64,000 nucleotides of DNA from IMG/VR virus record IMGVR_UViG_3300021376_000006; one strand, given 5' to 3'. A program made the position numbers and the translations under genes. The notes under the pieces are model-generated. The model was not told where the DNA came from, did not search any database, and saw nothing but the letters and a program-made list of their open reading frames with translations. Below, piece by piece: positions 1 through 64,000 of this stretch. This DNA is from a virus (Duplodnaviria; Caudoviricetes). How positions within the stretch are numbered: the first letter of the stretch is position 1; every line of letters starts with the position of its first letter.

Positions 1-481
1 CGCCCGACTGTTCCCATTCTGTTAGCACACTATTACGATCATCAACCAGGATATTGGGTGTACCATCTGCTTGTTTTGCATACTTGCCCTTGCGTCCAGT
101 GATGCGGATCACTCTAGGCTGCGGATCCAAGTTTTCTGCGATCCAGGCTCGCTTCATGGCTTCTGAGTTTTGATTGTCGCCGCGTAGTGGGCTGGAGCAG
201 ATGTTGTAGTAGCCAAACACTTGAACTACCATAGCTACCAATCTATCTGCACTAGGGAATTTGGGCAGTCTTTGAAAGAAATCAGTGCCGCGCATCTGTG
301 CAATTACAGGTTCTCGCAGTTCTGGGGGAATGTTTCTGTAGTCTGCTCGCCCGCTTTTGACATCAGCGGGAACGCCAGCAAGTTTGGCATATTCTGAAAA
401 AAAGTCTGCTAGCACGCCGTCCATGTCCAGGAATATTTCTGGCCGGCCGTGAGGTTGTTGTTCTAGTTCATAAAGTCGCAT
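1..481 (-). CDS. HAD-family 5'(3')-deoxyribonucleotidase, 3' end outside window
   Basis: Not in ORF track; hand translation MRLYELEQQPHGRPEIFLDMDGVLADFF...NILVDDR shows HAD motif I (DxDGV) and motif IV (LVDD). Confidence 0.85.
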   Translation of the reverse strand, partial: MRLYELEQQPHGRPEIFLDMDGVLADFFSEYAKLAGVPADVKSGRADYRNIPPELREPVIAQMRGTDFFQRLPKFPSADRLVAMVVQVFGYYNICSSPLRGDNQNSEAMKRAWIAENLDPQPRVIRITGRKGKYAKQADGTPNILVDDRNSVLTEWEQSG

Positions 482-488
482 TTTGTAT

Positions 489-1586
489 TTATGGATTAAT
501 TGATTTTGCTAATTCTGGAAAAATCTGGGAGAAACTTTGATTTCTTAGACTATCAAGTTCTTGGACCCAGTCTGTAAAATTTTCTATAGGTTGATCTGCT
601 GGTTGATTCATAAAATTTATCACGGGCTCAAATTGTTTTGGAGCTAGCAGCTTTTCTACAGTTTTTTTAGTCAAATTTGGCAAGTTTTTGATATTATATT
701 GCGACGGACTTTCCACCATGCCCAAATAAGGCCTGGGCAATTTTTCTTTATAACACCATAATAAGAAATCGTTTAGGTATAACACATTAAAAATGCTAAC
801 AGTGTGACTAATACTCAACTTGAAATTGTCTGCTTGTTTTGATTGATATTTTTTGATATTATCATAAACTTCTGCCCATACCGCTGGAAATCTAATGTAT
901 TCGTATTTTTTGCCAAATTGATCAATGCTGAGGGAAATTTCAATGTGTTCAAAATGTTTCCATTTATCCCATAATTTATTTTCAGGAAAAGTTGTACAGT
1001 TGGTTATATAAGTCAACGAAATTTTATTGCTTCTTCCGGTTTCGATCAAATAGTCCAAATAAAATAAATGTTCATCAATTCCAGTTATAAATGGTTCGCC
1101 ACCTGGAAAAGTAATATGACTAACATCTGTTGTTATTTTTTTAATGTGTTCAAGGAAATCGTGATCTTTATAAAACTTTTTATGATCATGCAATTTGATC
1201 AAGGGAAATTTTTTTACAAGTTTTTTTTCGTCAGCTAACCATTTACTAGAAGAGTAACTGCTGCATGTCCTACAAGCTAAGTTACACGTATTACCAAAAG
1301 GAAGACTTAGTACTTTGATTGTGTTTGGAGCAGAATCCTTAAAAATATACTGATTGTCTAAAATTCTTTTAGAAGGCAATCCGGCAGACTCATCGTCCCA
1401 ACACCTTTTGCACCCTTCGGGGTTTTTGTTGTGCAAGATATCATCTTTTAATTTTTTTAAATGCTCACTGTTAGCATATTCTTTTAAATTCTTACCTACC
1501 GTAACAGCATATTTGCAACACGGTTTGATATCACCTTGGGGAGAAATATCAAGTCCAGCCCAGGGATGAGCACAAAAATTATTCAT
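489..1586 (-). CDS. Radical SAM protein with N-terminal SPASM/twitch-like Cys cluster
   Basis: CNLACRTC (CxxxCxxC), GGEPF, N-terminal FCAHPW...PCC...CKRCW. Confidence 0.9.
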   Translation of the reverse strand: MNNFCAHPWAGLDISPQGDIKPCCKYAVTVGKNLKEYANSEHLKKLKDDILHNKNPEGCKRCWDDESAGLPSKRILDNQYIFKDSAPNTIKVLSLPFGNTCNLACRTCSSYSSSKWLADEKKLVKKFPLIKLHDHKKFYKDHDFLEHIKKITTDVSHITFPGGEPFITGIDEHLFYLDYLIETGRSNKISLTYITNCTTFPENKLWDKWKHFEHIEISLSIDQFGKKYEYIRFPAVWAEVYDNIKKYQSKQADNFKLSISHTVSIFNVLYLNDFLLWCYKEKLPRPYLGMVESPSQYNIKNLPNLTKKTVEKLLAPKQFEPVINFMNQPADQPIENFTDWVQELDSLRNQSFSQIFPELAKSINP

Positions 1587-1607
1587 TTAGTTTCTTAAAA
1601 AGTCAGC

Positions 1608-1647
1608 AAAAAGCCCTACTGCAAATATTTAACATCTGCAGTAGGGC
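1608..1647 (-). terminator. Rho-independent terminator with a TAAATA box in its loop
   Basis: 11-bp stem GCCCTACTGCA/TGCAGTAGGGC (1613-1623/1637-1647), T-tract on minus strand, TAAATA at 1626-1631. Confidence 0.8.
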
Positions 1648-1667
1648 CGGCAATGATTAGTGTATGT

Positions 1668-2225
1668 CTATTGTTTATTTAGATCTTCAAAAGCTCGGTC
1701 CGAGCGTTCAACTGCATTTTTGTTAGCACGTAGCTGGTCGTTGCGTCGTTGGATAGCATTGGCTTCTCCTGTGGGCAATGCCACTAGCACATAGCTGCGG
1801 AATCTACCGTTTTCTGCGATTCTCACAGTCTCTACAACTTCGGCACCACTGACATCAACTCGGCGACACATGCTACGTATCGCTACCTCTGAATTTTCAG
1901 CACCGGCCAATTCAGTATCATTCATATAAATCTTGCTGGATTTGTCAACTTCGCCGCCGGCTGCCATACAAATTGAACTGAATGCAATGTTTTTGGCCTT
2001 CATATCAGCCATAGCAAAATCTCTGCTGACTGCTGAACCATTTGCATATATGGCATTTTGACTTTCAGGCAATTTGCTCATCCATTTTGGTGCCTGGTCA
2101 ATAGAACGTGCAACCGCTCGTTCCTGACGCTCACGCTCAAGATCAGCACGTTTGTCATACACATTGGTTGTACCGCAGGCAGAAACAAATACTACGGTAC
2201 CAATAGCAATTATACTTTTTTTCAT
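1668..2225 (-). CDS. Lipoprotein (LPP20-like)
   Basis: MKKSIIAIGTVVFVSAC lipobox; start moved to 2225 by GAGGTG SD. Confidence 0.7.
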   Translation of the reverse strand: MKKSIIAIGTVVFVSACGTTNVYDKRADLERERQERAVARSIDQAPKWMSKLPESQNAIYANGSAVSRDFAMADMKAKNIAFSSICMAAGGEVDKSSKIYMNDTELAGAENSEVAIRSMCRRVDVSGAEVVETVRIAENGRFRSYVLVALPTGEANAIQRRNDQLRANKNAVERSDRAFEDLNKQ

Positions 2226-2233
2226 GTTACACC

Positions 2234-2356
2234 TCATTTAGATTGAATCCATTCACCGGCACGACTTAGGTCCCGGCCTGCACCGGAAATCGTGCCACCA
2301 ATTGTGCCACAAGCTGACATGCTCAAGACGCATACAAAACAAACAAAAGTTTTCAT
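2234..2356 (-). CDS. Entericidin EcnA/B-like small lipoprotein (40 aa)
   Basis: Not in ORF track; MKTFVCFVCVLSMSACGTIVGTISGAGRDLSRAGEWIQSK, lipobox MSAC plus G-A-G-x-D-x-x-x-A-G-E pattern. Confidence 0.7.
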   Translation of the reverse strand: MKTFVCFVCVLSMSACGTIGGTISGAGRDLSRAGEWIQSK

Positions 2357-2391
2357 AATAGTATTATATAATCTAAGTTAAAATTTGTCAA
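2357..2391 (-). promoter_or_regulatory. Consensus sigma70 promoter, apparently leaderless
   Basis: TTGACA(2386-2391)-17 nt-TATAAT(2363-2368)-6 nt-ATG. Confidence 0.85.
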
Positions 2392-2986
2392 CCACTGTCC
2401 ATTCGTTTCTGATCACACACCCAACTATTTCCCATTGTTTGAGTGCATTGGTTTTTGGATCAATATCAGATTCTAAAAAATATCTACACACAGTACCTTT
2501 GTGTTCAAACGGGCCAGGTGCGTTTGGATGTGGCTTGAGTTCGCTCAGTTTAAATGTGTCGTTTTTGACTAATCCTTTCCGCAATTGTGGAATTTGAAAA
2601 TCGTTACAATACAAGGTCTGACTTGATTGTATAGCAGCACCTTGTATGCGTTCTAGGATTTTGATCCTGCCAACCTGAATGGCCTGACTGCATATTTGAT
2701 CCGTACTGTCAGTTAGTAGCCCGCGACTTTCGCCTCTCGCATCATGCCATTTGTTGCCAATTCGGGCACGAAACAATATAGAACATGTCTGCGTGTCACC
2801 AATGGTTTTGACAAATTTTTGAAAATCAGCAATTTCGCGAATTTCAGCAGTTGATTGATTAGCTGTCACTGACTCTTGGTAACATTCAGCCAATACCAGT
2901 CCAGGAAAAGCCAAAACAATCATTAGCGTTTTTAACGCTCTTCTGATTCTTGTTTGATTTGTTGTTCTCTGTCCCATATTGCACAA
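2378..2986 (-). CDS. Exported hypothetical protein
   Basis: 202 aa ORF with hydrophobic signal-like segment LMIVLAFPGLVLA. Confidence 0.65.
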   Translation of the reverse strand: MCNMGQRTTNQTRIRRALKTLMIVLAFPGLVLAECYQESVTANQSTAEIREIADFQKFVKTIGDTQTCSILFRARIGNKWHDARGESRGLLTDSTDQICSQAIQVGRIKILERIQGAAIQSSQTLYCNDFQIPQLRKGLVKNDTFKLSELKPHPNAPGPFEHKGTVCRYFLESDIDPKTNALKQWEIVGCVIRNEWTVVDKF

Positions 2987-3294
2987 TTTTGTATCAATTG
3001 ATTTTGTGAAAATCTTATTAAGGCCTCGTGTTTGCCTGCCATACCTTCGCCACTGTCCTGGTCAGTGCCATGATAGGCATTGGCTACCATGCCAGCAATA
3101 CTAGTCATTTGAAATGCCAACTTCAATCTGTCTAAATGACTGTATTTCTGACTTTCCAAAAATTGATATTGTTGTTGTCTATTTTTACAATCAATTTTAT
3201 AGTGATTGAGTTCTTGATAGCTCATTCTTTCGGGGGTAGCACAAGCCACTTGAAAAAGACAGGCAGCAATCACTAGAGTTTTTTTCATTTGCAT
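2932..3294 (-). CDS. Putative lipoprotein
   Basis: MKKTLVIAACLFQVAC lipobox-like. Confidence 0.65.
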   Translation of the reverse strand: MQMKKTLVIAACLFQVACATPERMSYQELNHYKIDCKNRQQQYQFLESQKYSHLDRLKLAFQMTSIAGMVANAYHGTDQDSGEGMAGKHEALIRFSQNQLIQNCAIWDREQQIKQESEER

Positions 3295-3497
3295 TCCTTT
3301 TGTAACTGCCAGTACATTCTTCGTAAACTTTTACGAGCTTCGTAATCATCGTCGCTTAGCCGAGTCTCGGCACGAGCAATGAAAGCTTCTTGGCGCTGTT
3401 TATTGTAACAATCAGCAAACCATGTAGTGGTATCTGGCACGTGTCTGGTGGCACAGGATGTTAAAAACATCAAACCAAACAGGCAAAAATATTTCAT
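3285..3497 (-). CDS. Putative lipoprotein
   Basis: MKYFCLFGLMFLTSC lipobox. Confidence 0.65.
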   Translation of the reverse strand: MKYFCLFGLMFLTSCATRHVPDTTTWFADCYNKQRQEAFIARAETRLSDDDYEARKSLRRMYWQLQKECK

Positions 3498-3649
3498 CGT
3501 TGTTTGCGTGGAGTTACTGCAGATTTAAACACCATTATTGCAGTGGTCTCATCACAACCAGCGTTTCGTTGAATATATTTGACTGCATCCCGAGTGTTAA
3601 GTTGTAGAACGTAAACAGCTTCGTCGGCAAATCGTTGTGCTTGAGTCAT
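3494..3649 (-). CDS. Small hypothetical protein (51 aa)
   Basis: Not in ORF track; MTQAQRFADEAVYVLQLN..., AAGGAG SD, ATGA overlap with next gene. Confidence 0.7.
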   Translation of the reverse strand: MTQAQRFADEAVYVLQLNTRDAVKYIQRNAGCDETTAIMVFKSAVTPRKQR

Positions 3650-3658
3650 TGTTTCTCC

Positions 3659-4027
3659 TTACCAAGATGAATTGTAAAAAACTTTAAGTCCAGTAAAAAG
3701 CTCTGCGCGAGCTTTGCGTATAAATTCTAAATCTTGTTCGCGATAATAATCATCGCTATCACTACCAAAGAAAAAACCAGAAGTAGATGGGAGCTTGACA
3801 TTTTTAACATCCTCCTCTAAACGTTCTAGATCTTCCCATGAGAGTTCTAATTCTATACCGTTGAACATAGGATCTGCGCTAGGTTCAGTATTTCTACTGC
3901 GCCATAACTGCTCCATCCAACCATGCAGATTGGGATGTTTACGCCAGTAGGCAATTTCTCGTTGTGCTCCTGTACCCCACTCTTCGTTAGCTTTAGCAGC
4001 AGCGTAAGCGTACATATCTAAACCCAT
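3659..4027 (-). CDS. Conserved phage hypothetical protein
   Basis: MGLDMYAY...YWRKHPNLHGWM...FYNSSW, GGAG SD. Confidence 0.75.
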   Translation of the reverse strand: MGLDMYAYAAAKANEEWGTGAQREIAYWRKHPNLHGWMEQLWRSRNTEPSADPMFNGIELELSWEDLERLEEDVKNVKLPSTSGFFFGSDSDDYYREQDLEFIRKARAELFTGLKVFYNSSW

Positions 4028-4057
4028 TTACGTCTCCAAAAATTACAAAGTTAAGTT

Positions 4058-4086
4058 ATTATACCCAATAATGGTATTTTAGTCAA
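4058..4086 (-). promoter_or_regulatory. Sigma70-type early promoter
   Basis: TTGACT(4081-4086)-17-TATAAT(4058-4063). Confidence 0.8.
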
Positions 4087-4366
4087 CTCGTTCTCGTGAT
4101 TTGAGTTTGACCACAGTTAATTTAGTATTTTTACCAACCGGCGGTGGATCGTTTAGTTTATCACCAAATTCGCGTCCAACATAGTATTCGCACAAACGAT
4201 GACGGCACATGGTAGGCACATCTTCGAATCCTGGATCTAGTAAAAATTGATAGGGACTACGACCCCAAGTTGAATTTTTGAGAAAGTTAAAATATGCTCT
4301 GCGATGATCCTTGTTAGACGGATCAAATACTGTGGCGGGTCTACAATTTAACAATAATTTGTTCAC
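4079..4366 (-). CDS. Hypothetical protein
   Basis: 95 aa ORF, GTG start, promoter upstream. Confidence 0.65.
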   Translation of the reverse strand: MNKLLLNCRPATVFDPSNKDHRRAYFNFLKNSTWGRSPYQFLLDPGFEDVPTMCRHRLCEYYVGREFGDKLNDPPPVGKNTKLTVVKLKSRERVD

Positions 4367-4398
4367 TGTATATCCTAGAAAAAGTTAATAAGGTGTTT

Positions 4399-4437
4399 AT
4401 AGTAACACATAAAAAAAGCCCTGTCAACCAGGGCTTT
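4399..4437 (-). terminator. Terminator overlapping a sigma70 promoter
   Basis: Stem AGCCCTG/CAGGGCT with T-tract; TTGACA(4422-4427)-17-TACTAT(4399-4404), -35 in the hairpin. Confidence 0.7.
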
Positions 4438-4464
4438 GAATCTTGCTATTTGAGCAACTAGTGT

Positions 4465-4683
4465 TTACTTTTTAGCAACAGTTTGCTTGGGTATAAAGCT
4501 GGTTGCTGATTCAGCAACAGTTTTGGTAATATCAGTTGTCACTGCTACTACAGTTTTGGTCCATGTGGCCTGAGCATCTACCAAAGTTTCAAACCCGGAA
4601 CGAATTTCTTCGTTTGGAATATGAGAAAAAACAGCTTTGGTTTGTTTGGCCGCATTGTCTACTAGAGTTTCAACATTGTACAT
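4465..4683 (-). CDS. Phasin-like amphipathic helical protein
   Basis: 72 aa, helical ...NEEIRSGFETLVDAQATWTKT... pattern resembling phage phasin-like proteins (recalled, not searched). Confidence 0.4.
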   Translation of the reverse strand: MYNVETLVDNAAKQTKAVFSHIPNEEIRSGFETLVDAQATWTKTVVAVTTDITKTVAESATSFIPKQTVAKK

Positions 4684-4816
4684 TACTATCTCCTATAATT
4701 AATGTATGGTTACTATACTATAATTTATGCGGTGGTGCAACATAAAATATGCTCATTTAATGATTTTGTTTCACCTTTTTGTAAACTAAATATTTTTAAT
4801 TTTCAAGGAGATCCAA

Positions 4817-5200
4817 ATGGAATTAATTATTCTATCAGTAGTAGTAATTGGTGTTTTAGGTTTGTTTTTATGGCGGGATCGTAAATTTGAAGAAAATGGC
4901 TCACATCCATTGGACGGTGCCACAAAATCAAACGAACCGTGGCCGTTTCCAACAGCTCGTCCGACCGAGCTAACAACAAAACCAGATGGAATCGGACACG
5001 AAAGCGATCCTACATCAACCAACATTCTTGATGTAAACAAGGATGGAAAAGTTGATATCAAGGATGCAGTAGCAGCAGCTGAGATTGTGGTTGAAAAAAC
5101 CAAAAAAACAGCAGCTAAAACCAAAGCGGTGGCAAAAGCCACTGCGACCAAAGTAAAGACTGCTGCTAAAAAAACAGCCGCAAAAAAACCTAAAAAGTAA
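4817..5200 (+). CDS. Membrane-anchored protein with EF-hand-like loop and Lys/Ala-rich tail
   Basis: N-terminal TM helix, DVNKDGKVDIKD loop, KKTAAKK-type C-terminus; TAAATA and AAGGAG upstream. Confidence 0.7.
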   Translation: MELIILSVVVIGVLGLFLWRDRKFEENGSHPLDGATKSNEPWPFPTARPTELTTKPDGIGHESDPTSTNILDVNKDGKVDIKDAVAAAEIVVEKTKKTAAKTKAVAKATATKVKTAAKKTAAKKPKK

Positions 5201-5202
5201 TA

Positions 5203-6288
5203 ATGCTTTACTCAAGCGTCGGAGTCTATTACGACTCCGACTCTGTTCGATACCATTTTTCTCAATTTAAACAATTGAAACCATTGCAGGATTGTGTAAG
5301 TTATAACAATCTCGACGAATTTCTATGTTCTCAGTGTACAATCAAAATAGCCGGTTTGCATGTTCCTTATCCTTTTCATAAAAATTTCGAGACTCAAGTT
5401 GAAAAATTAAGTGCTGAATCCGATCACGTCTTTATAATTGCAACTGAGTTGCACCCTGAAATTGCTGCATTTATTCAAACAACTGACCACAAAAATATAA
5501 CCTATTATATCTGCGGATTTTTAAATTTTGAGTTGCATCATGCACAAGTTAAACAGTTTATGGATTGGTTCGAGACCAGCACATACTTTTATAAGCACTG
5601 GTTACCAGAGATTTTATCAAGACTGCACCCATACCAGTTCAAATATAGAGCCTTTGATATTTTACTAGGACGTAAAAAACTACATAGAGACGAACTGTTT
5701 AGGCATTACCAACTACGACCCAGCATTGGAATAGTTACTTACTTTAATGATCACAATACTCAATTGGGGGACAATCCAGATCAATGGATTTGGGAACATA
5801 CTGGAGTAAAAATTGATCAAAAACCTGAATGGACAGTTGATCCTGTAAACTATTACGGTCATCAAATGGGTTTAAGTCAAATTATTCCTATAAATGTTTA
5901 TAATCAAACTGCATATAGTGTAGTAGCAGAAACATGCTTTCATGACAACTTTGCTTTTTTTACAGAAAAAACCAGCAAACCTATAATAGGTCGAAGATTA
6001 TTTGTTATGTTTGCAGGAAGAAATTATATGGCTAACCTACGCCGCTTAGGGTTTAAAACATTTGATAGTGTCATTGACGAAAGCTACGATCAAGAATATG
6101 ATGCCTTGGTTAGATGGAGAATGGCTTGGGAACAAATGGTATGGCTTGCTGATCAACCACAAGATCAAATACTAGAACAAATACGCCCAATTGTGGAACA
6201 TAATTTTCAACATTTAATGACTACAAATTGGGCAGACAATTTTAGACAGGAGTTAGAGCAAGACTTTGCTCGTGTAACTGCTGGCTAG
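5203..6288 (+). CDS. Putative glycan-modifying / glycosyltransferase-like protein
   Basis: SVVAET...FFTEKTSKPI...LGFKTF...IDESYD block; paralogue of 41056..42075; function tentative. Confidence 0.45.
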   Translation: MLYSSVGVYYDSDSVRYHFSQFKQLKPLQDCVSYNNLDEFLCSQCTIKIAGLHVPYPFHKNFETQVEKLSAESDHVFIIATELHPEIAAFIQTTDHKNITYYICGFLNFELHHAQVKQFMDWFETSTYFYKHWLPEILSRLHPYQFKYRAFDILLGRKKLHRDELFRHYQLRPSIGIVTYFNDHNTQLGDNPDQWIWEHTGVKIDQKPEWTVDPVNYYGHQMGLSQIIPINVYNQTAYSVVAETCFHDNFAFFTEKTSKPIIGRRLFVMFAGRNYMANLRRLGFKTFDSVIDESYDQEYDALVRWRMAWEQMVWLADQPQDQILEQIRPIVEHNFQHLMTTNWADNFRQELEQDFARVTAG

Positions 6289-7267
6289 CCAGATTTTTAC
6301 CTTTGGCCTCAACCATGATATCAGCCCAATCGCTGTGCTCTAATGCCCACTTGTTGCATGCTTGGTTCCAAGCAAAATCACTGTGCGCTCGCAGTTTTTG
6401 TTTCTTGTACCCTGCTGCTAAGAGAGCGGCAAGATCAGGGCGTACATGTGGGTCATGATCCACCAACACATCTTCCCGGCTAATACTGTAATGAACAACA
6501 GGGCGAATACCACGCCAGCTGTCGCAAATCCTCTTGATACGATCGTCTCTATGGTCAATGTATTCTCCGGTGGCAATCCAATGATGGTGTAGGTCTAACA
6601 CCAAAGCGACGTCTGCAGCCAATTCGAGGCTGGCTTCAAGCCCCCAGGACATTTCATCGTTTTCGATTGTGATGCAGTTTCTTGCTTCGGGACTGAGTCT
6701 GCTGAGCGCCGCACGGATTCCGGCTGGACCGCGTTTACCCGAGATGTGGACATTGATCTTAAAGTCCTGGAACGAAGCGCCATAGCCCATCCATCTTGCC
6801 ATATCTGCATGATATTCAAACTCCTCTATACTTCTCGTTACAATGTTGTCGTTTTCGCTGGCCAACACACAGAATTGTCCAGGATGGAAACTGAGCCTTA
6901 CATCTAATCGGCGTGCAGTTTTGCCAATTGGCGCGAATATCTTTTCTAAATGTAGTTGTACATCTGCCTGTTGCCACCAAGCTTTCCAATCTTTTTCTGT
7001 ATAACCTTGCAACATTTCACTACCTAATCGAACCATTCTACGCTCGGCAGGTAGAGTGGCCACACGTTCAATCATTTTAACCGCAGCAGCAGCATTGTGA
7101 TTCATAATGTCCCATTGGCGCTGCTCGGCCTCGCCAGGATGTTCACGCAACCAACGCATGGTAGTGCTACGCCCGTTGAGATCTCGGTCCTTGGCATTTA
7201 CCTTCATGCCGCCACACTCGCTGGGGTCATTCAACCATTTGCAGGCAAAGCCAATACGTTTGATCAT
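6242..7267 (-). CDS. uvsE: UV damage endonuclease
   Basis: RIGFAC, RLSFHPGQF, IENDE, LDLHHH, RAHSDF, IMVEAKGK motifs. Confidence 0.93.
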   Translation of the reverse strand: MIKRIGFACKWLNDPSECGGMKVNAKDRDLNGRSTTMRWLREHPGEAEQRQWDIMNHNAAAAVKMIERVATLPAERRMVRLGSEMLQGYTEKDWKAWWQQADVQLHLEKIFAPIGKTARRLDVRLSFHPGQFCVLASENDNIVTRSIEEFEYHADMARWMGYGASFQDFKINVHISGKRGPAGIRAALSRLSPEARNCITIENDEMSWGLEASLELAADVALVLDLHHHWIATGEYIDHRDDRIKRICDSWRGIRPVVHYSISREDVLVDHDPHVRPDLAALLAAGYKKQKLRAHSDFAWNQACNKWALEHSDWADIMVEAKGKNLASQQLHEQSLALTPV

Positions 7268-7524
7268 GAATTCCTTATTACATACATGGTTAGTCCTGCG
7301 TCTCTATCTACTATAACACAATCGTTAGGATATTTACGATATATTTCTTTTAATTCACTGGTGTATTTGTTTTTTGCTTTTTTGATCACTGATTCAATCA
7401 CTACCATTTTGTTTGCCAATTTGGTCACGCGACCCAGCATAAGTTTGTTTGACTGTGGATAAGCAACATAATCATTGATAGTTATTTCTTTCCCAAGAGC
7501 GTCATTATGCATATCAATTTCCAA
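7264..7524 (-). CDS. Hypothetical protein
   Basis: In-operon ORF; ATG at 7512 is a possible start. Confidence 0.6.
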   Translation of the reverse strand: MEIDMHNDALGKEITINDYVAYPQSNKLMLGRVTKLANKMVVIESVIKKAKNKYTSELKEIYRKYPNDCVIVDRDAGLTMYVIRNS

Positions 7525-7702
7525 TTTTATTATAACATTCTAAACAAACAGCATTTTGCGGTCCGCCCATTCCGCGAATCATTCGTCTACACTCTTGACA
7601 ACAAATTACAGCCGCAGAATAGATGTATCCCTTTTTGCATTCATATAAGGGTTCCCATGCGCCATCGGGTGTTTGATTGTATCCCAAGATTTCTTCATTC
7701 AT
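7514..7702 (-). CDS. Small Cys-rich hypothetical protein
   Basis: CCQECR...CLEC; TTGACT-16-TATTAT-6-ATG upstream. Confidence 0.6.
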   Translation of the reverse strand: MNEEILGYNQTPDGAWEPLYECKKGYIYSAAVICCQECRRMIRGMGGPQNAVCLECYNKIGN

Positions 7703-7732
7703 GGTATAATAATAGCAGTTATTGAATTAAAG

Positions 7733-8050
7733 TCAATTACACATCATGGCAATATGTGTTGCAAACACCGCATGTTTCTCTCGAATCCGAATGGTCAATC
7801 GATTGTCTCTGACATCGGTGTTACCCATATACCATGCCCAATCCCAACCTTGACGTCCAATCCATTCTTCCATAAACGGACGATAATGATCATTTGGATC
7901 AGCACTCTCTATTTGGATCCATGTGGCTCCAACGTCGTACCACCTAGCATCACTGTATCCAACTGCCACATTGCCCTTGGGCCACTTGACACTTATTTCC
8001 ACGTAAGGTATAAAATGCCACCAAATTTTTTCAATTAAAGGAACAATCAT
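7733..8050 (-). CDS. Hypothetical protein, divergent FxLRW-like family member
   Basis: Trp-rich, ends IRIREKHAVFATHIAMMCN. Confidence 0.6.
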   Translation of the reverse strand: MIVPLIEKIWWHFIPYVEISVKWPKGNVAVGYSDARWYDVGATWIQIESADPNDHYRPFMEEWIGRQGWDWAWYMGNTDVRDNRLTIRIREKHAVFATHIAMMCN

Positions 8051-8322
8051 GCGAACCTTAAGGCAAATTCAGTAGCAATCTTTTCGTCTTTGAAAATAAA
8101 CAGAGTATCCTGGTCCTCTAGCTGGTCACTGTCCCCCAAACTGTAACAGTTGTAATATAACCAGTCGTCGCCGTTAAGCCAATGATTGATCTCTCCGTCC
8201 TTGCCTCCATATCGTACAGATCCTGTACCGGCATTAGCTTTAAGCCAAGTTTCTATTTCATCATGCTGCTTGCTCATTTTTTTGTATGGTACTTTTACTT
8301 TACTTGGCATTATCCGCCCCAC
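8047..8322 (-). CDS. Small protein, FxLRW family
   Basis: Ends FIFKDEKIATEFALRFA. Confidence 0.7.
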   Translation of the reverse strand: MGRIMPSKVKVPYKKMSKQHDEIETWLKANAGTGSVRYGGKDGEINHWLNGDDWLYYNCYSLGDSDQLEDQDTLFIFKDEKIATEFALRFA

Positions 8323-8531
8323 CTTAACAAAAACAGCGTTGCATCTTGTTCTCGTTTAAAAACAAAATATAGTCCATTGTTCCTCCAAGAACCTCGTTCA
8401 AAGTTGTCAATACAATAGGCTTCAAGACGACAGGCTTGTTCCCAGGCATCCGGTTCAGGCAACATTCTGAATTGATGCGGCCAATGGCGTTTGTTATAGG
8501 TTGCATGATAATTCATCATAGTATCCTTCAA
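8310..8531 (-). CDS. Small protein, FxLRW family
   Basis: Ends FVFKREQDATLFLLRWGG. Confidence 0.7.
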   Translation of the reverse strand: MKDTMMNYHATYNKRHWPHQFRMLPEPDAWEQACRLEAYCIDNFERGSWRNNGLYFVFKREQDATLFLLRWGG

Positions 8532-8886
8532 CTACCACCCATCCTAGCTTTTTAAAATCTTCATGAATTTCATCAGTTATGTAACTTTCGTTTACGAATC
8601 CATTAAATTTACTTTCCTCATCAGGAAGCCCTCTGATACCCGAACAGTACCAATCCATGTAATTACCTTCACAACGAAGGTCCGCTACTAATCCGCCGGC
8701 ACTACGCCAGGAGCAGGACCATGTTTCATCTTTGAGGACAGGCATGAGTTCCAGTTTTTTAAATGCATTGTTACATAGTGCAGCATAGACATTTTGTGCA
8801 TAAGATTCCGACGCTCTTACTTTGTCAACGAACCATCTCGCATCTTTCATGTCGCGTTCTAAATTGTGCTCCATTAGGCGTCCCAT
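8494..8886 (-). CDS. Conserved phage hypothetical protein
   Basis: YAQNVYAALCNN...WSCSWRSAGG...YMDWYCSG. Confidence 0.7.
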   Translation of the reverse strand: MGRLMEHNLERDMKDARWFVDKVRASESYAQNVYAALCNNAFKKLELMPVLKDETWSCSWRSAGGLVADLRCEGNYMDWYCSGIRGLPDEESKFNGFVNESYITDEIHEDFKKLGWVVVEGYYDELSCNL

Positions 8887-9113
8887 CTCAACAAGAAATT
8901 ACTAGCGTCTGCTACGTCGTCAATGACTACCACCATGCCTTGCTGATGCGTTCTGCCCTTGGGTAAACATTCGTCCATCCAGGCATAAATTTCTTTTTGG
9001 TTATCAGTCCACCAACGGTAATCTGCAATAATGATATAATGATGCGGCATGTCATCATCAAACGGCCCTGTTGCAATAAATCTACCTTTGTCAGAAGGAA
9101 AAACTACGCTCAC
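8874..9113 (-). CDS. Small protein, FxLRW family
   Basis: Ends VIDDVADASNFLLRWDA. Confidence 0.7.
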   Translation of the reverse strand: MSVVFPSDKGRFIATGPFDDDMPHHYIIIADYRWWTDNQKEIYAWMDECLPKGRTHQQGMVVVIDDVADASNFLLRWDA

Positions 9114-9295
9114 GGTTTTTTAATTTTTAACAAACAAAATGATTTGAATTTTTTCTCTGCCCAAATTTCACGGTTTTTCATACATTCTTCATAAGTGGCA
9201 TATTCTTTGGTGTATACAAATTTTATCTTTTCTTCAGGCTCAAGCCATAACTGAACGCTTAGTAGCCAAACCGTAATAATTTCCATTTTAGTCAC
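9110..9295 (-). CDS. Hypothetical protein
   Basis: YATYEEC...C motif, overlapping start/stop coupling. Confidence 0.6.
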   Translation of the reverse strand: MTKMEIITVWLLSVQLWLEPEEKIKFVYTKEYATYEECMKNREIWAEKKFKSFCLLKIKKP

Positions 9296-9545
9296 TCCTT
9301 AATATTTCAAAAGTCCATTCAGGACCGGTAAAATCAACATCAAACCATAAATGATTGTCTTGATCTAGCCAAACTGTAAAACCTTTCATGGAAAAAAAGT
9401 CAACTGCCAGTTGTTTAAATTTAATTTCATTAAAGTCAGGGATAAGTGTTTTTTGCTTTTTCTGTATTTTGTGAAGTTCGTTAATATAATTTTCCATTAC
9501 ATGATCACTGAACCATACGGGTCCATCTCTAAAACGAAATTTCAT
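9288..9545 (-). CDS. Small protein, FxLRW-like family
   Basis: Ends WFDVDFTGPEWTFEILRSD. Confidence 0.6.
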   Translation of the reverse strand: MKFRFRDGPVWFSDHVMENYINELHKIQKKQKTLIPDFNEIKFKQLAVDFFSMKGFTVWLDQDNHLWFDVDFTGPEWTFEILRSD

Positions 9546-9546
9546 A

Positions 9547-9768
9547 TTAACCCCACCGCAACAAAAACATTGTTAATTCTGCTTCATTTCTAAATCTAAA
9601 CTGATCGAAACTTCTACGAGCACCGCATCTGTTATTCATACACCATTCTTGTATGGGGTCAAGATCCGACTCTCTGAGACCTGTTTGAGTGATTGGTCCG
9701 TGATCGTACGATAGCCTAGCATATATTATCAACGAGTGTTTGGTATCTCTTTCCCATACTATTTTCAT
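9547..9768 (-). CDS. Small protein, FxLRW family
   Basis: Ends FRFRNEAELTMFLLRWG. Confidence 0.7.
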   Translation of the reverse strand: MKIVWERDTKHSLIIYARLSYDHGPITQTGLRESDLDPIQEWCMNNRCGARRSFDQFRFRNEAELTMFLLRWG

Positions 9769-9775
9769 GTGATCA

Positions 9776-10114
9776 CTACACGATTTTTTTTGCTCTATCG
9801 CTGTACAATGTTACACCACGACCTCTAACCAGTTCTGCTGCTTTCTGCGGACAACTTTTAAACAACAATTCTAGAGCTTCTTTTGTAATATCTGCTTCGC
9901 AATCAACTGCATACAGTTCATAATGTCGTTGCTGATTGAATCTGGCTCTCAGCAACATATTCTGTATGATTTGATTTACAGGATTGCGAGCAGGTTCTTG
10001 GTTGTTTAGAATCCTGAAGGTGTTCTCAACATCCCACTGTTCGTATTCGGTAATAGGGACCACGCTCTCGAGTCCTTCTTCACACCAATAAACTAGATAT
10101 GCATTAGTAGTCAT
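9776..10114 (-). CDS. Hypothetical protein
   Basis: 112 aa in-operon ORF. Confidence 0.65.
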   Translation of the reverse strand: MTTNAYLVYWCEEGLESVVPITEYEQWDVENTFRILNNQEPARNPVNQIIQNMLLRARFNQQRHYELYAVDCEADITKEALELLFKSCPQKAAELVRGRGVTLYSDRAKKIV

Positions 10115-10336
10115 AGAAATTTCATTCTGAAAAATGTTTGCCTATGCTTCGGTATCAAAATCTAGCCTAGTGTCATTGACCTATTTATTAATCCTGGTGT
10201 CAAATCCAGAATACTTACGAGCACGAAATCCGTAATTTTCTCTTAACCGCCAATGCATACCAGCCGACAGTCTGTGTTCTACACGAATTTAAGTAAGTAT
10301 TTTGTTCTATTCAGAATTGGATAGTACTAGAGTCAT
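10111..10336 (-). pseudogene. Degraded FxLRW-family gene
   Basis: MTLVLSNSE*NKILT*IRVEHRLSAGMHWRLRENYGF...INK*VNDTRLDFDTEA* then, after a 1-nt shift, QTFFRMKFL*; intact promoter (TTGACA-18-TATAAT) and ATGA overlap with 10114. Confidence 0.75.
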
Positions 10337-10367
10337 ACTGCATTATAACAGCATATTTAGATTTGTG

Positions 10368-10823
10368 TCAAGGTTCGTATAACCAACCCAAATTCTCCAA
10401 ACGGTGTATCCAGGTGAATATGGGCGTAGTAAACGGCAACTCCCAACGTCCGTTCCAACCCAGATATGTTGCTGATTCTATAACAGGCTTTTTGTCTGGG
10501 TAATCTCTGGGATATTTTGGACGGTAATTTCCGGTCCATTTGAATCTATCCAAACTTAAATTTTCAAATTTTACTTCATGAATTTCTATAGCCATATCTA
10601 GATTTTTTTCTAGAACGCAATCATTATAATCTTTATTATCAAATTCTATCCAAAAAACATGTGAACCGTTTTTTAAATTTTGATTAACTTTTATAACTAA
10701 GATATCCGTCAGTTCTACTGTGTCAATTGTTTGTGAATCTACTCCGTAGGTGATAACAGGTTTAGTTCGCCACCAACGCGGAACTACAGTTATTTCTACG
10801 TCAAGATTGAATTGTGTATCCAT
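10368..10823 (-). CDS. Hypothetical protein
   Basis: 151 aa, ends YLGWNGRW...WIHRLENLGWLY. Confidence 0.7.
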   Translation of the reverse strand: MDTQFNLDVEITVVPRWWRTKPVITYGVDSQTIDTVELTDILVIKVNQNLKNGSHVFWIEFDNKDYNDCVLEKNLDMAIEIHEVKFENLSLDRFKWTGNYRPKYPRDYPDKKPVIESATYLGWNGRWELPFTTPIFTWIHRLENLGWLYEP

Positions 10824-12093
10824 GTTGTAAAAAAAGTTCTTGATACTCAGGATAAATTTCTAAGGCGTTTAAATTATGTACTGTATCCCACCGCGTCATC
10901 CATGCTACTAATTCTCTTAATTTATTTGTATCAGTTTGAGCTTGATTGTCAATGAAATTAATCATGGTATCGCATTCCCTAATTAATTGTAAGCTTAGTC
11001 TTGAAGTATCTCTACCAACACTCAACGTGTTAAAATCTACAGAACTGTTTTGTTGAATAAATTCTTTTAATGTTACAAAATTTTGTCTGAATTTCTGACG
11101 CACTTCATATGGAAGCACGTCAATCGCTAGATACGATGGTTGCCGTAACGGATTGCTTTGAATACTGATGTTGAAATCAAACGCACGTTTTATAAGTTTA
11201 TGATAGGTGTTTATACTTAACAATTGCGGGACACTTCTTAAAACTAGTGAAAAGTTTTCATTTTGTAAACTGTTAAGATATTCTATATTCTTCCAGACCT
11301 GTTCTGTGTCACTACCTTGTCTGATATAGTGATTGTTAGATTCTGTCGACTCCACGCTGACTTCTATGTCAACTCTTTTAAATTTTTGTAAGTTATCTAA
11401 CAAATCGTGATTTATAACTGTGGCATTGGTTACAAAACTGAGGCTTAAATGAGTCAGTTTGTTTTTAACCAACCAATCAATAAATTCTATAAATCTTTTA
11501 TTAATAGTCGGTTCGCCGCCCATTACATGTATTCTATGCAATTTAGAGACTGATTGCACGTTTTCAAGGAATTGTTGATAACACTGGTTGTCGTTAGTCC
11601 AATTTGCTTTGTGCTGAAACGGAATTTTCCATTTGGTATAATGCGAAGCAATTTTGCTACTTGCATCGGGACCGCACATTTTGCATGCTAGATTACATTC
11701 ATTACCAAAATCAATATGCCAATCAATTGGTAACTTATCACTGTCAGATTTGAAATTTTTTTTCCATGGACTCTGGTCAAAACTTTTTTCAAATGCATGT
11801 TCTGTGAATATAGCTACTTTATAATTTTCTTTTATTCTACGACTTTGATGTCCGTATAATTCTTCATGATAACATCCAATACACTCAGGTAATGGTTCGT
11901 TACCTAGAATTCGTTCTCTAAAGTTTTGCATGGTATTGCTGTTATACCATGTGATAAGATTAGTATTTTGAATATTGTATTTTGTGCCTTGTGCTTTTTG
12001 GGATTCTGAACAACAAACACCGTAAGTGCCGTCCCAATACAAATGAGTGTTATGCCATGGCACTGCACAAAAAATTTTTTGATTGGCCATCAA
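10801..12093 (-). CDS. Radical SAM protein with N-terminal SPASM/twitch-like Cys cluster
   Basis: CNLACKMC, MGGEPT, FCAVPW...VCC...CIGCY; paralogue of 489..1586. Confidence 0.9.
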   Translation of the reverse strand: MMANQKIFCAVPWHNTHLYWDGTYGVCCSESQKAQGTKYNIQNTNLITWYNSNTMQNFRERILGNEPLPECIGCYHEELYGHQSRRIKENYKVAIFTEHAFEKSFDQSPWKKNFKSDSDKLPIDWHIDFGNECNLACKMCGPDASSKIASHYTKWKIPFQHKANWTNDNQCYQQFLENVQSVSKLHRIHVMGGEPTINKRFIEFIDWLVKNKLTHLSLSFVTNATVINHDLLDNLQKFKRVDIEVSVESTESNNHYIRQGSDTEQVWKNIEYLNSLQNENFSLVLRSVPQLLSINTYHKLIKRAFDFNISIQSNPLRQPSYLAIDVLPYEVRQKFRQNFVTLKEFIQQNSSVDFNTLSVGRDTSRLSLQLIRECDTMINFIDNQAQTDTNKLRELVAWMTRWDTVHNLNALEIYPEYQELFLQHGYTIQS

Positions 12094-13355
12094 TCAATTA
12101 TGCCAAAATTAGCCCAGTTGGCTCCGCCAAGACAAATCCAGCCTAGTGGTCCACCTGGATTGGGATTGGTGTTCCAGACCACATGACAGCGTTCACTGAC
12201 AAAATTTGGCGGAGTATTTGAAGTGGTGAATTGCATTTGACCTATTTTGAGATTGTCAATTTGCACCGATCCATCTTCACATAAAACTATATTATCTTTG
12301 CTATTGGCAGTCAGTACAAGTTTTTGCTGTCTTGTTGTACCAAGAATCCCTGTGTCTCGAGATTTTTTCTTGGCAACTATTTCAATTTCGTCATCCCAAA
12401 TGCTAAGTGCTGCCGAAGGTTCAATAGTGTTTATTCCAACACGCTTGGGTGTAACATAAAATGTTTGTGCAAGTAGGCTTTCTCCACTTACTTTGAGTTC
12501 TAGTAATTCACCTAATGTTTGTAAATTTGAATTAACGATACTGGATCCCAACATATTATTTTTGGCTATTTCTGTACCATTTAAAGTTATTTTTTCTAAA
12601 TCAAGGCCATCCTGCTTGATTTTATCAAAAATTAAATTACTGTATCCATTAAACAATGTATAATCTAGATTGGTCAAAGTGTTAGAACTTACACTGGACA
12701 CTAGACGTTTAAAAAACTCAGTGTTTTCAGGCACGTCGCCATTTACAATAAATGAACCATTTATTGTCATTGATCCTTGAACTGTGAGATCCTTGGTCAA
12801 CAAATTGTTTTCTATTACGGTACTGTCATCTAGTATTGTTAATGCAACTTGGCTGGCTCGATCATCGATACCAGTGCTACTAAAATTTTCAATAATGCCA
12901 CCGTTGATATTATCGCCGGTAATTTTTAAATTTGATAGTTTGATAGCTTTAGGATCTATACTAGATTCTGGAAAAACAAATTCGGTCATCCTGTCAGCTA
13001 CTAAAGTGCTCACATTATCAGTTATTGCACGTTGAAAGTCAATAGTGGTCAATCTTTGTTGCACTTGTGTTTCTACAAGTTCTCTAGTTTGATTTTGTGC
13101 AGCATCAATAGTTTCATTTATTTTACTGACTATTCTATTTTCTAATCGCTTTGGATCTACTGTGTATTCACTTATTCTTCTCTCAAATGCGCTATTTGCT
13201 GCTTCTTGAATATGTGAAGAGTAGTCGTATGCTGCCAATCTGTTGTTTATGGCCGCGCCAATAGCAGAATCAACCTTAACCAATACATTGGCGGTTATAT
13301 CTGCTACAAGTCCTTCAACAATTTTTGCTAAATGTGTGTTAAGATCCATTATCAA
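12090..13355 (-). CDS. Probable virion structural / fibre-like protein
   Basis: N-terminal coiled coil, VGINTIEP repeat, C-terminal WNTNPNPGGPLGWIC motif typical of phage fibres. Confidence 0.5.
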   Translation of the reverse strand: MIMDLNTHLAKIVEGLVADITANVLVKVDSAIGAAINNRLAAYDYSSHIQEAANSAFERRISEYTVDPKRLENRIVSKINETIDAAQNQTRELVETQVQQRLTTIDFQRAITDNVSTLVADRMTEFVFPESSIDPKAIKLSNLKITGDNINGGIIENFSSTGIDDRASQVALTILDDSTVIENNLLTKDLTVQGSMTINGSFIVNGDVPENTEFFKRLVSSVSSNTLTNLDYTLFNGYSNLIFDKIKQDGLDLEKITLNGTEIAKNNMLGSSIVNSNLQTLGELLELKVSGESLLAQTFYVTPKRVGINTIEPSAALSIWDDEIEIVAKKKSRDTGILGTTRQQKLVLTANSKDNIVLCEDGSVQIDNLKIGQMQFTTSNTPPNFVSERCHVVWNTNPNPGGPLGWICLGGANWANFGIID

Positions 13356-14076
13356 ATTGAATACTAATTACGTGTTCGTAATTTTTCTTGATTAAACTTT
13401 TGTACATTAAATTTTTATGTACATTAAAACCTACTGCGCCGGCATCATGACTAAATTTTGCCAACTGTTTAAAAAACATTGCTCGTCTAGCAAATGGCAT
13501 AGATGCTATTAACGATTGATTACTAATCTGATACACATGAGTTTTCCAGCTATTTCTATCGGTACTGTCATGGTCATGGAACTCTAAAAAAATATCTGTT
13601 GATTGAGCATTTCTTATCAACGCCGGAATACTGAATTCTCTGTCTTTAAATTCTTGATTTTTGTAATCCTTACATGTAGTTATCACATATTCTCGAGCAA
13701 GATTACAAATTTCTTGTACTCGTGCTCGTTGTTCATTATCGTCTTTGGCAAAGGTGAAATATTCATCCAAAACCATAACACAATCAAAGTGCTTGTGATA
13801 TGATCCCAATTTGTCAGCTGGTATATAATCAAACGAAACATTATTTTGCTTAAAGAACTCACAAGCATCGTTAGATGCCTGCGTTAAAAAAATATTTTTA
13901 GCTGATTCAACTAGCATAGCAGGATTAAAACCCACATACAAAACTCTTGTGGAATTGAAGTTGTGAAATTCAGCAATTACCTCAAGTATTTCTTTTTTGC
14001 GTTTTAATATTTCAGTTGGTTTGGTATGTGCTTTGTACGCTCGTAAAAGACAATCAGTGTAACTTCCAAAACTCAT
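13339..14076 (-). CDS. Hypothetical protein, possibly degenerate SAM-methyltransferase fold
   Basis: RVLYVG and FDCVMVLDEY segments at Rossmann-like spacing; tentative. Confidence 0.4.
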   Translation of the reverse strand: MSFGSYTDCLLRAYKAHTKPTEILKRKKEILEVIAEFHNFNSTRVLYVGFNPAMLVESAKNIFLTQASNDACEFFKQNNVSFDYIPADKLGSYHKHFDCVMVLDEYFTFAKDDNEQRARVQEICNLAREYVITTCKDYKNQEFKDREFSIPALIRNAQSTDIFLEFHDHDSTDRNSWKTHVYQISNQSLIASMPFARRAMFFKQLAKFSHDAGAVGFNVHKNLMYKSLIKKNYEHVISIQFDNGS

Positions 14077-14101
14077 GATACCCTTTGTTATTATTAGTTT
14101 A

Positions 14102-15022
14102 TTATTTATTGGGTTGGCGAATTAAATCAAGTGTTACACAATGAAAACCACCGCCTAGTGTTCTCGAATGCCTTAGTTCCAATGGGATTACCGTAAAATT
14201 TTGTATTTCTAATATCTTTATTAATTTATTCTGCTGTTTATCAACAATAACTGTGTTGGGATCCAAAACCAGCATATTTAAAGCTATCCATTTACTAGCA
14301 TACGGATACTGATAAAATGCCTGTTCTACTACATCATCTATCCAAATAACTTCCCAATTGTCAAAAACATTGGGTAAGTTATCCATATTGACCCTGCTGG
14401 CATTTACCATCACCAATCCTTCTCTCAAAGGAACTATGGTGCTGTCAATATGTGCTCCTGAGTAAAACTTACATATTTCAATTTTGACATAAGGAAATTT
14501 TCCCATCAACCAATGTGCTGCTTGATAATTACCACTTACGCTTTCAAGAAACAGCATCTGGTCATTTAATCGTAAAACGTTTGCAGCATCCATAACATAT
14601 TGGCCGTTGCGTGGCATACGATGTACAGTATCGGAACGATACACAACGTCGTCTAGTGCTTCTATTTCCATGTCTCTACAAGGATACATCATGGCAGGAT
14701 CAACAATTGTGCTTCCATGGATCAATAATCGATCTCTTGGACAATAATTGTACATACCGCCGCGCTCTTGAAAATTGATGGCTTTGGGTCGGTGTACGGC
14801 AGCACCGTATTGCTCTAGGGTTTGTACTAGAACATCAAGATCTTCATTGGTTTCATCAATGATCCAATCCGGAACAGGCCCGCTAGGTACTGGTGTTTCT
14901 CGCCAAGTGGTTTTTTCACTTTCTTGCGCGAATACAGGATCATCACTAGGCCAATTAGAAAAATCAGCACGGCCCACAACAACTTCTCGTAATGGATCCC
15001 ATTCATTGAATGAGTGTATCAT
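14102..15022 (-). CDS. Amidinotransferase (glycine / inosamine-phosphate type)
   Basis: SFNEWDPLREVVVG, YCPRD, DAANV, HIDST, GGGFHCVT catalytic motifs. Confidence 0.9.
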   Translation of the reverse strand: MIHSFNEWDPLREVVVGRADFSNWPSDDPVFAQESEKTTWRETPVPSGPVPDWIIDETNEDLDVLVQTLEQYGAAVHRPKAINFQERGGMYNYCPRDRLLIHGSTIVDPAMMYPCRDMEIEALDDVVYRSDTVHRMPRNGQYVMDAANVLRLNDQMLFLESVSGNYQAAHWLMGKFPYVKIEICKFYSGAHIDSTIVPLREGLVMVNASRVNMDNLPNVFDNWEVIWIDDVVEQAFYQYPYASKWIALNMLVLDPNTVIVDKQQNKLIKILEIQNFTVIPLELRHSRTLGGGFHCVTLDLIRQPNK

Positions 15023-15534
15023 ATGTGTCCGGTTATTTGTAATGTATATCTAGGTTGGAATCCCATGTTAAATGCACTGTGTGGTGCATCCCATGGCCAT
15101 ATCAAAGTAAATCCTGCAATCCAATCAGCATACCCAGTGCTTTCACATTCTGCAAAATGTCCGGGTTTACGATCTTGTAAAAATACCACTGCTCGACGTA
15201 TCCGGTATTCCTGACCTTGTAAATTGAATAATTCAATGTAGCGACGATAGGTATCAATGTGATTGGGTAAACTGCTACCTGGATCCATTCTGTAATAACA
15301 TGTGCCTATGTTCTTCCATTTGCCATAAGTTTCAAAGAAGTCAATAAATTTTTGATTCCAACTGGGCTGAGCACTACGCATGTCGCACATCCAACCACCA
15401 AATGGACCGCGGAATCCCGCATCTTCCCACTCTATTTGTGTAGCAGGATCATTGAATTTTTCTTTTATGTAATCTAATTTTGTATATTCATCATCCCAAA
15501 ATTTTGCAATGTTAAACTGTTCGTGTGTTACCAT
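15019..15534 (-). CDS. 2OG-Fe(II) dioxygenase / cupin-like protein
   Basis: PNHIDTY (HxD) and distal PHSAFN...RYTLQITG. Confidence 0.7.
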   Translation of the reverse strand: MVTHEQFNIAKFWDDEYTKLDYIKEKFNDPATQIEWEDAGFRGPFGGWMCDMRSAQPSWNQKFIDFFETYGKWKNIGTCYYRMDPGSSLPNHIDTYRRYIELFNLQGQEYRIRRAVVFLQDRKPGHFAECESTGYADWIAGFTLIWPWDAPHSAFNMGFQPRYTLQITGHI

Positions 15535-16738
15535 AATAAATTACCTTGTAATCTTTACTGGTTTTATATTTGCGCCAAGGATCAACAATTACACTGCCAG
15601 GTTCTAAGTCAACATATAGTTCTTGTTCTCGTTGTTCTCCTGTATATCCGTATGTGACATTTCTGTTGTGAGCTAAAAATGCTATTACCGGCATACCATT
15701 GAATGGAGGATCGTCGCCGGTTAAAGGATCTACATAATAAAATTTGGCTTGAATAGATTGCAAATAATGACCTATCAATAAGCTATAACTGCCATCAACG
15801 AAATCAACGTCTGGTTTATATGCTTTGCCCATAATGAATATAGGCAAGTTGTATTGCCTTTGTATTTTGGCAAGATATCTTGCAATGTTGCGTGCCTGTT
15901 TTTCTCTTGCATGCATTATGGTATTAAAAATATCATAACCAAGATTTAAATTTTCTGCCAACCAACGTAGTGCAATATTGTCTCTTGGGTGGCATGGACC
16001 TGCATCGCCCATTCCTGCTCGCATGTATTTTGGACTCATTATACGTATGGTGCTATTGGCCAATGCCTCAGTAACAACATCAACATTTATATTACCATTT
16101 GCCATAGCAACATCTTGAATCATGTTTACTAATCCAATTTTGGTACTAATAAATGTGTTATAAAATATTTTGATTGATTCTGCTTCATCCCAGGTACCGA
16201 CTATGTATCTAGGATTGTTTTGCATGATAGACTTATAAAATTCAATCAATGTCTTGGCGTCTCCTGTTTCACTTCCATCCTTGGTTCCAATAATAACCAT
16301 TTCAGGATTTATCATGTCCCACTCAACACTGCCCATGGCAATCAAGTAAGGATTATAAACAAAGCGAGCATTGGTAATACATGAGCGTAGTTCTTTTCTA
16401 ACTGTACCAGGTAATACTGTGCTAATTAACACAACTAACTGATCTGGGCTGGCCCATGCATTGATATTGTTAAGCACTTGTTTAACTGTAGTATAATCAA
16501 AATCTTTATTAGGCAAATGTGTAATTGGTTGGCTGCCATCATAGGCAGGATCATGCGGAGTTTGTACTGCCACAAATACCAAATCTTTTCCTACCACTGC
16601 ACCTCGTATAGAGTCAGATATTTTAATTTTGTTGCTGGTTTTTGGACACACATCATAACCAACTACATCGTGAACTTGTGCCATTGTTTCAGCACAAGGC
16701 ATGCCCAACTTACCAAGACCGATAAAGCCTATGTGCAT
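15512..16738 (-). CDS. ugd: UDP-glucose/GDP-mannose 6-dehydrogenase family
   Basis: GLGKLG, LISTV.PGT, YNPYL, AESIKIFYNTFISTKI, GPCHPRD, AYKPDVD. Confidence 0.9.
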   Translation of the reverse strand: MHIGFIGLGKLGMPCAETMAQVHDVVGYDVCPKTSNKIKISDSIRGAVVGKDLVFVAVQTPHDPAYDGSQPITHLPNKDFDYTTVKQVLNNINAWASPDQLVVLISTVLPGTVRKELRSCITNARFVYNPYLIAMGSVEWDMINPEMVIIGTKDGSETGDAKTLIEFYKSIMQNNPRYIVGTWDEAESIKIFYNTFISTKIGLVNMIQDVAMANGNINVDVVTEALANSTIRIMSPKYMRAGMGDAGPCHPRDNIALRWLAENLNLGYDIFNTIMHAREKQARNIARYLAKIQRQYNLPIFIMGKAYKPDVDFVDGSYSLLIGHYLQSIQAKFYYVDPLTGDDPPFNGMPVIAFLAHNRNVTYGYTGEQREQELYVDLEPGSVIVDPWRKYKTSKDYKVIYYGNTRTV

Positions 16739-16796
16739 TAGTTTTCCTTTTGAAATTTTAACGTGTAGAAAATCAAATTTACGAGTATTGTTTTAT

Positions 16797-17561
16797 TTAT
16801 TGTACGCTGGTTGCATTGATAGTATTCAAAATTAATTGTTCCATGTCATGTATACGTGTTCTGGTTGTGTTACTATTTAATACCACAAACAAGCGTTTTT
16901 GGTTGCGAATGTACACACTCATTACTAAACATCCGCCGCTGGCTCTTACATATCCAGTCTTACTTACAATTACGTTATACTTGTTAACCAAAGGATTTGT
17001 GTTATTATATTTAAATTTAATGAATTTTTTCTTTTTCTTCTTTACAAGTTCGCCTACTGCTTGATTGCTTGCATACACAATTTCTTTATATCGTTCAGCT
17101 GCCATCAACAACTTAATCAAATCTCGAGGTGTACTTACATTTCTGTTATCTAGGCCACTGCTGTCCGCGAATCTTGTATCGGTCATTCCTAGTATTTGAG
17201 CTTTATGATTCATATCAGATATACAATTATTGTATCCTCTACGATAAACTTCGCATAGCATTTTAGCCGCATAGTTATCTGAACGTATAACCGCCAAATT
17301 AATTAATTGTTCTCTATTAACAATTAGGCCGCGAAATCTCCTGTCAAGAGGTTGTTGTAAATTATCGTTAGAATCAAGAACTACCATGGCTGTCATTAAC
17401 TTGGTTATACTTGCAATAGGCTGCTGTATTTCAATATTTTCCGATTCTAATACGGTACCATTACCGTCGGCTATAAGCCAAGACTTAGCCGATATATTAG
17501 TAGAAAAAACAGGGTAGCTCACAATCATAAAGATCGCGTAAGCAAGAAAAAATCTAAACAT
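16797..17561 (-). CDS. Peptidase S11 (D-Ala-D-Ala carboxy/endopeptidase, PBP7-like)
   Basis: Signal peptide; SITK (SxxK), SDN (SxN), KTG motifs intact. Confidence 0.9.
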   Translation of the reverse strand: MFRFFLAYAIFMIVSYPVFSTNISAKSWLIADGNGTVLESENIEIQQPIASITKLMTAMVVLDSNDNLQQPLDRRFRGLIVNREQLINLAVIRSDNYAAKMLCEVYRRGYNNCISDMNHKAQILGMTDTRFADSSGLDNRNVSTPRDLIKLLMAAERYKEIVYASNQAVGELVKKKKKKFIKFKYNNTNPLVNKYNVIVSKTGYVRASGGCLVMSVYIRNQKRLFVVLNSNTTRTRIHDMEQLILNTINATSVQ

Positions 17562-17722
17562 TATGTAGGGTACTTTTCTAGATCTTCAATGAAATATTCC
17601 ATGATTAGGAATATTGTAGCACACATTGCCATAGCAAACAAGCTGCCTTGTCTGATAGCCATGGTCATTGCTGCCCAAAAGAACAATCTCAGTCCCCACT
17701 TTACTAAGTCAATGGTATACAT
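17561..17722 (-). CDS. Small membrane protein (53 aa)
   Basis: Not in ORF track; MYTIDLVKWGLRLFFWAAMTMAIRQGSLFAMAMCATIFLIMEYF..., stop overlaps next ATG. Confidence 0.65.
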   Translation of the reverse strand: MYTIDLVKWGLRLFFWAAMTMAIRQGSLFAMAMCATIFLIMEYFIEDLEKYPT

Positions 17723-17840
17723 TAATTATATTTACTACTTCTTCTATGTGCAAGTTTAAAGTTTTTGCAATTGCCACATGACTGTATCCTTGCCGATGCA
17801 GGTCCAATACAGCTTTAATAACGCCAGGATTTTGTGCCAT
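17709..17840 (-). CDS. Small HTH-like protein (43 aa)
   Basis: Not in ORF track; LHRQGYSHVAIAKTLNLHIEEVVNII. Confidence 0.6.
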   Translation of the reverse strand: MAQNPGVIKAVLDLHRQGYSHVAIAKTLNLHIEEVVNIINVYH

Positions 17841-17991
17841 GTTGTAGTTGGTGTCTTTCAATAATCAGTTTTACCGCTTGTTCTGGGTATCTTAGCCGCA
17901 TACATATTTCTTCCACCGTGTAACCATGATCCTGATACATGCGTTCAATCAAATCAATTCTGGGTTTGACGATAAATTGATATTTATTCAT
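17815..17991 (-). CDS. Small HTH-like protein (58 aa)
   Basis: Not in ORF track; RMYQDHGYTVEEICMRLRYPEQAVKLII; ATGA overlap with upstream gene. Confidence 0.6.
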   Translation of the reverse strand: MNKYQFIVKPRIDLIERMYQDHGYTVEEICMRLRYPEQAVKLIIERHQLQHGTKSWRY

Positions 17992-18761
17992 TGCTTTATT
18001 TCACAATCTATCCACTTTAAATTGTTGTACCAATCATATACCACACTGCCTTTGGGAATCAGGCATCTACCCAGTTCGGGGTCAACTTCTATTCGAATCT
18101 GTACCACGGCCCAGATCAACCATATCAAATATAACGATGTGACAGCGCCTATGCCATACTTCCAGGCATTGCATTTGATATGTTCAATTCTTTTACGTTT
18201 TGTGTCTGCGGCTCGACGATCATCCACACGTTTCTTGGCCCAGGCGATTGCCTGTTGCCGCTTCATCTTTTCCATCATGGCCTGCACTCTGGTGTACAAG
18301 TCACCCAGCTCGGTTGGACAATTGTATACCATGAGTTCTCTCAGTTCGGCCTCCATGGCAACCAATCTACTTTGCATGAGCACTCGCTGAAGTGCTCGCT
18401 TGCCTAAACTGGTTTCGCCTGTGTACACTTCATTGTCATGTCTTTCTTCTTCTTCGAAGATGGCCGAACACTTGGCATAGTTTTCAAAATACACACCCAG
18501 TTCTTCGCCAATTTGAGTATACACATCGTTGGGCTGTTTTTTGCTTAATTCAATTATCCGATTTTTTTCTTGGATAAATTGATTCTTTTCTGCAACCGTA
18601 GGTGCTCGATGTTTGAATTTCTCACCAAACTGTGCATCTAAATCCGACAGTATTCCCTTGACATCACCGGCTGCACTGGCTATTTCTTTGTATAATTCGC
18701 AGCCTTTTTTTACAGCCTGTACGGCACCATTTGCAAGGGCAAAGAGGGTTAGCGGATCCAT
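17988..18761 (-). CDS. Coiled-coil protein with C-terminal TM helix
   Basis: 257 aa, GGAGG SD, TM IGAVTSLYLIWLIWAVV. Confidence 0.75.
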   Translation of the reverse strand: MDPLTLFALANGAVQAVKKGCELYKEIASAAGDVKGILSDLDAQFGEKFKHRAPTVAEKNQFIQEKNRIIELSKKQPNDVYTQIGEELGVYFENYAKCSAIFEEEERHDNEVYTGETSLGKRALQRVLMQSRLVAMEAELRELMVYNCPTELGDLYTRVQAMMEKMKRQQAIAWAKKRVDDRRAADTKRKRIEHIKCNAWKYGIGAVTSLYLIWLIWAVVQIRIEVDPELGRCLIPKGSVVYDWYNNLKWIDCEIKQ

Positions 18762-18886
18762 TTCCTCCGCTCCTGAATTGAACTTAAAATAACCCTATAA
18801 ATTGGGTCACACATAGTTGATCCTTTATAATTAATTTTTGACGGACCAATAGTTATCGAACTTAGTTATACTTATTTGGTCAAAAC

Positions 18887-18911
18887 AAAAAAGCCCCTTG
18901 CGGGGCTTTTT
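18887..18911. terminator. Bidirectional Rho-independent terminator
   Basis: AAAAAAGCCCC-TTGC-GGGGCTTTTT. Confidence 0.85.
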
Positions 18912-18928
18912 GTCAACTTAAAGTACGC

Positions 18929-20938
18929 TTAAAACCCTATTCTTAACACAAAGTTGCCGGCTACACTTTGTATGTCACGGTGTTGTAGTTGAACTGCCCC
19001 CACTGCCAATGAAAGTCTATTTGTAAGGTCTTTTCTAATACCCAACCTTGCAATTTTGACTGCGTCGTCAGTTTGTGAATATTCACCAAACACCGCAACT
19101 GATCCAAATGATCTATCAAAACGCACACCAAGTTCGCTGCGTTTTGCAGTTGAGTCTACCGCTGCATATGACATGGCAGTCAAAGCACTACCCAGTTCGG
19201 TCACAGCATCTCGCGTATTTTGTTCCACTCGGTATCCAACAAATGGACGTAGCCCTTTTAAATCCGGAGTATAAAGTCTCAGTCCCAACCATCTATCACT
19301 ACCGACAGTTCTTGAACTGTTGCTGTAACCCAATTCAGGCAAACTGTGTGTTGTGGTCATTTCGTTATTGGCATATCCCAACTCGGAGGCAAACAACCAA
19401 TTTCTCAAATTTGAGATAGAATACAAGTTTACAATATCTTTGTTCAATCCACCTGTGGCATTGTTGCCGGACATGGCAGATTCTGAACGACTGACACTGA
19501 AACCAATAACGGTTCTTGGAGATAATAACTTATCAATACCAAAACCAAATTTCTTGCTGCTAATGGTATATCCGTCTACGGTGTACTCACCGGTTCGTTC
19601 TCCCATAGAGTAAAAACTTACAGTGCCTTCTTTGCCTACATTGCCACGGAACGCGATTTCGCCATCAACTATGCTTTGTCTGGCCAATACATCATTTCGT
19701 GATAGCAAATTAACATAAGAGTTAGTGTCAGCTAGCACTGTGTATTGATCAATTCTTGTTGCATAATCTTGACTAGTGCCAGTTGTGACCACTTGATCAA
19801 ATGTGGTTGTAGTTGTTACTGTTTGATTGACGGTACTAGTTGTAGTAACCGGGGTACCATTTGTTGTGACAGTGGATCCATCGCTGTATGTGGTTACAGT
19901 GGTAGGAGTTGTCACAGTGGTTGTAGTCACTGGAGTTGTATCTGTTGTCACCCGTGTAACTGGTGTGGTAGCCACAATGGTGATATTTCTTGTCACAGTC
20001 AAAGATTTTGCTGTACCGGCTCCTCTAGTGTCAGTAACAGTTTCTACTACAGTAGTGGCACCTGGTGTATCAACAACTGTAGTTGTAGTGGCGCCTGTGG
20101 ATGAACTAGTATACACTATAGGTGTACCAGGTGCTGTTGATACCACAGTGGGCGAGCCACCTCCGCTACTACCACTAAAGTTGGCTGTGGTAAGTGTACC
20201 GCTATAACCTCCTGGAGTGGCTGCTGTGGTGCCACCATTGGCATCATAGCCTCCGCCGCTCATGTTGGCAGTTACACCTGTGGCTGTGGTTGTACACATT
20301 ACACTTCCGCTGGTCGTACCGCAAGCACCCCAGCTGGTAGAACTGGTCCAACCTTGTGCAAAGACGCCGCCGGGATCTAGACCAAATTCTGGATTGTAAA
20401 GTATATTATTGCCTGCTGTACCACCTGTGGGTGTAAATGTAACAGTCGGTACACGCCATTGTGGACCATAGTTACCTGCCCACCAACTAGTGTCAGTACC
20501 AATCATGACTACTTTTACATAAGCAACACTACTACAACTGCCTGCTGATCCACAGTTGGTAGATGTTAAACTTAGTGTGGTCCATGGTTCACTGTTATCG
20601 CCCGGTACCGAACTCCATGCATTCATTTGTAACAAGTTACCTGTGGCATAACTTGTTTGACTTGATCCTAATAGTGTATTACTAGAATTGTAAAACTCTA
20701 ATTTAAGTTGACCAGTATCGTGTTGTAATGGTCTTCCTCCGCCAGCATGCGCCTCAACGGTAAATGTTAAAGTTCCTCCATTTTGCATTGTTGAATCGAA
20801 AACTACTATTTGACTGATAGTGCTGTTTGCCATATACGACATGTTTGCACTATTGTAATCTGTGCCTGACTCGAAAGCATTTACTGAATTGAAACACATG
20901 GCGGCCATGATCGCAATGATCTTGCCCCAATATTTCAT
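18929..20938 (-). CDS. Type Va autotransporter-like outer membrane protein
   Basis: Sec signal (VNA-F), globular passenger, Thr/Val-rich stalk, ~250 aa amphipathic beta-strand C-terminus ending FVLRIGF. Confidence 0.75.
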   Translation of the reverse strand: MKYWGKIIAIMAAMCFNSVNAFESGTDYNSANMSYMANSTISQIVVFDSTMQNGGTLTFTVEAHAGGGRPLQHDTGQLKLEFYNSSNTLLGSSQTSYATGNLLQMNAWSSVPGDNSEPWTTLSLTSTNCGSAGSCSSVAYVKVVMIGTDTSWWAGNYGPQWRVPTVTFTPTGGTAGNNILYNPEFGLDPGGVFAQGWTSSTSWGACGTTSGSVMCTTTATGVTANMSGGGYDANGGTTAATPGGYSGTLTTANFSGSSGGGSPTVVSTAPGTPIVYTSSSTGATTTTVVDTPGATTVVETVTDTRGAGTAKSLTVTRNITIVATTPVTRVTTDTTPVTTTTVTTPTTVTTYSDGSTVTTNGTPVTTTSTVNQTVTTTTTFDQVVTTGTSQDYATRIDQYTVLADTNSYVNLLSRNDVLARQSIVDGEIAFRGNVGKEGTVSFYSMGERTGEYTVDGYTISSKKFGFGIDKLLSPRTVIGFSVSRSESAMSGNNATGGLNKDIVNLYSISNLRNWLFASELGYANNEMTTTHSLPELGYSNSSRTVGSDRWLGLRLYTPDLKGLRPFVGYRVEQNTRDAVTELGSALTAMSYAAVDSTAKRSELGVRFDRSFGSVAVFGEYSQTDDAVKIARLGIRKDLTNRLSLAVGAVQLQHRDIQSVAGNFVLRIGF

Positions 20939-21022
20939 TTTTTTTAGCTCCTTTAGTAGACTTGTTGTTTTTGTTTGTGTCTACCAAGTATTTACAACAA
21001 AAAACCTAATGATTATGTGGCA

Positions 21023-21097
21023 CTACATTCTATGCGGTGGAGTGACAGGTGCAGGTTGTGGAGGATTTTTGACAGGACGATGTGCAAACCAACTCAT
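21023..21097 (-). CDS. Pro-rich micropeptide (24 aa)
   Basis: Not in ORF track; MSWFAHRPVKNPPQPAPVTPPHRM with AAGGAG SD. Confidence 0.55.
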   Translation of the reverse strand: MSWFAHRPVKNPPQPAPVTPPHRM

Positions 21098-21118
21098 AGT
21101 TGTCTCCTTTTTATGACA

Positions 21119-21145
21119 CAAAAAAACCTGGAAATTTTCCAGGTT
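21119..21145 (-). terminator. Rho-independent terminator
   Basis: AACCTGGAA-AT-TTTCCAGGTT hairpin followed by T-tract on minus strand. Confidence 0.7.
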
Positions 21146-21530
21146 ATTTGTAATTAATTTTGGTTCCTAATCCAGTTCCTTGTTTAAGTGGACTAGTATC
21201 TGGTATATGTATTCGTTTACCAACTCCCATCATGCAATATTCATTGGTATTCAAATCATGAATAAACCAGCTGGTGGTTTCCGTTTCAAAATTAGCGTAT
21301 ACCAAATTTACTGTCTGTTCATTGGGTGCTTGAGTAGCCATGATTAGTTTTTCACCATATCGTTCCATGGTAATTTCAACATCTTCAAAGCTGCCACACA
21401 TCAATTGAATTTTTCTAAACCTAGGTTCTGCTGTAGCTGCTGTGGCTGCTGTGGCTGCTGTGGCTAGAGTGACCAGTAAGATGACTGCTAAAATTTTGTT
21501 CATACAGTATATATCATAACACCGTGGCAT
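21144..21530 (-). CDS. Exported hypothetical protein
   Basis: Signal peptide MNKILAVILLVTLA, C...C pair. Confidence 0.7.
   Translation of the reverse strand: MPRCYDIYCMNKILAVILLVTLATAATAATAATAEPRFRKIQLMCGSFEDVEITMERYGEKLIMATQAPNEQTVNLVYANFETETTSWFIHDLNTNEYCMMGVGKRIHIPDTSPLKQGTGLGTKINYK
21428..21463. repeat. 9-bp tandem repeat x4 (CTGCTGT[G/A]G)
   Basis: Encodes the TAATAATAATA stretch after the signal peptide. Confidence 0.85.
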
Positions 21531-21545
21531 GATAAAATACCAATA

Positions 21546-21860
21546 TTATGTTTCTTGATGATCAAATCTGCCGCAAACTATGTCATAAAATTCGTCTAGT
21601 TCGCCGCCCCACTTGCCTTTGAGATATGGACGTAAGTCGTAGCACAGTTTTGCGTTTTTGTCTTTGTTGGCCTGTACAAATGTATTGTGTAGCTTTTTCC
21701 AGTGATCCAGTTTAACAACTTCTTCTAACGGAATTTGATCTCCGGGCACTACACAAAATGTTTCTAATATTTGTCCTTCTACATCGTGTGGTTCTAGTTC
21801 AAGAACAGTGTATCTTTCACTTAATTCTTCTGCTATTTGTCTATTAAAAATAATATCCAT
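21546..21860 (-). CDS. Conserved phage hypothetical protein
   Basis: MDIIF...YTVLELE...LKGKWGGELDEFY. Confidence 0.7.
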   Translation of the reverse strand: MDIIFNRQIAEELSERYTVLELEPHDVEGQILETFCVVPGDQIPLEEVVKLDHWKKLHNTFVQANKDKNAKLCYDLRPYLKGKWGGELDEFYDIVCGRFDHQET

Positions 21861-22396
21861 TATCGTTTTTTTACTCCTACTATTTTGTATATATGCTGTA
21901 CAGCTCTAGCCTGATAATAACAATCAATCAATGCATTGTGAGCACCGTGTCTGTTTTTTTCTCTTGGATCACCATGAACACTAAACAATGTACGGCTGTC
22001 TCTTATCTGCCAAAATTGCCACGGAGTCGGACGACCAACTTGTCTATATAGATCTTCTAGTATAACAATGTCAAAAGCAGGTCCTTGACACCAAATATTA
22101 TCTGCACCAACCAAAAAGCGATTGAGCTGATCCAACATATCATTTACACTTATGCGACCATCCATGCCCATAGCTTCTTCTCTTACTTCTTCAGTTTGTG
22201 TTCCCCACCAGGCAACTGTTTCGTCTTGAACGTGTCGGTCCATAGATAGTTGTTCGTCAACATCTGGTTTTAAGTATAGGCCTTGACCTTGATCAACATC
22301 CGACTCCCAGGGGCTAAACTTGACTGCGCCGAAAGTTAAAATAACTGACCATGGTCTTGTGCTCAGCGTTTCAAGATCCAGCATTACATCCATCAT
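21860..22396 (-). CDS. DEDD 3'-5' exonuclease (Rv2179c-like)
   Basis: VMLDLETL, WCQGPAFD, RDSRT, HNALID. Confidence 0.88.
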   Translation of the reverse strand: MMDVMLDLETLSTRPWSVILTFGAVKFSPWESDVDQGQGLYLKPDVDEQLSMDRHVQDETVAWWGTQTEEVREEAMGMDGRISVNDMLDQLNRFLVGADNIWCQGPAFDIVILEDLYRQVGRPTPWQFWQIRDSRTLFSVHGDPREKNRHGAHNALIDCYYQARAVQHIYKIVGVKKR

Positions 22397-22869
22397 TGAC
22401 TCCTGAGGGCTCTATCAGCTTCGGCTGCTGCTACACGTCTACGCAGACTACTGGAACTGAACGAATGATCGCGTTGGTTAAACACCAATTCAATTCGACG
22501 ATTGTAACATTCTTGTGCACCAGTAAAATCTTTTTCTGCGTATTCTATACCCAGTATACGCACATCAATAGGCAGGGTCAAAAGAATGTCAACTAAATCT
22601 TGCTCAGTCTGATATACAACCACTTCATCCACATAGCGACATGCCGCCAATTGAATCTGTCGCTCCACGACACTCTGTACGGGTGGATTTTTTATATCCG
22701 GACGGTCAATTGTGGGGTCGGTTTGCAGCCCGGCGATAAGATAATCGCAGTGATTCTTAGCCTCTGCCAACATTGCAATATGACCGGCGTGGCATAAATC
22801 AAAAGTCGAAAAAGTAATCCCAATCTTAAGTCCCTTATCCTTAAGTTCTCGTATTTTATTGAATATCAT
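22393..22869 (-). CDS. Cytidylyltransferase (TagD-like)
   Basis: FSTFDLCHAGH (HxGH), GLQTDP, FSSSSLR. Confidence 0.88.
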   Translation of the reverse strand: MIFNKIRELKDKGLKIGITFSTFDLCHAGHIAMLAEAKNHCDYLIAGLQTDPTIDRPDIKNPPVQSVVERQIQLAACRYVDEVVVYQTEQDLVDILLTLPIDVRILGIEYAEKDFTGAQECYNRRIELVFNQRDHSFSSSSLRRRVAAAEADRALRSQ

Positions 22870-23181
22870 TCAATTAGCTGGTTCTAATTTTACGTTGAGA
22901 GGAAAGCCGTTGTTACGAGCAAGAAGAGTTGCTTCTACACCTTTTTGTTCAGCTATTTCATAAGGTAAAGTACTAACCACGCTAGATCCTTCTTGATGAA
23001 TTTTCAAAGTTATTTCATGTGCAGTTTGCTCTGAATGATGGAAAATTGTTTTGAGAGATTCTACAACAAATTCCATAGTTGTTACATTATCGTTTAGATA
23101 TATTACATTAAACAAACTGGGTGGCTGGATGTTTGTTTTGATTTGAATCCTAGGTTTGACTACAATATCTGTTTTGCTCAT
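22870..23181 (-). CDS. clpS: ClpS adaptor
   Basis: VIYLNDNVTTMEFVV...IHQEG...YEIAEQK...FPL. Confidence 0.93.
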   Translation of the reverse strand: MSKTDIVVKPRIQIKTNIQPPSLFNVIYLNDNVTTMEFVVESLKTIFHHSEQTAHEITLKIHQEGSSVVSTLPYEIAEQKGVEATLLARNNGFPLNVKLEPAN

Positions 23182-23196
23182 GGTCTTGTAGGTTTA

Positions 23197-23220
23197 AGTA
23201 GGGGGATGTATCCCCCTACT
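23197..23220 (-). promoter_or_regulatory. Perfect 10-bp hairpin in clpS leader
   Basis: AGTAGGGGGA-TACA-TCCCCCTACT, no U-tract; TATAAT immediately upstream on minus strand. Confidence 0.55.
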
Positions 23221-23229
23221 GTTATTATA

Positions 23230-23667
23230 CTACTTAGCGAATGTAATTGCAATCTTCTTGGGCTTTTGTTCTTCGGGAACAATATGCTCCAAACTAACTG
23301 CCAAAATACCATTAATTACTGTAGCGCCTTTAACTTCCACATTGTCAGCTAAAGTAAAATGACGAGTGAAAGTTCTTGCACTGATGCCACGGTGCAAGTA
23401 TTCGTATTCATCTTTTTGCTTTTGTTCGCCTCGAATCGTTAGAACATTTTCTTTGTATTCAATATCAAGTTCATCTTCACTGAAGCCAGCAACCGCTAGT
23501 TGGATGGCATAGTGATTTTCGTCAATTCGAACAATGTTGTGAGGCGGATAGTTGTCGGCTTTACTATTGGCAAAAGTGCGTCCTAGTTCGTTGAACAATC
23601 TATCAAAGCCTACAGCATGGCGATGAAGTGTTGGTAAATCAAAAGTGCTAATTGTATAAGTTGTCAT
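23230..23667 (-). CDS. ibpA: Small heat shock protein Hsp20 (IbpA-like)
   Basis: VGFDRLF, NYPPHNI, LAVAGF, YLHRGIS.R.F...F.LAD, NGIL. Confidence 0.95.
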   Translation of the reverse strand: MTTYTISTFDLPTLHRHAVGFDRLFNELGRTFANSKADNYPPHNIVRIDENHYAIQLAVAGFSEDELDIEYKENVLTIRGEQKQKDEYEYLHRGISARTFTRHFTLADNVEVKGATVINGILAVSLEHIVPEEQKPKKIAITFAK

Positions 23668-23740
23668 AATACGTTCTCCTTTCTATAAGCAAGTTATGAC
23701 ATATGAGTGTAGACCCCACCCGGGCATCTACACCGCATAT
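23668..23740 (-). promoter_or_regulatory. ROSE-like RNA thermometer upstream of hsp20
   Basis: 5' hairpin 23701-23740 then CUUGCUU-AUAGA-AAGGAG hairpin with bulged G over the SD. Confidence 0.7.
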
Positions 23741-23743
23741 TCT

Positions 23744-25630
23744 TTACGGCTTTTCTGTAAACTCAGCATCTACTACATTGTCATCTGCAGTGGGCTTTAC
23801 AGATTGCTCTGTAGTTGACGGCTGTTTTGCTTCGTTGATTGCATTTGAGGCAACAAACAATTCAGTCAATTTTGTTGTAATTGCTTCTCGGTCTGTGCCT
23901 GCAATGGCTTGTTCTAGTTCACTTATTTTATCGTTTATTGTCTTCGTCTGATCTTCTGCGAGTTTGCCCCCAACTTCTTTCAGATCAGTTCTTACTTGGT
24001 GGATCACTGAATCCGCTTGGTTACGAGTTTCAATGAGCTCTAGTTGCTTTCGATCCGCAGCGGCATTTGTTTCAGCATCGCGAATCATCGCCTCAATCTG
24101 TTCTTGACTTAGACCACTATCAGATTTAATGGTAATCCGATTTTCTTTGCCAGTTTTTTTGTCTCGAGCACTTACTTTAAGAATGCCATTTGCATCTACA
24201 TCTAGAACAACTTCAATTTGGGGCATACCTCTAGGTGCAGGATCGATACCTTCTAAATTAAATTCGCCTAGCAGTTTGTTGTGCTGTACTAGTTCACGTT
24301 CACCTTGATAGACTTTGATAGTAACTGCAGGCTGATTGTCTTCAGCTGTGCTGAACACTTGACTATGCTTGGTAGGAATAGTTGTATTCTTTGGTATTAG
24401 TTTGGTCATCACTCCGCCCATGGTTTCAATACCTAGGCTCAGTGGGGTAACATCAAGTAATAGCACATCTTTACGATCACCACCTAGTACAGCACCTTGT
24501 ACTGCTGCTCCGGCTGCTACTGCTTCATCTGGATTAACATCACGACGTGGTGCTCGTCCGAATAACTGTTCAACCGCTTCTTGCACTTTGGGCATACGTG
24601 TTTGGCCACCAACTAAAATAATCTCATCTATATCGCCGGCAGTTACTCCAGCATCTTGCATTGCTGTACGGCATGGTTCGATGGTACGCTGAATTAGATC
24701 ATCAACTAGACTTTCTAATTTGGCTCGAGTAATTTTAATGTTAAGATGTTTTGGACCAGTGGCATCAGCAGTGATGTAAGGTAAGTTTACATCTGTTTGT
24801 GTGTTGTTGGACAACTCAATCTTGGTACGCTCGGCAGCTTCTTTTAGTCGCTGTAGCGCCATTACGTCTCGGCCGAGATTAACTCCAGATTCCTTCTTAA
24901 ATTCAGTAATAAGGTAATCCATAATGCGTTGATCAAAATCTTCGCCTCCTAGGAATGTATCCCCATTGGTGCTAAGTACTTCGAATTGTTTATCACCATC
25001 CACATCAGCGATGTCGATAATAGATATATCAAAGGTACCGCCACCAAGATCATACACAGCAATTTTACGGTCTTTTTTGTCACTCTTGTCTGCTCCATAT
25101 GCCAGGGCTGCTGCCGTTGGCTCGTTGATTATACGTAATACCTCAAGTCCAGCAATAGCACCCGCATCTTTGGTGGCCTGACGCTGGCTATCATTGAAAT
25201 ATGCAGGGACTGTAATTACTGCTCGTGTTACTTCGTGCCCAAGATAGTCTTCAGCGGTCTTTTTCATCTTGCGTAGCACTTCAGCTGAGATTTGCGGAGG
25301 CGCCAGTTCTTGGCCGTTGGCCTGTACCCAAGCATCACCGTTCTTGCTCTCCATGATTTCATAGGGCATGAGATTGATGTCTTTTTGTACAGCCTGCTCC
25401 ATGAACTTGCGTCCGATCAGTCGCTTGGCAGCATAGATAGTGTTCTTGGGATTGGTTACAGCCTGACGTTTGGCGCCAGCGCCTACCAGAACTTCGTCTG
25501 AGGTATAGGCCACAATGCTGGGCGTAGTACGTGCGCCTTCTGAATTTTCAATTATTTTAGGGATTCCGTTTTCGACAACTGCTACGCAGCTATTGGTGGT
25601 ACCAAGATCAATACCAATGATAGTACTCAT
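23744..25630 (-). CDS. dnaK: Chaperone DnaK (full length)
   Basis: [38 protein letters not shown]-terminal VVDAEF. Confidence 0.98.
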
Positions 25631-25694
25631 TTATTTTTCTCCTTAATTAAGCAAGTATTTTGTGGGCCCGAAGCACCCTACACAATTATTTATA
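25631..25694 (-). promoter_or_regulatory. T4-type late promoter plus ROSE-like leader of dnaK
   Basis: TATAAATA at 25687-25694, cUUCGg hairpin, then CUUGCUU-AAUU-AAGGAG. Confidence 0.75.
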
Positions 25695-25728
25695 CATCAA
25701 TTATACTAAATTTCACAGTGTGCTACAA

Positions 25729-26022
25729 TTATTTTGGGTTGATTAGAACAAAATTATTACTGACTGTATATCTAGGATTCCATGTAAGTGCAAATTGTGT
25801 GTAATCTTTGTTGTTGTCAAAACTTAACCGATATGTATACTTGTGTATTTTGGTTCTATAAGCAGCAATCTGGTACCTGGTTGCCCATGTATCTAGGTCT
25901 TTTCTAATTTGAGCAAGTGCCGCGCCTGCTGCTGCTCCGCCGGCACCCATTGGCAAGCGAAACTCTATGTACATCAGTACAGTTTTTTGGGTAATTGCTC
26001 GTCGGCCAATCTCTTTTGCCAA
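25729..26022 (-). CDS. Small protein, FxLRW-like family
   Basis: LSFDNNKDYTQFALTWNP. Confidence 0.6.
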   Translation of the reverse strand: MAKEIGRRAITQKTVLMYIEFRLPMGAGGAAAGAALAQIRKDLDTWATRYQIAAYRTKIHKYTYRLSFDNNKDYTQFALTWNPRYTVSNNFVLINPK

Positions 26023-26210
26023 CGTCGGCGTGCTGCTGCTTTTGCTTTCTTGCGACGAGTAGTTGGTTTTTCATAGGTTTCGCGTTCACGTAAATTCTGC
26101 AAAAGGCCACTTTCGGCCACTTTTTTCTTGAATTTGCGTAAAGCCTTTTCTACATTGTCGTGTGTAACTACCACCAAATTACCTATTACTTTGTTTGATT
26201 TTTCATACAT
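25974..26210 (-). CDS. rpsU: 30S ribosomal protein bS21
   Basis: NVEKALRKFKKKVAESGLLQNLRERETYEKPTTRRKKAKAAARRRW; start placed 5 nt after ATAAATA. Confidence 0.92.
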   Translation of the reverse strand: MYEKSNKVIGNLVVVTHDNVEKALRKFKKKVAESGLLQNLRERETYEKPTTRRKKAKAAARRRWQKRLADEQLPKKLY

Positions 26211-26214
26211 AAGA

Positions 26215-26565
26215 TTATTTATTTTCGTGGGCTTGTGCTGCAAAAAAGTGTACAGGATCAGTTATGCGTCGAGGATTTTCTATGTAAAACTTATCGCCAT
26301 AATAGTATGTTTTATCAAGTAGACACAATGATTTGAACTGGTCCAGTCTAGAATTCACAATAATAGTATCGCATGCTTCCACTGCTTGTTGTAACCAATG
26401 ATTGTTATTCATGTTAGGAGTATACGCATACACGTTATAAGCATCTGCAGAATATTGGCAAAATCTTATAACTGCATCCAAATCAATTTGGTCTAGGTCA
26501 ACTAATAACACTGAATACAACCCGTTGTGTATAATGTCGGGCGGGGTAACTAAATTACTATCCAC
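26215..26565 (-). CDS. Hypothetical protein
   Basis: 116 aa in-operon ORF. Confidence 0.65.
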   Translation of the reverse strand: MDSNLVTPPDIIHNGLYSVLLVDLDQIDLDAVIRFCQYSADAYNVYAYTPNMNNNHWLQQAVEACDTIIVNSRLDQFKSLCLLDKTYYYGDKFYIENPRRITDPVHFFAAQAHENK

Positions 26566-28189
26566 GCTTGCCTTTCAATATTTCTTCGATCTGTTGTTCA
26601 ACTTGAGCTTGTTCGGCGTCGCTGAGGTCTTCAATTTCATATTCGCCGGCTTCAAGCTTTTCAATCAGATGCTGAATGTAAGCCTGATTGTAAGTGTAAC
26701 TGTCAGTGGAGTTTTTATCTACTTCGATCCATTTTTGACCATTCCATTTAAACAGTCGGTCAGGAAGATAATCTGTTCTAATAAACATATCACCCTTCAT
26801 GGGCGTATCTGGGAATCGTTCTCCAAAACCGCACTGACTGGCTGCTTGCAATTTGTCATTGTCGGCCTGTATGGACATGCCCGGATACAGTTTGTTAAAT
26901 GCATCTAGGTTGTACACTTTGCCTTTGTAACGCACAGCATAGTCTGCACCGCGTCTGACGGGCGTATTAAATTCATCTACAGGTGGTGGCAACTCTTCCG
27001 TGGGTTCCTCTGTTGCGGTAGCTGCTGGAACCGTTTGTTCTTCCTCTATAAATGATCGAATCTGAGCAATTTGATTGTCAGTCAAAGCACCATCGTCGGC
27101 TGGATATTTTGGCTGTTCGTCGATCACTCGTTGTGCCCACATTTCTTCATTTTCGAGAACGGGTATATTTAAATCTTCGTCCTGTTTAATTTGGTCTGCC
27201 TCGGTATTTGCTTGTTCAGCACGATGTTGCTCATCTAACATATCTGCTGCTTGTGCTGCTAGGTGCGCTCGTTCAAAAAATTCATCTGCCTCCCGATCGG
27301 GATTTATTTTTTCATCCAACCGATTCAACGCAGCAATCTCTGCCTCAGTCCAAGGTCGTTGTTCTACGCCTGGCGGATTGGGATTGGTAGCCATAGCGGC
27401 GGCATCGTCGTCATGAATCCAACCACCACGACCCTGTCTTGCCCATTCAAATTGTTTGTTGGCAGCGAGGATAAGTGTTAGTGCTAGCGGATCAAATACA
27501 ATAACAATAAGTATAATAACCCAACGTACAGCCCGCTCAAGAATATTTTGATCGGGATTGTCGCCGTATATAAGAGCAGCAATATATTTGATAGGTCCAA
27601 CTTCTGCCTCTACCTTTCTAGCCTCTGCGGCCAATGGGGCTCGCTCGGCTTGTAATTGTTGAATTGTTTTTTGACTTCGTGTGATTTCTGATTGTAATGC
27701 GGCTCGTTCTTTGGCCTGTTGCTTACGAATAATAACTGCTTTATCGGTGCCTCGTTCTGAATCTGTTCTTCCTAGCATTTGATCTACTTGGGCATTCATT
27801 TGCTCAATGGCCTTTTTGGCCTGTGCTATGTTTTCTCTTTCTGTGTTAATTTTTTCATCATATATAGCAACCTTACTGGTAGCATCGCCGGAAACCAAAC
27901 TTTGATCACTGTGTGCTTTGCTTAAGAAACCAAAGATACCCATACTGGTTAGTAGCATTAGGAATACGATAGCAGGAACAAGATAGGCCTTGAATACCCA
28001 TCCGGCTCGTTGCCAGTTGTTGTGTAACCAAACTGTGGCAACCAATTTGCCGGCTTCAAGTGCGCCGCCCATAATGATAACAGGTATGACTGCGGCACTG
28101 AATATAGCAGTGAGACCTTCGACCGAATACCATGCAGCGATTGCCGAAATGGTCACAGCCACTAACATGATTAGTGATCCAAATAACAT
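26558..28189 (-). CDS. Multi-TM coiled-coil membrane protein
   Basis: 3 N-terminal TM helices, long coiled coil, fourth TM, acidic linker, FPDTPMKGD...WNGQKW module. Confidence 0.75.
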   Translation of the reverse strand: MLFGSLIMLVAVTISAIAAWYSVEGLTAIFSAAVIPVIIMGGALEAGKLVATVWLHNNWQRAGWVFKAYLVPAIVFLMLLTSMGIFGFLSKAHSDQSLVSGDATSKVAIYDEKINTERENIAQAKKAIEQMNAQVDQMLGRTDSERGTDKAVIIRKQQAKERAALQSEITRSQKTIQQLQAERAPLAAEARKVEAEVGPIKYIAALIYGDNPDQNILERAVRWVIILIVIVFDPLALTLILAANKQFEWARQGRGGWIHDDDAAAMATNPNPPGVEQRPWTEAEIAALNRLDEKINPDREADEFFERAHLAAQAADMLDEQHRAEQANTEADQIKQDEDLNIPVLENEEMWAQRVIDEQPKYPADDGALTDNQIAQIRSFIEEEQTVPAATATEEPTEELPPPVDEFNTPVRRGADYAVRYKGKVYNLDAFNKLYPGMSIQADNDKLQAASQCGFGERFPDTPMKGDMFIRTDYLPDRLFKWNGQKWIEVDKNSTDSYTYNQAYIQHLIEKLEAGEYEIEDLSDAEQAQVEQQIEEILKGKRG

Positions 28190-28261
28190 AGCGTGTATTT
28201 ATAGAATTGTATGGCTAGTATATTATACTAACGGAATGACGTCAACTAATTAATATGTCAT

Positions 28262-28498
28262 TTATGACGCCCAGGGCCTGCCTTTTTTAAGGCCACCGGT
28301 GTTCGGATTATCCACCAATGAACCGGTGTTACTTGACGCATTGTAGCGTGTAGGCAATTGTGTAGCATCGGCTGAAGTATCTGCGTATCTACCGGGTTGA
28401 ACTAAATTACGGTCAGCCCTGTCTGTTCCTGCAAGGGTTAATTTCTGATCTTGCCTGTCTCTTTTTAGAGCTAATTGTGCTATTCCATTGGCTGACAT
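28262..28498 (-). CDS. Hypothetical late protein
   Basis: MSANGIAQL...GRPW; ATAAATA 5 nt upstream of ATG. Confidence 0.65.
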   Translation of the reverse strand: MSANGIAQLALKRDRQDQKLTLAGTDRADRNLVQPGRYADTSADATQLPTRYNASSNTGSLVDNPNTGGLKKGRPWAS

Positions 28499-28516
28499 AT
28501 AATTATTTATCAACCC

Positions 28517-28542
28517 AAAAAGAAACCCGCCGAAGCGGGTCT
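28517..28542 (-). terminator. Rho-independent terminator (UUCG loop)
   Basis: ACCCGC-TTCG-GCGGGT followed by TTCTTTTT. Confidence 0.85.
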
Positions 28543-28576
28543 AAATTACTGCCTTTTTTATGGATATATTACATCG

Positions 28577-28861
28577 CTACTGCACTACCGGATTTTCCAA
28601 TTCAAAATAAGTGTTGCCACGAGCAATACTAGCCTCAATGGTATCATCCCAATCACCTGCTGCCTCATTGCCAAATCTGTTCTCAGCTGCTATTTCAATT
28701 GCGTTTACTAGTACTAGTAAGGCCTCACGACACTCATCGTTGTCTATTGTGCTGATACTTTCACGCATGTAGTCTACCAGTGCTTCCATTTGTTGCATGT
28801 CCAGTTCTTTAATTGCCACACGATCAGCGAGAATATCATCTACTAAATTTTCTACATTCAT
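28577..28861 (-). CDS. Acidic hypothetical protein
   Basis: 94 aa, ATGA coupling. Confidence 0.65.
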   Translation of the reverse strand: MNVENLVDDILADRVAIKELDMQQMEALVDYMRESISTIDNDECREALLVLVNAIEIAAENRFGNEAAGDWDDTIEASIARGNTYFELENPVVQ

Positions 28862-29055
28862 GCCAGACCTCGAACATGGTTGATAACCTGGGCAGCTTCA
28901 GGAAAGCCTTCATGCTCTTTTATTTGTACAGCCGCTTCTATCATGCTCATGTGCATGGCATGCAGTTCTTCGAGATGTGCGTTGATGATTTGCCGCTTGC
29001 GGTTAAGGCTGTACTTGATCGGGCCATATGAACTGTTGCTGTAATTGGGATTCAT
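28858..29055 (-). CDS. Hypothetical protein
   Basis: 65 aa, AAGGA SD. Confidence 0.6.
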   Translation of the reverse strand: MNPNYSNSSYGPIKYSLNRKRQIINAHLEELHAMHMSMIEAAVQIKEHEGFPEAAQVINHVRGLA

Positions 29056-29064
29056 GTGTTTTCC

Positions 29065-29268
29065 TTAGTCGGGTGCTACACCTGGGTCAACAGTTCGACC
29101 TTCATAGTGTGCTCGTGTTACACAAACTGTTTCCAGTCGAAAACGCTTGAGTCCATCAAACCTAGCTGCTTGGCACTGCTGTTTACTAGCATATGGTCCC
29201 ACTGCAACTTTTTCTACAAACTGTCCACTGGTGGTGTAAATCATTACTACAAGAATCCAGCTGGTCAT
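29065..29268 (-). CDS. Hypothetical protein
   Basis: MTSWILVVMIY...YASKQQC...C; GGAGG SD. Confidence 0.65.
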   Translation of the reverse strand: MTSWILVVMIYTTSGQFVEKVAVGPYASKQQCQAARFDGLKRFRLETVCVTRAHYEGRTVDPGVAPD

Positions 29269-29411
29269 AGATCCTCCTGTTTACGATGTTTAAGCTGTCG
29301 CTTGAACTGCCGTTTGTTTTCCACTGTACGAGTTCGGAATGGCGAGCCAGCCTCAAACAACACACAATGTGCTCGGGTTTGTTGGTACGGTACTTTCACT
29401 ATCTTTTTCAT
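29265..29411 (-). CDS. Small basic protein, ArfA-like (48 aa)
   Basis: Not in ORF track; ...AHCVLFEAGSPFRTRTVENKRQFKRQLKHRKQEDL. Confidence 0.45.
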   Translation of the reverse strand: MKKIVKVPYQQTRAHCVLFEAGSPFRTRTVENKRQFKRQLKHRKQEDL

Positions 29412-29413
29412 GA

Positions 29414-29806
29414 TTATATATTTACTGCTTCTCTATGTACAATAAAACGGTACAGGGCATTGCACTCCATGATAAACTGTGGACCCACATCCATGCTCAC
29501 ATAGTTATCGCCCTGCATGCCTTGTTCACTGTAGCTGACATCGAGAACGGCGTCCGGACTTAAACCAAAATGATTTTCCATACAAGTCAGAAACGAATGT
29601 TTCCACAGCATGTCGGTATAGATCAAGCCATCGTCGTCAACATCCCATTCTGAACGATCAAAGTAAGCTCTAAGCTCTCCAAAATCACCGGTGTCTTGAT
29701 CTATGTAAGCCAGGCACACACGATTGATCCGTACAGTTTTGACCTCAGTACTCCAATGGCCTCGACCGTCGGTACGTGTAACAAAATTTACAGAATGATC
29801 GAACAT
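29414..29806 (-). CDS. Conserved phage hypothetical protein
   Basis: TDGRGHWS...GELRAYF...GLIYTD...YSEQGMQG. Confidence 0.7.
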   Translation of the reverse strand: MFDHSVNFVTRTDGRGHWSTEVKTVRINRVCLAYIDQDTGDFGELRAYFDRSEWDVDDDGLIYTDMLWKHSFLTCMENHFGLSPDAVLDVSYSEQGMQGDNYVSMDVGPQFIMECNALYRFIVHREAVNI

Positions 29807-30000
29807 TATTCTACTCCAAAATGTTTTAATATTTTTTTATACTCGTCCATACCGTTGATCCAAGCAGCATAGGCACATTCCCGCACAATCAATTCGGCGA
29901 ACTTTTCAACAAAGTATTCATGCTCTTCGCTGGCGTAAGGCCTCTGTTGGTCTACCCAGTCTTGGGCTTGTTCAGCAAGTTCTTGGATTCTATCGTTCAT
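29806..30000 (-). CDS. Conserved phage hypothetical protein
   Basis: MNDRIQELAEQA...EKFAELIVREC...KHFGVE; GGAGG SD. Confidence 0.75.
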   Translation of the reverse strand: MNDRIQELAEQAQDWVDQQRPYASEEHEYFVEKFAELIVRECAYAAWINGMDEYKKILKHFGVE

Positions 30001-30146
30001 TCTGCCTCCAATTCTTGGATTTGTTTGTAAAGTGCCCAACGCTGTTTATCAATGGCAGCATTAGTGTCCTCGTCAAAGCAACCTGCCTGCTCATCCAAGT
30101 GTACCAATTCTTCGTATAACACATCTATAAGTTTCTGGTCACCCAT
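29997..30146 (-). CDS. Small hypothetical protein (49 aa)
   Basis: Not in ORF track; MGDQKLIDVLYEELVHLDEQAG..., ATGA coupling. Confidence 0.6.
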   Translation of the reverse strand: MGDQKLIDVLYEELVHLDEQAGCFDEDTNAAIDKQRWALYKQIQELEAE

Positions 30147-30170
30147 GATATTACCCTTTCATAGCAGCGA

Positions 30171-30452
30171 CTAACTATCGTCGCGATCCATAATGTAAGT
30201 AAACAAAACCCACTTGGCACGGTTCAACTGCTGGCGTGCGTCTTCGGCTCGCATAAAGTCAACTTCGCCGTATTCAGTATTGACCATTTCTTGTGCATCC
30301 GACATCATGCTGGCAACAATCATGGCCGGGCCGCTAAACTTCATTGTAATGCTCGATTCGACTGCTTCACGCATCTGGGCTTCGGTGCAGCCATACATAC
30401 GGACTTCACGCTTTTGTTGTTCTGTAAGTGCTTGGTAAGTTGCTGTAGTCAT
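30171..30452 (-). CDS. Early hypothetical protein
   Basis: MTTATYQAL..., AAGGAG SD, strong promoter upstream. Confidence 0.7.
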   Translation of the reverse strand: MTTATYQALTEQQKREVRMYGCTEAQMREAVESSITMKFSGPAMIVASMMSDAQEMVNTEYGEVDFMRAEDARQQLNRAKWVLFTYIMDRDDS

Positions 30453-30538
30453 TTTGGGCTCCTTGTTAATTACTATACAGTGATTATAGCAAAATGGGCC
30501 ATTATGGTCTACCAAAATTGTGTTGCTATTTTAGCAAT
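30453..30538 (-). promoter_or_regulatory. Early promoter cassette with 17-bp palindrome-like box
   Basis: TAGACC-17-TATAAT, GTATAGTAA, AAGGAGC; GTTGCTATTTTAGCAAT at 30522-30538; matches cassette at 63141-63276. Confidence 0.75.
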
Positions 30539-30608
30539 GATCGTTGTCGTTGTTATGGGCCAAATAAGCCCATACAGCAATTAACAAAACAATAACAAAC
30601 CATATCAT
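30531..30608 (-). CDS. Micro membrane peptide (25 aa)
   Basis: MIWFVIVLLIAVWAYLAHNNDNDHC, ATGA-coupled to upstream gene. Confidence 0.5.
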   Translation of the reverse strand: MIWFVIVLLIAVWAYLAHNNDNDHC

Positions 30609-30832
30609 AGCAATTTAATAACAAGTCCCGCTGTATAGATCAGCAACAGTGTTGCATTTATAACAATAAGACTCCACTCGCGCCACTTTACGGCTACAAT
30701 CAGCCACAAAAATGCCCCTACATTTAGTAGGCCTGGTCCAAGTGGATAAATGTTAATAGAAGTGCAAATAGCCCCAACGATTGTTACAAAAGTTGCAAGC
30801 CACTTGAAATAAAATGTCGTGTCCTTTTTCAT
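30605..30832 (-). CDS. Small 3-TM membrane protein
   Basis: Hydrophobic profile; TATAAT-6-ATG. Confidence 0.7.
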   Translation of the reverse strand: MKKDTTFYFKWLATFVTIVGAICTSINIYPLGPGLLNVGAFLWLIVAVKWREWSLIVINATLLLIYTAGLVIKLL

Positions 30833-30879
30833 ACTGGTATTATAGCAAAAAGGATCATTATGCTGAAGTTAACAAAATA

Positions 30880-31104
30880 TTAATGAATTGTTAAGTCTTC
30901 GTTGAACTGGGAAAGATCAATAACGCCCAACAGCTTCATAATTTTTTGTATATTTTTGGGTGGTTTATCAGGCGGAAATTCTGGTATAAATGCGTACTTT
31001 AAATTTCCCTCTGCGTCAAAGATAAAACCATAATCTTCAGCCCCAATTTCATCGTCGTATTCTTGAACAGCATCTTCGACTGTTAATTCCAGGCGTTTGC
31101 TCAC
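30880..31104 (-). CDS. Hypothetical late protein
   Basis: TATAAATA and AGGAGG upstream of GTG. Confidence 0.7.
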   Translation of the reverse strand: MSKRLELTVEDAVQEYDDEIGAEDYGFIFDAEGNLKYAFIPEFPPDKPPKNIQKIMKLLGVIDLSQFNEDLTIH

Positions 31105-31133
31105 GGCTGCCTCCTATTTTTAGTATTTATAGC

Positions 31134-31511
31134 TTACTTGAATAGGATAAGTGCCATGAGAACAGCTTGAATCACAAAGCCCAAGCCTATTGTTACAATA
31201 TTAAGCAAGTCCTTTAAGATAACAGCACGACCAAACAACAGCACGAGTCCCAACCACATAAACAGCACAACATCCACGCTGGGTGTTGAATCTGTCAATC
31301 CAGTCAAGAGAGCCAGTAAAGTGGGAACGGTGGCAGCATGAAGTGCAATAGCTGCCAACCATCCCATGGTCTCTGCCGATATTTTGCTAAAGTGCGAAGA
31401 AAAAAAATCAATCACACTTGACTTGATGCGGTCAAAATCAATTTTTCTTGAATCAGTTTTGTTTGAAGTGTCCATTAGTTTAGATTTTGGTGTTGAATAC
31501 AAAATTGGCAT
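31134..31511 (-). CDS. Membrane protein (3 TM)
   Basis: SAETMGWLA...hydrophobic helices. Confidence 0.7.
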   Translation of the reverse strand: MPILYSTPKSKLMDTSNKTDSRKIDFDRIKSSVIDFFSSHFSKISAETMGWLAAIALHAATVPTLLALLTGLTDSTPSVDVVLFMWLGLVLLFGRAVILKDLLNIVTIGLGFVIQAVLMALILFK

Positions 31512-31526
31512 TATTAATTATCACGC

Positions 31527-32081
31527 TCAACTATTATAGAAAATATGGCGGCCAATCTTGGCAATGGGCTTTTTACCCCATCCTGGTCGAACATAGTCTG
31601 CATGATAATACATGGCATTTTTGAGACTGGGTAATCTAAAGTTTTCTAGCAATACTTTTTTAGCAACTTCTGCACTTTCATTGTACAAGGGTTGATAAAC
31701 AGGACGTACTCTATGAGTTCCTTCACAGTACCACGAAAACTGGCAAACCACTCGAGAATAGATTACATTTTTTTGATACACGACTGCACAGATGTCATTG
31801 GGAAACTGGCTACTATTAGTGCGATTGATTGTTACTTGAGCCACAGCTACTTTACCTTCAAATGGTTCGCTGGCGGCTTCCCAATAAATGTTCTGCGTCA
31901 GGCATCGTAGCTGGCGAGATCTTTCTTCTCCAGTAACAGGATGCACAGCAGCCATTTCGGCCTTCTCGGCCTTGAGTAATTCAAATTTGTTTTTGGTGAC
32001 CTCTACCAAGGTGTATGTGGCTAGCCACATACCAAAAACGATTGATACAAATTTTGCTACGTTGGGCAAATATTGTCTCAT
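31527..32081 (-). CDS. Cell wall hydrolase (SleB / Hydrolase_2)
   Basis: CLTQNIYWEA.SEP.EGKVAVAQVT.NR, CQFSW, YYHADYV.P.W, IGRHIFY. Confidence 0.92.
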   Translation of the reverse strand: MRQYLPNVAKFVSIVFGMWLATYTLVEVTKNKFELLKAEKAEMAAVHPVTGEERSRQLRCLTQNIYWEAASEPFEGKVAVAQVTINRTNSSQFPNDICAVVYQKNVIYSRVVCQFSWYCEGTHRVRPVYQPLYNESAEVAKKVLLENFRLPSLKNAMYYHADYVRPGWGKKPIAKIGRHIFYNS

Positions 32082-32232
32082 CTTTTTTCCTCCTTCTTAA
32101 GGTTGTAGTTTTATATAACTTCATATTTTTTGAGAAAACAACTGCTTTAACCCCATAATACGGGTACATTATAGCATTTTTTCTGATTTTTTACAAGTAA
32201 TATGGGCAGTTAATGTGTATTTTTATTTTACA

Positions 32233-32493
32233 TTAATTAATAAAAACATCAGGACTGCCAGATGTTGTGTGACCGCAAGTGGCTGGATCACCTAGTCTAC
32301 AGGCCGGAATCCCATTAACAATTACATCAGATGAACCTTGAGCCATCACTGGTCCAGCATGTACTCCGGGTCCATGCCCTTGGACCGCGTCGCCAATTCT
32401 AGCCTGGGGAGTGCCATTTACTATCACATCAGGACTACCTGCAATGATTAGACCGCCTGCTACATCTTGACCTTTACGAGCTGCACCACGCAT
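32233..32493 (-). CDS. PAAR spike-tip protein (gp5.4-like)
   Basis: Repeated GSPDV.VNG.P.AR.GD, His/Cys ligands. Confidence 0.9.
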   Translation of the reverse strand: MRGAARKGQDVAGGLIIAGSPDVIVNGTPQARIGDAVQGHGPGVHAGPVMAQGSSDVIVNGIPACRLGDPATCGHTTSGSPDVFIN

Positions 32494-32502
32494 GATATTT
32501 TC

Positions 32503-32814
32503 CTAGGTAATAATACTTCCTATGGTAACAGGTTCAATACCTGTGGTTGTTTTGATATAATGTTTTTTCATTTGGTCAATACTGGGTGCATGCATAACTA
32601 TATGTTGTTTTTGCAGTCGAACATTCACATCAGCATCGGCTGTGAACAGGCTTTGAATAAGTCCCATGCCTTGAGGGCTGGGCATCACAGTGCATGGTTT
32701 AGAGATTTCTAAGTAATCGTCCGATATCAATTCAACTCGAGCAACAATTTCGTCCCCGGTTACCAATTTGAAACTCACAATATCCCCTGTGGAATAAATC
32801 TTTGAAACTAACAT
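32503..32814 (-). CDS. Sm-fold-like phage hypothetical protein
   Basis: IVSFKLVTGDEIVAR...Y...TTGI. Confidence 0.6.
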   Translation of the reverse strand: MLVSKIYSTGDIVSFKLVTGDEIVARVELISDDYLEISKPCTVMPSPQGMGLIQSLFTADADVNVRLQKQHIVMHAPSIDQMKKHYIKTTTGIEPVTIGSIIT

Positions 32815-33056
32815 TAATTTTTTACCTTTTCAAAAAATTCATTTGGTTGTTTTTGAAGTCCATCGAAGCCGCCTGGAATAAGTTCATATCCATGAAATAT
32901 CTGTGGCACACTTCGTAGACCTTTATCTACTAGCATCTGCCGCGATTCTGGGTCATACTCTATGTTAATTTCATTGTATTTGACGCCTTTGCTTTCTAAC
33001 AATTGTTTTGCTCTATCACAAAATGGGCAATTATTTTTTGAATAGATAGTAATCAT
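32814..33056 (-). CDS. Glutaredoxin
   Basis: CPFC, SVPQIF, GGFD. Confidence 0.93.
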   Translation of the reverse strand: MITIYSKNNCPFCDRAKQLLESKGVKYNEINIEYDPESRQMLVDKGLRSVPQIFHGYELIPGGFDGLQKQPNEFFEKVKN

Positions 33057-33064
33057 GTCTTTTC

Positions 33065-33148
33065 CTAAATTATTTTATCTTCTTTACATCTTGCTAGTAA
33101 TGGCCCTAATTCCAAACAAAAACTGCATCCTGCTACTAGTATATTCAT
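33065..33148 (-). pseudogene. Truncated SGNH-like gene remnant (27 aa)
   Basis: MNILVAGCSFCLELG... mirrors the N-terminus MIFLTSGCSFT of the adjacent gene then stops. Confidence 0.45.
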
Positions 33149-33154
33149 AATATT

Positions 33155-33853
33155 TTACGAGTTAAATTTTATTATTTTATCTTTAATTAATCTTGGATAA
33201 ACATAACTCCTCATCCAATTATCATATCCAACAGTCGAAGGATGAAAGTCATCTGATTCTAAACCATTGCAATTTAGCGATGTTTCATATATACAATCAT
33301 TATTTTCTGCAAAAATAAAGTTTTCAAAATCAATTTCCTTGCATATATTTTTTAATTCTTGATATTTATAAACTCCAAAATTTCTATTTTTTACATAATC
33401 TTTGTGGTTCCAATAATTTACGTAAGTCATGAAATAATATTTTATGCCTTTACTTTTTAAAAAATTTTGCAATTTAATCATTTCAAATAAACTTCTAATG
33501 CCTCTAGTTAACTCGTTTCCTTTTTTAATAAGTTCTTGGTAAATTGAATTTTGGCTTAGTACATCACCACTGAACTCAAAAAATATGTTATCTAAAGCTT
33601 GTCTTTTGTTGTCAACAACTAGTTCATCAACTATTAAATCTATTCTTTGTAGTCCGGACCACATAACTATTACACAATCATAATCAAAATTTGAATAAAT
33701 TAGTTCTAAAATTATACTGTCACTTATATATTGGTTACCTGCGCCAGGCATACCAAGATTACGAACAGCACCAAAGTCTTTTAACCACACAGGCCATCCG
33801 TTTTTTAGATTTTGTTGTCCGGTGAAACTACAACCTGAAGTTAAAAAAATCAT
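33155..33853 (-). CDS. SGNH-hydrolase-like protein
   Basis: GCSFT, NLGMPGAGN, DDFHPS blocks. Confidence 0.6.
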   Translation of the reverse strand: MIFLTSGCSFTGQQNLKNGWPVWLKDFGAVRNLGMPGAGNQYISDSIILELIYSNFDYDCVIVMWSGLQRIDLIVDELVVDNKRQALDNIFFEFSGDVLSQNSIYQELIKKGNELTRGIRSLFEMIKLQNFLKSKGIKYYFMTYVNYWNHKDYVKNRNFGVYKYQELKNICKEIDFENFIFAENNDCIYETSLNCNGLESDDFHPSTVGYDNWMRSYVYPRLIKDKIIKFNS

Positions 33854-33879
33854 TGTATTACTTGTGCAATTTCCGACAT

Positions 33880-35007
33880 TTATAAACTAAATCCTCGAAA
33901 TGTATTATTATCAACATCTTGTTTCGTGCCACCAATTACATAACTTGAAATTTCTGTTTCTTGTGGAGCAACTTGCACTTCGGCGCCGGCAATCCATTTG
34001 GCTGTCCATGGTAAGGGATTTGATCCTGGTTTCATTCCACAGTCTAGTCCTACTGCTGTCATGCGCTTGCAGGTCAACCAATCTACATAGTGACACAATA
34101 ATTGTTGATTAAGCCCAATCATGGATCCGTTTTGAAACAAATAATGTGCCCAGGCTTTTTCTTGTGCTGCGGCGGCTAAAAACATTTGATTGCATTCTGC
34201 ACGAGTTTCTTCTTTTATAGAAGCATAAGAAGGATCATCCTGTGGCAACAATTTGAGAAGGGTCTGCGTTGACCCTAAATGAACATTTTCGTCTCGCGCA
34301 ATTAATTTGATAATCTTGGCATTGCCTTCCATTTTCTTCAGTTCAGCAAAGGCCCATGAGCAAGCAAAGCTGACATAAAATCTAATACCTTCAAGTGCAT
34401 TGACACTATTCAAACACAACCACAATTTCTTTTTGAGTTCATACATATCAACCGTGACGGCTTCTCCGTTAACGGTATGTTCTCCTACCCCTAATAGATT
34501 GTAGTATTGCACCGATTTGATTAAATCATCATAATATTTGCTAATGTCTCGGGCACAGTCTACAATTTCTTTTATGTCCGTGAGCTCATCAAATATAATG
34601 CTAGGGTCACTATAAACGTTCCTGATAATATGAGTATAGCTACGGCTATGAATCGTTTCATTAAAGGCCCAAGTTTGTATCCAAGTTTCCAGCTCAGGAA
34701 TAGTAGCGACGGGAAGAAAAGCAAGGTTAGGACTACGACCTTGAACACTATCCAATAGGATCTGTCGCTTAAGATTGCTTGTAAAAATATGTTGTTCATG
34801 TTCTGTTAGTTCTTTGAAATCCTTGCTGTCTCGAAGTACATCAACTTCTTCTGGTCGCCAAAAGAAACCTAATTGTTTATCTGTTAATTTGTCAAATTGT
34901 CTATATTTTAGTGTGTCGTATCTTTGAATAGGTTGTGCGCCTGACTCATCTAAAAAGGCCAATGCTTCGGTGTGTTTGTTCTTATTATTAATATTAAATA
35001 CGCTCAT
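33880..35007 (-). CDS. nrdB: Ribonucleotide reductase class Ia beta subunit
   Basis: [47 protein letters not shown]. Confidence 0.97.
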
Positions 35008-36212
35008 TAAAATTGATCCTTCTCTGTGCTGTGTGCCATGGCCGCTGTGCTCTTTGCACCTACAGCTTCGCTAATTAAATCAAAATAACCAACGCCAACT
35101 TCTCGTTGATGTTTTACCGTTGTAAATCCACGATCCTGTGCTGCAAACTCGCGCTCCTGCATTTCTGAATATCCAGCCATACCACGTTGCCGGTATGCCT
35201 CTGCCAGCTCAAAGGTTGCAAGATTAACACTGTGGAATCCAGCTAGTGTAATAAACTGAAACCGGTATCCTAATGCACCAAGTTCACGTTGAAAGGTCTC
35301 GCATTCTTCTTCGCTCAGGAACTTTCTCCAATTAAAACTAGGAGAGCAGTTATAAGCAAGCATTTGATCAGGATAAACACTGTGAATAGCATCGGCAAAT
35401 TTTTTCGCCTGCTTAATATCCGGCATGCTCGTTTCAAACCAGAGTAGGTCCGCATACGGCGCATAGGCCAATCCTCTGGCGATACAGGCCTCAATTCCAT
35501 TTTGAAATTTGAAGAAGCCTTCTTCTGTTCGTTCATGTACAATAAAATCCTTATCTAATGGATCATGATCTGATGTAATCAGCGTGGCCGCTTCTGCATC
35601 TGTACGAGCCATAATCACGGTATCCACACCGGCTACATCTGCGGCCAGTCTTGCAGCATTTAGATTGCGTATGGCCTGGCTGGTTGGAATCAATACCTTG
35701 CCTCCAAGATGCCCGCACTTCTTTTCGCTGCTCAGTTGATCTTCAAAGTGTACACCTGCGGCACCTGCTTCAATCATGGCCATCATGAGTTCATATGCAT
35801 TGAGTGCGCCACCAAATCCTGCTTCAGCGTCTGCCACAATAGGTAAGAAATAATCCACATCTGTTCGACCTTCACTAAAGTCAATTTGATCTGCACGACG
35901 GAAAGCATTGTTTATACCCTGTACAACTCGAGGCACACTATCTACCGGATACAAACTTTGATCCGGATAGGTAGTATTTGCGGTATTGTTAGCTGCTGCA
36001 ACTTGCCAGCCGCTTAGATAAATTGCTTTTAGGCCTGCCTTGGCATGTTGTACAGCCTGTTGACCATTATAGGCACCTAGTGTATTGATGTAAGGTTCGT
36101 TTTGTAACAGGGTGCGTAACTTATCTGCGCCTAGTCTGGCCAAGGTATGGTCTACTCTAATAGATCCCTGCAATTTTCTTACAGTATCAAAACTGTAATT
36201 TCTTTTTTTCAT
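35007..36212 (-). CDS. aceA: Isocitrate lyase
   Basis: [58 protein letters not shown]. Confidence 0.97.
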
Positions 36213-36220
36213 ATTTTTTC

Positions 36221-38524
36221 CTAGATTACGCAACTATCACAGTCTTCTTGACTTGTATATTCTTGTTCTTCAACTTGTCGAAATTCAACTAGTTTGTCTA
36301 TGTTTACTTCACCTTGTCCATCAAATGTATTAAAATAATATAGTTGTTTTAATCCATATTTGTAACACATTAATAAATGCTGTAGCATTTCGCTCATAGG
36401 AATCTTCTCGTCGTCGTAGTGTTGTGGATTATAACTGGTGTTTACGCTTATTCCTTGATCAATATACTTTTGCAATACCGCACAAATTTTGAGATAACCT
36501 TCGGGACTGATCTGATCCCAAAGTAACTCATACTTGTTTTTTAATCTACGATATTCAGGAACCACTTGCCTTAACGCACCGTGTTTACTTTGCTTCACGG
36601 ATACACATGATCGTGGTGGCTCTATACCATTAGTGGCATTTGAAATTTGTGCAGATGTTTCTGCAGGCATTAGTGCCATTAGTGTAGCGTTACGCTGACC
36701 TGTACGCTGAATCTGTTCGCGTAGCGATTGCCATGGCATCCGTTCTGTATATGGAACTAATTCATCTACCTCGCGCTTACGTGTATCAATTGGTAATACC
36801 CCTTTTGCACTCTTTAGATCTTGCCAACGAGTACAAGCACCTTGCTCTTCAGCGAGATCTGCAGAAGTCTTGATCAAATAATAAGACCAAGCTTCTGCAT
36901 ACTCGTCAACCAAGGCCAATGCCTTAGGATCACTATAACTGACATCATTTTTGGCCAAGAAGTAGGCAAAATTGATAATACCAATGCCCAAGGGTCTAAA
37001 TTCTTCCGTAGCCAATTGTGCTGCACGAATTGGATAGTTTTGATAACTTAATAAAGCATCCAATCCTCTTACCGCCAACCTACACATCTTCTCGAAGTCA
37101 TGTGGGCTTTTTACATTGCCCCAATTGATCGCTGATAGAGTACACAGGGCGATCCTACCATCCTCGTCGTTGACGTCTCGTAACGGTACAGTTGGTAAAT
37201 CTATTTCCGCGCAAAGATTACTCATCTTGATGGGTGCCACAGCTTCGTCAAACGGCGAGTGGGTATTGGCATGATCAACATTCTGCAAATATATTCTTCC
37301 CGTATCCTTGCGTTCCTGCATGAATCTACTAAACAAATCACTAGCCTTGAAAGTTTTCTTTCTCAGCTTGGTATTACGCTCTGCTCGCTCATAAAGCTCT
37401 TTGAATCGATCCTGATCGTTGAAAAAAGCAGAGTACAGCTCAGGTACATCATTGGGACTAAAACAGGTAATGTCGCCGCCTGTAATTAGTCTTTCATACA
37501 TCAACTTGTTAAATTGCACGCCGTAATCCATATGGCGCACACGGTTATCTTCTGTGCCTTTGTTGTTCTTTAATACAATCAGGTCCTCGATCTCAAGGTG
37601 CCAGATTGGGTAGTACAGTGTAGCGGCGCCATTGCGTACACCCCCTTGGCTACAACTCCGCGTTGCGCTTTGGAACAACTTGTAAAAAGGTATAACCCCG
37701 GTGTGGTAAGCATCTCCGTTTCGTATTGGGCTGCCAAGTGCTCGTATTCGACCTGCTCCAATTCCAATTCCGGCTTTTTGGCTGACGTACTTGACAATAC
37801 TGCTAGTAGTGGCATTGATACTGTCAAGACTGTCATCTGTTTCAATAAGCACACAGCTAGAGAATTGCTTTTGCGGTGTGCGAACACCGGCCATGACAGG
37901 AGTAGGCAAACTGATATCATGTAAACTGATAGCATCGTAGTAGTCCTTGATCCATTGTAATCGTGTTTCTTGGGGATACGTTTGAAACAGTGTAGCTGCT
38001 ATCAGTATATATGCCACTTGTGGAGTTTCGTATATTTCGTTGGTAACTCTATTTTGTACTAGATACTTGCCGCGCCATTGCTCCATGGCCACATAAGTAA
38101 AATGTTTATCTCTTTCATGGTGAACAAAACTGTTCAGACGATCCCATTCGCTAGCAGTATATGCGTCTATTAGACCTTGATCATAAAAATCCGATTCCAC
38201 ATTTTGCTGTACCAATTTAATCAACGGCCACGGACTGTAATCACCATATACCTGTTTGCGTAAATGATAATTAATTAGTCTTCCTGCTACATATTGATAA
38301 TTTGGAGTTTCTTCGCTTATAAGATCAGCAGCAGATTTAATAAGTGTTTCTTGGATATCTGCTGTTTTTATTCCGTTATAAAACTGTATGTGGCTTTTTA
38401 TCTCTACTTCGCTTGCGCTTACACCAGTGATTCCTTCGGTTGCCCAAAATACAACTCGGTGTAGTTTTTCTAAATCTAGTAATTCTTTACGTCCGTCTCT
38501 TTTAGTAACTTGAATTTGTGTCAT
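36221..38524 (-). CDS. nrdA: Ribonucleotide reductase class Ia alpha subunit
   Basis: ATP cone VTKRDG, QFSSCVL, SNLCAEI, C-terminal DCDSCVI. Confidence 0.97.
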
Positions 38525-38532
38525 TAACGCCT

Positions 38533-38985
38533 CTAGTATTGTTCTAATTTTAAGTCAACCGCTGTGTAGCGATATTTTAATTTTAATTCTTGATTAATGT
38601 GTTCTTTATTTACAATCTCGTCCTCAATCAAATTAAGAACATATTTTCCGCCACACAAGTATGCTATATGGTAATTGTACCTGGTCTTTCGATCGTAATA
38701 TATCCTAATTTCCGGTTCTAAGAATGATTTATGACCTGAAAGATGTAAAGTATACACGATTCCTAACACTTTAGCAAGGTCACAATAGGTATTTTCTTGT
38801 AACAACTGCCATGGATCTGGCCAATTGGATGGCGAGTCATAATCCAAGTAAAAAGGACTGAAAGGACAAGTATGCCATAATTCCAAAGTCGTATGTATGG
38901 CTTCAACTAAAGATAGATTGTCGAAATTTTGCCTAACAGACTTCCACCGCCGCAATCGCTCGCTGGTTGATAATTTGAACATCAA
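38533..38985 (-). CDS. Conserved phage hypothetical protein
   Basis: NWPDPWQLL.EN.YCD. Confidence 0.7.
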   Translation of the reverse strand: MMFKLSTSERLRRWKSVRQNFDNLSLVEAIHTTLELWHTCPFSPFYLDYDSPSNWPDPWQLLQENTYCDLAKVLGIVYTLHLSGHKSFLEPEIRIYYDRKTRYNYHIAYLCGGKYVLNLIEDEIVNKEHINQELKLKYRYTAVDLKLEQY

Positions 38986-40352
38986 ATGAACTGTCTATAT
39001 GTGAATTGATATGTTGCGATTCCACTGCTTACAGAAACAAGAATGCAGTCGTTATTAGCTGATATATTAGCACCCACTCCGGTGGGCGTTTCAACGTAGC
39101 TGTCAGTATAAGTCAGTGTAGAGCCTTGTGTGGCCAGTGTCAATGATCCTATTCTAACATTACTATTACTTTTCAGTTGATAATCAACAATGCCTGCTGC
39201 GTTGCCAGCCGTGACAAAAACAGATGGTGTTGTTGTGATAGTAAATCGTTGGCTAGGATTTATTACACAGTTGCCTAAATATAAACCTGAATTCACTCTG
39301 TTGTCACTGTCGTAAAAGTTGCCAAGTTCAAAATTAAAATTACTTCCATTTGAAACAAAGCTTGTTGCTCCACCTATGTAATTGCCTATGCTTACGAACC
39401 CGGTACTAGTACCAAGATGAGCTGCTGTATTGCTCATATCAGTAAAACTACTGTTCATAACTCTTACTGATGTAATTGATGCACCGGTTAAAGCAATACT
39501 GTTGCCGCCACCAACAAACACACAGGTATCAAATGTAAGTTTACTAGATCCAATTACTGAACTTGCAACCGAAACAATGTTAGGAAAAAAACCTGCGCTT
39601 GCATTTGAAACAAACTTGCTGTTTGTTATTTTTACATTACTAGCACTGTCAATCACAACCAGCGGAGTTACAATGCTTGCATTACTGTTAAAGAAATTTA
39701 TGCCGTTAACTTCTATATCTATAGGATAAACAGCTGAACCACTTCCAATACTTGCTGCTGTCTGAAAAGAACTGTCGCATGTTGTAGCTACAGACTGATT
39801 GCCCATTGATTGTTTTATTACGGTACTAGATAATCCATCACCCACCAGTTTGGTGTATGGAGGAATTAAAAGGGTGCTGTTAATAGCGTATGTTCCGCCA
39901 GGAAAATAAATTGTTCGTCTGGCTCGAGGTTCAGTCGGACTGACTGTTGATTGGTAAATCTGTTGTATTGCACGATTAATTGCTACTGTATCATCTGTAG
40001 TACCATCACCAACTGCTCCAAAATCTTTTACATTTACAATGTCATCTAATTTTTGTTGGTAGGTCCTTACAGTAGGCGACATTATACTTGCACCGGTTTG
40101 TGCTGTATAACCTGCAGTATTGCCTACAAAAGTGTACGAAGAAAATGCAACGTTTGAAGTTAAATCATAAATGTCATGTTCTGTTAAAATCCGCGTGATG
40201 CCCACAATTGGGGCGCCTTCTGCCAGAGTGCCATTACCAATATATAATTGTCTTGTATCTACGCTCCAGCCAAGCTCAGCTGAGGCAAGTTGCGGAAGAT
40301 CTTGCTCCAATCCCCTGCGATGTTGAATTCTGCTTATCTGCGTAACGGCCAT
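38982..40352 (-). CDS. Tail fibre/spike protein with pectate-lyase-like beta-helix
   Basis: RRG...AELGWSVDTRQLYIGNG N-terminus; VNVKDFGAVGDGTTDDT.AINRAI; IYFPGGTY. Confidence 0.8.
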   Translation of the reverse strand: MAVTQISRIQHRRGLEQDLPQLASAELGWSVDTRQLYIGNGTLAEGAPIVGITRILTEHDIYDLTSNVAFSSYTFVGNTAGYTAQTGASIMSPTVRTYQQKLDDIVNVKDFGAVGDGTTDDTVAINRAIQQIYQSTVSPTEPRARRTIYFPGGTYAINSTLLIPPYTKLVGDGLSSTVIKQSMGNQSVATTCDSSFQTAASIGSGSAVYPIDIEVNGINFFNSNASIVTPLVVIDSASNVKITNSKFVSNASAGFFPNIVSVASSVIGSSKLTFDTCVFVGGGNSIALTGASITSVRVMNSSFTDMSNTAAHLGTSTGFVSIGNYIGGATSFVSNGSNFNFELGNFYDSDNRVNSGLYLGNCVINPSQRFTITTTPSVFVTAGNAAGIVDYQLKSNSNVRIGSLTLATQGSTLTYTDSYVETPTGVGANISANNDCILVSVSSGIATYQFTYRQFI

Positions 40353-40376
40353 GCTAAATCCTCAATTATTGTGTAT

Positions 40377-41075
40377 TTAGCTTGTTAGGTAGTACAGTTC
40401 GACTCTACGCATCCATTGATCGCTCCAATACTGGAAATCCTTGGGTTCTAGCACAAATTCTTGATACTGGGGGGTTGAATTTTCATCAGCCGGTAGAGCA
40501 CACATAAGAATGACACCTGTAGTAATGCTTGTTCCGTGTGTGCCGTTGTGAGCCGCCGCATATGCCGCGAGCTGTAAAAAATAATCGTCGATCCATTCGC
40601 GTTTCTTAGGCTTGTTCGTTTGTTTAAAATCCATGATCGCAGGCTGTCCTCGCCAAACGCCCACACAGTCAGTAGTACCAGCATAAAGCCCAGAATAGTA
40701 TAAAGGCACCTCGCAACCCCAATATTCATCAACATTTCCTAATCCTTCCAATATAACTTGTGCTGCCATAAACCACGAGGGTTGAGCATAGGGATTAGCA
40801 GGAAAATCGCCTAAGTCATCGTGCTTGATATACCGTTCTAGATAGGTATGCATTCTGGTACCACGATTGGCAGCTTCGGTTGTGATCTGTTGCGCTCGTT
40901 CATGACCTACACGATCTTTCCACTCGCGCAATGCTTGTCGGGCTTCTTCGGGCTTAGTACGATCCAGTATGGTTGTTACACTGGGTACCTTGCTACCATC
41001 AGGAAGACAATAGTGTCGCTTGCCCTCAACAGTGGTCCTGTTAAGGGGCTTGTAGTCAAATTTTTGAATAATCAT
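40377..41075 (-). CDS. PD-(D/E)XK exonuclease
   Basis: PSVTTIL, RGT.MH, YAGTTDC, IMDFKQT, YFLQLAAY. Confidence 0.88.
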   Translation of the reverse strand: MIIQKFDYKPLNRTTVEGKRHYCLPDGSKVPSVTTILDRTKPEEARQALREWKDRVGHERAQQITTEAANRGTRMHTYLERYIKHDDLGDFPANPYAQPSWFMAAQVILEGLGNVDEYWGCEVPLYYSGLYAGTTDCVGVWRGQPAIMDFKQTNKPKKREWIDDYFLQLAAYAAAHNGTHGTSITTGVILMCALPADENSTPQYQEFVLEPKDFQYWSDQWMRRVELYYLTS

Positions 41076-42075
41076 CTAAAATTTTATTAATTTGAGCAGC
41101 TAACAATTTATCATAATTGGTACTTGTTAATAAATTAAAATTGTGCTCAACAATTGATTGTATTTGATTTAGTATTTTATCTTGATCTTGATTACATAAA
41201 AAAACAACTTGTTTCATTACTGCTGTAAATCTTTGCTTTTCGTTGACTATAGAATCATAGGTCTCGTCTATTATAATATTAAAAGTTTGAAAACCTAATT
41301 CTTTTAAAAAATTGAGATAACCAGGACTTGAAAAAACTACAAACAATCGTTTGGCCAAAATTGGTCTTGCAATCTTTTCGCTTACAAGAATAAGATCGTT
41401 TTGACTGACAGTTTCTGAAACCATTGTGTAAGCAGTTTGTGTGTAAAGTTGTACAGGAACATACTTATAGTTAACTATTTCTACATCATTGTACAAAGCT
41501 GTAGCATCAAATCTATTTTGGATATCATCATACCAATAAGTAGGATTTTTATTATGTCCTGCGTAAGTAAATATTATTTTATCTTCAAGTAATTCCCTTG
41601 GTATCAACTCGTATATAAGATCTCTAGGAGGTCTATTAGATCCCAACAAACAATCAAAATATTTAGACTTTGGTTGATTGGGTGAAATATCATTTAAAAG
41701 GTTGTTTATTCCTAAATTATTATAAGTAGCAGCTATCTCCCGCATCCAAGCGTTCCAAAACAAATTTTTTGTTTCATATGTTTTACAGTATTTTCCTGGT
41801 AAGACCCATATAACATTGCGAAACAATTCAAGGTTGATATGATTTGTCCAATTTGGATGATCTGCAAAATAAAAAACTAAGGTAGAATGTGTATTTAAAT
41901 TGTATAATATAGATGGAAATTCACTTCCGCACTGAAAAATACATGATACTTTAAATTTCTTGTTTGAAGATATGAATTCGTCTAAATCATGCGTTATTTC
42001 GAATTTTTTTATATCTACGTAGTCATCCTTAAACCATCGTTCAAAGAAGAATTTTTGAGAATAATATAACAACAT
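41056..42075 (-). CDS. Putative glycan-modifying protein, paralogue of 5203..6288
   Basis: TMVSET...VSEKIARPI...LGFQTF...IDETYD. Confidence 0.45.
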   Translation of the reverse strand: MLLYYSQKFFFERWFKDDYVDIKKFEITHDLDEFISSNKKFKVSCIFQCGSEFPSILYNLNTHSTLVFYFADHPNWTNHINLELFRNVIWVLPGKYCKTYETKNLFWNAWMREIAATYNNLGINNLLNDISPNQPKSKYFDCLLGSNRPPRDLIYELIPRELLEDKIIFTYAGHNKNPTYWYDDIQNRFDATALYNDVEIVNYKYVPVQLYTQTAYTMVSETVSQNDLILVSEKIARPILAKRLFVVFSSPGYLNFLKELGFQTFNIIIDETYDSIVNEKQRFTAVMKQVVFLCNQDQDKILNQIQSIVEHNFNLLTSTNYDKLLAAQINKILDDYSKI

Positions 42076-42395
42076 TATATACGGAAGCTTTCGCCGCAGC
42101 CGCAGCGATCACGTTCCTTGCTGTTTATAAAATCAAAGCCTTCGTTAAGACCTTGACGTTTGTAATCCATGGTCATGCCATCAATGTAAGGAAGATCCTT
42201 GGGATTGACAAATACACTAACACCATTTGATTCATACTTGACCTGTTCATCTGTGGGTTTGTCAATGTATTCTAATTTGTATGCCAATCCAGAACAGCCT
42301 GTGGTTCTTACTCCAATGAGAATACCAGCACCATGACCTCTACGGTCAAGCTGTTGTCTTACTTTTTTTGCTGCCAGTTCAGTTAGCTGTATCAT
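42075..42395 (-). CDS. iscA: A-type Fe-S carrier IscA
   Basis: TTGCSGLAY, CGCGESF. Confidence 0.95.
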   Translation of the reverse strand: MIQLTELAAKKVRQQLDRRGHGAGILIGVRTTGCSGLAYKLEYIDKPTDEQVKYESNGVSVFVNPKDLPYIDGMTMDYKRQGLNEGFDFINSKERDRCGCGESFRI

Positions 42396-42765
42396 TTTTT
42401 GATCGATAGTCTGCCAGTGCTGCTTTGATAGCATCTTCGGCTAAAATACTACAGTGGATTTTAACCGGAGGTAACGCGAGTTCTTCCGCAATGTCCGAAT
42501 TCTTAATTGAATCCGCTTCATCAAGACTTTTTCCTTTAAGCCACGTAGTGACCAACGACGAGCTTGCTATAGCCGAACCGCAACCGTATGTTTTAAATTT
42601 GGCATCGGTGATAACATTGTCTTCTACTCGAATTTGAAGTTGCAAAACATCGCCGCATGCTGGCGCACCAACTAAACCAGTGCCTACGCTTGGGTCTGTT
42701 TTATCTAGTTTTCCAACATTTCTTGGATTTTCATAATGATCCAAAACCTGACCTGAATAAGCCAT
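42379..42765 (-). CDS. iscU: Fe-S scaffold IscU
   Basis: DHYENPRNVG, APACGDV, FKTYGCGSA, LPPVKIHCS. Confidence 0.96.
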   Translation of the reverse strand: MAYSGQVLDHYENPRNVGKLDKTDPSVGTGLVGAPACGDVLQLQIRVEDNVITDAKFKTYGCGSAIASSSLVTTWLKGKSLDEADSIKNSDIAEELALPPVKIHCSILAEDAIKAALADYRSKNDTAN

Positions 42766-42794
42766 ACATTCTCCTTGGAGATATTATAAACTTT

Positions 42795-43220
42795 TTAAGA
42801 TCTTTTTGCAAGTGCCGACTTTGCCATCGAGTCAACTGTACGCTCAGGAGCTGTTTTTACACCTTTTGAATCAGTAACCCCGGGTTCTTCATCTGCATCA
42901 TCTGCAAAAGGTTCAAGATATACATACTTGACTCCAGAAAGATCGTCTTTGATATCTTTGATTAGATTTTTAACGTTTTGATTGTTCTTGTAAGCGTCCA
43001 ACAAATTTTCCAAATTAAACTGTTGTTCACCTGTGCCTTGAACCAAGTTGATCAGACTGTCTACTCGTATGCGAGGTTGAATGTGGGTATCGTGAGCTCT
43101 ATGACGTAAGAATTCAAGTGTGGTGAGCAAATTTGCATCACCACGACCGTCTGCCTCATCTTCGAGCACTTCATCCAAGTATTGATCTAAGTTCTCTGAA
43201 ATAACTTCACGAATACGCAT
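42795..43220 (-). CDS. Hypothetical protein with capsid-targeting-like leader
   Basis: Starts MRIREVISE. Confidence 0.7.
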   Translation of the reverse strand: MRIREVISENLDQYLDEVLEDEADGRGDANLLTTLEFLRHRAHDTHIQPRIRVDSLINLVQGTGEQQFNLENLLDAYKNNQNVKNLIKDIKDDLSGVKYVYLEPFADDADEEPGVTDSKGVKTAPERTVDSMAKSALAKRS

Positions 43221-43903
43221 CAGCGTTTTTCTCTGCCCACTACATTAGGGCCTGCTGCTGCATCTGTTGCAGCAAAATTATCAGTCTCCATGTTGCCAGT
43301 CATGTCTGTTGCAGGCATTTGGTCTGGCATAGGGCCACCAGGTGCAGGCATGTCCATTCCCATCGGAGCGGCCACTTGTTCACCGGCTAAAGCTCTTGCC
43401 GCATCATCGGCTGTGCTTCTTGCTGATCCTAATTGTTGTACCATATTAGCTAATAGCGGCTCAACTGCACCTTTAAATGCCTCAGCCTGTTCCATGCCAA
43501 TTTGATCACGGATAGTGTCTAGCAGTGCAGGCATTTGCTCGTTTTGCATTTTGCTTACATCTTCCAGCATGTCTTGGATACTATCAACCATGTCCTTGGC
43601 AGCCAAAATAGCTTGACTCTTGCCCATTTCGCTTTCCATGATCAGCTGTTGCTTGTTTTCGATCATCCAACGGTGTAGACCTTCACGGATCATCAGTAAT
43701 TCCATGTACTTTGGATTTTGTTCTGCTACGTGGACTCCGTGACTGTGCTTGATTTTTTCAAGATTTTCGGTTAAGCCTTGAGCTAGCACATAAGCTTTTG
43801 GAAAGTTTAAATTGTCATAATCAATTTTGACGCCAAAGCGGCTTTCCATAACTTTGTTGATTTTTTTAGCGGAAGGCTTGACGCCCATTTCTGTTAATCT
43901 CAT
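43220..43903 (-). CDS. Probable prohead core/scaffold-like protein
   Basis: Starts MRLTE; helical acidic body, LIMESE; CTAAATA upstream. Confidence 0.5.
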   Translation of the reverse strand: MRLTEMGVKPSAKKINKVMESRFGVKIDYDNLNFPKAYVLAQGLTENLEKIKHSHGVHVAEQNPKYMELLMIREGLHRWMIENKQQLIMESEMGKSQAILAAKDMVDSIQDMLEDVSKMQNEQMPALLDTIRDQIGMEQAEAFKGAVEPLLANMVQQLGSARSTADDAARALAGEQVAAPMGMDMPAPGGPMPDQMPATDMTGNMETDNFAATDAAAGPNVVGREKR

Positions 43904-44415
43904 AGTGGTGTGTTCCCAAATTTTAAGTATTTAGCCGAAATCAAAGTTTTTTTCAAAATGTTCAAAACGGTACGACGTTGTAATGTAGCGTCAATATATC
44001 TATTTAATGCAATATTGCTTTGAAATTGGTTTTTTGTAGTATTAATTGTGTGTTTATAAAATGCTATATCGTTATCAAGTTTACCCAGCTGCCGGTCCAA
44101 TTCCAGCACTTCATTGTAATCTGATTTGTTTTTTATAGATTTCAAACAATATAAAATTGCATGAGATTTGGCAACAAAATCGTGTAAATGTCTACCATCT
44201 CGTTGTATGACTCGCCAGCAGTTTTTTGTATGCCCGGTGATAATATAGGGGCCAACAAAAAACCCGCGATTTCCATTGGGGATAACCACGGGTTCGTTAA
44301 TAAATTTTTTAAGTTCTTGTTGGGTCCAACTTTTTATATATTTGATACCAAAATCTGCAAATGCGTTTTGAGCCTGTTCAAAATCAGTTTTTTTTCCTGT
44401 AATAGATTTTTCCAT
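43900..44415 (-). CDS. Hypothetical protein
   Basis: 171 aa in-operon ORF. Confidence 0.65.
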   Translation of the reverse strand: MEKSITGKKTDFEQAQNAFADFGIKYIKSWTQQELKKFINEPVVIPNGNRGFFVGPYIITGHTKNCWRVIQRDGRHLHDFVAKSHAILYCLKSIKNKSDYNEVLELDRQLGKLDNDIAFYKHTINTTKNQFQSNIALNRYIDATLQRRTVLNILKKTLISAKYLKFGNTPL

Positions 44416-44590
44416 CTTGATTTTTTCTAAATAAAATATCTTTGTTAACCAACTGATTAGCTATTAGATGTTGTCTTGCAGACATGTCTTCTTTAGCTAT
44501 CTGTTTGACATCTTCAATTTGACCTAAAACATCTGCTTCTTCATTGGTAATTGGTATCCTTATTTTATTTACAAGTTCTACTATCTTCAT
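44384..44590 (-). CDS. Hypothetical protein
   Basis: Starts MKIVEL. Confidence 0.65.
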   Translation of the reverse strand: MKIVELVNKIRIPITNEEADVLGQIEDVKQIAKEDMSARQHLIANQLVNKDILFRKNQDGKIYYRKKN

Positions 44591-44593
44591 TTT

Positions 44594-44860
44594 TTATTTT
44601 AGAATAAGTTGTACAATGACCATAATTAAGCCTGTGAGCATTGCTACGCCAAAGGCTGTGCCAACAGTGATCAACTGCCCGCTACTTTTACTGGTAGCTT
44701 CTGCAGCCGACTCTGATATTTTCGTGCGTATAATTACAATATGTTCTTCCATTGTATGCATACGCTGTTCTAACTTATCTAGTTTTTCTTCCAATGCCCG
44801 GTATCTTTCAGCACATAAATCCACGTGCGCCTCCAGGTTTGCTCTTTCGCTTGCTGCCAT
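44594..44860 (-). CDS. Coiled coil plus C-terminal TM protein (holin/XhlA-like topology)
   Basis: CAERYRALEEKLDKLEQRM coiled coil then one TM helix. Confidence 0.5.
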   Translation of the reverse strand: MAASERANLEAHVDLCAERYRALEEKLDKLEQRMHTMEEHIVIIRTKISESAAEATSKSSGQLITVGTAFGVAMLTGLIMVIVQLILK

Positions 44861-44896
44861 ATCGCTCTTTCATAAAAGTTAGAGGGTTCTGAGTTA

Positions 44897-44938
44897 GTGC
44901 CTAGATAATGTGCCATAAAAAGATGCCTAATAGGTGCC
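44897..44938 (-). repeat. Four spaced GGCA(C/T) boxes in a late leader
   Basis: Plus strand GTGCCT 44897, GTGCCA 44910, ATGCCT 44922, GTGCCT 44933. Confidence 0.6.
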
Positions 44939-44943
44939 TGTCT

Positions 44944-45378
44944 TTAAATAGTATTTAAGTTAATTCTGCCTTTTATAAAATATATGTTTTTTATTGCGCC
45001 GTATGGATAAAAAATAGGCAATATAAATCTTGCAGTTTCTTCAAGACCGCAGATAATAGGCACCCTAGCAAATGCTTGATCGAGCGTACCAACTGGGTCG
45101 GATCCTTTCAAAAATACGTCTTCATGTTCTACACCAAAACTGAAAATCCAACAGCGTTGATTTCCAAAATATATTTCGGGAAAATATGAGGTTTCGTCAA
45201 TCACTAAGTCACGCACATATGGACCATCAATTAATTGAGGTTGCGCTCGTAACCCAATACACTGCAAGACTGTTTCCCAATTACGTTGTTGATTGCGCTC
45301 AAGTTCTACATCATCGCGATGTCTTATTATTCCAGTAGCAGTTATATCAACTAAGGTTACACCAGTATAAAATTCCAT
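44944..45378 (-). CDS. Conserved hypothetical late protein
   Basis: TLVDITATG...QQRNWETVLQ.IGLRAQP; TATAAATA-5-ATG. Confidence 0.75.
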   Translation of the reverse strand: MEFYTGVTLVDITATGIIRHRDDVELERNQQRNWETVLQCIGLRAQPQLIDGPYVRDLVIDETSYFPEIYFGNQRCWIFSFGVEHEDVFLKGSDPVGTLDQAFARVPIICGLEETARFILPIFYPYGAIKNIYFIKGRINLNTI

Positions 45379-45396
45379 ATAAATATTTATAATCAA

Positions 45397-45424
45397 TAAA
45401 AAAGCAGACTGAAGTCTGCTTTTT
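45397..45424. terminator. Bidirectional terminator
   Basis: AAAGCAGAC-TGAA-GTCTGCTTT flanked by A/T tracts. Confidence 0.85.
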
Positions 45425-45444
45425 ATTTTTAAATAAATTTAAAA

Positions 45445-45840
45445 TTAAGCTACTGTAAATGATGCACCATCAGCTACAGTTGTACCACTTAGATCAACAC
45501 TGTTAGTGCCAACTGCTGTTCCTAAGGCACGAAGTGTAGTTTGCAGCACGCTTGCTGCTGGTGCATTAACACCGTCGCAAATTACGCTAATAACACCAGT
45601 AGCTGCGTTTGCAGCAAAGTATACTAACACACCTTGTGGTAGTGAGCGTATAATTGCTTCAAAAGCTTCATTAACTGCATCATCTTCTGTACGAAGATCA
45701 ACTGCACTTGCACTTGCATCTTTAGCAGTGATTAGATATAATTTAACGCTATGACCAACTTGTGCACCTGATGTGCCATTTAATGTGCCTACTACACCAG
45801 CGAATGCATAACCTGAACTACGAGTAACTCCTATTGGCAT
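45445..45840 (-). CDS. Small Ala/Val/Thr-rich virion protein (decoration-like), copy 1
   Basis: Starts MPIGVTR; dedicated late promoter, strong SD and terminator. Confidence 0.6.
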   Translation of the reverse strand: MPIGVTRSSGYAFAGVVGTLNGTSGAQVGHSVKLYLITAKDASASAVDLRTEDDAVNEAFEAIIRSLPQGVLVYFAANAATGVISVICDGVNAPAASVLQTTLRALGTAVGTNSVDLSGTTVADGASFTVA

Positions 45841-45896
45841 TTTATTTCTCCTTAAATGTTTGCGTATTACCGCATAATAATATTTATGGCAGTAAT

Positions 45897-45925
45897 AAAA
45901 AAAAGCAGACCAAAGTCTGCTTTTT
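45897..45925. terminator. Bidirectional terminator
   Basis: AAAGCAGAC-CAAA-GTCTGCTTT, same stem as 45397-45424. Confidence 0.85.
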
Positions 45926-45944
45926 CAAGGTACAAAAATACCGA

Positions 45945-46379
45945 TTAACTTGCTGCTAGTTTAATACCAACATTACGAACATCCATGGTAGTTGTTGTAA
46001 CTGGGCCATTAGCACCAATGTTACTTGATAGGGTAGCACGTAATGCAACTTGCATTGCTGCTGCACTTGCCCATGAACTACGCTCAGTGATAACACTTAA
46101 CTGCGTGTTAGCAGCAGTTGCACCAATATCAACTTGATATGCTAGAACTGTTGCGTTTGACGAAATAGCATTTAACAGTGTTTCAACTGCACCTGCTGTG
46201 CCATTTGTGCCACGACTTAGTTCAGCTGCAAGATTACCTGCAACAACTTGAATGTTGTATGCATTGACTGGACCAACAACACCAGTACTAATAATTGCTG
46301 CATTTGTTAGAATACGTCCACCATCAACGTTGTTTACGCCACCTGTGTCGCCATTTACTTTTGTTGCTCCTATTGGCAT
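45945..46379 (-). CDS. Small Ala/Val/Thr-rich virion protein (decoration-like), copy 2
   Basis: Starts MPIGATK; same regulatory cassette as 45445..45840. Confidence 0.6.
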   Translation of the reverse strand: MPIGATKVNGDTGGVNNVDGGRILTNAAIISTGVVGPVNAYNIQVVAGNLAAELSRGTNGTAGAVETLLNAISSNATVLAYQVDIGATAANTQLSVITERSSWASAAAMQVALRATLSSNIGANGPVTTTTMDVRNVGIKLAAS

Positions 46380-46424
46380 TTATTTCTCCTTAATTATTTG
46401 CGTTACCGCATGCTAATATTTATA
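46380..46424 (-). promoter_or_regulatory. Late promoter, GNRA leader hairpin and SD
   Basis: TATAAATA 46417-46424, TGCG-GTAA-CGCA, TAAGGAGAAATAAATG; near-identical element at 45841-45887. Confidence 0.8.
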
Positions 46425-46439
46425 TCAAAGTATTCAAAA

Positions 46440-47537
46440 TTACAATCTTCCTTGCACATTTGAAGTGGAAAATACTCCACGATTTACCAGTTTTATAAAA
46501 CCACTAGGTGTGTTTATAACAAAACCTTCGCCTTTGGGTACATCGTTTACATATTGCTCTACGCCTTGTACTTGCGGTTCTAATTGATCTAATATGGCTA
46601 ATTTTAGGTTGTAAATTGCGCCATACGCAGTATCCATTGCTTCCATAATAGGACGATTTTCTTCTGCTGCTACAATCGCCAATTGCGGTTTGGTAATGTT
46701 ATTTTGTAACCAAGCAGCATCTACTGCTTGTCCTGTATACTTTCTGTTATAATATTGCTGTAGTCTAGCGATAGTGGATTGCGTTAAACTGCCTAAAAAC
46801 GCATCCCCATTCAAAGCTTGGAAATTTCGCACCGCTGCTTGTGCTGCTTTGACTTGTTTCACTGGTTCTCTGAGTGCAAATTTCGTGCCCATGTCACCAG
46901 TTAAAACAGTAATATATTGATTGGTACCGCTCAAGCCGCCTAGACCTTTTAAAGAAGTTTTGTTGGTTAATTCAGTGCCTTTGGTTGTTTTTTCTACATC
47001 ATTACCGTAAGTGTGTACCGCCAACCCAAAAGGTCTGCCTTTGATTTGCGTTTTCCCTAACTCGCTGTCAGTTTTTACCTTGTATTTGACTCCATATGGA
47101 TTGGCATGAAAAACATAGTAACCTTGCTCTTGGTTAACCGGCTCAGTCCACATCACATCCCCTTGGACTAATCCGCTAAATCCTGCAGGTACTATGCTAG
47201 CCACAGCATCAAACATATCTGCTAGTTTTTGTCCCACATCCATGTTTTTTCCATGCTGAGCAAAGAAGTTTAATAACTCTTGTCCAGATGTAACTTGGCC
47301 GCCCGGCATGCCGATGTACTCTTTGTAGTTCATAGTAAACAGACCATCGGCTGGTCTACGACCAAATATAATAGCCGGGCTACCGTCCCATTTGATACTA
47401 ACAATGGTTGGGTTAGAAACCGCGGCGAGCATGCCTGTGACAGCATCTTGTGCTGCGGCGCTTCCGTTAAGAATAAAATCTTCAGGATGCGGAGTTCTTA
47501 TGCCTTCGGTAAGTGTTGTAATAAATTCTAGTAGCAT
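46440..47537 (-). CDS. Ligase-fold (KxDG) protein, DUF6267-like
   Basis: PHPED...SIKWDGSPAIIFG...GEGFV...IKLVNR resemble nucleotidyl-ligase motifs I, IV, V. Confidence 0.55.
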   Translation of the reverse strand: MLLEFITTLTEGIRTPHPEDFILNGSAAAQDAVTGMLAAVSNPTIVSIKWDGSPAIIFGRRPADGLFTMNYKEYIGMPGGQVTSGQELLNFFAQHGKNMDVGQKLADMFDAVASIVPAGFSGLVQGDVMWTEPVNQEQGYYVFHANPYGVKYKVKTDSELGKTQIKGRPFGLAVHTYGNDVEKTTKGTELTNKTSLKGLGGLSGTNQYITVLTGDMGTKFALREPVKQVKAAQAAVRNFQALNGDAFLGSLTQSTIARLQQYYNRKYTGQAVDAAWLQNNITKPQLAIVAAEENRPIMEAMDTAYGAIYNLKLAILDQLEPQVQGVEQYVNDVPKGEGFVINTPSGFIKLVNRGVFSTSNVQGRL

Positions 47538-48373
47538 TATACAAACTTGTTAGAAGTTTCTCTAAACCATGCTGCGGTTCCGGGCATAGGTGCTGCTTCT
47601 GGCAATTGAATGTCGCTTCTGGCTAGAGTTTCTCTAGCCGCTGCTACTAGCTGATCGTAATTGGGTCTTTTACTAACTGCATCTAGTATATCATCGGCTG
47701 TGTTTAACTTCGCTACAGGTATTCCGGTTAACTTGCTGATAGTGGCAGGATTTTTTCCATTTTCAACCGTGGTATTAGTTGCACGATCCACCAATCCATG
47801 TTTGTAACTGTATTTTAATCCCGGGTGTAATGTACTAACGATACTTGCTAACAGTATAGCACGACTTTCACCGGTAAATTGACTTCCTTCGCGGCCTCCA
47901 CGCATGGCAAATTGCTGCCATATTGGATCTCCGCTAAACATAAAATCTGTTTGTGCATACCCATTATCTGGATTACCATTAACGGGAGTCTTAAAATGCA
48001 CATTGTCTCCGGATTTTTCTATCCAATTTGTTTTATCTTTTGCAGTATTAGAAATTTGTTCATCGGGTATGCCTTGCTGTCTACACCATGCTGCTAATTT
48101 TGATATTAATTCTTCTTTGCTAACTTGTGTTTCATCTACAGATAAATCTAAGTCACCCGACGATCCTGGTTGCTCTTCTGTACCTTTTTTACGACCAGTT
48201 GTCCCCAGCCATTTTATAGGCACATTTTCTTCATCTCGATCTAAGGTAAAATCTAATCCAGTGATTTGTTCTAGCCAAGAGATTGTACTGGCAATTTCGC
48301 TAGTTAATATGCGTCTTGTCAACGGAGTTTTGTCGGCCTGTTTAAAAACATTACCGCCTTCGTTTATTTTCAT
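47537..48373 (-). CDS. Pol-beta-superfamily nucleotidyltransferase-like protein
   Basis: LGTTG...SSGDLDLSVD and downstream QTDFM third Asp. Confidence 0.6.
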   Translation of the reverse strand: MKINEGGNVFKQADKTPLTRRILTSEIASTISWLEQITGLDFTLDRDEENVPIKWLGTTGRKKGTEEQPGSSGDLDLSVDETQVSKEELISKLAAWCRQQGIPDEQISNTAKDKTNWIEKSGDNVHFKTPVNGNPDNGYAQTDFMFSGDPIWQQFAMRGGREGSQFTGESRAILLASIVSTLHPGLKYSYKHGLVDRATNTTVENGKNPATISKLTGIPVAKLNTADDILDAVSKRPNYDQLVAAARETLARSDIQLPEAAPMPGTAAWFRETSNKFV

Positions 48374-49125
48374 CTACGACCTCTCCTTGGTTTAGGAGGC
48401 GGTGGTATATTTTCCACACTGCCTTCTTTGTTAGCGTAATCATCTAGTACAGCGTAGTCGTCGAATCTAGCTCTAACAGGTACTCCTGTGGTAGGAATTT
48501 GATACCAATTTCCGTCTGGGTATTTGTAAAACGTACCAGCTGGTGTTTCGACTGCAATGCGCTCGTTGTCGGCCATTGGCTGGTCAACCAAGTTAATAGG
48601 TTCTTCTGGTTCATCAGGTATCGTCCTGCCAGGCGGAGTTCTTGATGGAAGCTGTGCTGGTTCGACAGTCTGGTCTGGCTGAGTTTCTGGCCCTCTAGCT
48701 TGTTGGGCTAAATCTTCAAATCTACCATTTTGTTTTGCTAGTTTTTCAAGTGCTTGTAACGATGTGCCTGATGCTATTTGTCTGTTACCGGCATCAGTCC
48801 AACGTCCCGATTTATCAGCATCTTGCGGTAAAGCAGGATACTTGTAGTAGAGTCTTTGATCTCTAGTGGTCACAACCAGACGTTTGCCCTGCGGCACCGT
48901 TGTACGAGACAATGGTTTGTCTTGAGGTCGATACTCATCAGTGGGCATGAAACTGGGCACGCCACTTGAGTGTTTTTGTAACATTCTTGAAAACATTCCT
49001 GGGCCACTGTCTGAGGTAGTTCTACCAGTGTATTCACCAGTTTCTGGATCCTTTTCAAAATCCCATCTGTCGTAAGGGTCTCTCACTCGAACTTCATCTT
49101 CAACTATTATGTCCTTAATCTTCAC
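48370..49125 (-). CDS. Pro-rich hypothetical protein
   Basis: GTG start with AGGAG SD, begins (M)KIKDIIVE. Confidence 0.7.
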   Translation of the reverse strand: MKIKDIIVEDEVRVRDPYDRWDFEKDPETGEYTGRTTSDSGPGMFSRMLQKHSSGVPSFMPTDEYRPQDKPLSRTTVPQGKRLVVTTRDQRLYYKYPALPQDADKSGRWTDAGNRQIASGTSLQALEKLAKQNGRFEDLAQQARGPETQPDQTVEPAQLPSRTPPGRTIPDEPEEPINLVDQPMADNERIAVETPAGTFYKYPDGNWYQIPTTGVPVRARFDDYAVLDDYANKEGSVENIPPPPKPRRGRR

Positions 49126-49363
49126 GTCGAAATCTCCTGACTCCGCGAGCAAACTTGGCAGGATCTTGTGCTCTAATGCTGTTAAGTAACCTACGTTCTA
49201 ATTCAGCTGCTTGTTCTGCATCGTAGTTTTCTTTGATATAATTTATCAAATTGATAGCACCCTGTATCACATGTCCAGCACGACTTTCCACTAAATTTTC
49301 CCTGTCTTTACCAACGGGCATATGGGCTAGTTCGTCAAGTATACTGCGGGTGCGTTTTTGCAA
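49115..49363 (-). CDS. Conserved phage hypothetical protein
   Basis: RSILDEL...ESRA.HVI.GAINL...RRLLNSIR..D..KF.RG. Confidence 0.7.
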   Translation of the reverse strand: MQKRTRSILDELAHMPVGKDRENLVESRAGHVIQGAINLINYIKENYDAEQAAELERRLLNSIRAQDPAKFARGVRRFRRED

Positions 49364-49393
49364 AATCTACTCCAATACTTGTTATTTACCGTA

Positions 49394-50032
49394 TTATAAC
49401 AAGTTACGGTAATTGAGTTTGTTGACTAGCATATCAAAATACATGCTATGCCCGGCCGGGCCATCATGTCCGTTCCATCCACATAAATCAAAATCTACTG
49501 GCTTTATACCGGTAATATTTTCCTGAAACCATATTCTACTATCATCAAACCAATTTAAAATTCTGGGTTCGTTTTTAACGTAATTAACAAAAGCATCTCG
49601 CATAGGTAGTTGATTATCGCTAAAATTTTTTCCGTTATTGATTATAAGAAATTGCTTGTTTCTTGCTTTAAAAAATTCTATCAGGCCTATTATATGTGCA
49701 TATAAAGTACACTCGATTGTTTCAAAATCTAATTTTTCAATCGCTTCTTTCGTTAATATATTGTGTAACGTATGACTATGTGGTGTAGTCAAGTCAAATC
49801 TAAATATTGTAGTAATATTTAAAATATACAACACTGGTAATTTAGGGTTTTCTAAGCAGTGCTGCATTGCTAATTTAAGCATCATGTCATTGCTACGCCC
49901 GGGTAAACTTTCGTTTACTATTTCTGTACACCCATAAAGTTTAGAAATTTTGTACCAATAATGATCTTGTATACTTGGGCACCATATTCCGTTGTTATAT
50001 GTGTGGCTGTCACCAAGATTGTATAAAATCAT
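49394..50032 (-). CDS. SGNH-hydrolase-like protein
   Basis: LGDSHT, NESLPGRSND, GHDGPAGH. Confidence 0.55.
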   Translation of the reverse strand: MILYNLGDSHTYNNGIWCPSIQDHYWYKISKLYGCTEIVNESLPGRSNDMMLKLAMQHCLENPKLPVLYILNITTIFRFDLTTPHSHTLHNILTKEAIEKLDFETIECTLYAHIIGLIEFFKARNKQFLIINNGKNFSDNQLPMRDAFVNYVKNEPRILNWFDDSRIWFQENITGIKPVDFDLCGWNGHDGPAGHSMYFDMLVNKLNYRNLL

Positions 50033-51456
50033 TCGGTTTTTGTTTTAAGGCTTGCCAGCATACTTTTTAGTCGCGAGCTGTCAACTGTAGCCTGAGCTGA
50101 TTTATCTAAGTCAAGTCCAGGTTTGGGTCGGGCTGCGACCATGGGGCTGGTTGTTGTGGTAGATGTTTTGATTTGATCAAGTATCTGATTACTTGTACGG
50201 AAACCTTGTCCGCCATTCTCACTTTGTGCATCCGGTCCAGGATCGGTAATACGCATGGTTTCGATATTGTATTCTAAATCCACTTTCATACCTACGCCAG
50301 TACTGCTACGACTTTTCATACATTGTATCTGATATCGACCACGCTCACGCATGGCTCGACTTGTAAAAATACCAAACACATTATCTGCTGTATTAATTTT
50401 ACTGATACCACCTGATATATGACTGTGATCAAATTCTACTTCTTCGACTGCCGATCGATTTAATTGACTTGCTGTTACCATTAACATGCCTAGTTCTTTG
50501 GCTAAATTGCGTAGTTCTTCACTGACATACTTGTCCTTTACAAACAAGTCATTGGGACTAACCTTGGCGCTTACTGGCATTAACAAGTCCAAGTAGTCAA
50601 TCATAATAAAGTCTACCTGTCGACCTGTTTGAATTTGATATTCTTTAAGATAAGAACGTATATCATTGATATTGCTTTGGGCAGGTAGGCCTTTAACTTG
50701 ATAAGTTCCTGCTTTTTTTCCTACCATTTTTACTTTTAGTGTGGTGGTATCAATATCCTTACGAATATCTTTAGTACTCATGTTAGACAACATGGCATCA
50801 GTACGCAAGCTGGTCAGTTCTTCACTCAGTTCCAGTGTAATATAAACGCCGTTCAATCCTGCTTGTAGCCAGTTTAGCGCAATGTTCATCATAACAAGCG
50901 ACTTACCTGATCCTGATCCACCGGCAAAGATGTTCAGTTCTCCTCTACTGAATCCACCATATAGCAACTTGTCAAGACTAGGCCATCCTGTGCTCACTTG
51001 CCCGCCTGAATTGAAATATCGGTTGATACGAGTAGCCGGATCAGCAAAATAGTCTGTACCCATGTCTTTGGTCAAACTGATCTGTACAGCATCTTTTATC
51101 AGTTTTTCTACAGGATCGAAGTCACCTCGTTCAATCATGTCCGCTGCTTTGAGAATAGCTCGCTCTAGTTCTTGCTTGCGACTAAATCCTTCAAACTCCT
51201 CTAGAAACCAATCATAGTGTCCGTCTCTGAGATCAGGAACAGATCGTAATTCTATACCAGTTGCAGCCTGTATCTGTTCTCTAGTAGGCAGGGTTTTATG
51301 ATCATCACTGTGTTTTTTTATAAACTTTGCAGCTTCCCGTAAACTTCTATCAAAATTTTCTGCATTGTAAATGTTCTGAACACGCACATAAGTTTCTGCG
51401 TCTTCCAACATCATTTCTAAAAATAATTTCTGTACTTCTGGATTATAATCTTTCAT
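50029..51456 (-). CDS. Replicative DnaB-like helicase (T4 gp41-like)
   Basis: GGSGSGKS, ITLELSE, IMIDYLDL, TASQLNRS, MKSRSS. Confidence 0.93.
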   Translation of the reverse strand: MKDYNPEVQKLFLEMMLEDAETYVRVQNIYNAENFDRSLREAAKFIKKHSDDHKTLPTREQIQAATGIELRSVPDLRDGHYDWFLEEFEGFSRKQELERAILKAADMIERGDFDPVEKLIKDAVQISLTKDMGTDYFADPATRINRYFNSGGQVSTGWPSLDKLLYGGFSRGELNIFAGGSGSGKSLVMMNIALNWLQAGLNGVYITLELSEELTSLRTDAMLSNMSTKDIRKDIDTTTLKVKMVGKKAGTYQVKGLPAQSNINDIRSYLKEYQIQTGRQVDFIMIDYLDLLMPVSAKVSPNDLFVKDKYVSEELRNLAKELGMLMVTASQLNRSAVEEVEFDHSHISGGISKINTADNVFGIFTSRAMRERGRYQIQCMKSRSSTGVGMKVDLEYNIETMRITDPGPDAQSENGGQGFRTSNQILDQIKTSTTTTSPMVAARPKPGLDLDKSAQATVDSSRLKSMLASLKTKTE

Positions 51457-52481
51457 GTTGTATATAGTTTTTTCTTTTTAAGTTGAATTTTTAACTTGCT
51501 TGTTTCTCTTGACGCTAATATGCTTTTTAACACAAACAATTTGCCGTATTGAACTACAGCGTCATTGATATCTTTACAGGTTTCCTGCCATACAGGAAAA
51601 CTTACTGTCCATCCTGCCTCAATCGCACGATCTACTAACTTTCTTCCTGCACGATCTGTATCTGGCACAACTATAACTTCACGCTGTAGCCTATCTATCT
51701 GTTCAACTTGCGTATCTGAAAATTCGGAACCATTAAGTGCCACACCATCCACGCTCATAGCGTCAAATGGACCTTCACATACTATGACAAATCGACTATC
51801 TGGCAGTTGATTATCTAAATTGAACACAAAATCTGCTGGATGACTTGACCAATATTTTGGTTTAATACCGTCAACGATAGCTCTTGCTGTATATCCTACT
51901 ATACTTTGCTTGTAATAAAACGGGATAATTATTCGTCGATGCAAATTGTATGCTTCTTCGGGTGTCCAGTAGAATTTATATTTGTCTATATCAATATTTC
52001 TACGATGTACATATTCAATTGCAGCAAGTAATTCTGCGGGCACATTATTGTAATCACCTATGCTGTAAAAATTAGCTAATTCAACTACATTCCTTGCTTG
52101 CTCAGGTAATGTTCTTGCCTCATAATGAATTTCTTCTTCTGGTACCTGCTCAAGCTCTTCAGGGGCTACAAGTTCTTTAAGTCTTACCGCCTCAATTACC
52201 AAGCGTCTTATTGTTAAATCATCAGCACCCAACCAGGCGAGTAATTTTCTAAACTTAAATGTAAGATGCCTTCCTGGCACATAACTGGCCTTGTAGCCAC
52301 AGTTGAAGCAATGATACGACACCGCACCTGCATTAGTTTTTATGCCACCTCTACCTCGAGCATCAGACGATTCACCATTGTGCGGGCAGCATACAGCATT
52401 GAATGATATCCAGCCATTCTGACCCGTTTTACGACGGGCAGGCAGTAGTTGCAAAACTGATTGCTGGATAGAGTCTAACAT
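51453..52481 (-). CDS. DNA primase (T4 gp61-like)
   Basis: Zn finger CCPH...HCFNC; TOPRIM VCEGPFDA, PDTD.AG, KDINDA. Confidence 0.92.
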   Translation of the reverse strand: MLDSIQQSVLQLLPARRKTGQNGWISFNAVCCPHNGESSDARGRGGIKTNAGAVSYHCFNCGYKASYVPGRHLTFKFRKLLAWLGADDLTIRRLVIEAVRLKELVAPEELEQVPEEEIHYEARTLPEQARNVVELANFYSIGDYNNVPAELLAAIEYVHRRNIDIDKYKFYWTPEEAYNLHRRIIIPFYYKQSIVGYTARAIVDGIKPKYWSSHPADFVFNLDNQLPDSRFVIVCEGPFDAMSVDGVALNGSEFSDTQVEQIDRLQREVIVVPDTDRAGRKLVDRAIEAGWTVSFPVWQETCKDINDAVVQYGKLFVLKSILASRETSKLKIQLKKKKLYTT

Positions 52482-52495
52482 ACTGCTATTGTATA

Positions 52496-53197
52496 TTAAT
52501 TTTTAACAGCGGCCAATCTTAATGATTGTAATACTCGAATATAAAACCAACCAATATCAAATTCAAACCACCGACGGCTTAAACGAGGACTAGCTGGATC
52601 CAAATGATGATTATTGTGTAATTCCTCGCCGCCAATTAATATACCAATGGGCACGATATTACGACTTTGGTCTCTGGTCTCACCGTTGCGATATCCCCAA
52701 AAATGTCCAATACCGTTAATTACTCCTGCTGCCCAGAAGGGTATCCAGATCATTTGTATACCCCATATTATGGCGCCCACCCAACCGAATAGTAAGATGT
52801 TGAACACAAGGAGAATAGTAATGCCAAGTCTGGAGTGAGGCGTGTATAACTTATGCTCAATCCAATCATTAGGAGTGCCAACACCGTATGTATTAACCAT
52901 GTCTTTATCTTTGCTTGCCTCATGATACAACAATGCTCCTTTAAGTAAAACATGCCAGATACCATAGTGTACTGGACTATGTGGATCTTCTGCTTGTTCG
53001 CAAAATCTATGATGCTTTCTATGAACCGCCACCCACTGTCGAGTGACCATTCCTGTAGTTAACCATAACCAAAAACGCATGGCATGACTGACCATGGGAT
53101 GAAATTCCACTGCTCTATGTGCCTGACTGCGATGTAGGTATAGCGTCACACAGTCTATGGTGATGTGTGTGACTAAAAAAGTGTATAGTATGATCAT
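52496..53197 (-). CDS. desA: Membrane fatty-acid (acyl-CoA delta-9 type) desaturase
   Basis: His boxes HRSQAH, HRKHH, HNNHH; EFDIGW. Confidence 0.92.
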   Translation of the reverse strand: MIILYTFLVTHITIDCVTLYLHRSQAHRAVEFHPMVSHAMRFWLWLTTGMVTRQWVAVHRKHHRFCEQAEDPHSPVHYGIWHVLLKGALLYHEASKDKDMVNTYGVGTPNDWIEHKLYTPHSRLGITILLVFNILLFGWVGAIIWGIQMIWIPFWAAGVINGIGHFWGYRNGETRDQSRNIVPIGILIGGEELHNNHHLDPASPRLSRRWFEFDIGWFYIRVLQSLRLAAVKN

Positions 53198-53230
53198 GTA
53201 ATACTTATTAATTTACGCTTATCACACAAG

Positions 53231-55615
53231 TTATCCTATATACCAATAAACCCCATCGGACCATACAGGGGCAACATTTGAGCCACCGCCACTGATTGTA
53301 GCACCAAAGTTGCCCGCGGCCGTAATGTTGCCATCTGACACAAAGGCCCTGGCTCCGGACACTGCTGTGAGGCTATCAAATGCCGCAGGAGATGTAATAG
53401 TTGTTTTTGCAAAAACATTGCTGACAGCTCTTATATTTCCTGTGACCATAAGATTACCTGCCTGCACATTGCCAGTGTAAGTGGTCAAATAGGCAGCGGT
53501 ATTTGCATTTGCTTGAGATACTATGTTATTGATATCATTTTGAAGGCTGGCAGCATTGGCATTGGCATATGTTTGATAGGCACTAAGATTAGCAGAAACA
53601 AAAGTAGCGGGTGGTAAAATTACGATGCTTCCAACCATACCGCCGTGTACGGAACATTGATACACGTAGGTGGAACCAACTAAATCAAAAGGAACTTTCC
53701 AATATAGTGTTCCACTGACTTTTCCTTGGGCACTAGAATCTGTGCTAACAGTTCCATCTGTTGCAACATGAGTCAGACCTGTGTCGTAATTTGAACCACC
53801 AGATGATACACGAATCATAAACGGGTGACCACTGACACTTAAAGCAAATGATATTGTTTCACCGCCGGTTACATAAATGGTTGGATTACTGCCAGAATAT
53901 TGGTCAAACAGATAACCCGAGGCACCGCTGTTTGTCACACTTAAACGTGAGACAGAAGGCAAGTACATTTGACTAGCTTGAGTGTTTGCATATGACTGAT
54001 AGGCACCAAGATTTGCCTGTATAGCAACTACGTTGGCATTTGCAAAAGTTTGATATGCATTGATTGTGTTAATTGATGTTGCTTGTGATGCTGCATTGGC
54101 ATTACTGAAAGTCTGGAAGGCACCAAGATTTGCCTGTATAGCAACTACATTGGCATTTGCAAAAGTTTGATATAAACCAATGTTTGCATTGATCAAATTG
54201 ATACTTGTGGCCTGTGTGGCTGCATTTGCTGTGAGACTATCTAATGATTGTGCTTGCGTAGCAGCATTTGCAATTAAAGTAGTTAACGAAGTAGCTTGTA
54301 CTGCGGCATTGGCATTTGCAAAAGTTTGATAAGCACCTATATTGGCATTTATACTGTCAATTGCAGCACCTTGTGTGCCTGCGTTGGCCTGCAAGGCAGT
54401 TATGTTTGTTGACGCCGTTCCTAAATTTGCATCTATATTGATAATAGATGCTCCTTGTGCGGCAGCATTGGTGGTCAAACTGTCTAAAAACTGTGCCTGG
54501 ACAGCGGCGTTACTCAATAAAGTTGTGATTGAGGTAGCCTGCGCTGCTGCATTGGCATTTGCAAAAGTTTGAAAAGCACCTATGTTTGCATTGATGCTGT
54601 CAATTGCGGTGCTTTGAGCAGCAGCGTTACTAACCAAAACTGTTAAACTAGATTCTTGACTGACTGCATTTGCAAGTAGAACGGTTAAGTTAGCAGCTTG
54701 CACTGCGGCGTTGCTTGTTAACTGTTGTAATTCTAAAGTTTGTGTTACGGCATTTCCCGACAATACATCTAACACACCTTGTTGTACGGCGGCGTTGCTC
54801 TGTAAACTAGCGATGGCCGTATTGGCCGCAGTTACATTGGCATTAACAGAAGTAATTAGACCAGCCTGTGTAGCAGCATTGGCAGTCAGTGCAGTAATTG
54901 CACCATTGGCAGCAGTTACATTTGCATTTACAAGATTTATACTTGTGGCTTGCACTCCAGCATTAGAAAATAAATTATTGATTTCGTTTGTTTGTGCAGC
55001 AGCATTGGCATTGGCATAAGTCTGATATGCACCCAAATTGGCTTGTATGGATACTACATTTGCATTTGCATAAGTTTGATAGGCACCTAAATTGGCCTGT
55101 ATGACCAAAACATTGGCGTTGGCAAAAGTTTGATATGCACCAATATTAGCATTCAAATTATTAATACTGGTTGCCTGCGTGCCTGCGTTGGCATTGCTGT
55201 ACACCTGGAATGCACCAACATTTGCACTAATTGTGTTGATGTTGGCAATCAATTGATCCAGTGTGGCAAATCCGGTATTGGCTGCAAAATTGTTTATTTG
55301 AATTTGTTGCGCTGCTGCGTTGGCTTTTAGACTGGTTATTTCAACATTGGCCGCAGTGATGTTGGCTCTTAGGCTGTCAGTTTGTACATTAGCTGCTGCA
55401 ACATTGGCATTCACTGGGCTTAGATTACCCGAGTCATTAATTTGTGTAACATTGGCCAATACATGACCGCCTGCAGTAACACCATCGTGTACCCTGACAG
55501 TATCTAAATCTGTATCAATGGTAATTTCGCCCACTAACCCAGTATAGGTAGAACTCACACTGGTATTGGCTCTTTTTAATAGTAAGTAGTTTGTTAAAGT
55601 TACATTGGCAGTCAT
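53231..55615 (-). CDS. Long tail fibre with Ala/Asn/Gln heptad repeats and cupredoxin-like module
   Basis: GEITIDTDLDTVRVHDGVTAGG N-terminus; repeated ANxGAYQTFANAN; GHPF...YQCSVHGGM. Confidence 0.8.
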   Translation of the reverse strand: MTANVTLTNYLLLKRANTSVSSTYTGLVGEITIDTDLDTVRVHDGVTAGGHVLANVTQINDSGNLSPVNANVAAANVQTDSLRANITAANVEITSLKANAAAQQIQINNFAANTGFATLDQLIANINTISANVGAFQVYSNANAGTQATSINNLNANIGAYQTFANANVLVIQANLGAYQTYANANVVSIQANLGAYQTYANANAAAQTNEINNLFSNAGVQATSINLVNANVTAANGAITALTANAATQAGLITSVNANVTAANTAIASLQSNAAVQQGVLDVLSGNAVTQTLELQQLTSNAAVQAANLTVLLANAVSQESSLTVLVSNAAAQSTAIDSINANIGAFQTFANANAAAQATSITTLLSNAAVQAQFLDSLTTNAAAQGASIINIDANLGTASTNITALQANAGTQGAAIDSINANIGAYQTFANANAAVQATSLTTLIANAATQAQSLDSLTANAATQATSINLINANIGLYQTFANANVVAIQANLGAFQTFSNANAASQATSINTINAYQTFANANVVAIQANLGAYQSYANTQASQMYLPSVSRLSVTNSGASGYLFDQYSGSNPTIYVTGGETISFALSVSGHPFMIRVSSGGSNYDTGLTHVATDGTVSTDSSAQGKVSGTLYWKVPFDLVGSTYVYQCSVHGGMVGSIVILPPATFVSANLSAYQTYANANAASLQNDINNIVSQANANTAAYLTTYTGNVQAGNLMVTGNIRAVSNVFAKTTITSPAAFDSLTAVSGARAFVSDGNITAAGNFGATISGGGSNVAPVWSDGVYWYIG
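54001..54173. repeat. Near-identical ~55-bp direct repeats inside the fibre gene
   Basis: AGGCACCAAGATTTGCCTGTATAGCAACTAC(G/A)TTGGCATTTGCAAAAGTTTGATAT at 54001 and 54118; degenerate copies near 54300, 54550, 55010-55140. Confidence 0.85.
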
Positions 55616-56103
55616 TATATTGTTCCTACATCAATTACAGCATTTGCACTGAAGTTCAACGGATCAGATTCATAGTATGCTGGTAGCACTTCTAAATCCA
55701 ATGGAACTCCATAATTTGCATCTGTATAAAGTGGACGTTCAGTATTGGTCGCCACAGTGATTAACTTTAGTGTTAATTTATAAAATCTTTGATCTAATGC
55801 AACTGTTACAGCTCGAGGAATAGTTACTGTGCCTTGACCTTTGCTGATATCAGTCATTGATACCGTAAAAGCATCAACGGCGCCTTGAATTAAAGGATCC
55901 TGTATTTGCATTTGTACTTGATATCCGGTCAAATTGACCGGTTTTTGATCTTGATTCAAAATTGAAATTTGTAAGGGATTGTCTATTCCCTGATAGATTT
56001 TAATTGGGCGACTGTACACGACTCTGTTCCTTGGTGAAAATACAGCAGGATCCCATAATTGGACCGTGACTGTATTCGGATATAAATAAGCTAGAATTTG
56101 CAT
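55615..56103 (-). CDS. BppU-like baseplate/tail adaptor protein
   Basis: IKIYQGIDNPLQI.ILNQDQKPVNLTG...GQGTVTI. Confidence 0.6.
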   Translation of the reverse strand: MQILAYLYPNTVTVQLWDPAVFSPRNRVVYSRPIKIYQGIDNPLQISILNQDQKPVNLTGYQVQMQIQDPLIQGAVDAFTVSMTDISKGQGTVTIPRAVTVALDQRFYKLTLKLITVATNTERPLYTDANYGVPLDLEVLPAYYESDPLNFSANAVIDVGTI

Positions 56104-56117
56104 TATCTTGTATTTAT
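56081..56117. promoter_or_regulatory. Overlapping divergent late promoters
   Basis: TATAAATA on + at 56081-56088; ATAAATA on - at 56111-56117. Confidence 0.7.
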
Positions 56118-56123
56118 TGAAAA

Positions 56124-56501
56124 ATGGACGAACCCAACTACCAGCAGTTATTAAAAAAATATCCCTTTTTGACTTACCTTGTATATGGTGGCAATGAATA
56201 CATAGGCGTTATTCAAAACCTAGATGAAGTAATTACTACAATTTATGACTACGGTGCGCTTAGAACGCTAGAACAAAAACAACAATTTCTAGAGCTGGCA
56301 GAGACTTGGTGGTGGGAAAGCAACAGGCTGATACCTATCAATGTGTTCTTGAAAACAGAATGGACTCCGTTTAGAACTGTGGTTAAAACAATGAATTCAA
56401 AAGATGTGGAAATCAAGTTCGGCCCGCAAGTGAGCCTAAAAGAAATTGCCGCCAAACGTAGCAAGCGAAGAAGTATTACTCTAGTTAGAAAATTAGGTTA
56501 G
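56124..56501 (+). CDS. Conserved phage hypothetical protein
   Basis: YPFLT...EYIGVIQN...WWWESNRLIPIN.FL; one of few + strand genes. Confidence 0.8.
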   Translation: MDEPNYQQLLKKYPFLTYLVYGGNEYIGVIQNLDEVITTIYDYGALRTLEQKQQFLELAETWWWESNRLIPINVFLKTEWTPFRTVVKTMNSKDVEIKFGPQVSLKEIAAKRSKRRSITLVRKLG

Positions 56502-57091
56502 CTATAACTGTAACTGATTTGCTCGCATATTAAGTTCATATTAACCGCAACCAGATGTGCATATCCAACTGAATGCGACTTCTTGAAGTAGTAGCTGTCA
56601 TCTGCAGGACGCTTCCAGACTGACTCTGCAACTTCCTGCCATGTTCTACCAATCAAATGACGCTTGGCTGGACGTATCACTGCAAGAAACATAGCCAATC
56701 TAGGAATACTATCAACGGGCTCGGGCATTTTTGCTAGTGTATCGTAATGTGAACCAATGTGTATTAGTTGACTACAAAAATCTCTGGCCTGTAATAAATC
56801 CCACAAGGGCTCTTGATTCATTAACTCCTGTAAATGCTGATCATTTTTAATTTGTTGATATAACCCAACATTAAGAATATCTAATTTGATGTACCCTCGT
56901 TGTTCGGCAGCTTCATAGTCTAAACTTGCGCGACCAGTGTAAGGATCTACAGGAATATCTGTGAAGTAAACACCTGTATTGTGTTTTGTGATTTTTTCGT
57001 CGCGTACAATACTTGCGGCTATGTGTTTCAAGCAAGACAATGCTTGATCTCTATCAGCTACATCAATGTCGATATCACTGGAAAATTTCAT
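56498..57091 (-). CDS. dnaE: Miniaturised DNA polymerase III alpha (DnaE) core-like protein
   Basis: DIDID, KHNTGVY, GYIKLDILN, LAMFLAVIRP, YYFKKSHSVGYA in 197 aa. Confidence 0.75.
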   Translation of the reverse strand: MKFSSDIDIDVADRDQALSCLKHIAASIVRDEKITKHNTGVYFTDIPVDPYTGRASLDYEAAEQRGYIKLDILNVGLYQQIKNDQHLQELMNQEPLWDLLQARDFCSQLIHIGSHYDTLAKMPEPVDSIPRLAMFLAVIRPAKRHLIGRTWQEVAESVWKRPADDSYYFKKSHSVGYAHLVAVNMNLICEQISYSYS

Positions 57092-57786
57092 AGTCCAGCT
57101 TCCTTTAGCACATGTCTGCACCATTCTACATCGGCCACGTAATCCTTGAACTTACGATTCCAGTAATCAGGATCAATCCAAGGAAGAACAATGGCCAAAT
57201 GCTCTGTAGAAATAGACTCAAGAAACTCAATGCCACTATTGCAGTTATATACAAGCCAAGGGCTAACGCGACCAGTGGTAATATGATGACAAATCCTATT
57301 ATGATTGCCGTACTTAAAATAATGGCTGTAACTAGCAAGCCCACTATCTCCATTGGAGTATTCCTCCATTTGTTTGAGGCCGCGTTCGAGTGCGTCCTGC
57401 ACTGCTTCTCGTCTAACATATTCATGTAACCATTCTTCGTAAAATTTGTCTTTACACCAATGGTCTAATTTTTTGTTGTTCTTCAGTAACCAAGCTGTAT
57501 AGCTGTTGCTGTTAACACAGCGAATAGCAACCAAGTGTCTGCCGAACCTAACAAAAGCATTGTAATACGGACTTGTAACAAAGTCTGTATAACTCTTAAG
57601 CTGTGCGCTACCTTGTGTGGTTTCATAAAATTGTAGATACGCTCTAAGTCCAAACTGAACTCCTGTTTCGGTTTCCTGTTGCCAACGACGTTTTTCTGTA
57701 CAAAGATGTGCAGCAAGAGTACTTTCTTTGCTGTAACTTTTATTACAGTATTTACACTTATAGCTCGGCTTTGATTCTTCTGTCAT
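57088..57786 (-). CDS. C2H2 zinc-finger hypothetical protein
   Basis: YKCKYCNKSYSKESTLAAHLC. Confidence 0.7.
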   Translation of the reverse strand: MTEESKPSYKCKYCNKSYSKESTLAAHLCTEKRRWQQETETGVQFGLRAYLQFYETTQGSAQLKSYTDFVTSPYYNAFVRFGRHLVAIRCVNSNSYTAWLLKNNKKLDHWCKDKFYEEWLHEYVRREAVQDALERGLKQMEEYSNGDSGLASYSHYFKYGNHNRICHHITTGRVSPWLVYNCNSGIEFLESISTEHLAIVLPWIDPDYWNRKFKDYVADVEWCRHVLKEAGL

Positions 57787-58222
57787 CCCACCCGTGTTCC
57801 TTGGCAAGTTGTTTAAGATCTGCTGTGTCGTTGATTTTGGCAAGTAATTCTAATTCATCTTCTTTGCGCTCAGGGAATATTTGTCGCAGAAACTTTACCG
57901 CTTTATTATTCGAACCTTCACGCTTTTTTTGTTTGATCCAATCGTGCCTAAATGTACCCATGCCAGGACTGACTGTGGTAGCCAACAACCATTGTAATTC
58001 AGGATGTCGACTCAATTCAAAGAAGTGTTTGTTAAAATTTTCGTTGCAGGCAAGTAAATAATACTGTTGTAGTTCTGTACTGCCCTGTACACTGCTGCCC
58101 CATCTAATCATTAGGTAATTGCTAAATTTCTTTCGTTCTTCATCAGTGAGATCACGATAAAAGTTTCGATCTTTAGTATCAAAGGCTCGCATTTCGTTGG
58201 CAATGTTTAATTTGTCTGTCAT
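57758..58222 (-). CDS. Hypothetical protein, possibly clamp-loader small subunit (gp62-like)
   Basis: FSNYLMIRW...HPELQWLL...RHDWIK; replication-gene context; tentative. Confidence 0.4.
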   Translation of the reverse strand: MTDKLNIANEMRAFDTKDRNFYRDLTDEERKKFSNYLMIRWGSSVQGSTELQQYYLLACNENFNKHFFELSRHPELQWLLATTVSPGMGTFRHDWIKQKKREGSNNKAVKFLRQIFPERKEDELELLAKINDTADLKQLAKEHGWDDRRIKAEL

Positions 58223-58518
58223 ACTGGATGGTGTGGTACTGTGTCTTCCTGATTGCTTAACGTATATATAAGTTTAACACGATCTAAGGCATCTTGTAAA
58301 GCGGCATTTGTTTTTGCAGCACGATGAATGTTTTCCCAAAGCCTTTCTTCATGCAATTCTGAAAACATTTTTTCTGTATCATAATCCCTGCCAATCTCAA
58401 ATCTTTGATAAGGTGGGTCTCCTAGTTTACGTGCATAAACTATACCGTCTGCACGTTCGTATATGTAAGTAGCTCCAGGTTCTAATTGGCTCATATCACC
58501 AACATTTTGAATAATCAA
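58219..58518 (-). CDS. Conserved phage hypothetical protein
   Basis: YIYERADGIVYAR...ALQDAL. Confidence 0.7.
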   Translation of the reverse strand: MIIQNVGDMSQLEPGATYIYERADGIVYARKLGDPPYQRFEIGRDYDTEKMFSELHEERLWENIHRAAKTNAALQDALDRVKLIYTLSNQEDTVPHHPV

Positions 58519-58999
58519 CTACTTCGCTTTGTCTTGAAATGTCTTTAACAAAGTAGGCACACAAAGGTTTTTCAACACCGGTTTCCAATGGCACTGCTAA
58601 CAGTTGACCTGGTTTAAGTTTTGGAAAATACCATTTAACATCTTGATAAATGTCAACTATTTCTATTTTAGCAAATTCTGGTCTAAAGCTAGTTATAGGG
58701 TTAAAACAAAACACACTGAAGCCTCTATCATTAATACTGGTTAAAGGAACCACTTCTAGATCGCCTAGATCTGGTTCGCCGATCAACACATGCCAATCCA
58801 CTGGCATTTTAACTGTGTGATCGCCTATACGTAATACCAAAGCCGGGCTATTAAAACTTTCTAAAAAGATAAGAGGAATATAAAAGTAGTCAGGTGTTCT
58901 AGAATCTGAATTATCTAGCACAGCAAATCGTAAATCCTCTATTTCGTCCGGAACTTCATTTAGCTCATAAGCTGTATTGTCAAGTGTTAGTATTCTCAT
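58496..58999 (-). CDS. Conserved phage hypothetical protein
   Basis: MRILTLDN...DYFYIPLIFLESFNSPA...KWYFPK. Confidence 0.75.
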   Translation of the reverse strand: MRILTLDNTAYELNEVPDEIEDLRFAVLDNSDSRTPDYFYIPLIFLESFNSPALVLRIGDHTVKMPVDWHVLIGEPDLGDLEVVPLTSINDRGFSVFCFNPITSFRPEFAKIEIVDIYQDVKWYFPKLKPGQLLAVPLETGVEKPLCAYFVKDISRQSEVVDYSKCW

Positions 59000-59118
59000 T
59001 GTTGTAAAAGTAAAATTGCTGCTTTTTCTTGCCACCAACGAGCAATATCACGCATGTCAGTGCGATCTATCTGCACCCATTTTATGCCATTGCCTCGATC
59101 TTCAATTTGAAATATCAT
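58996..59118 (-). CDS. Small hypothetical protein (40 aa), possibly truncated
   Basis: Not in ORF track; MIFQIEDRGNGIKWVQIDRTDMRDIARWWQEKAAILLLQQ; ATGA overlaps both sides. Confidence 0.55.
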   Translation of the reverse strand: MIFQIEDRGNGIKWVQIDRTDMRDIARWWQEKAAILLLQQ

Positions 59119-60569
59119 TGCCATTCTGCCTTTTCTACAGTGAAAGGATAATTAGCCTCTTTATAAAAAGTTTTGCGTTTTGTTAAATGTCGTTTTGCGA
59201 ACTTACAGGTGGAGGTGATGTCCCAGATTTGAACAAAGTCCTTATCTTCTGCTCGACGTATGCCCCGCCCAATGCTTTGTATAACTCTAATAAAAGACTT
59301 CCCAGGCTCAATAAGAACAAGATTAAAAATACGGGGAATATTAATACCAACTGCTGCGACGCCGTAAGTAGCGATGATGATTTTGTTTGTTGCCTCTGCC
59401 ACTTCGTCATAGTGCTCTTTGCGCTCCCCGGCTTTAGTCGCCCCAGAAACAAACACACTGCCTGGTAGTCGTTTGGCTAATGCCCGTCCGGCGCTGATAC
59501 GATCTACCAATATAAGTGTGTTGCCCGAATCAACTATAGTACTTATCAAACGACCAATATAGTCAAGTCTTTCAGCAGTTTCTATTAGATATTTTAGTTC
59601 GCTTTGATAGTTGTTATATTCTTTGTGGTCCACTAACTGTACCACATTGACATGACACTGAGCCAAGTGTCCGGCTTCTTGTAGTTCGCTGGCGCTTAGT
59701 TGTCCTACTACAGGACCCAGCATGCAGTTGATGCTTTGTCTTGCGTAATCTTCTTTGGGTATGGTACCAGTCAAGCCCCAACGTATAGGAACCTGTGCAA
59801 ACGGTCCGCTCAGTAGTGCTTTTAATGCATCGGCTTTGGCCTGATGTACCTCGTCTACTATAACTGCTACTACACCCTCCAAGAACTCGCCTATAGTGAT
59901 ATCAGCCTCGGCGTTATTGGTCGTCTTTAATAAATTGTTTAAGCTTTGCCAAGTACATATAGTATGTGTTCTATTGTATTCTTTTCTATCTCCAAAATAC
60001 ACACCGGTATCTAATTCAAGATTAACAAAATCATCTTCTGTCTGTGTCACTAAACTTTTGTTAGGCACAATAACTATTGTACGCCCATACTGGCTCACAG
60101 AATCTGCCAGTGCTGCTGTGATGATAGTTTTACCGGCACCGGTGGCTACTTCCTGCACACACTGTGGATTGGCCAAAAATCTATTGATAATTTCTGGTTG
60201 ATAGTCTCGTAGTACTATAGGTTGGCCAGCCTTTGGATGATTTTGGGGCCACTGTTTGTGTTGATAAGTGTTTTCATCTACCGGAACAAATTCAAACGTG
60301 GTGCGATACTGTCTTGTATCCTCTACCTCAACATCGTAGCCTTGTTCATCAAGATAGGGCAGGATCTCTGGCAACAAGTTGATGTAAGTGGTGCCGCCAA
60401 GATTGAAGAAAGGAACCTTGCCATCCCAGCGTCCAAGTTTTACACTGGGTTGATAACGAGCGCCCGGTATTTCATATTTGTATCGTTTTACTAAGGCTGT
60501 CCTTGTGTTAAGTTCAAGGCCTTCAATTTTTACATTGACTTCGTCTTTGATTAATAATCGAGCCTGCAT
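59115..60569 (-). CDS. uvsW: SF2 helicase (UvsW-like)
   Basis: RDYQ, ATGAGKT, VDEVH, GLTGT, QSIGRGIR. Confidence 0.9.
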   Translation of the reverse strand: MQARLLIKDEVNVKIEGLELNTRTALVKRYKYEIPGARYQPSVKLGRWDGKVPFFNLGGTTYINLLPEILPYLDEQGYDVEVEDTRQYRTTFEFVPVDENTYQHKQWPQNHPKAGQPIVLRDYQPEIINRFLANPQCVQEVATGAGKTIITAALADSVSQYGRTIVIVPNKSLVTQTEDDFVNLELDTGVYFGDRKEYNRTHTICTWQSLNNLLKTTNNAEADITIGEFLEGVVAVIVDEVHQAKADALKALLSGPFAQVPIRWGLTGTIPKEDYARQSINCMLGPVVGQLSASELQEAGHLAQCHVNVVQLVDHKEYNNYQSELKYLIETAERLDYIGRLISTIVDSGNTLILVDRISAGRALAKRLPGSVFVSGATKAGERKEHYDEVAEATNKIIIATYGVAAVGINIPRIFNLVLIEPGKSFIRVIQSIGRGIRRAEDKDFVQIWDITSTCKFAKRHLTKRKTFYKEANYPFTVEKAEWQ

Positions 60570-61720
60570 TAGTTTTTACGCTTCATAGTTGCAACATTAT
60601 ACACTTCTGTAGCAAAGTATACAACCTTTTCTGCTCGTTGTAACAAAATAGTTTTGTCACCGCCATGCATCATGCCTTGGCCACTAATCAATAACGGTAT
60701 AGGTTCATCCCAAAGTGCAGTAAACTTGTTGAAGTAAACAACTTTTTTGTCAGTGATAAGATCTTTTTGTTTTAAACTTTGTGTCCGATAAATATCATCT
60801 TTATCAAAGCATTTAGCTACAAAATTGTTATACAGTCTTTCGCTCATGTCGGGTTCATAAACATAGATAGGATATCTGCCAACTGTGTCTGCGTACCGGA
60901 CAAGATCTTGAAACACAGTCTCATCACTGGTGGGTGCAAACTTGGTTTCTTGAGTAGTCATAAGATTGGCCACACGTGGTCCGTACTTGGAAACAATGTC
61001 TAAAACAAGCGGCTCATCCACTGTGTAACCGTATACAGCACTACGATCAATCAAATGCTCTAAATTAGTCCAGTCGTTGACAGCTTCAATCAAGGTACGA
61101 GCGGCGTTTGTGATAGTGTAACTTTCTTTAGTGTCCGCGATCAATTTGATTTCATATTGTTGTGATTCACAGTCTTCAACTGCCCGTATGTAACGTTCGA
61201 ATTCTGGTGCAAGTTCAAACTTGTGATTTTGTGCAAAGCCGTTGGCCGCTACCACATTCATTTCAGTCAAAGCCAATGCCCAGCTGCGATTTTGGCTATC
61301 AAATTTCCAACTGCCTTGGCTGACCATGGCCAAGTCTCTCAAGTCATTTATTAGTGTAGTATCGTACGGAAACTTTAACATAATGCTGTTGTTATCGATG
61401 TACAAAAGTCTACGTCGATCAATTTGTCTTATGCCCAATCTAAACGTAGGAGTTTCAACAGGACTAACATCAACCAAATGAGCAGCCAACTGTTTGCGAT
61501 ATTTGAGCACAATCTTGACTGCCAACTCTGCCTGTTTGTCTGTTAAAGCTCGCCCGCTTTGTGTAGCCTGACTCATGCTGTCTAAGATTTTAACATCGTA
61601 TCTGGCAAGGCTAATTATGGGCGGACGGCTATCAAACAAGCCGTACAACTTGCCAGTCACAATATCACGATCACCATTGATAACTTCGATATAATCTTCA
61701 ACTGACGGAAATTTTTTCAT
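60569..61720 (-). CDS. Hypothetical protein
   Basis: Starts MKKFPSVEDY; ALTDKQAELA; ATAAGTA upstream. Confidence 0.75.
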   Translation of the reverse strand: MKKFPSVEDYIEVINGDRDIVTGKLYGLFDSRPPIISLARYDVKILDSMSQATQSGRALTDKQAELAVKIVLKYRKQLAAHLVDVSPVETPTFRLGIRQIDRRRLLYIDNNSIMLKFPYDTTLINDLRDLAMVSQGSWKFDSQNRSWALALTEMNVVAANGFAQNHKFELAPEFERYIRAVEDCESQQYEIKLIADTKESYTITNAARTLIEAVNDWTNLEHLIDRSAVYGYTVDEPLVLDIVSKYGPRVANLMTTQETKFAPTSDETVFQDLVRYADTVGRYPIYVYEPDMSERLYNNFVAKCFDKDDIYRTQSLKQKDLITDKKVVYFNKFTALWDEPIPLLISGQGMMHGGDKTILLQRAEKVVYFATEVYNVATMKRKN

Positions 61721-61753
61721 AGTGTAAGTGTAATACTTATAAATGTAAAAGTC

Positions 61754-61778
61754 AAAAAAACCCCCGCCTAAGCGGGGC
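61754..61778 (-). terminator. Rho-independent terminator
   Basis: CCCCGC-TTAG-GCGGGG followed by T7. Confidence 0.9.
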
Positions 61779-61824
61779 AAAGAACCGGAGTAAAAGGAGC
61801 TATCAAAAACCCCGGGCGATCTGC
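61779..61824 (-). ncRNA. Candidate 3'-UTR hairpin RNA exposing an anti-SD loop
   Basis: CCGGGG-UUUUUGAUAGCUCCUUUUA-CUCCGG directly before terminator. Confidence 0.25.
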
Positions 61825-62862
61825 TTACGCAGATTTCATACAGGTTGATTGTGCAAGTGCCACCCACTTGGTAGGAAAACTCTTGTACAGCTGACCAATT
61901 TTTATAGCCATACGCAAGCTCATTTCACGTAGACTGTTCTTGTTAACGTTCATAAATTCAATGATCTCGTCCTGTGCAATATCACCAAGTTCAAGATCCG
62001 CAAACAGTTCACCAGAGCGAGCGATTTGGCGGATACGCAAGATCTTGTCGCGCATGGTGTCTAGTGTAAGGTCCAAGTAATGGCAGCGTGATTGCAGTGC
62101 ATCCAAGTGATCACGCAGTTTCTGGCTCTTCATTTTGTCGAACTTGAGGTTAGTAATAAAGATAACCGAACCTTTAAATTCAAAACTGTTAGGAATACCT
62201 TCGTCACGCAAGATACGCGATTCTGCGATCCATGATATCTTACGTTTCTTACCCGAGTCTAGAGCACCTTTAAGCAAGTTAAGGCACACATCATCAAGTA
62301 AAATACTGTCGCAGTCGTCGAACACAACCACGCAGTTTGGATCCGAATACTTGTATAAGGCTTGATACAAGCCGATAGCAGTGGCCGAACCTTTTACTAC
62401 TTCGGCTCTAAGACGACGGCCCGCGATTTGGTCGAACAAGCACGCCTTTTCAATCTCGGCTTCTACGCCATAACTCTTGCCCACACCCGGAGGACCGCTT
62501 ACGATCATAGCACGGATGTCACCGGTAGTAGCAGCCTTAGTCATCTCTGTCAGAATCTCAAAACGCCCGGCAATCTCAGCCATACGCTCTTCATCCGACT
62601 TCGAATCATTCACTACGGCAGCAACATCTGTATCCATTGCCACCACTTGGCCATCAAACTCATCGGAACTCACGAACTCGTAATCACTCATGCTATTAAC
62701 TTTGACACGGATATCTTCTGGGAAGCCAGGGAATTGGCCACCGTTCTTGACTGTGACATAGCCACCTTTGGCACCGGCCTTGTATTGTTCTACAAGTTGG
62801 AACACACGGTTGGATACATCGGTGGTGCGATATGCACCGGATCGAATTCTTACGAAACTCAT
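61825..62862 (-). CDS. AAA-type ATPase
   Basis: Walker A GPPGVGKS, Walker B VVFDDCD, FITN, ALQSRC. Confidence 0.85.
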   Translation of the reverse strand: MSFVRIRSGAYRTTDVSNRVFQLVEQYKAGAKGGYVTVKNGGQFPGFPEDIRVKVNSMSDYEFVSSDEFDGQVVAMDTDVAAVVNDSKSDEERMAEIAGRFEILTEMTKAATTGDIRAMIVSGPPGVGKSYGVEAEIEKACLFDQIAGRRLRAEVVKGSATAIGLYQALYKYSDPNCVVVFDDCDSILLDDVCLNLLKGALDSGKKRKISWIAESRILRDEGIPNSFEFKGSVIFITNLKFDKMKSQKLRDHLDALQSRCHYLDLTLDTMRDKILRIRQIARSGELFADLELGDIAQDEIIEFMNVNKNSLREMSLRMAIKIGQLYKSFPTKWVALAQSTCMKSA

Positions 62863-62903
62863 AACAGCTCCTGTAGTTGATGTTGTATTGTTATTATTCA
62901 AGT

Positions 62904-62932
62904 ATTATACGAAAAAACGGAATTAGTGTCAA
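62904..62932 (-). promoter_or_regulatory. Consensus sigma70 promoter
   Basis: TTGACA(62927-62932)-17-TATAAT(62904-62909). Confidence 0.9.
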
Positions 62933-62948
62933 GCACTAACTTTGCTCC

Positions 62949-63140
62949 TTATTTAAAAATTGCAGCGTTTACACTCTCACGAACACCGGTATTGCCGGCT
63001 TCATGTAAGCCACGCGCAGTTGAAATCATATCCATGATTTCGGTGACTTCGGTTAGAGTCCAGTGTAGTTGTTTTGCAGCAATTACAACACCATCCACTA
63101 CACGATTACCGTTATCGGTACTCATTCCGTAATGTATCAT
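62949..63140 (-). CDS. Early hypothetical protein
   Basis: AAGGAG SD, strong promoter cassette. Confidence 0.65.
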   Translation of the reverse strand: MIHYGMSTDNGNRVVDGVVIAAKQLHWTLTEVTEIMDMISTARGLHEAGNTGVRESVNAAIFK

Positions 63141-63203
63141 TTGGTACGCTCCTTATTAGTTACTATACCAATATTATAGCAAAATGGTAAATTATGGTCA
63201 ACG
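63141..63203 (-). promoter_or_regulatory. Early promoter cassette
   Basis: TTGACC(63196-63201)-17-TATAAT(63173-63178), GTATAGTAA, AAGGAGC. Confidence 0.85.
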
Positions 63204-63276
63204 GTTGTTATTTTTGCAACAAAAGTTGGTATCTTTGCAACAGTTGCTATCTTTGTAATGTTGCTAATCTTTTAAC
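63204..63276. repeat. Four tandem 17-bp imperfect palindromes (GTTG...CAAC)
   Basis: GTTGTTATTTTTGCAAC, GTTGGTATCTTTGCAAC, GTTGCTATCTTTGTAAT, GTTGCTAATCTTTTAAC. Confidence 0.75.
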
Positions 63277-63527
63277 GCATGCCAAATTTCCGGATTCGCA
63301 CCCAGGTAAATGCGATATAGCAATTTGTTGCGCCATACGCTAAACTCGTTGATCCTGTTCTCAAACCATATCAACAAATCATCCCTAAACCAAAGTGGAT
63401 TTAGTAGAAACATACATAGGATTACAAAAATAGGCGGAAACAGGACGGCTAGTATAGTCCAATGTACCACACGCATACGCCACCAGCGACCGCCTTCGGG
63501 AGTCATTGTCACGGTTTGTTTTTTCAT
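63264..63527 (-). CDS. Small membrane protein
   Basis: MKKQTV..., one TM; TGTATAAT-6-ATG. Confidence 0.7.
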   Translation of the reverse strand: MKKQTVTMTPEGGRWWRMRVVHWTILAVLFPPIFVILCMFLLNPLWFRDDLLIWFENRINEFSVWRNKLLYRIYLGANPEIWHALKD

Positions 63528-63553
63528 ACTGTTATTATACACTAACAAATCAA

Positions 63554-64000
63554 TTAGAACAATGCTTGATAACGCCAGAAATCGCTGGCTGCTGCAACAC
63601 CACTGCCTGGTTCAACTTTTATGCCTGTATCCAACATGGCCATTTCGGCTCCGGCAATTGCTGCCATAAGATGCACTTCATTCATATCACCCAGGTGACC
63701 AATACGGAATAACTTGCCTGCCATTCGGCTTAAGCCAGCACCCAAGCTCAAGTTATATCTCTTGTATGCTCGTGCAATTACATCAGCACCATTGATGCCA
63801 TTGGGCACCATGATGGCACTTACTGTATCCGAATACCATTTTGGCTCTTGAGCACATAGTTCTAGGCCCCAACCTTCTTGTACTGCTGCTCTTACACCTG
63901 CGGCCAGATAGTGATGTCGGCGTATGATGTTGTCGAGGCCTTCTTCGTTAATCATTTTTAACGATTCAATTAAGCCATATAACAAACTTAGTGCTGGTGT
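63554..64000 (-). CDS. sgaA: Class V aminotransferase (serine-glyoxylate type), 5' end outside window
   Basis: TPALSLLYGL..SL.MI.EEGL.N...RH, SDTVSAI.VP, LGAGL..MAGKLFRIGHLGD.NE. Confidence 0.85.
   Translation of the reverse strand, partial: TPALSLLYGLIESLKMINEEGLDNIIRRHHYLAAGVRAAVQEGWGLELCAQEPKWYSDTVSAIMVPNGINGADVIARAYKRYNLSLGAGLSRMAGKLFRIGHLGDMNEVHLMAAIAGAEMAMLDTGIKVEPGSGVAAASDFWRYQALF

Follow-up and report, generated by a model that had tools for sequence, protein, structure and literature searches.

Two-hairpin leaders of the ROSE_3 type before phage dnaK and hsp20, candidate RNA thermometers of a chaperone gene set

A phage locus in which dnaK is followed by hsp20 raises the question of whether both chaperone genes carry one and the same RNA leader, and whether that leader is an RNA thermometer of the ROSE type. 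The window analyzed here is the whole stretch of 64 kb, and all leader and gene coordinates are on its minus strand. The sequencing runs listed as containing the stretch are all DNA metagenomes of lake water, with no RNA run among them. A close relative was not found in INPHARED phage genomes, which gave distant dnaK matches only. The original prediction described a two-hairpin design in front of both genes, with CUUGCUU pairing to AAGGAG and one bulged G opposite the SD. Both leaders were found as described: each has a stable 5′ hairpin 1, followed by a weak hairpin 2 that pairs CUUGCUU with the SD AAGGAG. The features are as follows.

25628-25694 (-): dnaK leader
25687-25694 (-): TATAAATA, T4-type late-promoter-like box, 3–4 nt 5′ of dnaK hairpin 1; putative promoter
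25661-25683 (-): dnaK leader hairpin 1; stem with U.G wobble and bulged G (25674), capped by a UUCG loop on a C:G pair
25639-25655 (-): dnaK leader hairpin 2; anti-SD CUUGCUU (25655-25649), bulged G (25652), loop AAUU, SD AAGGAG (25644-25639)
23744-25630 (-): phage dnaK, 628 aa; Pfam HSP70, E 2e-257
23665-23740 (-): hsp20 leader
23701-23740 (-): hsp20 leader hairpin 1 (long), beginning 4 nt past the dnaK stop; module of U.G, bulged G (23725) and C:G, as in dnaK hairpin 1
23676-23693 (-): hsp20 leader hairpin 2; anti-SD CUUGCUU (23693-23687), bulged G (23690), loop AUAGA, SD AAGGAG (23681-23676)
23663-23700 (-): hsp20 outer helix of GUCAUAA (23700-23694) and UUAUGAC (23669-23663), enclosing hairpin 2 and pairing the hsp20 AUG
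23230-23667 (-): phage hsp20, 145 aa, IbpA-like small heat-shock protein (sHSP); Pfam HSP20, E 5e-22

The CUUGCUU/AAGGAG pairing is identical in the two leaders and runs C:G, U:A, U.G, bulged G, C:G, U:A, U:A. The hairpin 2 strands are ACUUGCUU and AAGGAGAA in both, at 25656-25649 and 25644-25637 before the dnaK ATG (25630-25628), and at 23694-23687 and 23681-23674 before the hsp20 ATG (23667-23665). In dnaK hairpin 1, GGGU-G-C closes the cUUCGg loop. The fold of hsp20 hairpin 1 has a z-score of -3.55 against shuffles; this hairpin was also considered as a terminator of dnaK and rejected, as it has no U-tract and was not flagged as an intrinsic terminator. The outer helix over the hsp20 AUG, a detail absent from the original prediction, lies within the minimum-energy structure at 10–37°C. 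It is confined to the clade of the window, where GTCATA is kept in every member, and it shows no covariation because its 3′ side is coding. Hairpin IV of ROSE1 likewise pairs the AUG.

The motif is rare outside these leaders. CTTGCTT-N2-12-AAGGAG has two exact matches in the 64 kb, one in each leader and with spacers of N4-5, where shuffles give an expectation of 0.01. A covariance model built from the hsp20 leaders of distant phages only (R1) was run on the window with filters off and returned only the two leaders, at 47.1 bits (E 4e-11) and 30.9 bits (E 1e-6); no other site scored above 10.7 bits. The comparison set comprised 80 related phage contigs with DnaK 73–90% identical, including complete genomes of 364–383 kb. 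Across these 80 loci plus the window, the pattern gave 154 matches: 80 before dnaK, 68 before hsp20, 5 before groES and 1 at a contig end. By motif and covariance model together, the element was found in relatives in dnaK, hsp20 and groES leaders only, bar one 88-aa ORF, and the complete genomes of 383 and 364 kb contain exactly two matches each by either method. The element is specific to chaperone genes. The phage group with this leader is very large, with >588 matches in IMG/VR.

The promoters are less constant than the leader. T4-type late promoters have a TATAAATA box about 6–8 nt 5′ of the transcript start that is read by a gp55-type sigma factor. In the window, NATAAATA is biased to the coding strand (15 occurrences versus 3 on the opposite strand) and lies mainly in spacers between genes, and almost all related dnaK leaders keep (G/T)ATAAATA where the box stands. 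The 20 window ORFs scanned against PHROGs included no gp55-like late sigma factor. The 76 nt between the dnaK stop and hsp20 are filled by the leader only, so co-transcription is likely. A late promoter plus RNA thermometers had been proposed. In this window hsp20 lacks a late promoter of its own, and in relatives the same leader stands behind sigma-70-like, late-type or no promoters. The constant part is the RNA leader and not such a unit. Leaders of other window genes that combine this SD with a comparable promoter-like box and a 5′ hairpin lack the anti-SD.

The known elements nearest to this family are the short two-hairpin leaders of Pseudomonas ibpA (ROSE_3 type). Rfam ROSE_3 matched the dnaK leader over its full length (21.4 bits, E 0.32), whereas the hsp20 leader gave no Rfam match at E up to 10, and both window leaders fall below the ROSE_3 gathering threshold of 43 bits. 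Hairpin 1 of dnaK aligns with hairpin I of both ROSE_3 and R1, and hairpin 1 of hsp20 with that of R1. Relatives score 38.6–38.9 and 32.4 bits. Among 41 sampled Pseudomonadaceae genomes, ROSE_3 matches range from 32 to 77 bits and 5 of 25 are also below 43. In the reverse direction, the sole R1 match in a 4-Mb Pseudomonas genome was the ROSE_3 element before an sHSP gene (36.1 bits, E 3e-6), which Rfam scores at 61 bits, and R1 aligned 25 bacterial members over their full length. No match was obtained with Rfam ROSE (RF00435) or ROSE_2 (RF01832).

Like the phage leaders, the Pseudomonas ibpA element (RF02523; Krajewski et al. 2013, PMC3669281) has two hairpins, the first GC-rich with U.G, a bulged G and C:G; in the second, the SD is paired by U(U/C)GCU with a G bulged out. 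The AUG follows within a few nt, and the gene behind the element encodes an IbpA-type sHSP. The hairpin I cores are near-identical (GGAUGCCG..CGGGUCC against GGGUGCCG..CGGGCCC), and the covariance models match reciprocally. A GFDRLF motif at the Hsp20 N-terminus is shared with the Pseudomonas IbpA encoded behind a ROSE_3 match above the Rfam cut-off. Unlike the Pseudomonas element, the leaders are phage-encoded, stand also before dnaK (and groES in relatives), follow phage-type rather than sigma-32 promoters, and include an A-bulge variant. Classical ROSE elements (RF00435, alpha-proteobacterial; ROSE_2 RF01832, E. coli ibpA) share the U(U/C)GCU anti-SD with its bulged G opposite the SD, but have 3–4 hairpins and a longer thermosensing stem.

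Alignments of the leaders were model-based, as MAFFT alignments misplaced the SD or hairpin 1. Among 106 distinct leaders, hairpin 1 shows compensatory changes at 8 of 9 pairs, with 96.5% of cells paired; 0 of 500 shuffles reached the observed values, and slid controls collapsed. The hairpin 2 helix was predicted from the alignment by RNAalifold, unaided. It never covaries within phages because the SD is fixed, but it does against Pseudomonas ibpA leaders. When bacterial members are added, the apical pair of hairpin 2 is U:A in 57 and G:C in 19 leaders and unpaired in 0, and in one Pseudomonas leader, whose SD is GGGAG, a C:G pair compensates. The anti-SD in relatives is CUUGCUU in 90, CUCGCUU in 4, CUUACUU in 37 and CUCACUU in 1. 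UUGCU had been expected to be conserved in homologous leaders, but about 29% have UUACU or UCACU with a bulged A; pairing is fully kept, since variants either replace U.G by C:G or alter the bulged base alone. The pair flanking hairpin 2 (-1/+1) is U:A in 96 of 132 leaders; positions -2 to -4 do not covary, so the helix does not generally extend further. The two leaders fall into one conserved RNA family that bears the ROSE signature (anti-SD U(U/C)GCU, bulged purine, stabilizing 5′ hairpin).

In the literature searched, ROSE-type elements stand before small heat-shock genes; a few also precede virulence genes of Pseudomonas. In 151 sampled Pseudomonadota genomes, all 4 matches precede sHSP genes. 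The nearest bacterial relatives of the phage DnaK are from Burkholderiales (66–72% identity), and the closest bacterial dnaK genes, also from this order, have sigma-32 promoters of the CTTGAAA...CCCCAT type and neither an anti-SD nor such a leader. No match was found with R1 in the 151 Burkholderiales genomes searched, or with ROSE_3 in the Limnohabitans and Polynucleobacter genomes searched, which cover a fraction of the candidates. The original prediction had stated that dnaK is normally under sigma32 or HrcA control and is not known to carry a ROSE element. A literature search found no paper on ROSE-like leaders of phage chaperone genes; the "moraphage" paper (PMC12619734) deals with a different lineage and makes no mention of thermometers. 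Because the nearest bacterial dnaK genes lack the leader, sampled bacteria carry it on sHSP genes only, and no such paper was found, a ROSE-type leader on dnaK is apparently new.

By nearest-neighbor calculation, the energy of dnaK hairpin 2 rises from -2.0 kcal/mol at 10°C through about 0 at 27°C to +1.2 at 37°C, and that of hsp20 hairpin 2 from -2.0 kcal/mol at 10°C to +1.1 at 37°C, with a predicted midpoint of about 27°C for both. In silico removal of the bulged G brings hairpin 2 to -2.6 kcal/mol at 37°C. The dnaK hairpin 2 is the minimum-energy structure at 10°C and is absent from it at 25°C; the dnaK SD is predicted to be unpaired with 0.28–0.5 over 0–37°C, a partial occlusion. A Pseudomonas hairpin II above the Rfam cut-off has -4.7 kcal/mol at 37°C; the phage hairpin 2 is weaker by about 6 kcal/mol, having U:A/U:A at its top where Pseudomonas has G:C/A:U. 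The upper G:C clamp missing in the phage was reported as important by Krajewski et al. (PMC3669281). The weak, AU-rich hairpin 2 points to switching at temperatures under about 30°C, as would suit lake water. In partition functions of fixed 75-nt upstream fragments, SD occlusion was equal in 131 chaperone and 74 AGGAG control leaders at 5–25°C, and the chaperone leaders were more open than controls at ≥37°C. This comparison is not taken as support, because transcript starts are unmapped and the energy model, which keeps a proven-type Pseudomonas hairpin II closed to 50°C, is ill calibrated for ROSE.

With slightly better than even confidence, we read both leaders as a phage branch of the short two-hairpin ROSE_3-type translational RNA thermometers, temperature sensing being inferred. 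At low temperature, hairpin 2, together with the AUG-covering outer helix in hsp20, would limit 30S binding. Warming would melt hairpin 2 and allow more DnaK and Hsp20 to be translated, so that chaperone synthesis by the phage would respond to temperature after transcription and independently of host sigma-32. The leader may have been acquired from a proteobacterium together with an ibpA-type hsp20 gene and copied later onto dnaK, and onto groES in relatives.

The bulged base gives reason to consider another use of the same RNA. Both hairpins share a module of U.G or C:G, a bulged purine and C:G opposite GG. In 124 of 124 resolved leaders the two hairpins agree in their bulged base, both having G or both having A. 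The dnaK, hsp20 and groES leaders of one phage are always of a single type, and an independent pattern scan found 22 of 22 further A-type leaders concordant. At least two changes to the A type are required on the DnaK tree, in a clade of 18 and in L076; L029 sits closest to G-type phages. The concerted switch from G to A in both hairpins of all leaders involves 2–3 lineages. A purely cis-acting thermometer has no obvious need for such a switch, which hints at a trans-acting reader, and the conservation of CUU(G/A)CUU could equally be explained by a sequence-specific binder. The element may then be a regulon-wide operator and not a self-sufficient thermometer, read by an RNA-binding protein of phage or host origin that recognizes the Y-R-C / G-G bulge module and stabilizes or opens hairpin 2; unfolded proteins, or the chaperones themselves, might titrate this protein. 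Besides the shared module, the concordance and the repeated change of type, the predicted weakness of hairpin 2, too great for tight repression by this hairpin alone, agrees with such a reader. Against it, a candidate protein is lacking, the few independent switches make for thin statistics, and gene conversion within a genome between similar leaders could homogenize the bulges. Two Pseudomonadaceae leaders have a bulged U in hairpin 1 and G in hairpin 2, so concordance is not a family-wide rule, and Pseudomonas elements need no specific factor to function in vitro or in E. coli (PMC3669281). Overall, an operator of this kind is unlikely, if credible. Quite unlikely as well is a combined form, in which the leader would be both thermometer and operator of a phage-autonomous chaperone regulon, a trans factor would read the bulged purine module, and the G-to-A switch of all 4–6 modules per genome would reflect co-evolution of RNA and reader.

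The leader could instead set expression constitutively, hairpin 1 protecting the mRNA 5′ end and the weak SD hairpin damping translation of abundant chaperone mRNAs, with no physiological response to temperature. On other genes of the phage, too, a promoter-like box is directly followed by a 5′ hairpin; in Pseudomonas ibpA, a role in mRNA stabilization is ascribed to hairpin 1 (PMC3669281); and hairpin 2 is marginal, with SD occlusion at 5–25°C no higher than in controls. However, this account leaves unexplained an invariant bulged anti-SD across Hsp20 proteins that are only 40–50% identical and the restriction to heat-shock genes in whole genomes of 364–383 kb, and the nearest characterized relatives are working thermometers; it is judged improbable. 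CIRCE and HAIR are inverted repeats beside heat-shock genes, and the phage elements are likewise imperfect inverted repeats adjoining such genes, but an operator at the DNA level (like CIRCE/HrcA or HAIR/HspR) or a chance resemblance is scarcely credible: distances to the SD and start codon are fixed and those to promoters are not, covariation of the hairpin 1 stems with pairing kept, including G.U, argues for RNA, and chance is excluded by the shuffles and the genome-wide specificity.

If the ROSE_3-type thermometer reading holds, the phage set resembles the bacterial sigma-32 regulon (dnaK, groESL, ibpA; rpoH mRNA thermometer) in coordinating the same chaperones by heat. The bacterial regulon is transcriptional and acts through one sigma factor, whereas the phage would carry a putative sensor on each mRNA. 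The lambda cIII mRNA is a phage RNA thermometer that switches between alternative structures. Another is the fourU element of SPbeta blyA (PMC10586365). In both, as proposed here, a temperature-sensitive mRNA structure governs translation of a phage gene, but their folds and logic are unrelated to the present leaders, and they serve lysis-lysogeny or lysis genes and not a chaperone set.

A ROSE_3-type leader common to phage dnaK and hsp20, and to groES in relatives, extends this family beyond its known sHSP location and suggests that phages can set chaperone synthesis at translation without the host heat-shock sigma factor. If temperature-responsive, the leaders would form a self-contained post-transcriptional heat-shock regulon in large phages, without sigma-32 or HrcA, that may suit low lake temperatures. 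If true, this would be a new viral way of timing the chaperone supply for virion assembly, and the leaders would make up a natural series of weak thermometers for low temperatures, of use in RNA biophysics and synthetic biology.

The dnaK and hsp20 genes of the window each have a 5′ leader RNA in which hairpin 1 is followed by hairpin 2, which pairs an anti-Shine-Dalgarno (anti-SD) CUUGCUU with the SD AAGGAG. The original prediction called both leaders ROSE-type RNA thermometers; its description and coordinates were correct, and its interpretation was supported in part. The chaperone region contains the following features.

25694-25687, minus: promoter-like box TATAAATA of the dnaK leader
25683-25661, minus: dnaK leader hairpin 1; UUCG loop closed by a C:G pair, with a bulged G and a U.G wobble in the stem
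23744-25630, minus: dnaK ORF, 628-aa Hsp70/DnaK (Pfam E 2e-257)
23740-23701, minus: hsp20 leader hairpin 1, long, with an inner module identical to dnaK hairpin 1
23230-23667, minus: hsp20 ORF, 145-aa Hsp20
22870-23181, minus: ClpS adaptor homologue, directly after hsp20, without a leader
22393-22869, minus: cytidylyltransferase-like protein gene, downstream of hsp20, without a leader
21860-22396, minus: Rv2179c-like 3′-5′ exoribonuclease gene, downstream of hsp20, without a leader

After hairpin 1, the dnaK leader consists of an A-rich linker, ACUUGCUU, the loop AAUU, AAGGAGAA, 6 nt and AUG. The hsp20 leader begins 4 nt past the dnaK stop codon and continues after hairpin 1 with ACUUGCUU, the loop AUAGA, AAGGAGAA, 6 nt and AUG. 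Between hsp20 and clpS, a perfect 10-bp palindromic hairpin (23197-23220) with 6 G:C pairs and no U-tract on the coding strand could be an mRNA 3′-end stabiliser or processing site. Auxiliary genes, all on the minus strand, encode a radical-SAM protein (10801-12093), UDP-glucose dehydrogenase (15512-16738), D-Ala-D-Ala carboxypeptidase (Peptidase_S11; 16797-17561) and class I ribonucleotide reductase large subunit (36221-38524).

The leaders are specific to chaperone genes. CTTGCTT-N2-12-AAGGAG has two matches in the window against 0.01 expected. A covariance model, R1, was trained on 13 hsp20 leaders of distant phages (Hsp20 40–50% identical to that of the window) and, when run with filters off across the entire window, found only these two leaders, at 47.1 and 30.9 bits (runner-up, 10.7 bits). 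No close relative was found among deposited phage genomes; the window sequence is present in lake-water metagenomes. Related DnaK is encoded on at least 588 IMG/VR contigs, and the best 80 (DnaK 73–90% identical; contigs up to 383 kb, two complete by CheckV) were used. CT(T/C)(G/A)CTT-N2-9-AAGGAG matched 154 times on both strands of the related loci: 80 before dnaK, 68 before hsp20, five before a 95-aa GroES, one at a contig end and none before any other gene. Each of the two complete genomes (383 and 364 kb) has exactly two leaders by pattern and R1 alike, and a reversed-pattern control gave no matches in them. R1 located 108 leaders (E ≤0.01) in 575 kb, every one at these genes. A 236-kb contig has a third leader copy (L085:1490-1555 minus = G005:C1:205980-206045; 41.6 bits), with a CATAAATA box, the hairpin 1 module and CUCGCUU...AAGGAG, before an 88-aa ORF of unassigned function starting MEFQKIDFAKLF. 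This ORF may belong to the phage chaperone set and have gone unrecognised so far. In related phage L014 (211-564, 3132-4823), at least 11 tRNA genes flank dnaK.

Structure was evaluated on a model-based alignment of 106 distinct leaders. Covariation across related phages, proposed earlier as a check, was present in hairpin 1: compensatory changes occur in 8/9 pairs and 96.5% of cells are paired. These values were reached by none of 500 shuffles, and controls with the partner slid 1–3 columns collapse. Hairpin 2 is predicted unaided by RNAalifold. Because the SD is fixed, no covariation is possible there within phages; five pairs are invariant, one switches from U.G to C:G, and the bulge is G or A. 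Pairing is kept in relatives, but UUGCU itself is not strictly conserved. When 25 bacterial members of ROSE_3 (Rfam RF02523, Pseudomonas ibpA thermometers) were added, the apical pair of hairpin 2 read U:A in the phages but G:C in Pseudomonas and was paired in every leader, in alignments that lean towards the model because they were fitted to it. In one Pseudomonas leader the SD is GGGAG, and a U-to-C change compensates for it.

Rfam ROSE_3 aligned full-length to the window dnaK leader, but at 21.4 bits, below the cut-off of 43. In relatives it scored 38.6–38.9 bits for hsp20 leaders and 32.4 bits for a dnaK leader; across 41 sampled Pseudomonadaceae genomes scores were 32–77 bits, with 5/25 matches below cut-off. 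Reciprocally, the sole R1 match in the 4-Mb Pseudomonas anguilliseptica genome is the ROSE_3 element before an sHSP (small heat-shock protein) gene. Hairpin 1 cores of phage and Pseudomonas are nearly identical in sequence. Based on these reciprocal matches and cores, the leaders were placed in the ROSE_3-type family as its phage branch, even though they do not reach the formal Rfam threshold. Unlike bacterial ROSE_3, they are phage-borne, extend to dnaK and, in relatives, groES, are weaker, and have a G/A bulge dimorphism. No published description of such phage chaperone leaders was found in the literature searched.

Hairpin 2 energies at 10°C and 37°C are −2.0 and +1.2 kcal/mol (window dnaK), −2.0 and +1.1 kcal/mol (window hsp20) and −9.0 and −4.7 kcal/mol (Pseudomonas hairpin II), in an energy model uncalibrated for the ROSE_3-type fold, because it keeps Pseudomonas hairpin II closed up to 50°C whereas in experiments such elements of P. 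putida and P. aeruginosa melt between 25 and 42°C (PMC3669281). Removing the bulged G gives −2.6 (dnaK) and −2.7 (hsp20) kcal/mol at 37°C. Window hairpin 2 is at about 0 kcal/mol near 27°C, and the median midpoint of the family is near 37°C. For a leader whose start lies past the promoter box, the minimum-energy fold contains hairpin 2 at 10°C and lacks it at 25°C. Comparing SD accessibility against 74 control leaders yielded no supporting evidence. We infer a thermometer function from family membership, specificity and conservation, not from computed folding.

Hairpins 1 and 2 have a common module: Y, bulged purine, C, opposite GG. The bulged purine is identical between the hairpins in 124/124 resolved leaders, and no phage was seen to mix G and A types among its dnaK, hsp20 and groES leaders. 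The A type has U-A-C in hairpin 1 and CUUACUU in hairpin 2 in every leader of a phage (L019, L025, L029, L031, L034, L036-L038, L042-L044, L051, L058, L062-L064, L070, L076). An IMG/VR pattern scan added 22 A-type leaders, all concordant. On the DnaK tree, the A type forms a clade of 18, with L076 elsewhere (at least two changes) and L029 nearest to G-type phages; the tree shows two to three independent origins. The main rival to a thermometer is a trans-acting reader, which could produce this concordance and would make the leader a reader-dependent operator. The concordance could also come from gene conversion among leaders, or from the module being tuned jointly. Two Pseudomonadaceae leaders have a bulged U in hairpin 1 and G in hairpin 2.

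In almost every dnaK leader, a (G/T)ATAAATA box lies a few nt 5′ of hairpin 1, and NATAAATA in the window has a 15:3 bias to the coding strand, mostly in spacers. Box position and strand bias fit a putative T4-type late promoter; no gp55-like protein was found among the window ORFs scanned. For hsp20, no promoter-like site of its own was found in the window, and the gene probably shares the dnaK transcript. The same leader in relatives comes after either consensus TTGACA-N17-TATAAT or a late-type box; a constant leader with varying promoters argues for a post-transcriptional role. Several relatives have a consensus sigma-70 promoter before the hsp20 leader (L039:~3975-4010, where it is the TTGACA-N17-TATAAT form, L061, L035, L069, L021). 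In these relatives dnaK retains the ATAAATA box, and dnaK and hsp20 may be expressed at different stages of infection. Two other window genes have (T/C)ATAAATA boxes (46417-46424 and 45881-45888, minus), each accompanied by a small 5′ hairpin, GCGGUAA(C/U)(A)CGC, and by the SD AAGGAGAA, with no anti-SD. Their leaders are useful internal controls and show the promoter-plus-5′-hairpin style of the phage.

The 80 closest bacterial DnaK proteins (66–72% identical) are mostly from Burkholderiales (for example Limnohabitans, Rubrivivax and Polynucleobacter). The corresponding dnaK genes lie behind sigma-32-type promoters (CTTGAAA ... CCCCAT-like) and lack an anti-SD. R1 had no matches in 151 Burkholderiales genomes. 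Its four matches in 151 Pseudomonadota genomes all precede IbpA-type sHSP genes. One of these leaders (L176:1501-1562 = G304:C1:353545-353606), from a genome of 1.9 Mb, is of a phage-like form, CUUGCUU-AUUA-AAGGAG, with an AU-rich hairpin 2, a sigma-32-like −10 box upstream and an IbpA-type gene downstream; this bacterium may represent a donor or host lineage. Because the leader precedes sHSP genes in the sampled bacteria and is absent from the nearest dnaK genes, its presence on dnaK and groES appears to be an innovation of the phages. Probably the leader was captured with ibpA/hsp20 and then copied within the phage, an order of events that we infer.

What the first reader, a model, noticed from the sequence alone, without database searches (positions are those of the whole stretch)
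33880..38524. Isocitrate lyase wedged between nrdA and nrdB and coupled to nrdB
Seen: order nrdA-aceA-nrdB; the aceA stop overlaps the nrdB ATG; KKCGH active site intact; no malate synthase in the window. Established: ICL splits isocitrate into succinate and glyoxylate, bypassing CO2-releasing TCA steps. Inference: co-expression with dNTP synthesis suggests glyoxylate is wanted for nucleotide precursors (via glycine) rather than for the classical shunt.
Basis: partly seen in the sequence, partly recalled or inferred. Interest (0 to 1): 0.65.

Follow-up and report, generated by a model that had tools for sequence, protein, structure and literature searches.

The report
Phage isocitrate lyase in RNR cargo slot
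An uncultured giant phage carries an intact-looking isocitrate lyase gene between its two ribonucleotide reductase genes. Phage copies of this enzyme are already on record, and in relatives that spot is usually empty or holds unrelated genes, so the position does not show a link to DNA-precursor synthesis.

Summary
On the minus strand the order is nrdA (36221-38524), isocitrate lyase (ICL, 35007-36212) and nrdB (33880-35007). The ICL stop shares one base with the nrdB ATG, and KKCGH and the other catalytic motifs are present. I found no malate synthase in the window or in two near-complete relatives (374 and 338 kb).

The ICL belongs to a large clade seen only in viruses. It lacks about 25-30 N-terminal residues and is under strong purifying selection, so it is probably active.

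The position says little about function. Of 73 close relatives (nrdB 82-94% identical), 33 have an empty nrdA-nrdB gap, 32 hold unrelated genes including a homing endonuclease, and 8 hold ICL. Other relatives place the same ICL after nrdB, or far from the reductase genes next to a desaturase-like gene and behind a late-type promoter box.

The best reading is an ICL-only metabolic gene sitting in a hypervariable cargo slot, as mobE does in T4. The glycine-to-nucleotide idea is neither supported nor excluded.

Phage ICLs, including ICL-only freshwater huge phages, are published. This scan also found the same arrangement on another genome (e1-5373900). This is a new member of a known kind, of low to moderate interest.

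The parts
36221..38524 (-). nrdA, class Ia ribonucleotide reductase large subunit (767 aa)
   Evidence: Pfam ATP-cone, Ribonuc_red_lgN and Ribonuc_red_lgC, E=4e-127. Best phage relatives are 57-61% identical: Stenotrophomonas phage DLP_6 and 350-kb jumbo phages such as GAP32, 121Q and XaC1.
36213..36223 (-). nrdA stop to ICL start junction: TAG, 8 nt, then ATG, with an AGGA overlapping the nrdA stop
   Evidence: Read directly from the sequence. The same tight junction occurs in relatives.
35007..36212 (-). Isocitrate lyase (401 aa), an N-terminally shortened type seen only in viruses
   Evidence: Pfam ICL 351.6 bits. NCBIfam equivalog NF011645 684 bits against a cut-off of 562. Full-length alignment to PDB ICLs with the motifs [38 protein letters not shown] and TLAGFH kept. 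dN about 0.1 with saturated synonymous sites.
35005..35009 (-). ICL stop / nrdB start overlap (TAATG)
   Evidence: The AAGGA formed by the conserved C-terminal E-K-D codons lies 9 nt before the nrdB ATG.
33880..35007 (-). nrdB, class Ia ribonucleotide reductase small subunit (375 aa)
   Evidence: Pfam Ribonuc_red_sm, E=7e-41. At least 581 relatives in IMG/VR; the best 80 are 82-94% identical.
33155..33853 (-). 232-aa ORF of unknown function following nrdB
   Evidence: No Pfam, PHROGs or NCBIfam match. A weakly conserved homologue (28-37%) follows nrdB in some relatives.
32814..33056 (-). Glutaredoxin (80 aa), the likely reductant of the reductase; it closes the RNR module
   Evidence: Pfam Glutaredoxin, E=3e-19.

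Best explanation
The window comes from an uncultured jumbo tailed phage; its relatives in IMG/VR reach 338-374 kb. Its reductase module reads nrdA, ICL, nrdB, an unknown ORF, then glutaredoxin.

The ICL is a real and probably active isocitrate lyase, splitting isocitrate into succinate and glyoxylate. It belongs to an abundant, strongly conserved clade that I saw only in viruses, and the phages carry it without malate synthase.

Its place between nrdA and nrdB reflects where new genes can be inserted in these phages. The short nrdA-nrdB spacer is a hypervariable cargo slot. It is the same place where T4 carries the homing endonuclease gene mobE. Genes are dropped in without a gap, so translational coupling of the reductase genes is kept.

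In this phage ICL is therefore most likely made on the reductase module's transcript (inferred). That timing is a by-product of the insertion site. As an auxiliary metabolic gene, ICL most likely redirects isocitrate away from the CO2-releasing TCA steps in the infected cell, and the host handles the glyoxylate (inferred). Which product the phage needs is unknown.
For: The enzyme looks genuine. Its equivalog-level HMM score is above cut-off, all catalytic and substrate motifs are aligned to solved ICLs, and KKCGH is present.

Selection is strong. dN is 0.09-0.14 with synonymous differences at saturation (pS about 0.8) across 33 comparisons.

The clade looks virus-specific.
- 189 IMG/VR stretches matched; the best 80 are 85-92% identical.
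- The top 120 of 8000 scored proteins are all at least 87% identical.
- Only one hit, at 61%, appeared in 185,579 prokaryote species genomes.
- The 81 viral ICLs form one clade with 98% support.

The slot is variable. Of 73 close nrdB relatives with the slot covered, 33 are empty (13-16 nt), 12 hold a PGDYG ORF, 18 hold another single ORF, 2 hold two ORFs and 8 hold ICL. The other single ORFs include an Asp/Asn beta-hydroxylase-like protein, a 230-aa unknown family and a GIY-YIG/NUMOD1 endonuclease. Every cargo abuts nrdA and nrdB without a gap.

ICL itself moves.
- 7 loci have nrdA-nrdB-ICL and 17 show no reductase gene in the flank fetched.
- In complete or near-complete genomes ICL lies 20 kb or more from the reductase genes.
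- There it is followed by a desaturase-like gene and preceded by an ATAAATAC box.
- Phages with the window's RNR type carry an ICL of the other clade at another locus.

Malate synthase is absent.

Precedents exist in the literature. T4 mobE lies between nrdA and nrdB, and the nrd region is a homing hotspot (PMC2790892). Phage ICLs are published.
Against: About 79% (63 of 80) of the ICL-bearing viral contigs fetched still have ICL next to reductase genes. This holds for two RNR lineages that are only 46% identical. Some preference for this site, selective or mechanistic, is therefore not excluded.

No homing endonuclease accompanies ICL in the window, so how the cassette moves is not shown.

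Enzyme activity, transcription and host are all unverified. The whole genome of this phage could not be searched for aceB.
Confidence: 0.7

Rival explanations
1. One reading: a functional link to nucleotide synthesis. ICL is placed in the reductase module so that its products feed nucleotide precursors while dNTPs are being made. Glyoxylate would go to glycine for purines and C1 units, and succinate to oxaloacetate and aspartate for pyrimidines and purines. A phage with about 350 kb of DNA has a heavy precursor demand.
For: ICL is tightly coupled to nrdA and nrdB here. ICL lies beside reductase genes in 63 of 80 ICL-bearing contigs and in two divergent RNR lineages. No phage malate synthase is present, so glyoxylate has no dedicated phage sink. 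Single relatives place an amino-acid dehydrogenase (DadA-like) or a class IV aminotransferase straight after ICL.
Against: In the closest relatives the slot is mostly empty or filled with unrelated cargo. The same ICL elsewhere has its own late-type box and a desaturase-like neighbour. The amino-acid enzymes are singletons. From established biochemistry, ICL competes with NADP-isocitrate dehydrogenase, a source of the NADPH that RNR reduction ultimately needs. No glycine-forming enzyme is in the window.
Confidence: 0.15
2. Iron and redox sparing. ICL bypasses the NADH-producing TCA steps to lower the demand on the iron-rich respiratory chain and to lower oxidative stress. This would protect iron-dependent phage enzymes such as the di-iron NrdB, the radical SAM enzymes and the desaturase.
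For: The same gene array encodes IscU and IscA (42075-42765) and a glutaredoxin. The window also has two radical SAM/SPASM proteins and a di-iron-type desaturase-like gene, whose homologue follows ICL in 14 relatives' loci. Phage C48C1 also has a NifU-like gene 3 kb from its ICL. Papers on iron limitation that discuss the glyoxylate shunt came up in search, but I read only their titles and abstracts.
Against: The case is purely circumstantial and no regulatory element ties these genes together. Fe-S assembly genes are common in large phages for other reasons. Nothing here was tested.
Confidence: 0.1
3. The protein is not an isocitrate lyase in practice. It would be a methylisocitrate lyase or other PEP-mutase-superfamily enzyme, or a decaying passenger gene.
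For: It lacks the N-terminal 25-30 residues of bacterial ICLs. It also matches the PEP_mutase family and prpB models weakly.
Against: The ICL equivalog scores 684 bits against 110 bits for prpB. It is about 60-65% identical to solved ICLs over the full length. The W, F and T residues that, from my recollection of the literature, distinguish ICL from methylisocitrate lyase are kept (LLWFETS and QFITLAGFH). Strong purifying selection rules out decay.
Confidence: 0.03

Closest known systems
ICL genes of huge phages (bioRxiv 10.1101/2025.02.27.640493) and of marine viromes and viral genomes (Hurwitz 2013, PMC4053976; aceBA operon of TARA_ERS478052_N000008, Nishimura 2017, PMC5332604)
   Same: A phage-borne isocitrate lyase read as an auxiliary metabolic gene. 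The preprint reports 98 ICL but only 22 malate synthase genes, with malate synthase never found in the freshwater phages. That is the same ICL-only pattern seen here.
   Different: The passages I read in those papers (text hits on 'isocitrate lyase'/'glyoxylate' and one section) do not mention the nrdA-ICL-nrdB placement, the virus-only shortened clade or its selection pattern. The marine example pairs ICL with malate synthase, and this phage does not.
Bacterial AceA / ICL1 (solved structures 6lrp, 7cmx, 3i4e, 1igw, 1f61)
   Same: About 60-65% identity across the whole enzyme, with all catalytic and substrate-binding motifs kept, including KKCGH.
   Different: It starts at about residue 25-36 of the bacterial enzymes, giving 401 aa against 428-436. 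It sits in no aceBAK operon: aceB and aceK are absent. It forms a separate viral clade on a long branch.
Phage T4 mobE between nrdA and nrdB; the nrd region as a homing-endonuclease hotspot (PMC2790892)
   Same: A foreign gene is inserted exactly in the nrdA-nrdB spacer of a T4-like reductase module and integrated so that nrdB expression is preserved. One relative (L160) carries a GIY-YIG/NUMOD1 endonuclease in this slot.
   Different: The cargo here is a metabolic enzyme, not an endonuclease. No endonuclease lies next to it in the window, and no terminator or internal promoter was found.
Phage C48C1 (OQ984149, Kyanoviridae, 156 kb)
   Same: It is the only true phage record among the GenBank phage records that encodes an ICL homologue (64% identity). 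There it is annotated as hypothetical.
   Different: Its ICL is not near the reductase genes, and it lies outside the 85-92% viral clade.

Membership tests
Isocitrate lyase (AceA/ICL1; Pfam PF00463, NCBIfam NF011645) | Whole-protein score above the curated family and equivalog cut-offs | tested here: met
   PF00463 scores 351.6 bits against a cut-off of 26. NF011645 scores 684.1 bits against a cut-off of 562.
Isocitrate lyase (AceA/ICL1; Pfam PF00463, NCBIfam NF011645) | Catalytic loop KKCGH plus the Mg2+ and substrate-binding motifs | tested here: met
   [38 protein letters not shown] and TLAGFH all align with solved ICLs. The roles assigned to these residues come from my knowledge of the M. 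tuberculosis and E. coli structures.
Isocitrate lyase (AceA/ICL1; Pfam PF00463, NCBIfam NF011645) | Full-length architecture, including the N-terminal segment of bacterial ICLs | tested here: not met
   The alignment starts at residue 24-36 of the PDB chains and the protein is 401 aa against 428-436. The whole viral clade is 401-402 aa. The rest of the fold is covered to the C-terminal residue.
Isocitrate lyase (AceA/ICL1; Pfam PF00463, NCBIfam NF011645) | Cleaves isocitrate to succinate and glyoxylate | not testable with these tools
   This needs an enzyme assay. Strong purifying selection argues only that the protein is functional.
Glyoxylate shunt operon (aceBAK type) | Malate synthase encoded with ICL | tested here: not met
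   No AceB hit in the window or in 81 other loci (80 of them viral), while the bacterial control was positive. PF01274 is absent from five viral records, including a 100%-complete and a 97%-complete genome. The rest of this phage's own genome could not be searched.
Glyoxylate shunt operon (aceBAK type) | Isocitrate dehydrogenase kinase/phosphatase AceK | tested here: not met
   No tblastn hit at E<=1.
Class Ia ribonucleotide reductase module | NrdA with ATP-cone and barrel, NrdB small subunit, and a thiol reductant | tested here: met
   Pfam domains for nrdA and nrdB. A glutaredoxin lies two genes downstream.
Free-standing homing-endonuclease cassette (T4 mob/seg type) | An endonuclease gene within or beside the inserted cassette | tested here: not met
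   The window's slot holds ICL only. A GIY-YIG/NUMOD1 gene fills the slot in relative L160. The slot resembles the T4 mobE site, but ICL is not itself such an element.

The most novel reading that the evidence does not exclude
Freshwater jumbo phages carry an ICL-only module, with no malate synthase, whose purpose is not the classical shunt. It would supply glyoxylate (to glycine and C1 units) and succinate (to aspartate) for the very large nucleotide demand of a genome of about 350 kb. Its repeated placement beside reductase genes in two divergent RNR lineages would then be selected co-expression.
Probability: 0.12. Interest if true: 0.65.

Novelty: new member of a known kind. Interest (0 to 1): 0.3.

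Why it matters
Gene position in large phages can mislead. An enzyme sitting inside a functional module, even translationally coupled to it, may only mark a permissive insertion slot.

Two results go beyond that. First, a very abundant, N-terminally shortened ICL clade seen only in viruses is under strong purifying selection. Second, it travels without malate synthase. Infected cells in lakes may therefore run an incomplete glyoxylate bypass whose glyoxylate sink is unknown. That can be tested by enzyme assay and isotope tracing once a host is found.

Tried and rejected
- Whole-genome search for aceB: no genome is held for this window. I used five IMG/VR records of relatives instead.
I could not inspect the 697-kb and 260-kb contigs that encode 87-89% identical ICLs, so a cellular carrier of this clade is not fully excluded.
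- Cellular donor: the genome-contig scan gave one 61% hit, in an Ardenticatenaceae MAG. No donor could be named.
- Recent horizontal transfer as the reason ICL (86-92%) is so much better conserved than the flanking reductase genes (about 46% and 41%): rejected as recent, because synonymous sites are saturated. Older reshuffling is supported instead.
- A recurring glycine-related partner: the DadA-like gene and the class IV aminotransferase each occur once.
- PhaR-type TGC-N3-GCA box, a lead from earlier notes: absent within 160 nt upstream of ICL in the 16 non-RNR loci with upstream sequence.
- Sigma-70 promoter and terminator scan of 31-42 kb: at the chance level. No minus-strand terminator lies inside the module.
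- PHROGs has no ICL family.
- The DNA-level search of GenBank phages found only short reductase-gene fragments.
Full report
**1. What is in the sequence**

Three co-oriented minus-strand ORFs fill 33880-38524.
- nrdA (36221-38524, 767 aa) has an ATP-cone, the all-alpha domain and the RNR barrel.
- The middle ORF is listed from a TTG at 36233. The ATG at 36212 follows an AGGA that overlaps the nrdA stop codon, with 8 nt between stop and start. The protein is therefore 401 aa.
- nrdB (33880-35007, 375 aa) starts on the last base of the ICL stop (TAATG). An AAGGA made by the last ICL codons lies 9 nt upstream.

**2. Is it a real isocitrate lyase?**

The sequence evidence says yes.
- It scores 351.6 bits on Pfam ICL.
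- It scores 684 bits on the NCBIfam isocitrate lyase equivalog, whose cut-off is 562. The methylisocitrate lyase model gives only 110 bits.
- It aligns without large gaps to solved bacterial ICLs (6lrp, 7cmx, 3i4e, 1igw, 1f61), from their residue 24-36 to their last residue.
- It keeps [38 protein letters not shown] and TLAGFH.

The only structural departure is the missing N-terminal 25-30 residues. Activity was not and cannot be tested here.

**3. What carries it**

The window is phage DNA. It encodes:
- a baseplate protein, a DnaB-like helicase, a second DNA helicase and a primase-type Toprim protein;
- an Mtd_N/pectate-lyase tail-fibre-like protein;
- a PAAR protein and a cell-wall hydrolase;
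- a DnaK.

There are no tRNA genes in the window, and no close DNA match in GenBank phages. The nrdA is 57-61% identical to those of Stenotrophomonas phage DLP_6 and of 350-kb jumbo phages such as GAP32, 121Q and XaC1. IMG/VR relatives that carry the same ICL include records of 374 kb (estimated 100% complete) and 338 kb (97%). Earlier notes of this scan call the genome a freshwater phage of about 338 kb; I did not check that.

**4. The ICL clade**

- IMG/VR holds 189 stretches that match the ICL; the best 80 are 85-92% identical.
- In the 5.8-billion-protein collection, the top 120 of 8000 scored hits are all at least 87% identical and 401-422 aa long.
- A peptide-pattern scan of one genome for each of 185,579 prokaryote species found a single relative at 61%. 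I estimate such a scan would catch an 88%-identical protein about nine times in ten.
- In a tree, the 81 viral ICLs form one clade (98% SH-aLRT) on a long branch away from phage C48C1, Salmonella and a Chloroflexota MAG.

On this evidence the clade is viral. There is one caveat.

Against 33 loci that also have both reductase genes complete, ICL shows dN of 0.07-0.14 with synonymous differences at saturation (pS about 0.7-0.9). This is old, strong purifying selection, so the protein matters to the phages.

**5. Why the position is not evidence of partnership**

I fetched the 80 closest IMG/VR relatives of the window's nrdB (82-94% identical). In 73 of them the nrdA-nrdB gap is covered:

| Slot content | Loci |
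|---|---|
| Empty (13-16 nt with an SD-like GAGAG) | 33 |
| 147-aa PGDYG-domain ORF | 12 |
| Another single ORF | 18 |
| Two ORFs, no ICL | 2 |
| ICL | 8 |

The 'other single ORF' class includes an Asp/Asn beta-hydroxylase-like protein, a 230-aa unknown family, a DUF6071-like protein and a GIY-YIG/NUMOD1 homing endonuclease in L160.

Phages with nrdB 91-94% identical to the window's differ in whether ICL is present. Every cargo starts within a few bases of the nrdA stop and ends within 0-50 nt (mostly 0-4 nt) of the nrdB ATG. The PGDYG ORF in L086 has the same one-base overlap with nrdB.

This is the place where T4 carries mobE, in a region described as a hotspot of endonuclease insertion (PMC2790892).

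**6. ICL moves**

Among the 80 ICL-bearing viral loci:
- 56 have nrdA-ICL-nrdB, or a truncated part of that order;
- 7 have nrdA-nrdB-ICL;
- 17 show no reductase gene in the flank fetched.

In the second group of phages (group B), small variable ORFs sit between ICL and nrdB.

In the 338-kb genome ICL lies about 21 kb from nrdB. In the 374-kb genome it lies about 160 kb away. The 374-kb genome and record G004 carry the window's RNR type (80-83% identical) but an ICL of the other clade at a different locus.

The two RNR types are only 46% (nrdA) and 41% (nrdB) identical. Each is closer to a different set of cultured phages. Their ICLs are nevertheless 86-89% identical. Reductase genes and ICL have therefore been reshuffled relative to each other. 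Context changes at least 4-5 times on well-supported branches of the ICL tree.

In the non-RNR contexts two things recur.
- ICL is followed, directly or one ORF on, by a 233-244-aa gene in 13 loci (a 14th, L053, has it upstream of ICL). That gene is 70% identical to the window's fatty-acid-desaturase-like ORF at 52496-53197.
- In seven distinct upstream regions ICL is preceded by an ATAAATAC box 20-45 nt before the ATG. This resembles the T4 late-promoter core.

The window has no such box on the minus strand between 33369 and 45390. If these boxes are late promoters, which is an inference, ICL timing differs between relatives. That argues against a required co-expression with the reductase.

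**7. Malate synthase and the fate of glyoxylate**

- No AceB or AceK homologue is in the window or in the 81 other loci; the bacterial aceB in L082 served as a positive control.
- No malate synthase domain is in five viral records, including the two near-complete genomes.
- None of the roughly 68 window ORFs scanned is a malate synthase or a glyoxylate aminotransferase.

This agrees with a preprint that found 98 ICL but 22 malate synthase genes in huge phages, with none of the malate synthases in freshwater phages.

Two relatives place an amino-acid enzyme straight after ICL. One is a DadA-like FAD dehydrogenase (L052; 465 bits against a cut-off of 494). The other is a class IV aminotransferase (L044). 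Each occurs once, so they give only a faint hint of a glyoxylate/glycine link.

Glyoxylate could equally go to host malate synthase or to another sink. In Acinetobacter oleivorans, aceA but not glcB is needed for growth on acetate, and other glyoxylate routes exist (PMC6779741).

From established biochemistry, ICL competes with NADP-isocitrate dehydrogenase. It does not help supply the NADPH that RNR reduction ultimately needs.

**8. Verdict**

The gene is a conserved, probably active, ICL-only auxiliary metabolic gene of a kind already published for marine and huge phages.

Its place between nrdA and nrdB is best explained as a hypervariable cargo slot. An independent earlier report of this scan on another genome reached the same reading (e1-5373900), and I reproduced it here with my own census.

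The nucleotide-precursor idea remains possible; I put it at about 0.12-0.15. It gains no support from the position, and it needs isotope tracing or genetics to settle. An iron/redox-sparing reading is circumstantial only. The supporting genes are IscU and IscA, glutaredoxin, radical SAM proteins and the desaturase-like gene nearby.

Novelty: a new member of a known kind. Interest: 0.3.

Noticed in passing
window 52496-53197 (-); L069:7209-7910, L033:6442-7152, L074:7211-7912 and others: A short (233 aa) fatty-acid-desaturase-like gene (Pfam FA_desaturase). Its homologues (57-79% identical to one another; the window's copy is 70% identical to L069's) lie beside ICL in 14 relatives' loci where ICL is not next to reductase genes (following it in 13). 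This is a second recurring ICL neighbourhood.
   Followed up: partly
window 42075-42765 (-): IscA-like (Fe-S_biosyn) and IscU/NifU_N genes lie in the same co-oriented gene array, about 3.5 kb upstream of nrdA. Phage C48C1 also has a NifU-like gene 3 kb from its ICL (L001:4630-5001).
   Followed up: no
L017 vs window; L163, L164: Two RNR lineages (nrdA 46% and nrdB 41% identical, each nearer to different cultured phages) occupy the same syntenic place (tail-fibre-like gene, 150-aa ORF, nrdA, nrdB). ICL stays 86-89% identical across them, so either the reductase genes or ICL were exchanged between related jumbo phages.
   Followed up: partly
L052:7206-8381; L044:2101-2973: A DadA-like D-amino-acid dehydrogenase and a class IV (branched-chain/D-amino-acid) aminotransferase each sit directly after ICL in one relative. 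Both are singletons among about 160 loci.
   Followed up: yes
L085:940-1692, L090:962-1729; L086:2476-2919; L160:5235-5948: Other cargo of the nrdA-nrdB slot: an Asp/Asn beta-hydroxylase-like 2OG-oxygenase-fold protein, a PGDYG-domain protein, and a SegE-type GIY-YIG/NUMOD1 homing endonuclease.
   Followed up: partly
L064, L066, L070, L074, L080, L057, L069: 20-45 nt before the ICL ATG: A conserved ATAAATAC box (like the T4 late-promoter core) lies before ICL in otherwise dissimilar upstream regions. In the window, similar boxes sit 11-63 nt before several gene starts, for example at 28202, 31130 and 25693.
   Followed up: partly
window 38982-40352 (-): A tail-fibre-like protein (Mtd_N plus a pectate-lyase-like domain) lies two genes upstream of nrdA on the same strand, with a 150-aa ORF of unknown function between them. 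This trio is syntenic in both RNR lineages.
   Followed up: no
window 23744-25630, 6242-7267, 16797-17561, 489-1586, 10801-12093, 15512-16738 (all -): Other notable genes: a full-length DnaK (about 66% identical to proteobacterial DnaK), a UvdE UV endonuclease, a D-Ala-D-Ala carboxypeptidase (Peptidase_S11), two radical SAM/SPASM proteins and a UDP-glucose dehydrogenase.
   Followed up: no
L046:7575-9659: A 694-aa protein with an autotransporter beta-domain lies between ICL and nrdB in one relative.
   Followed up: no
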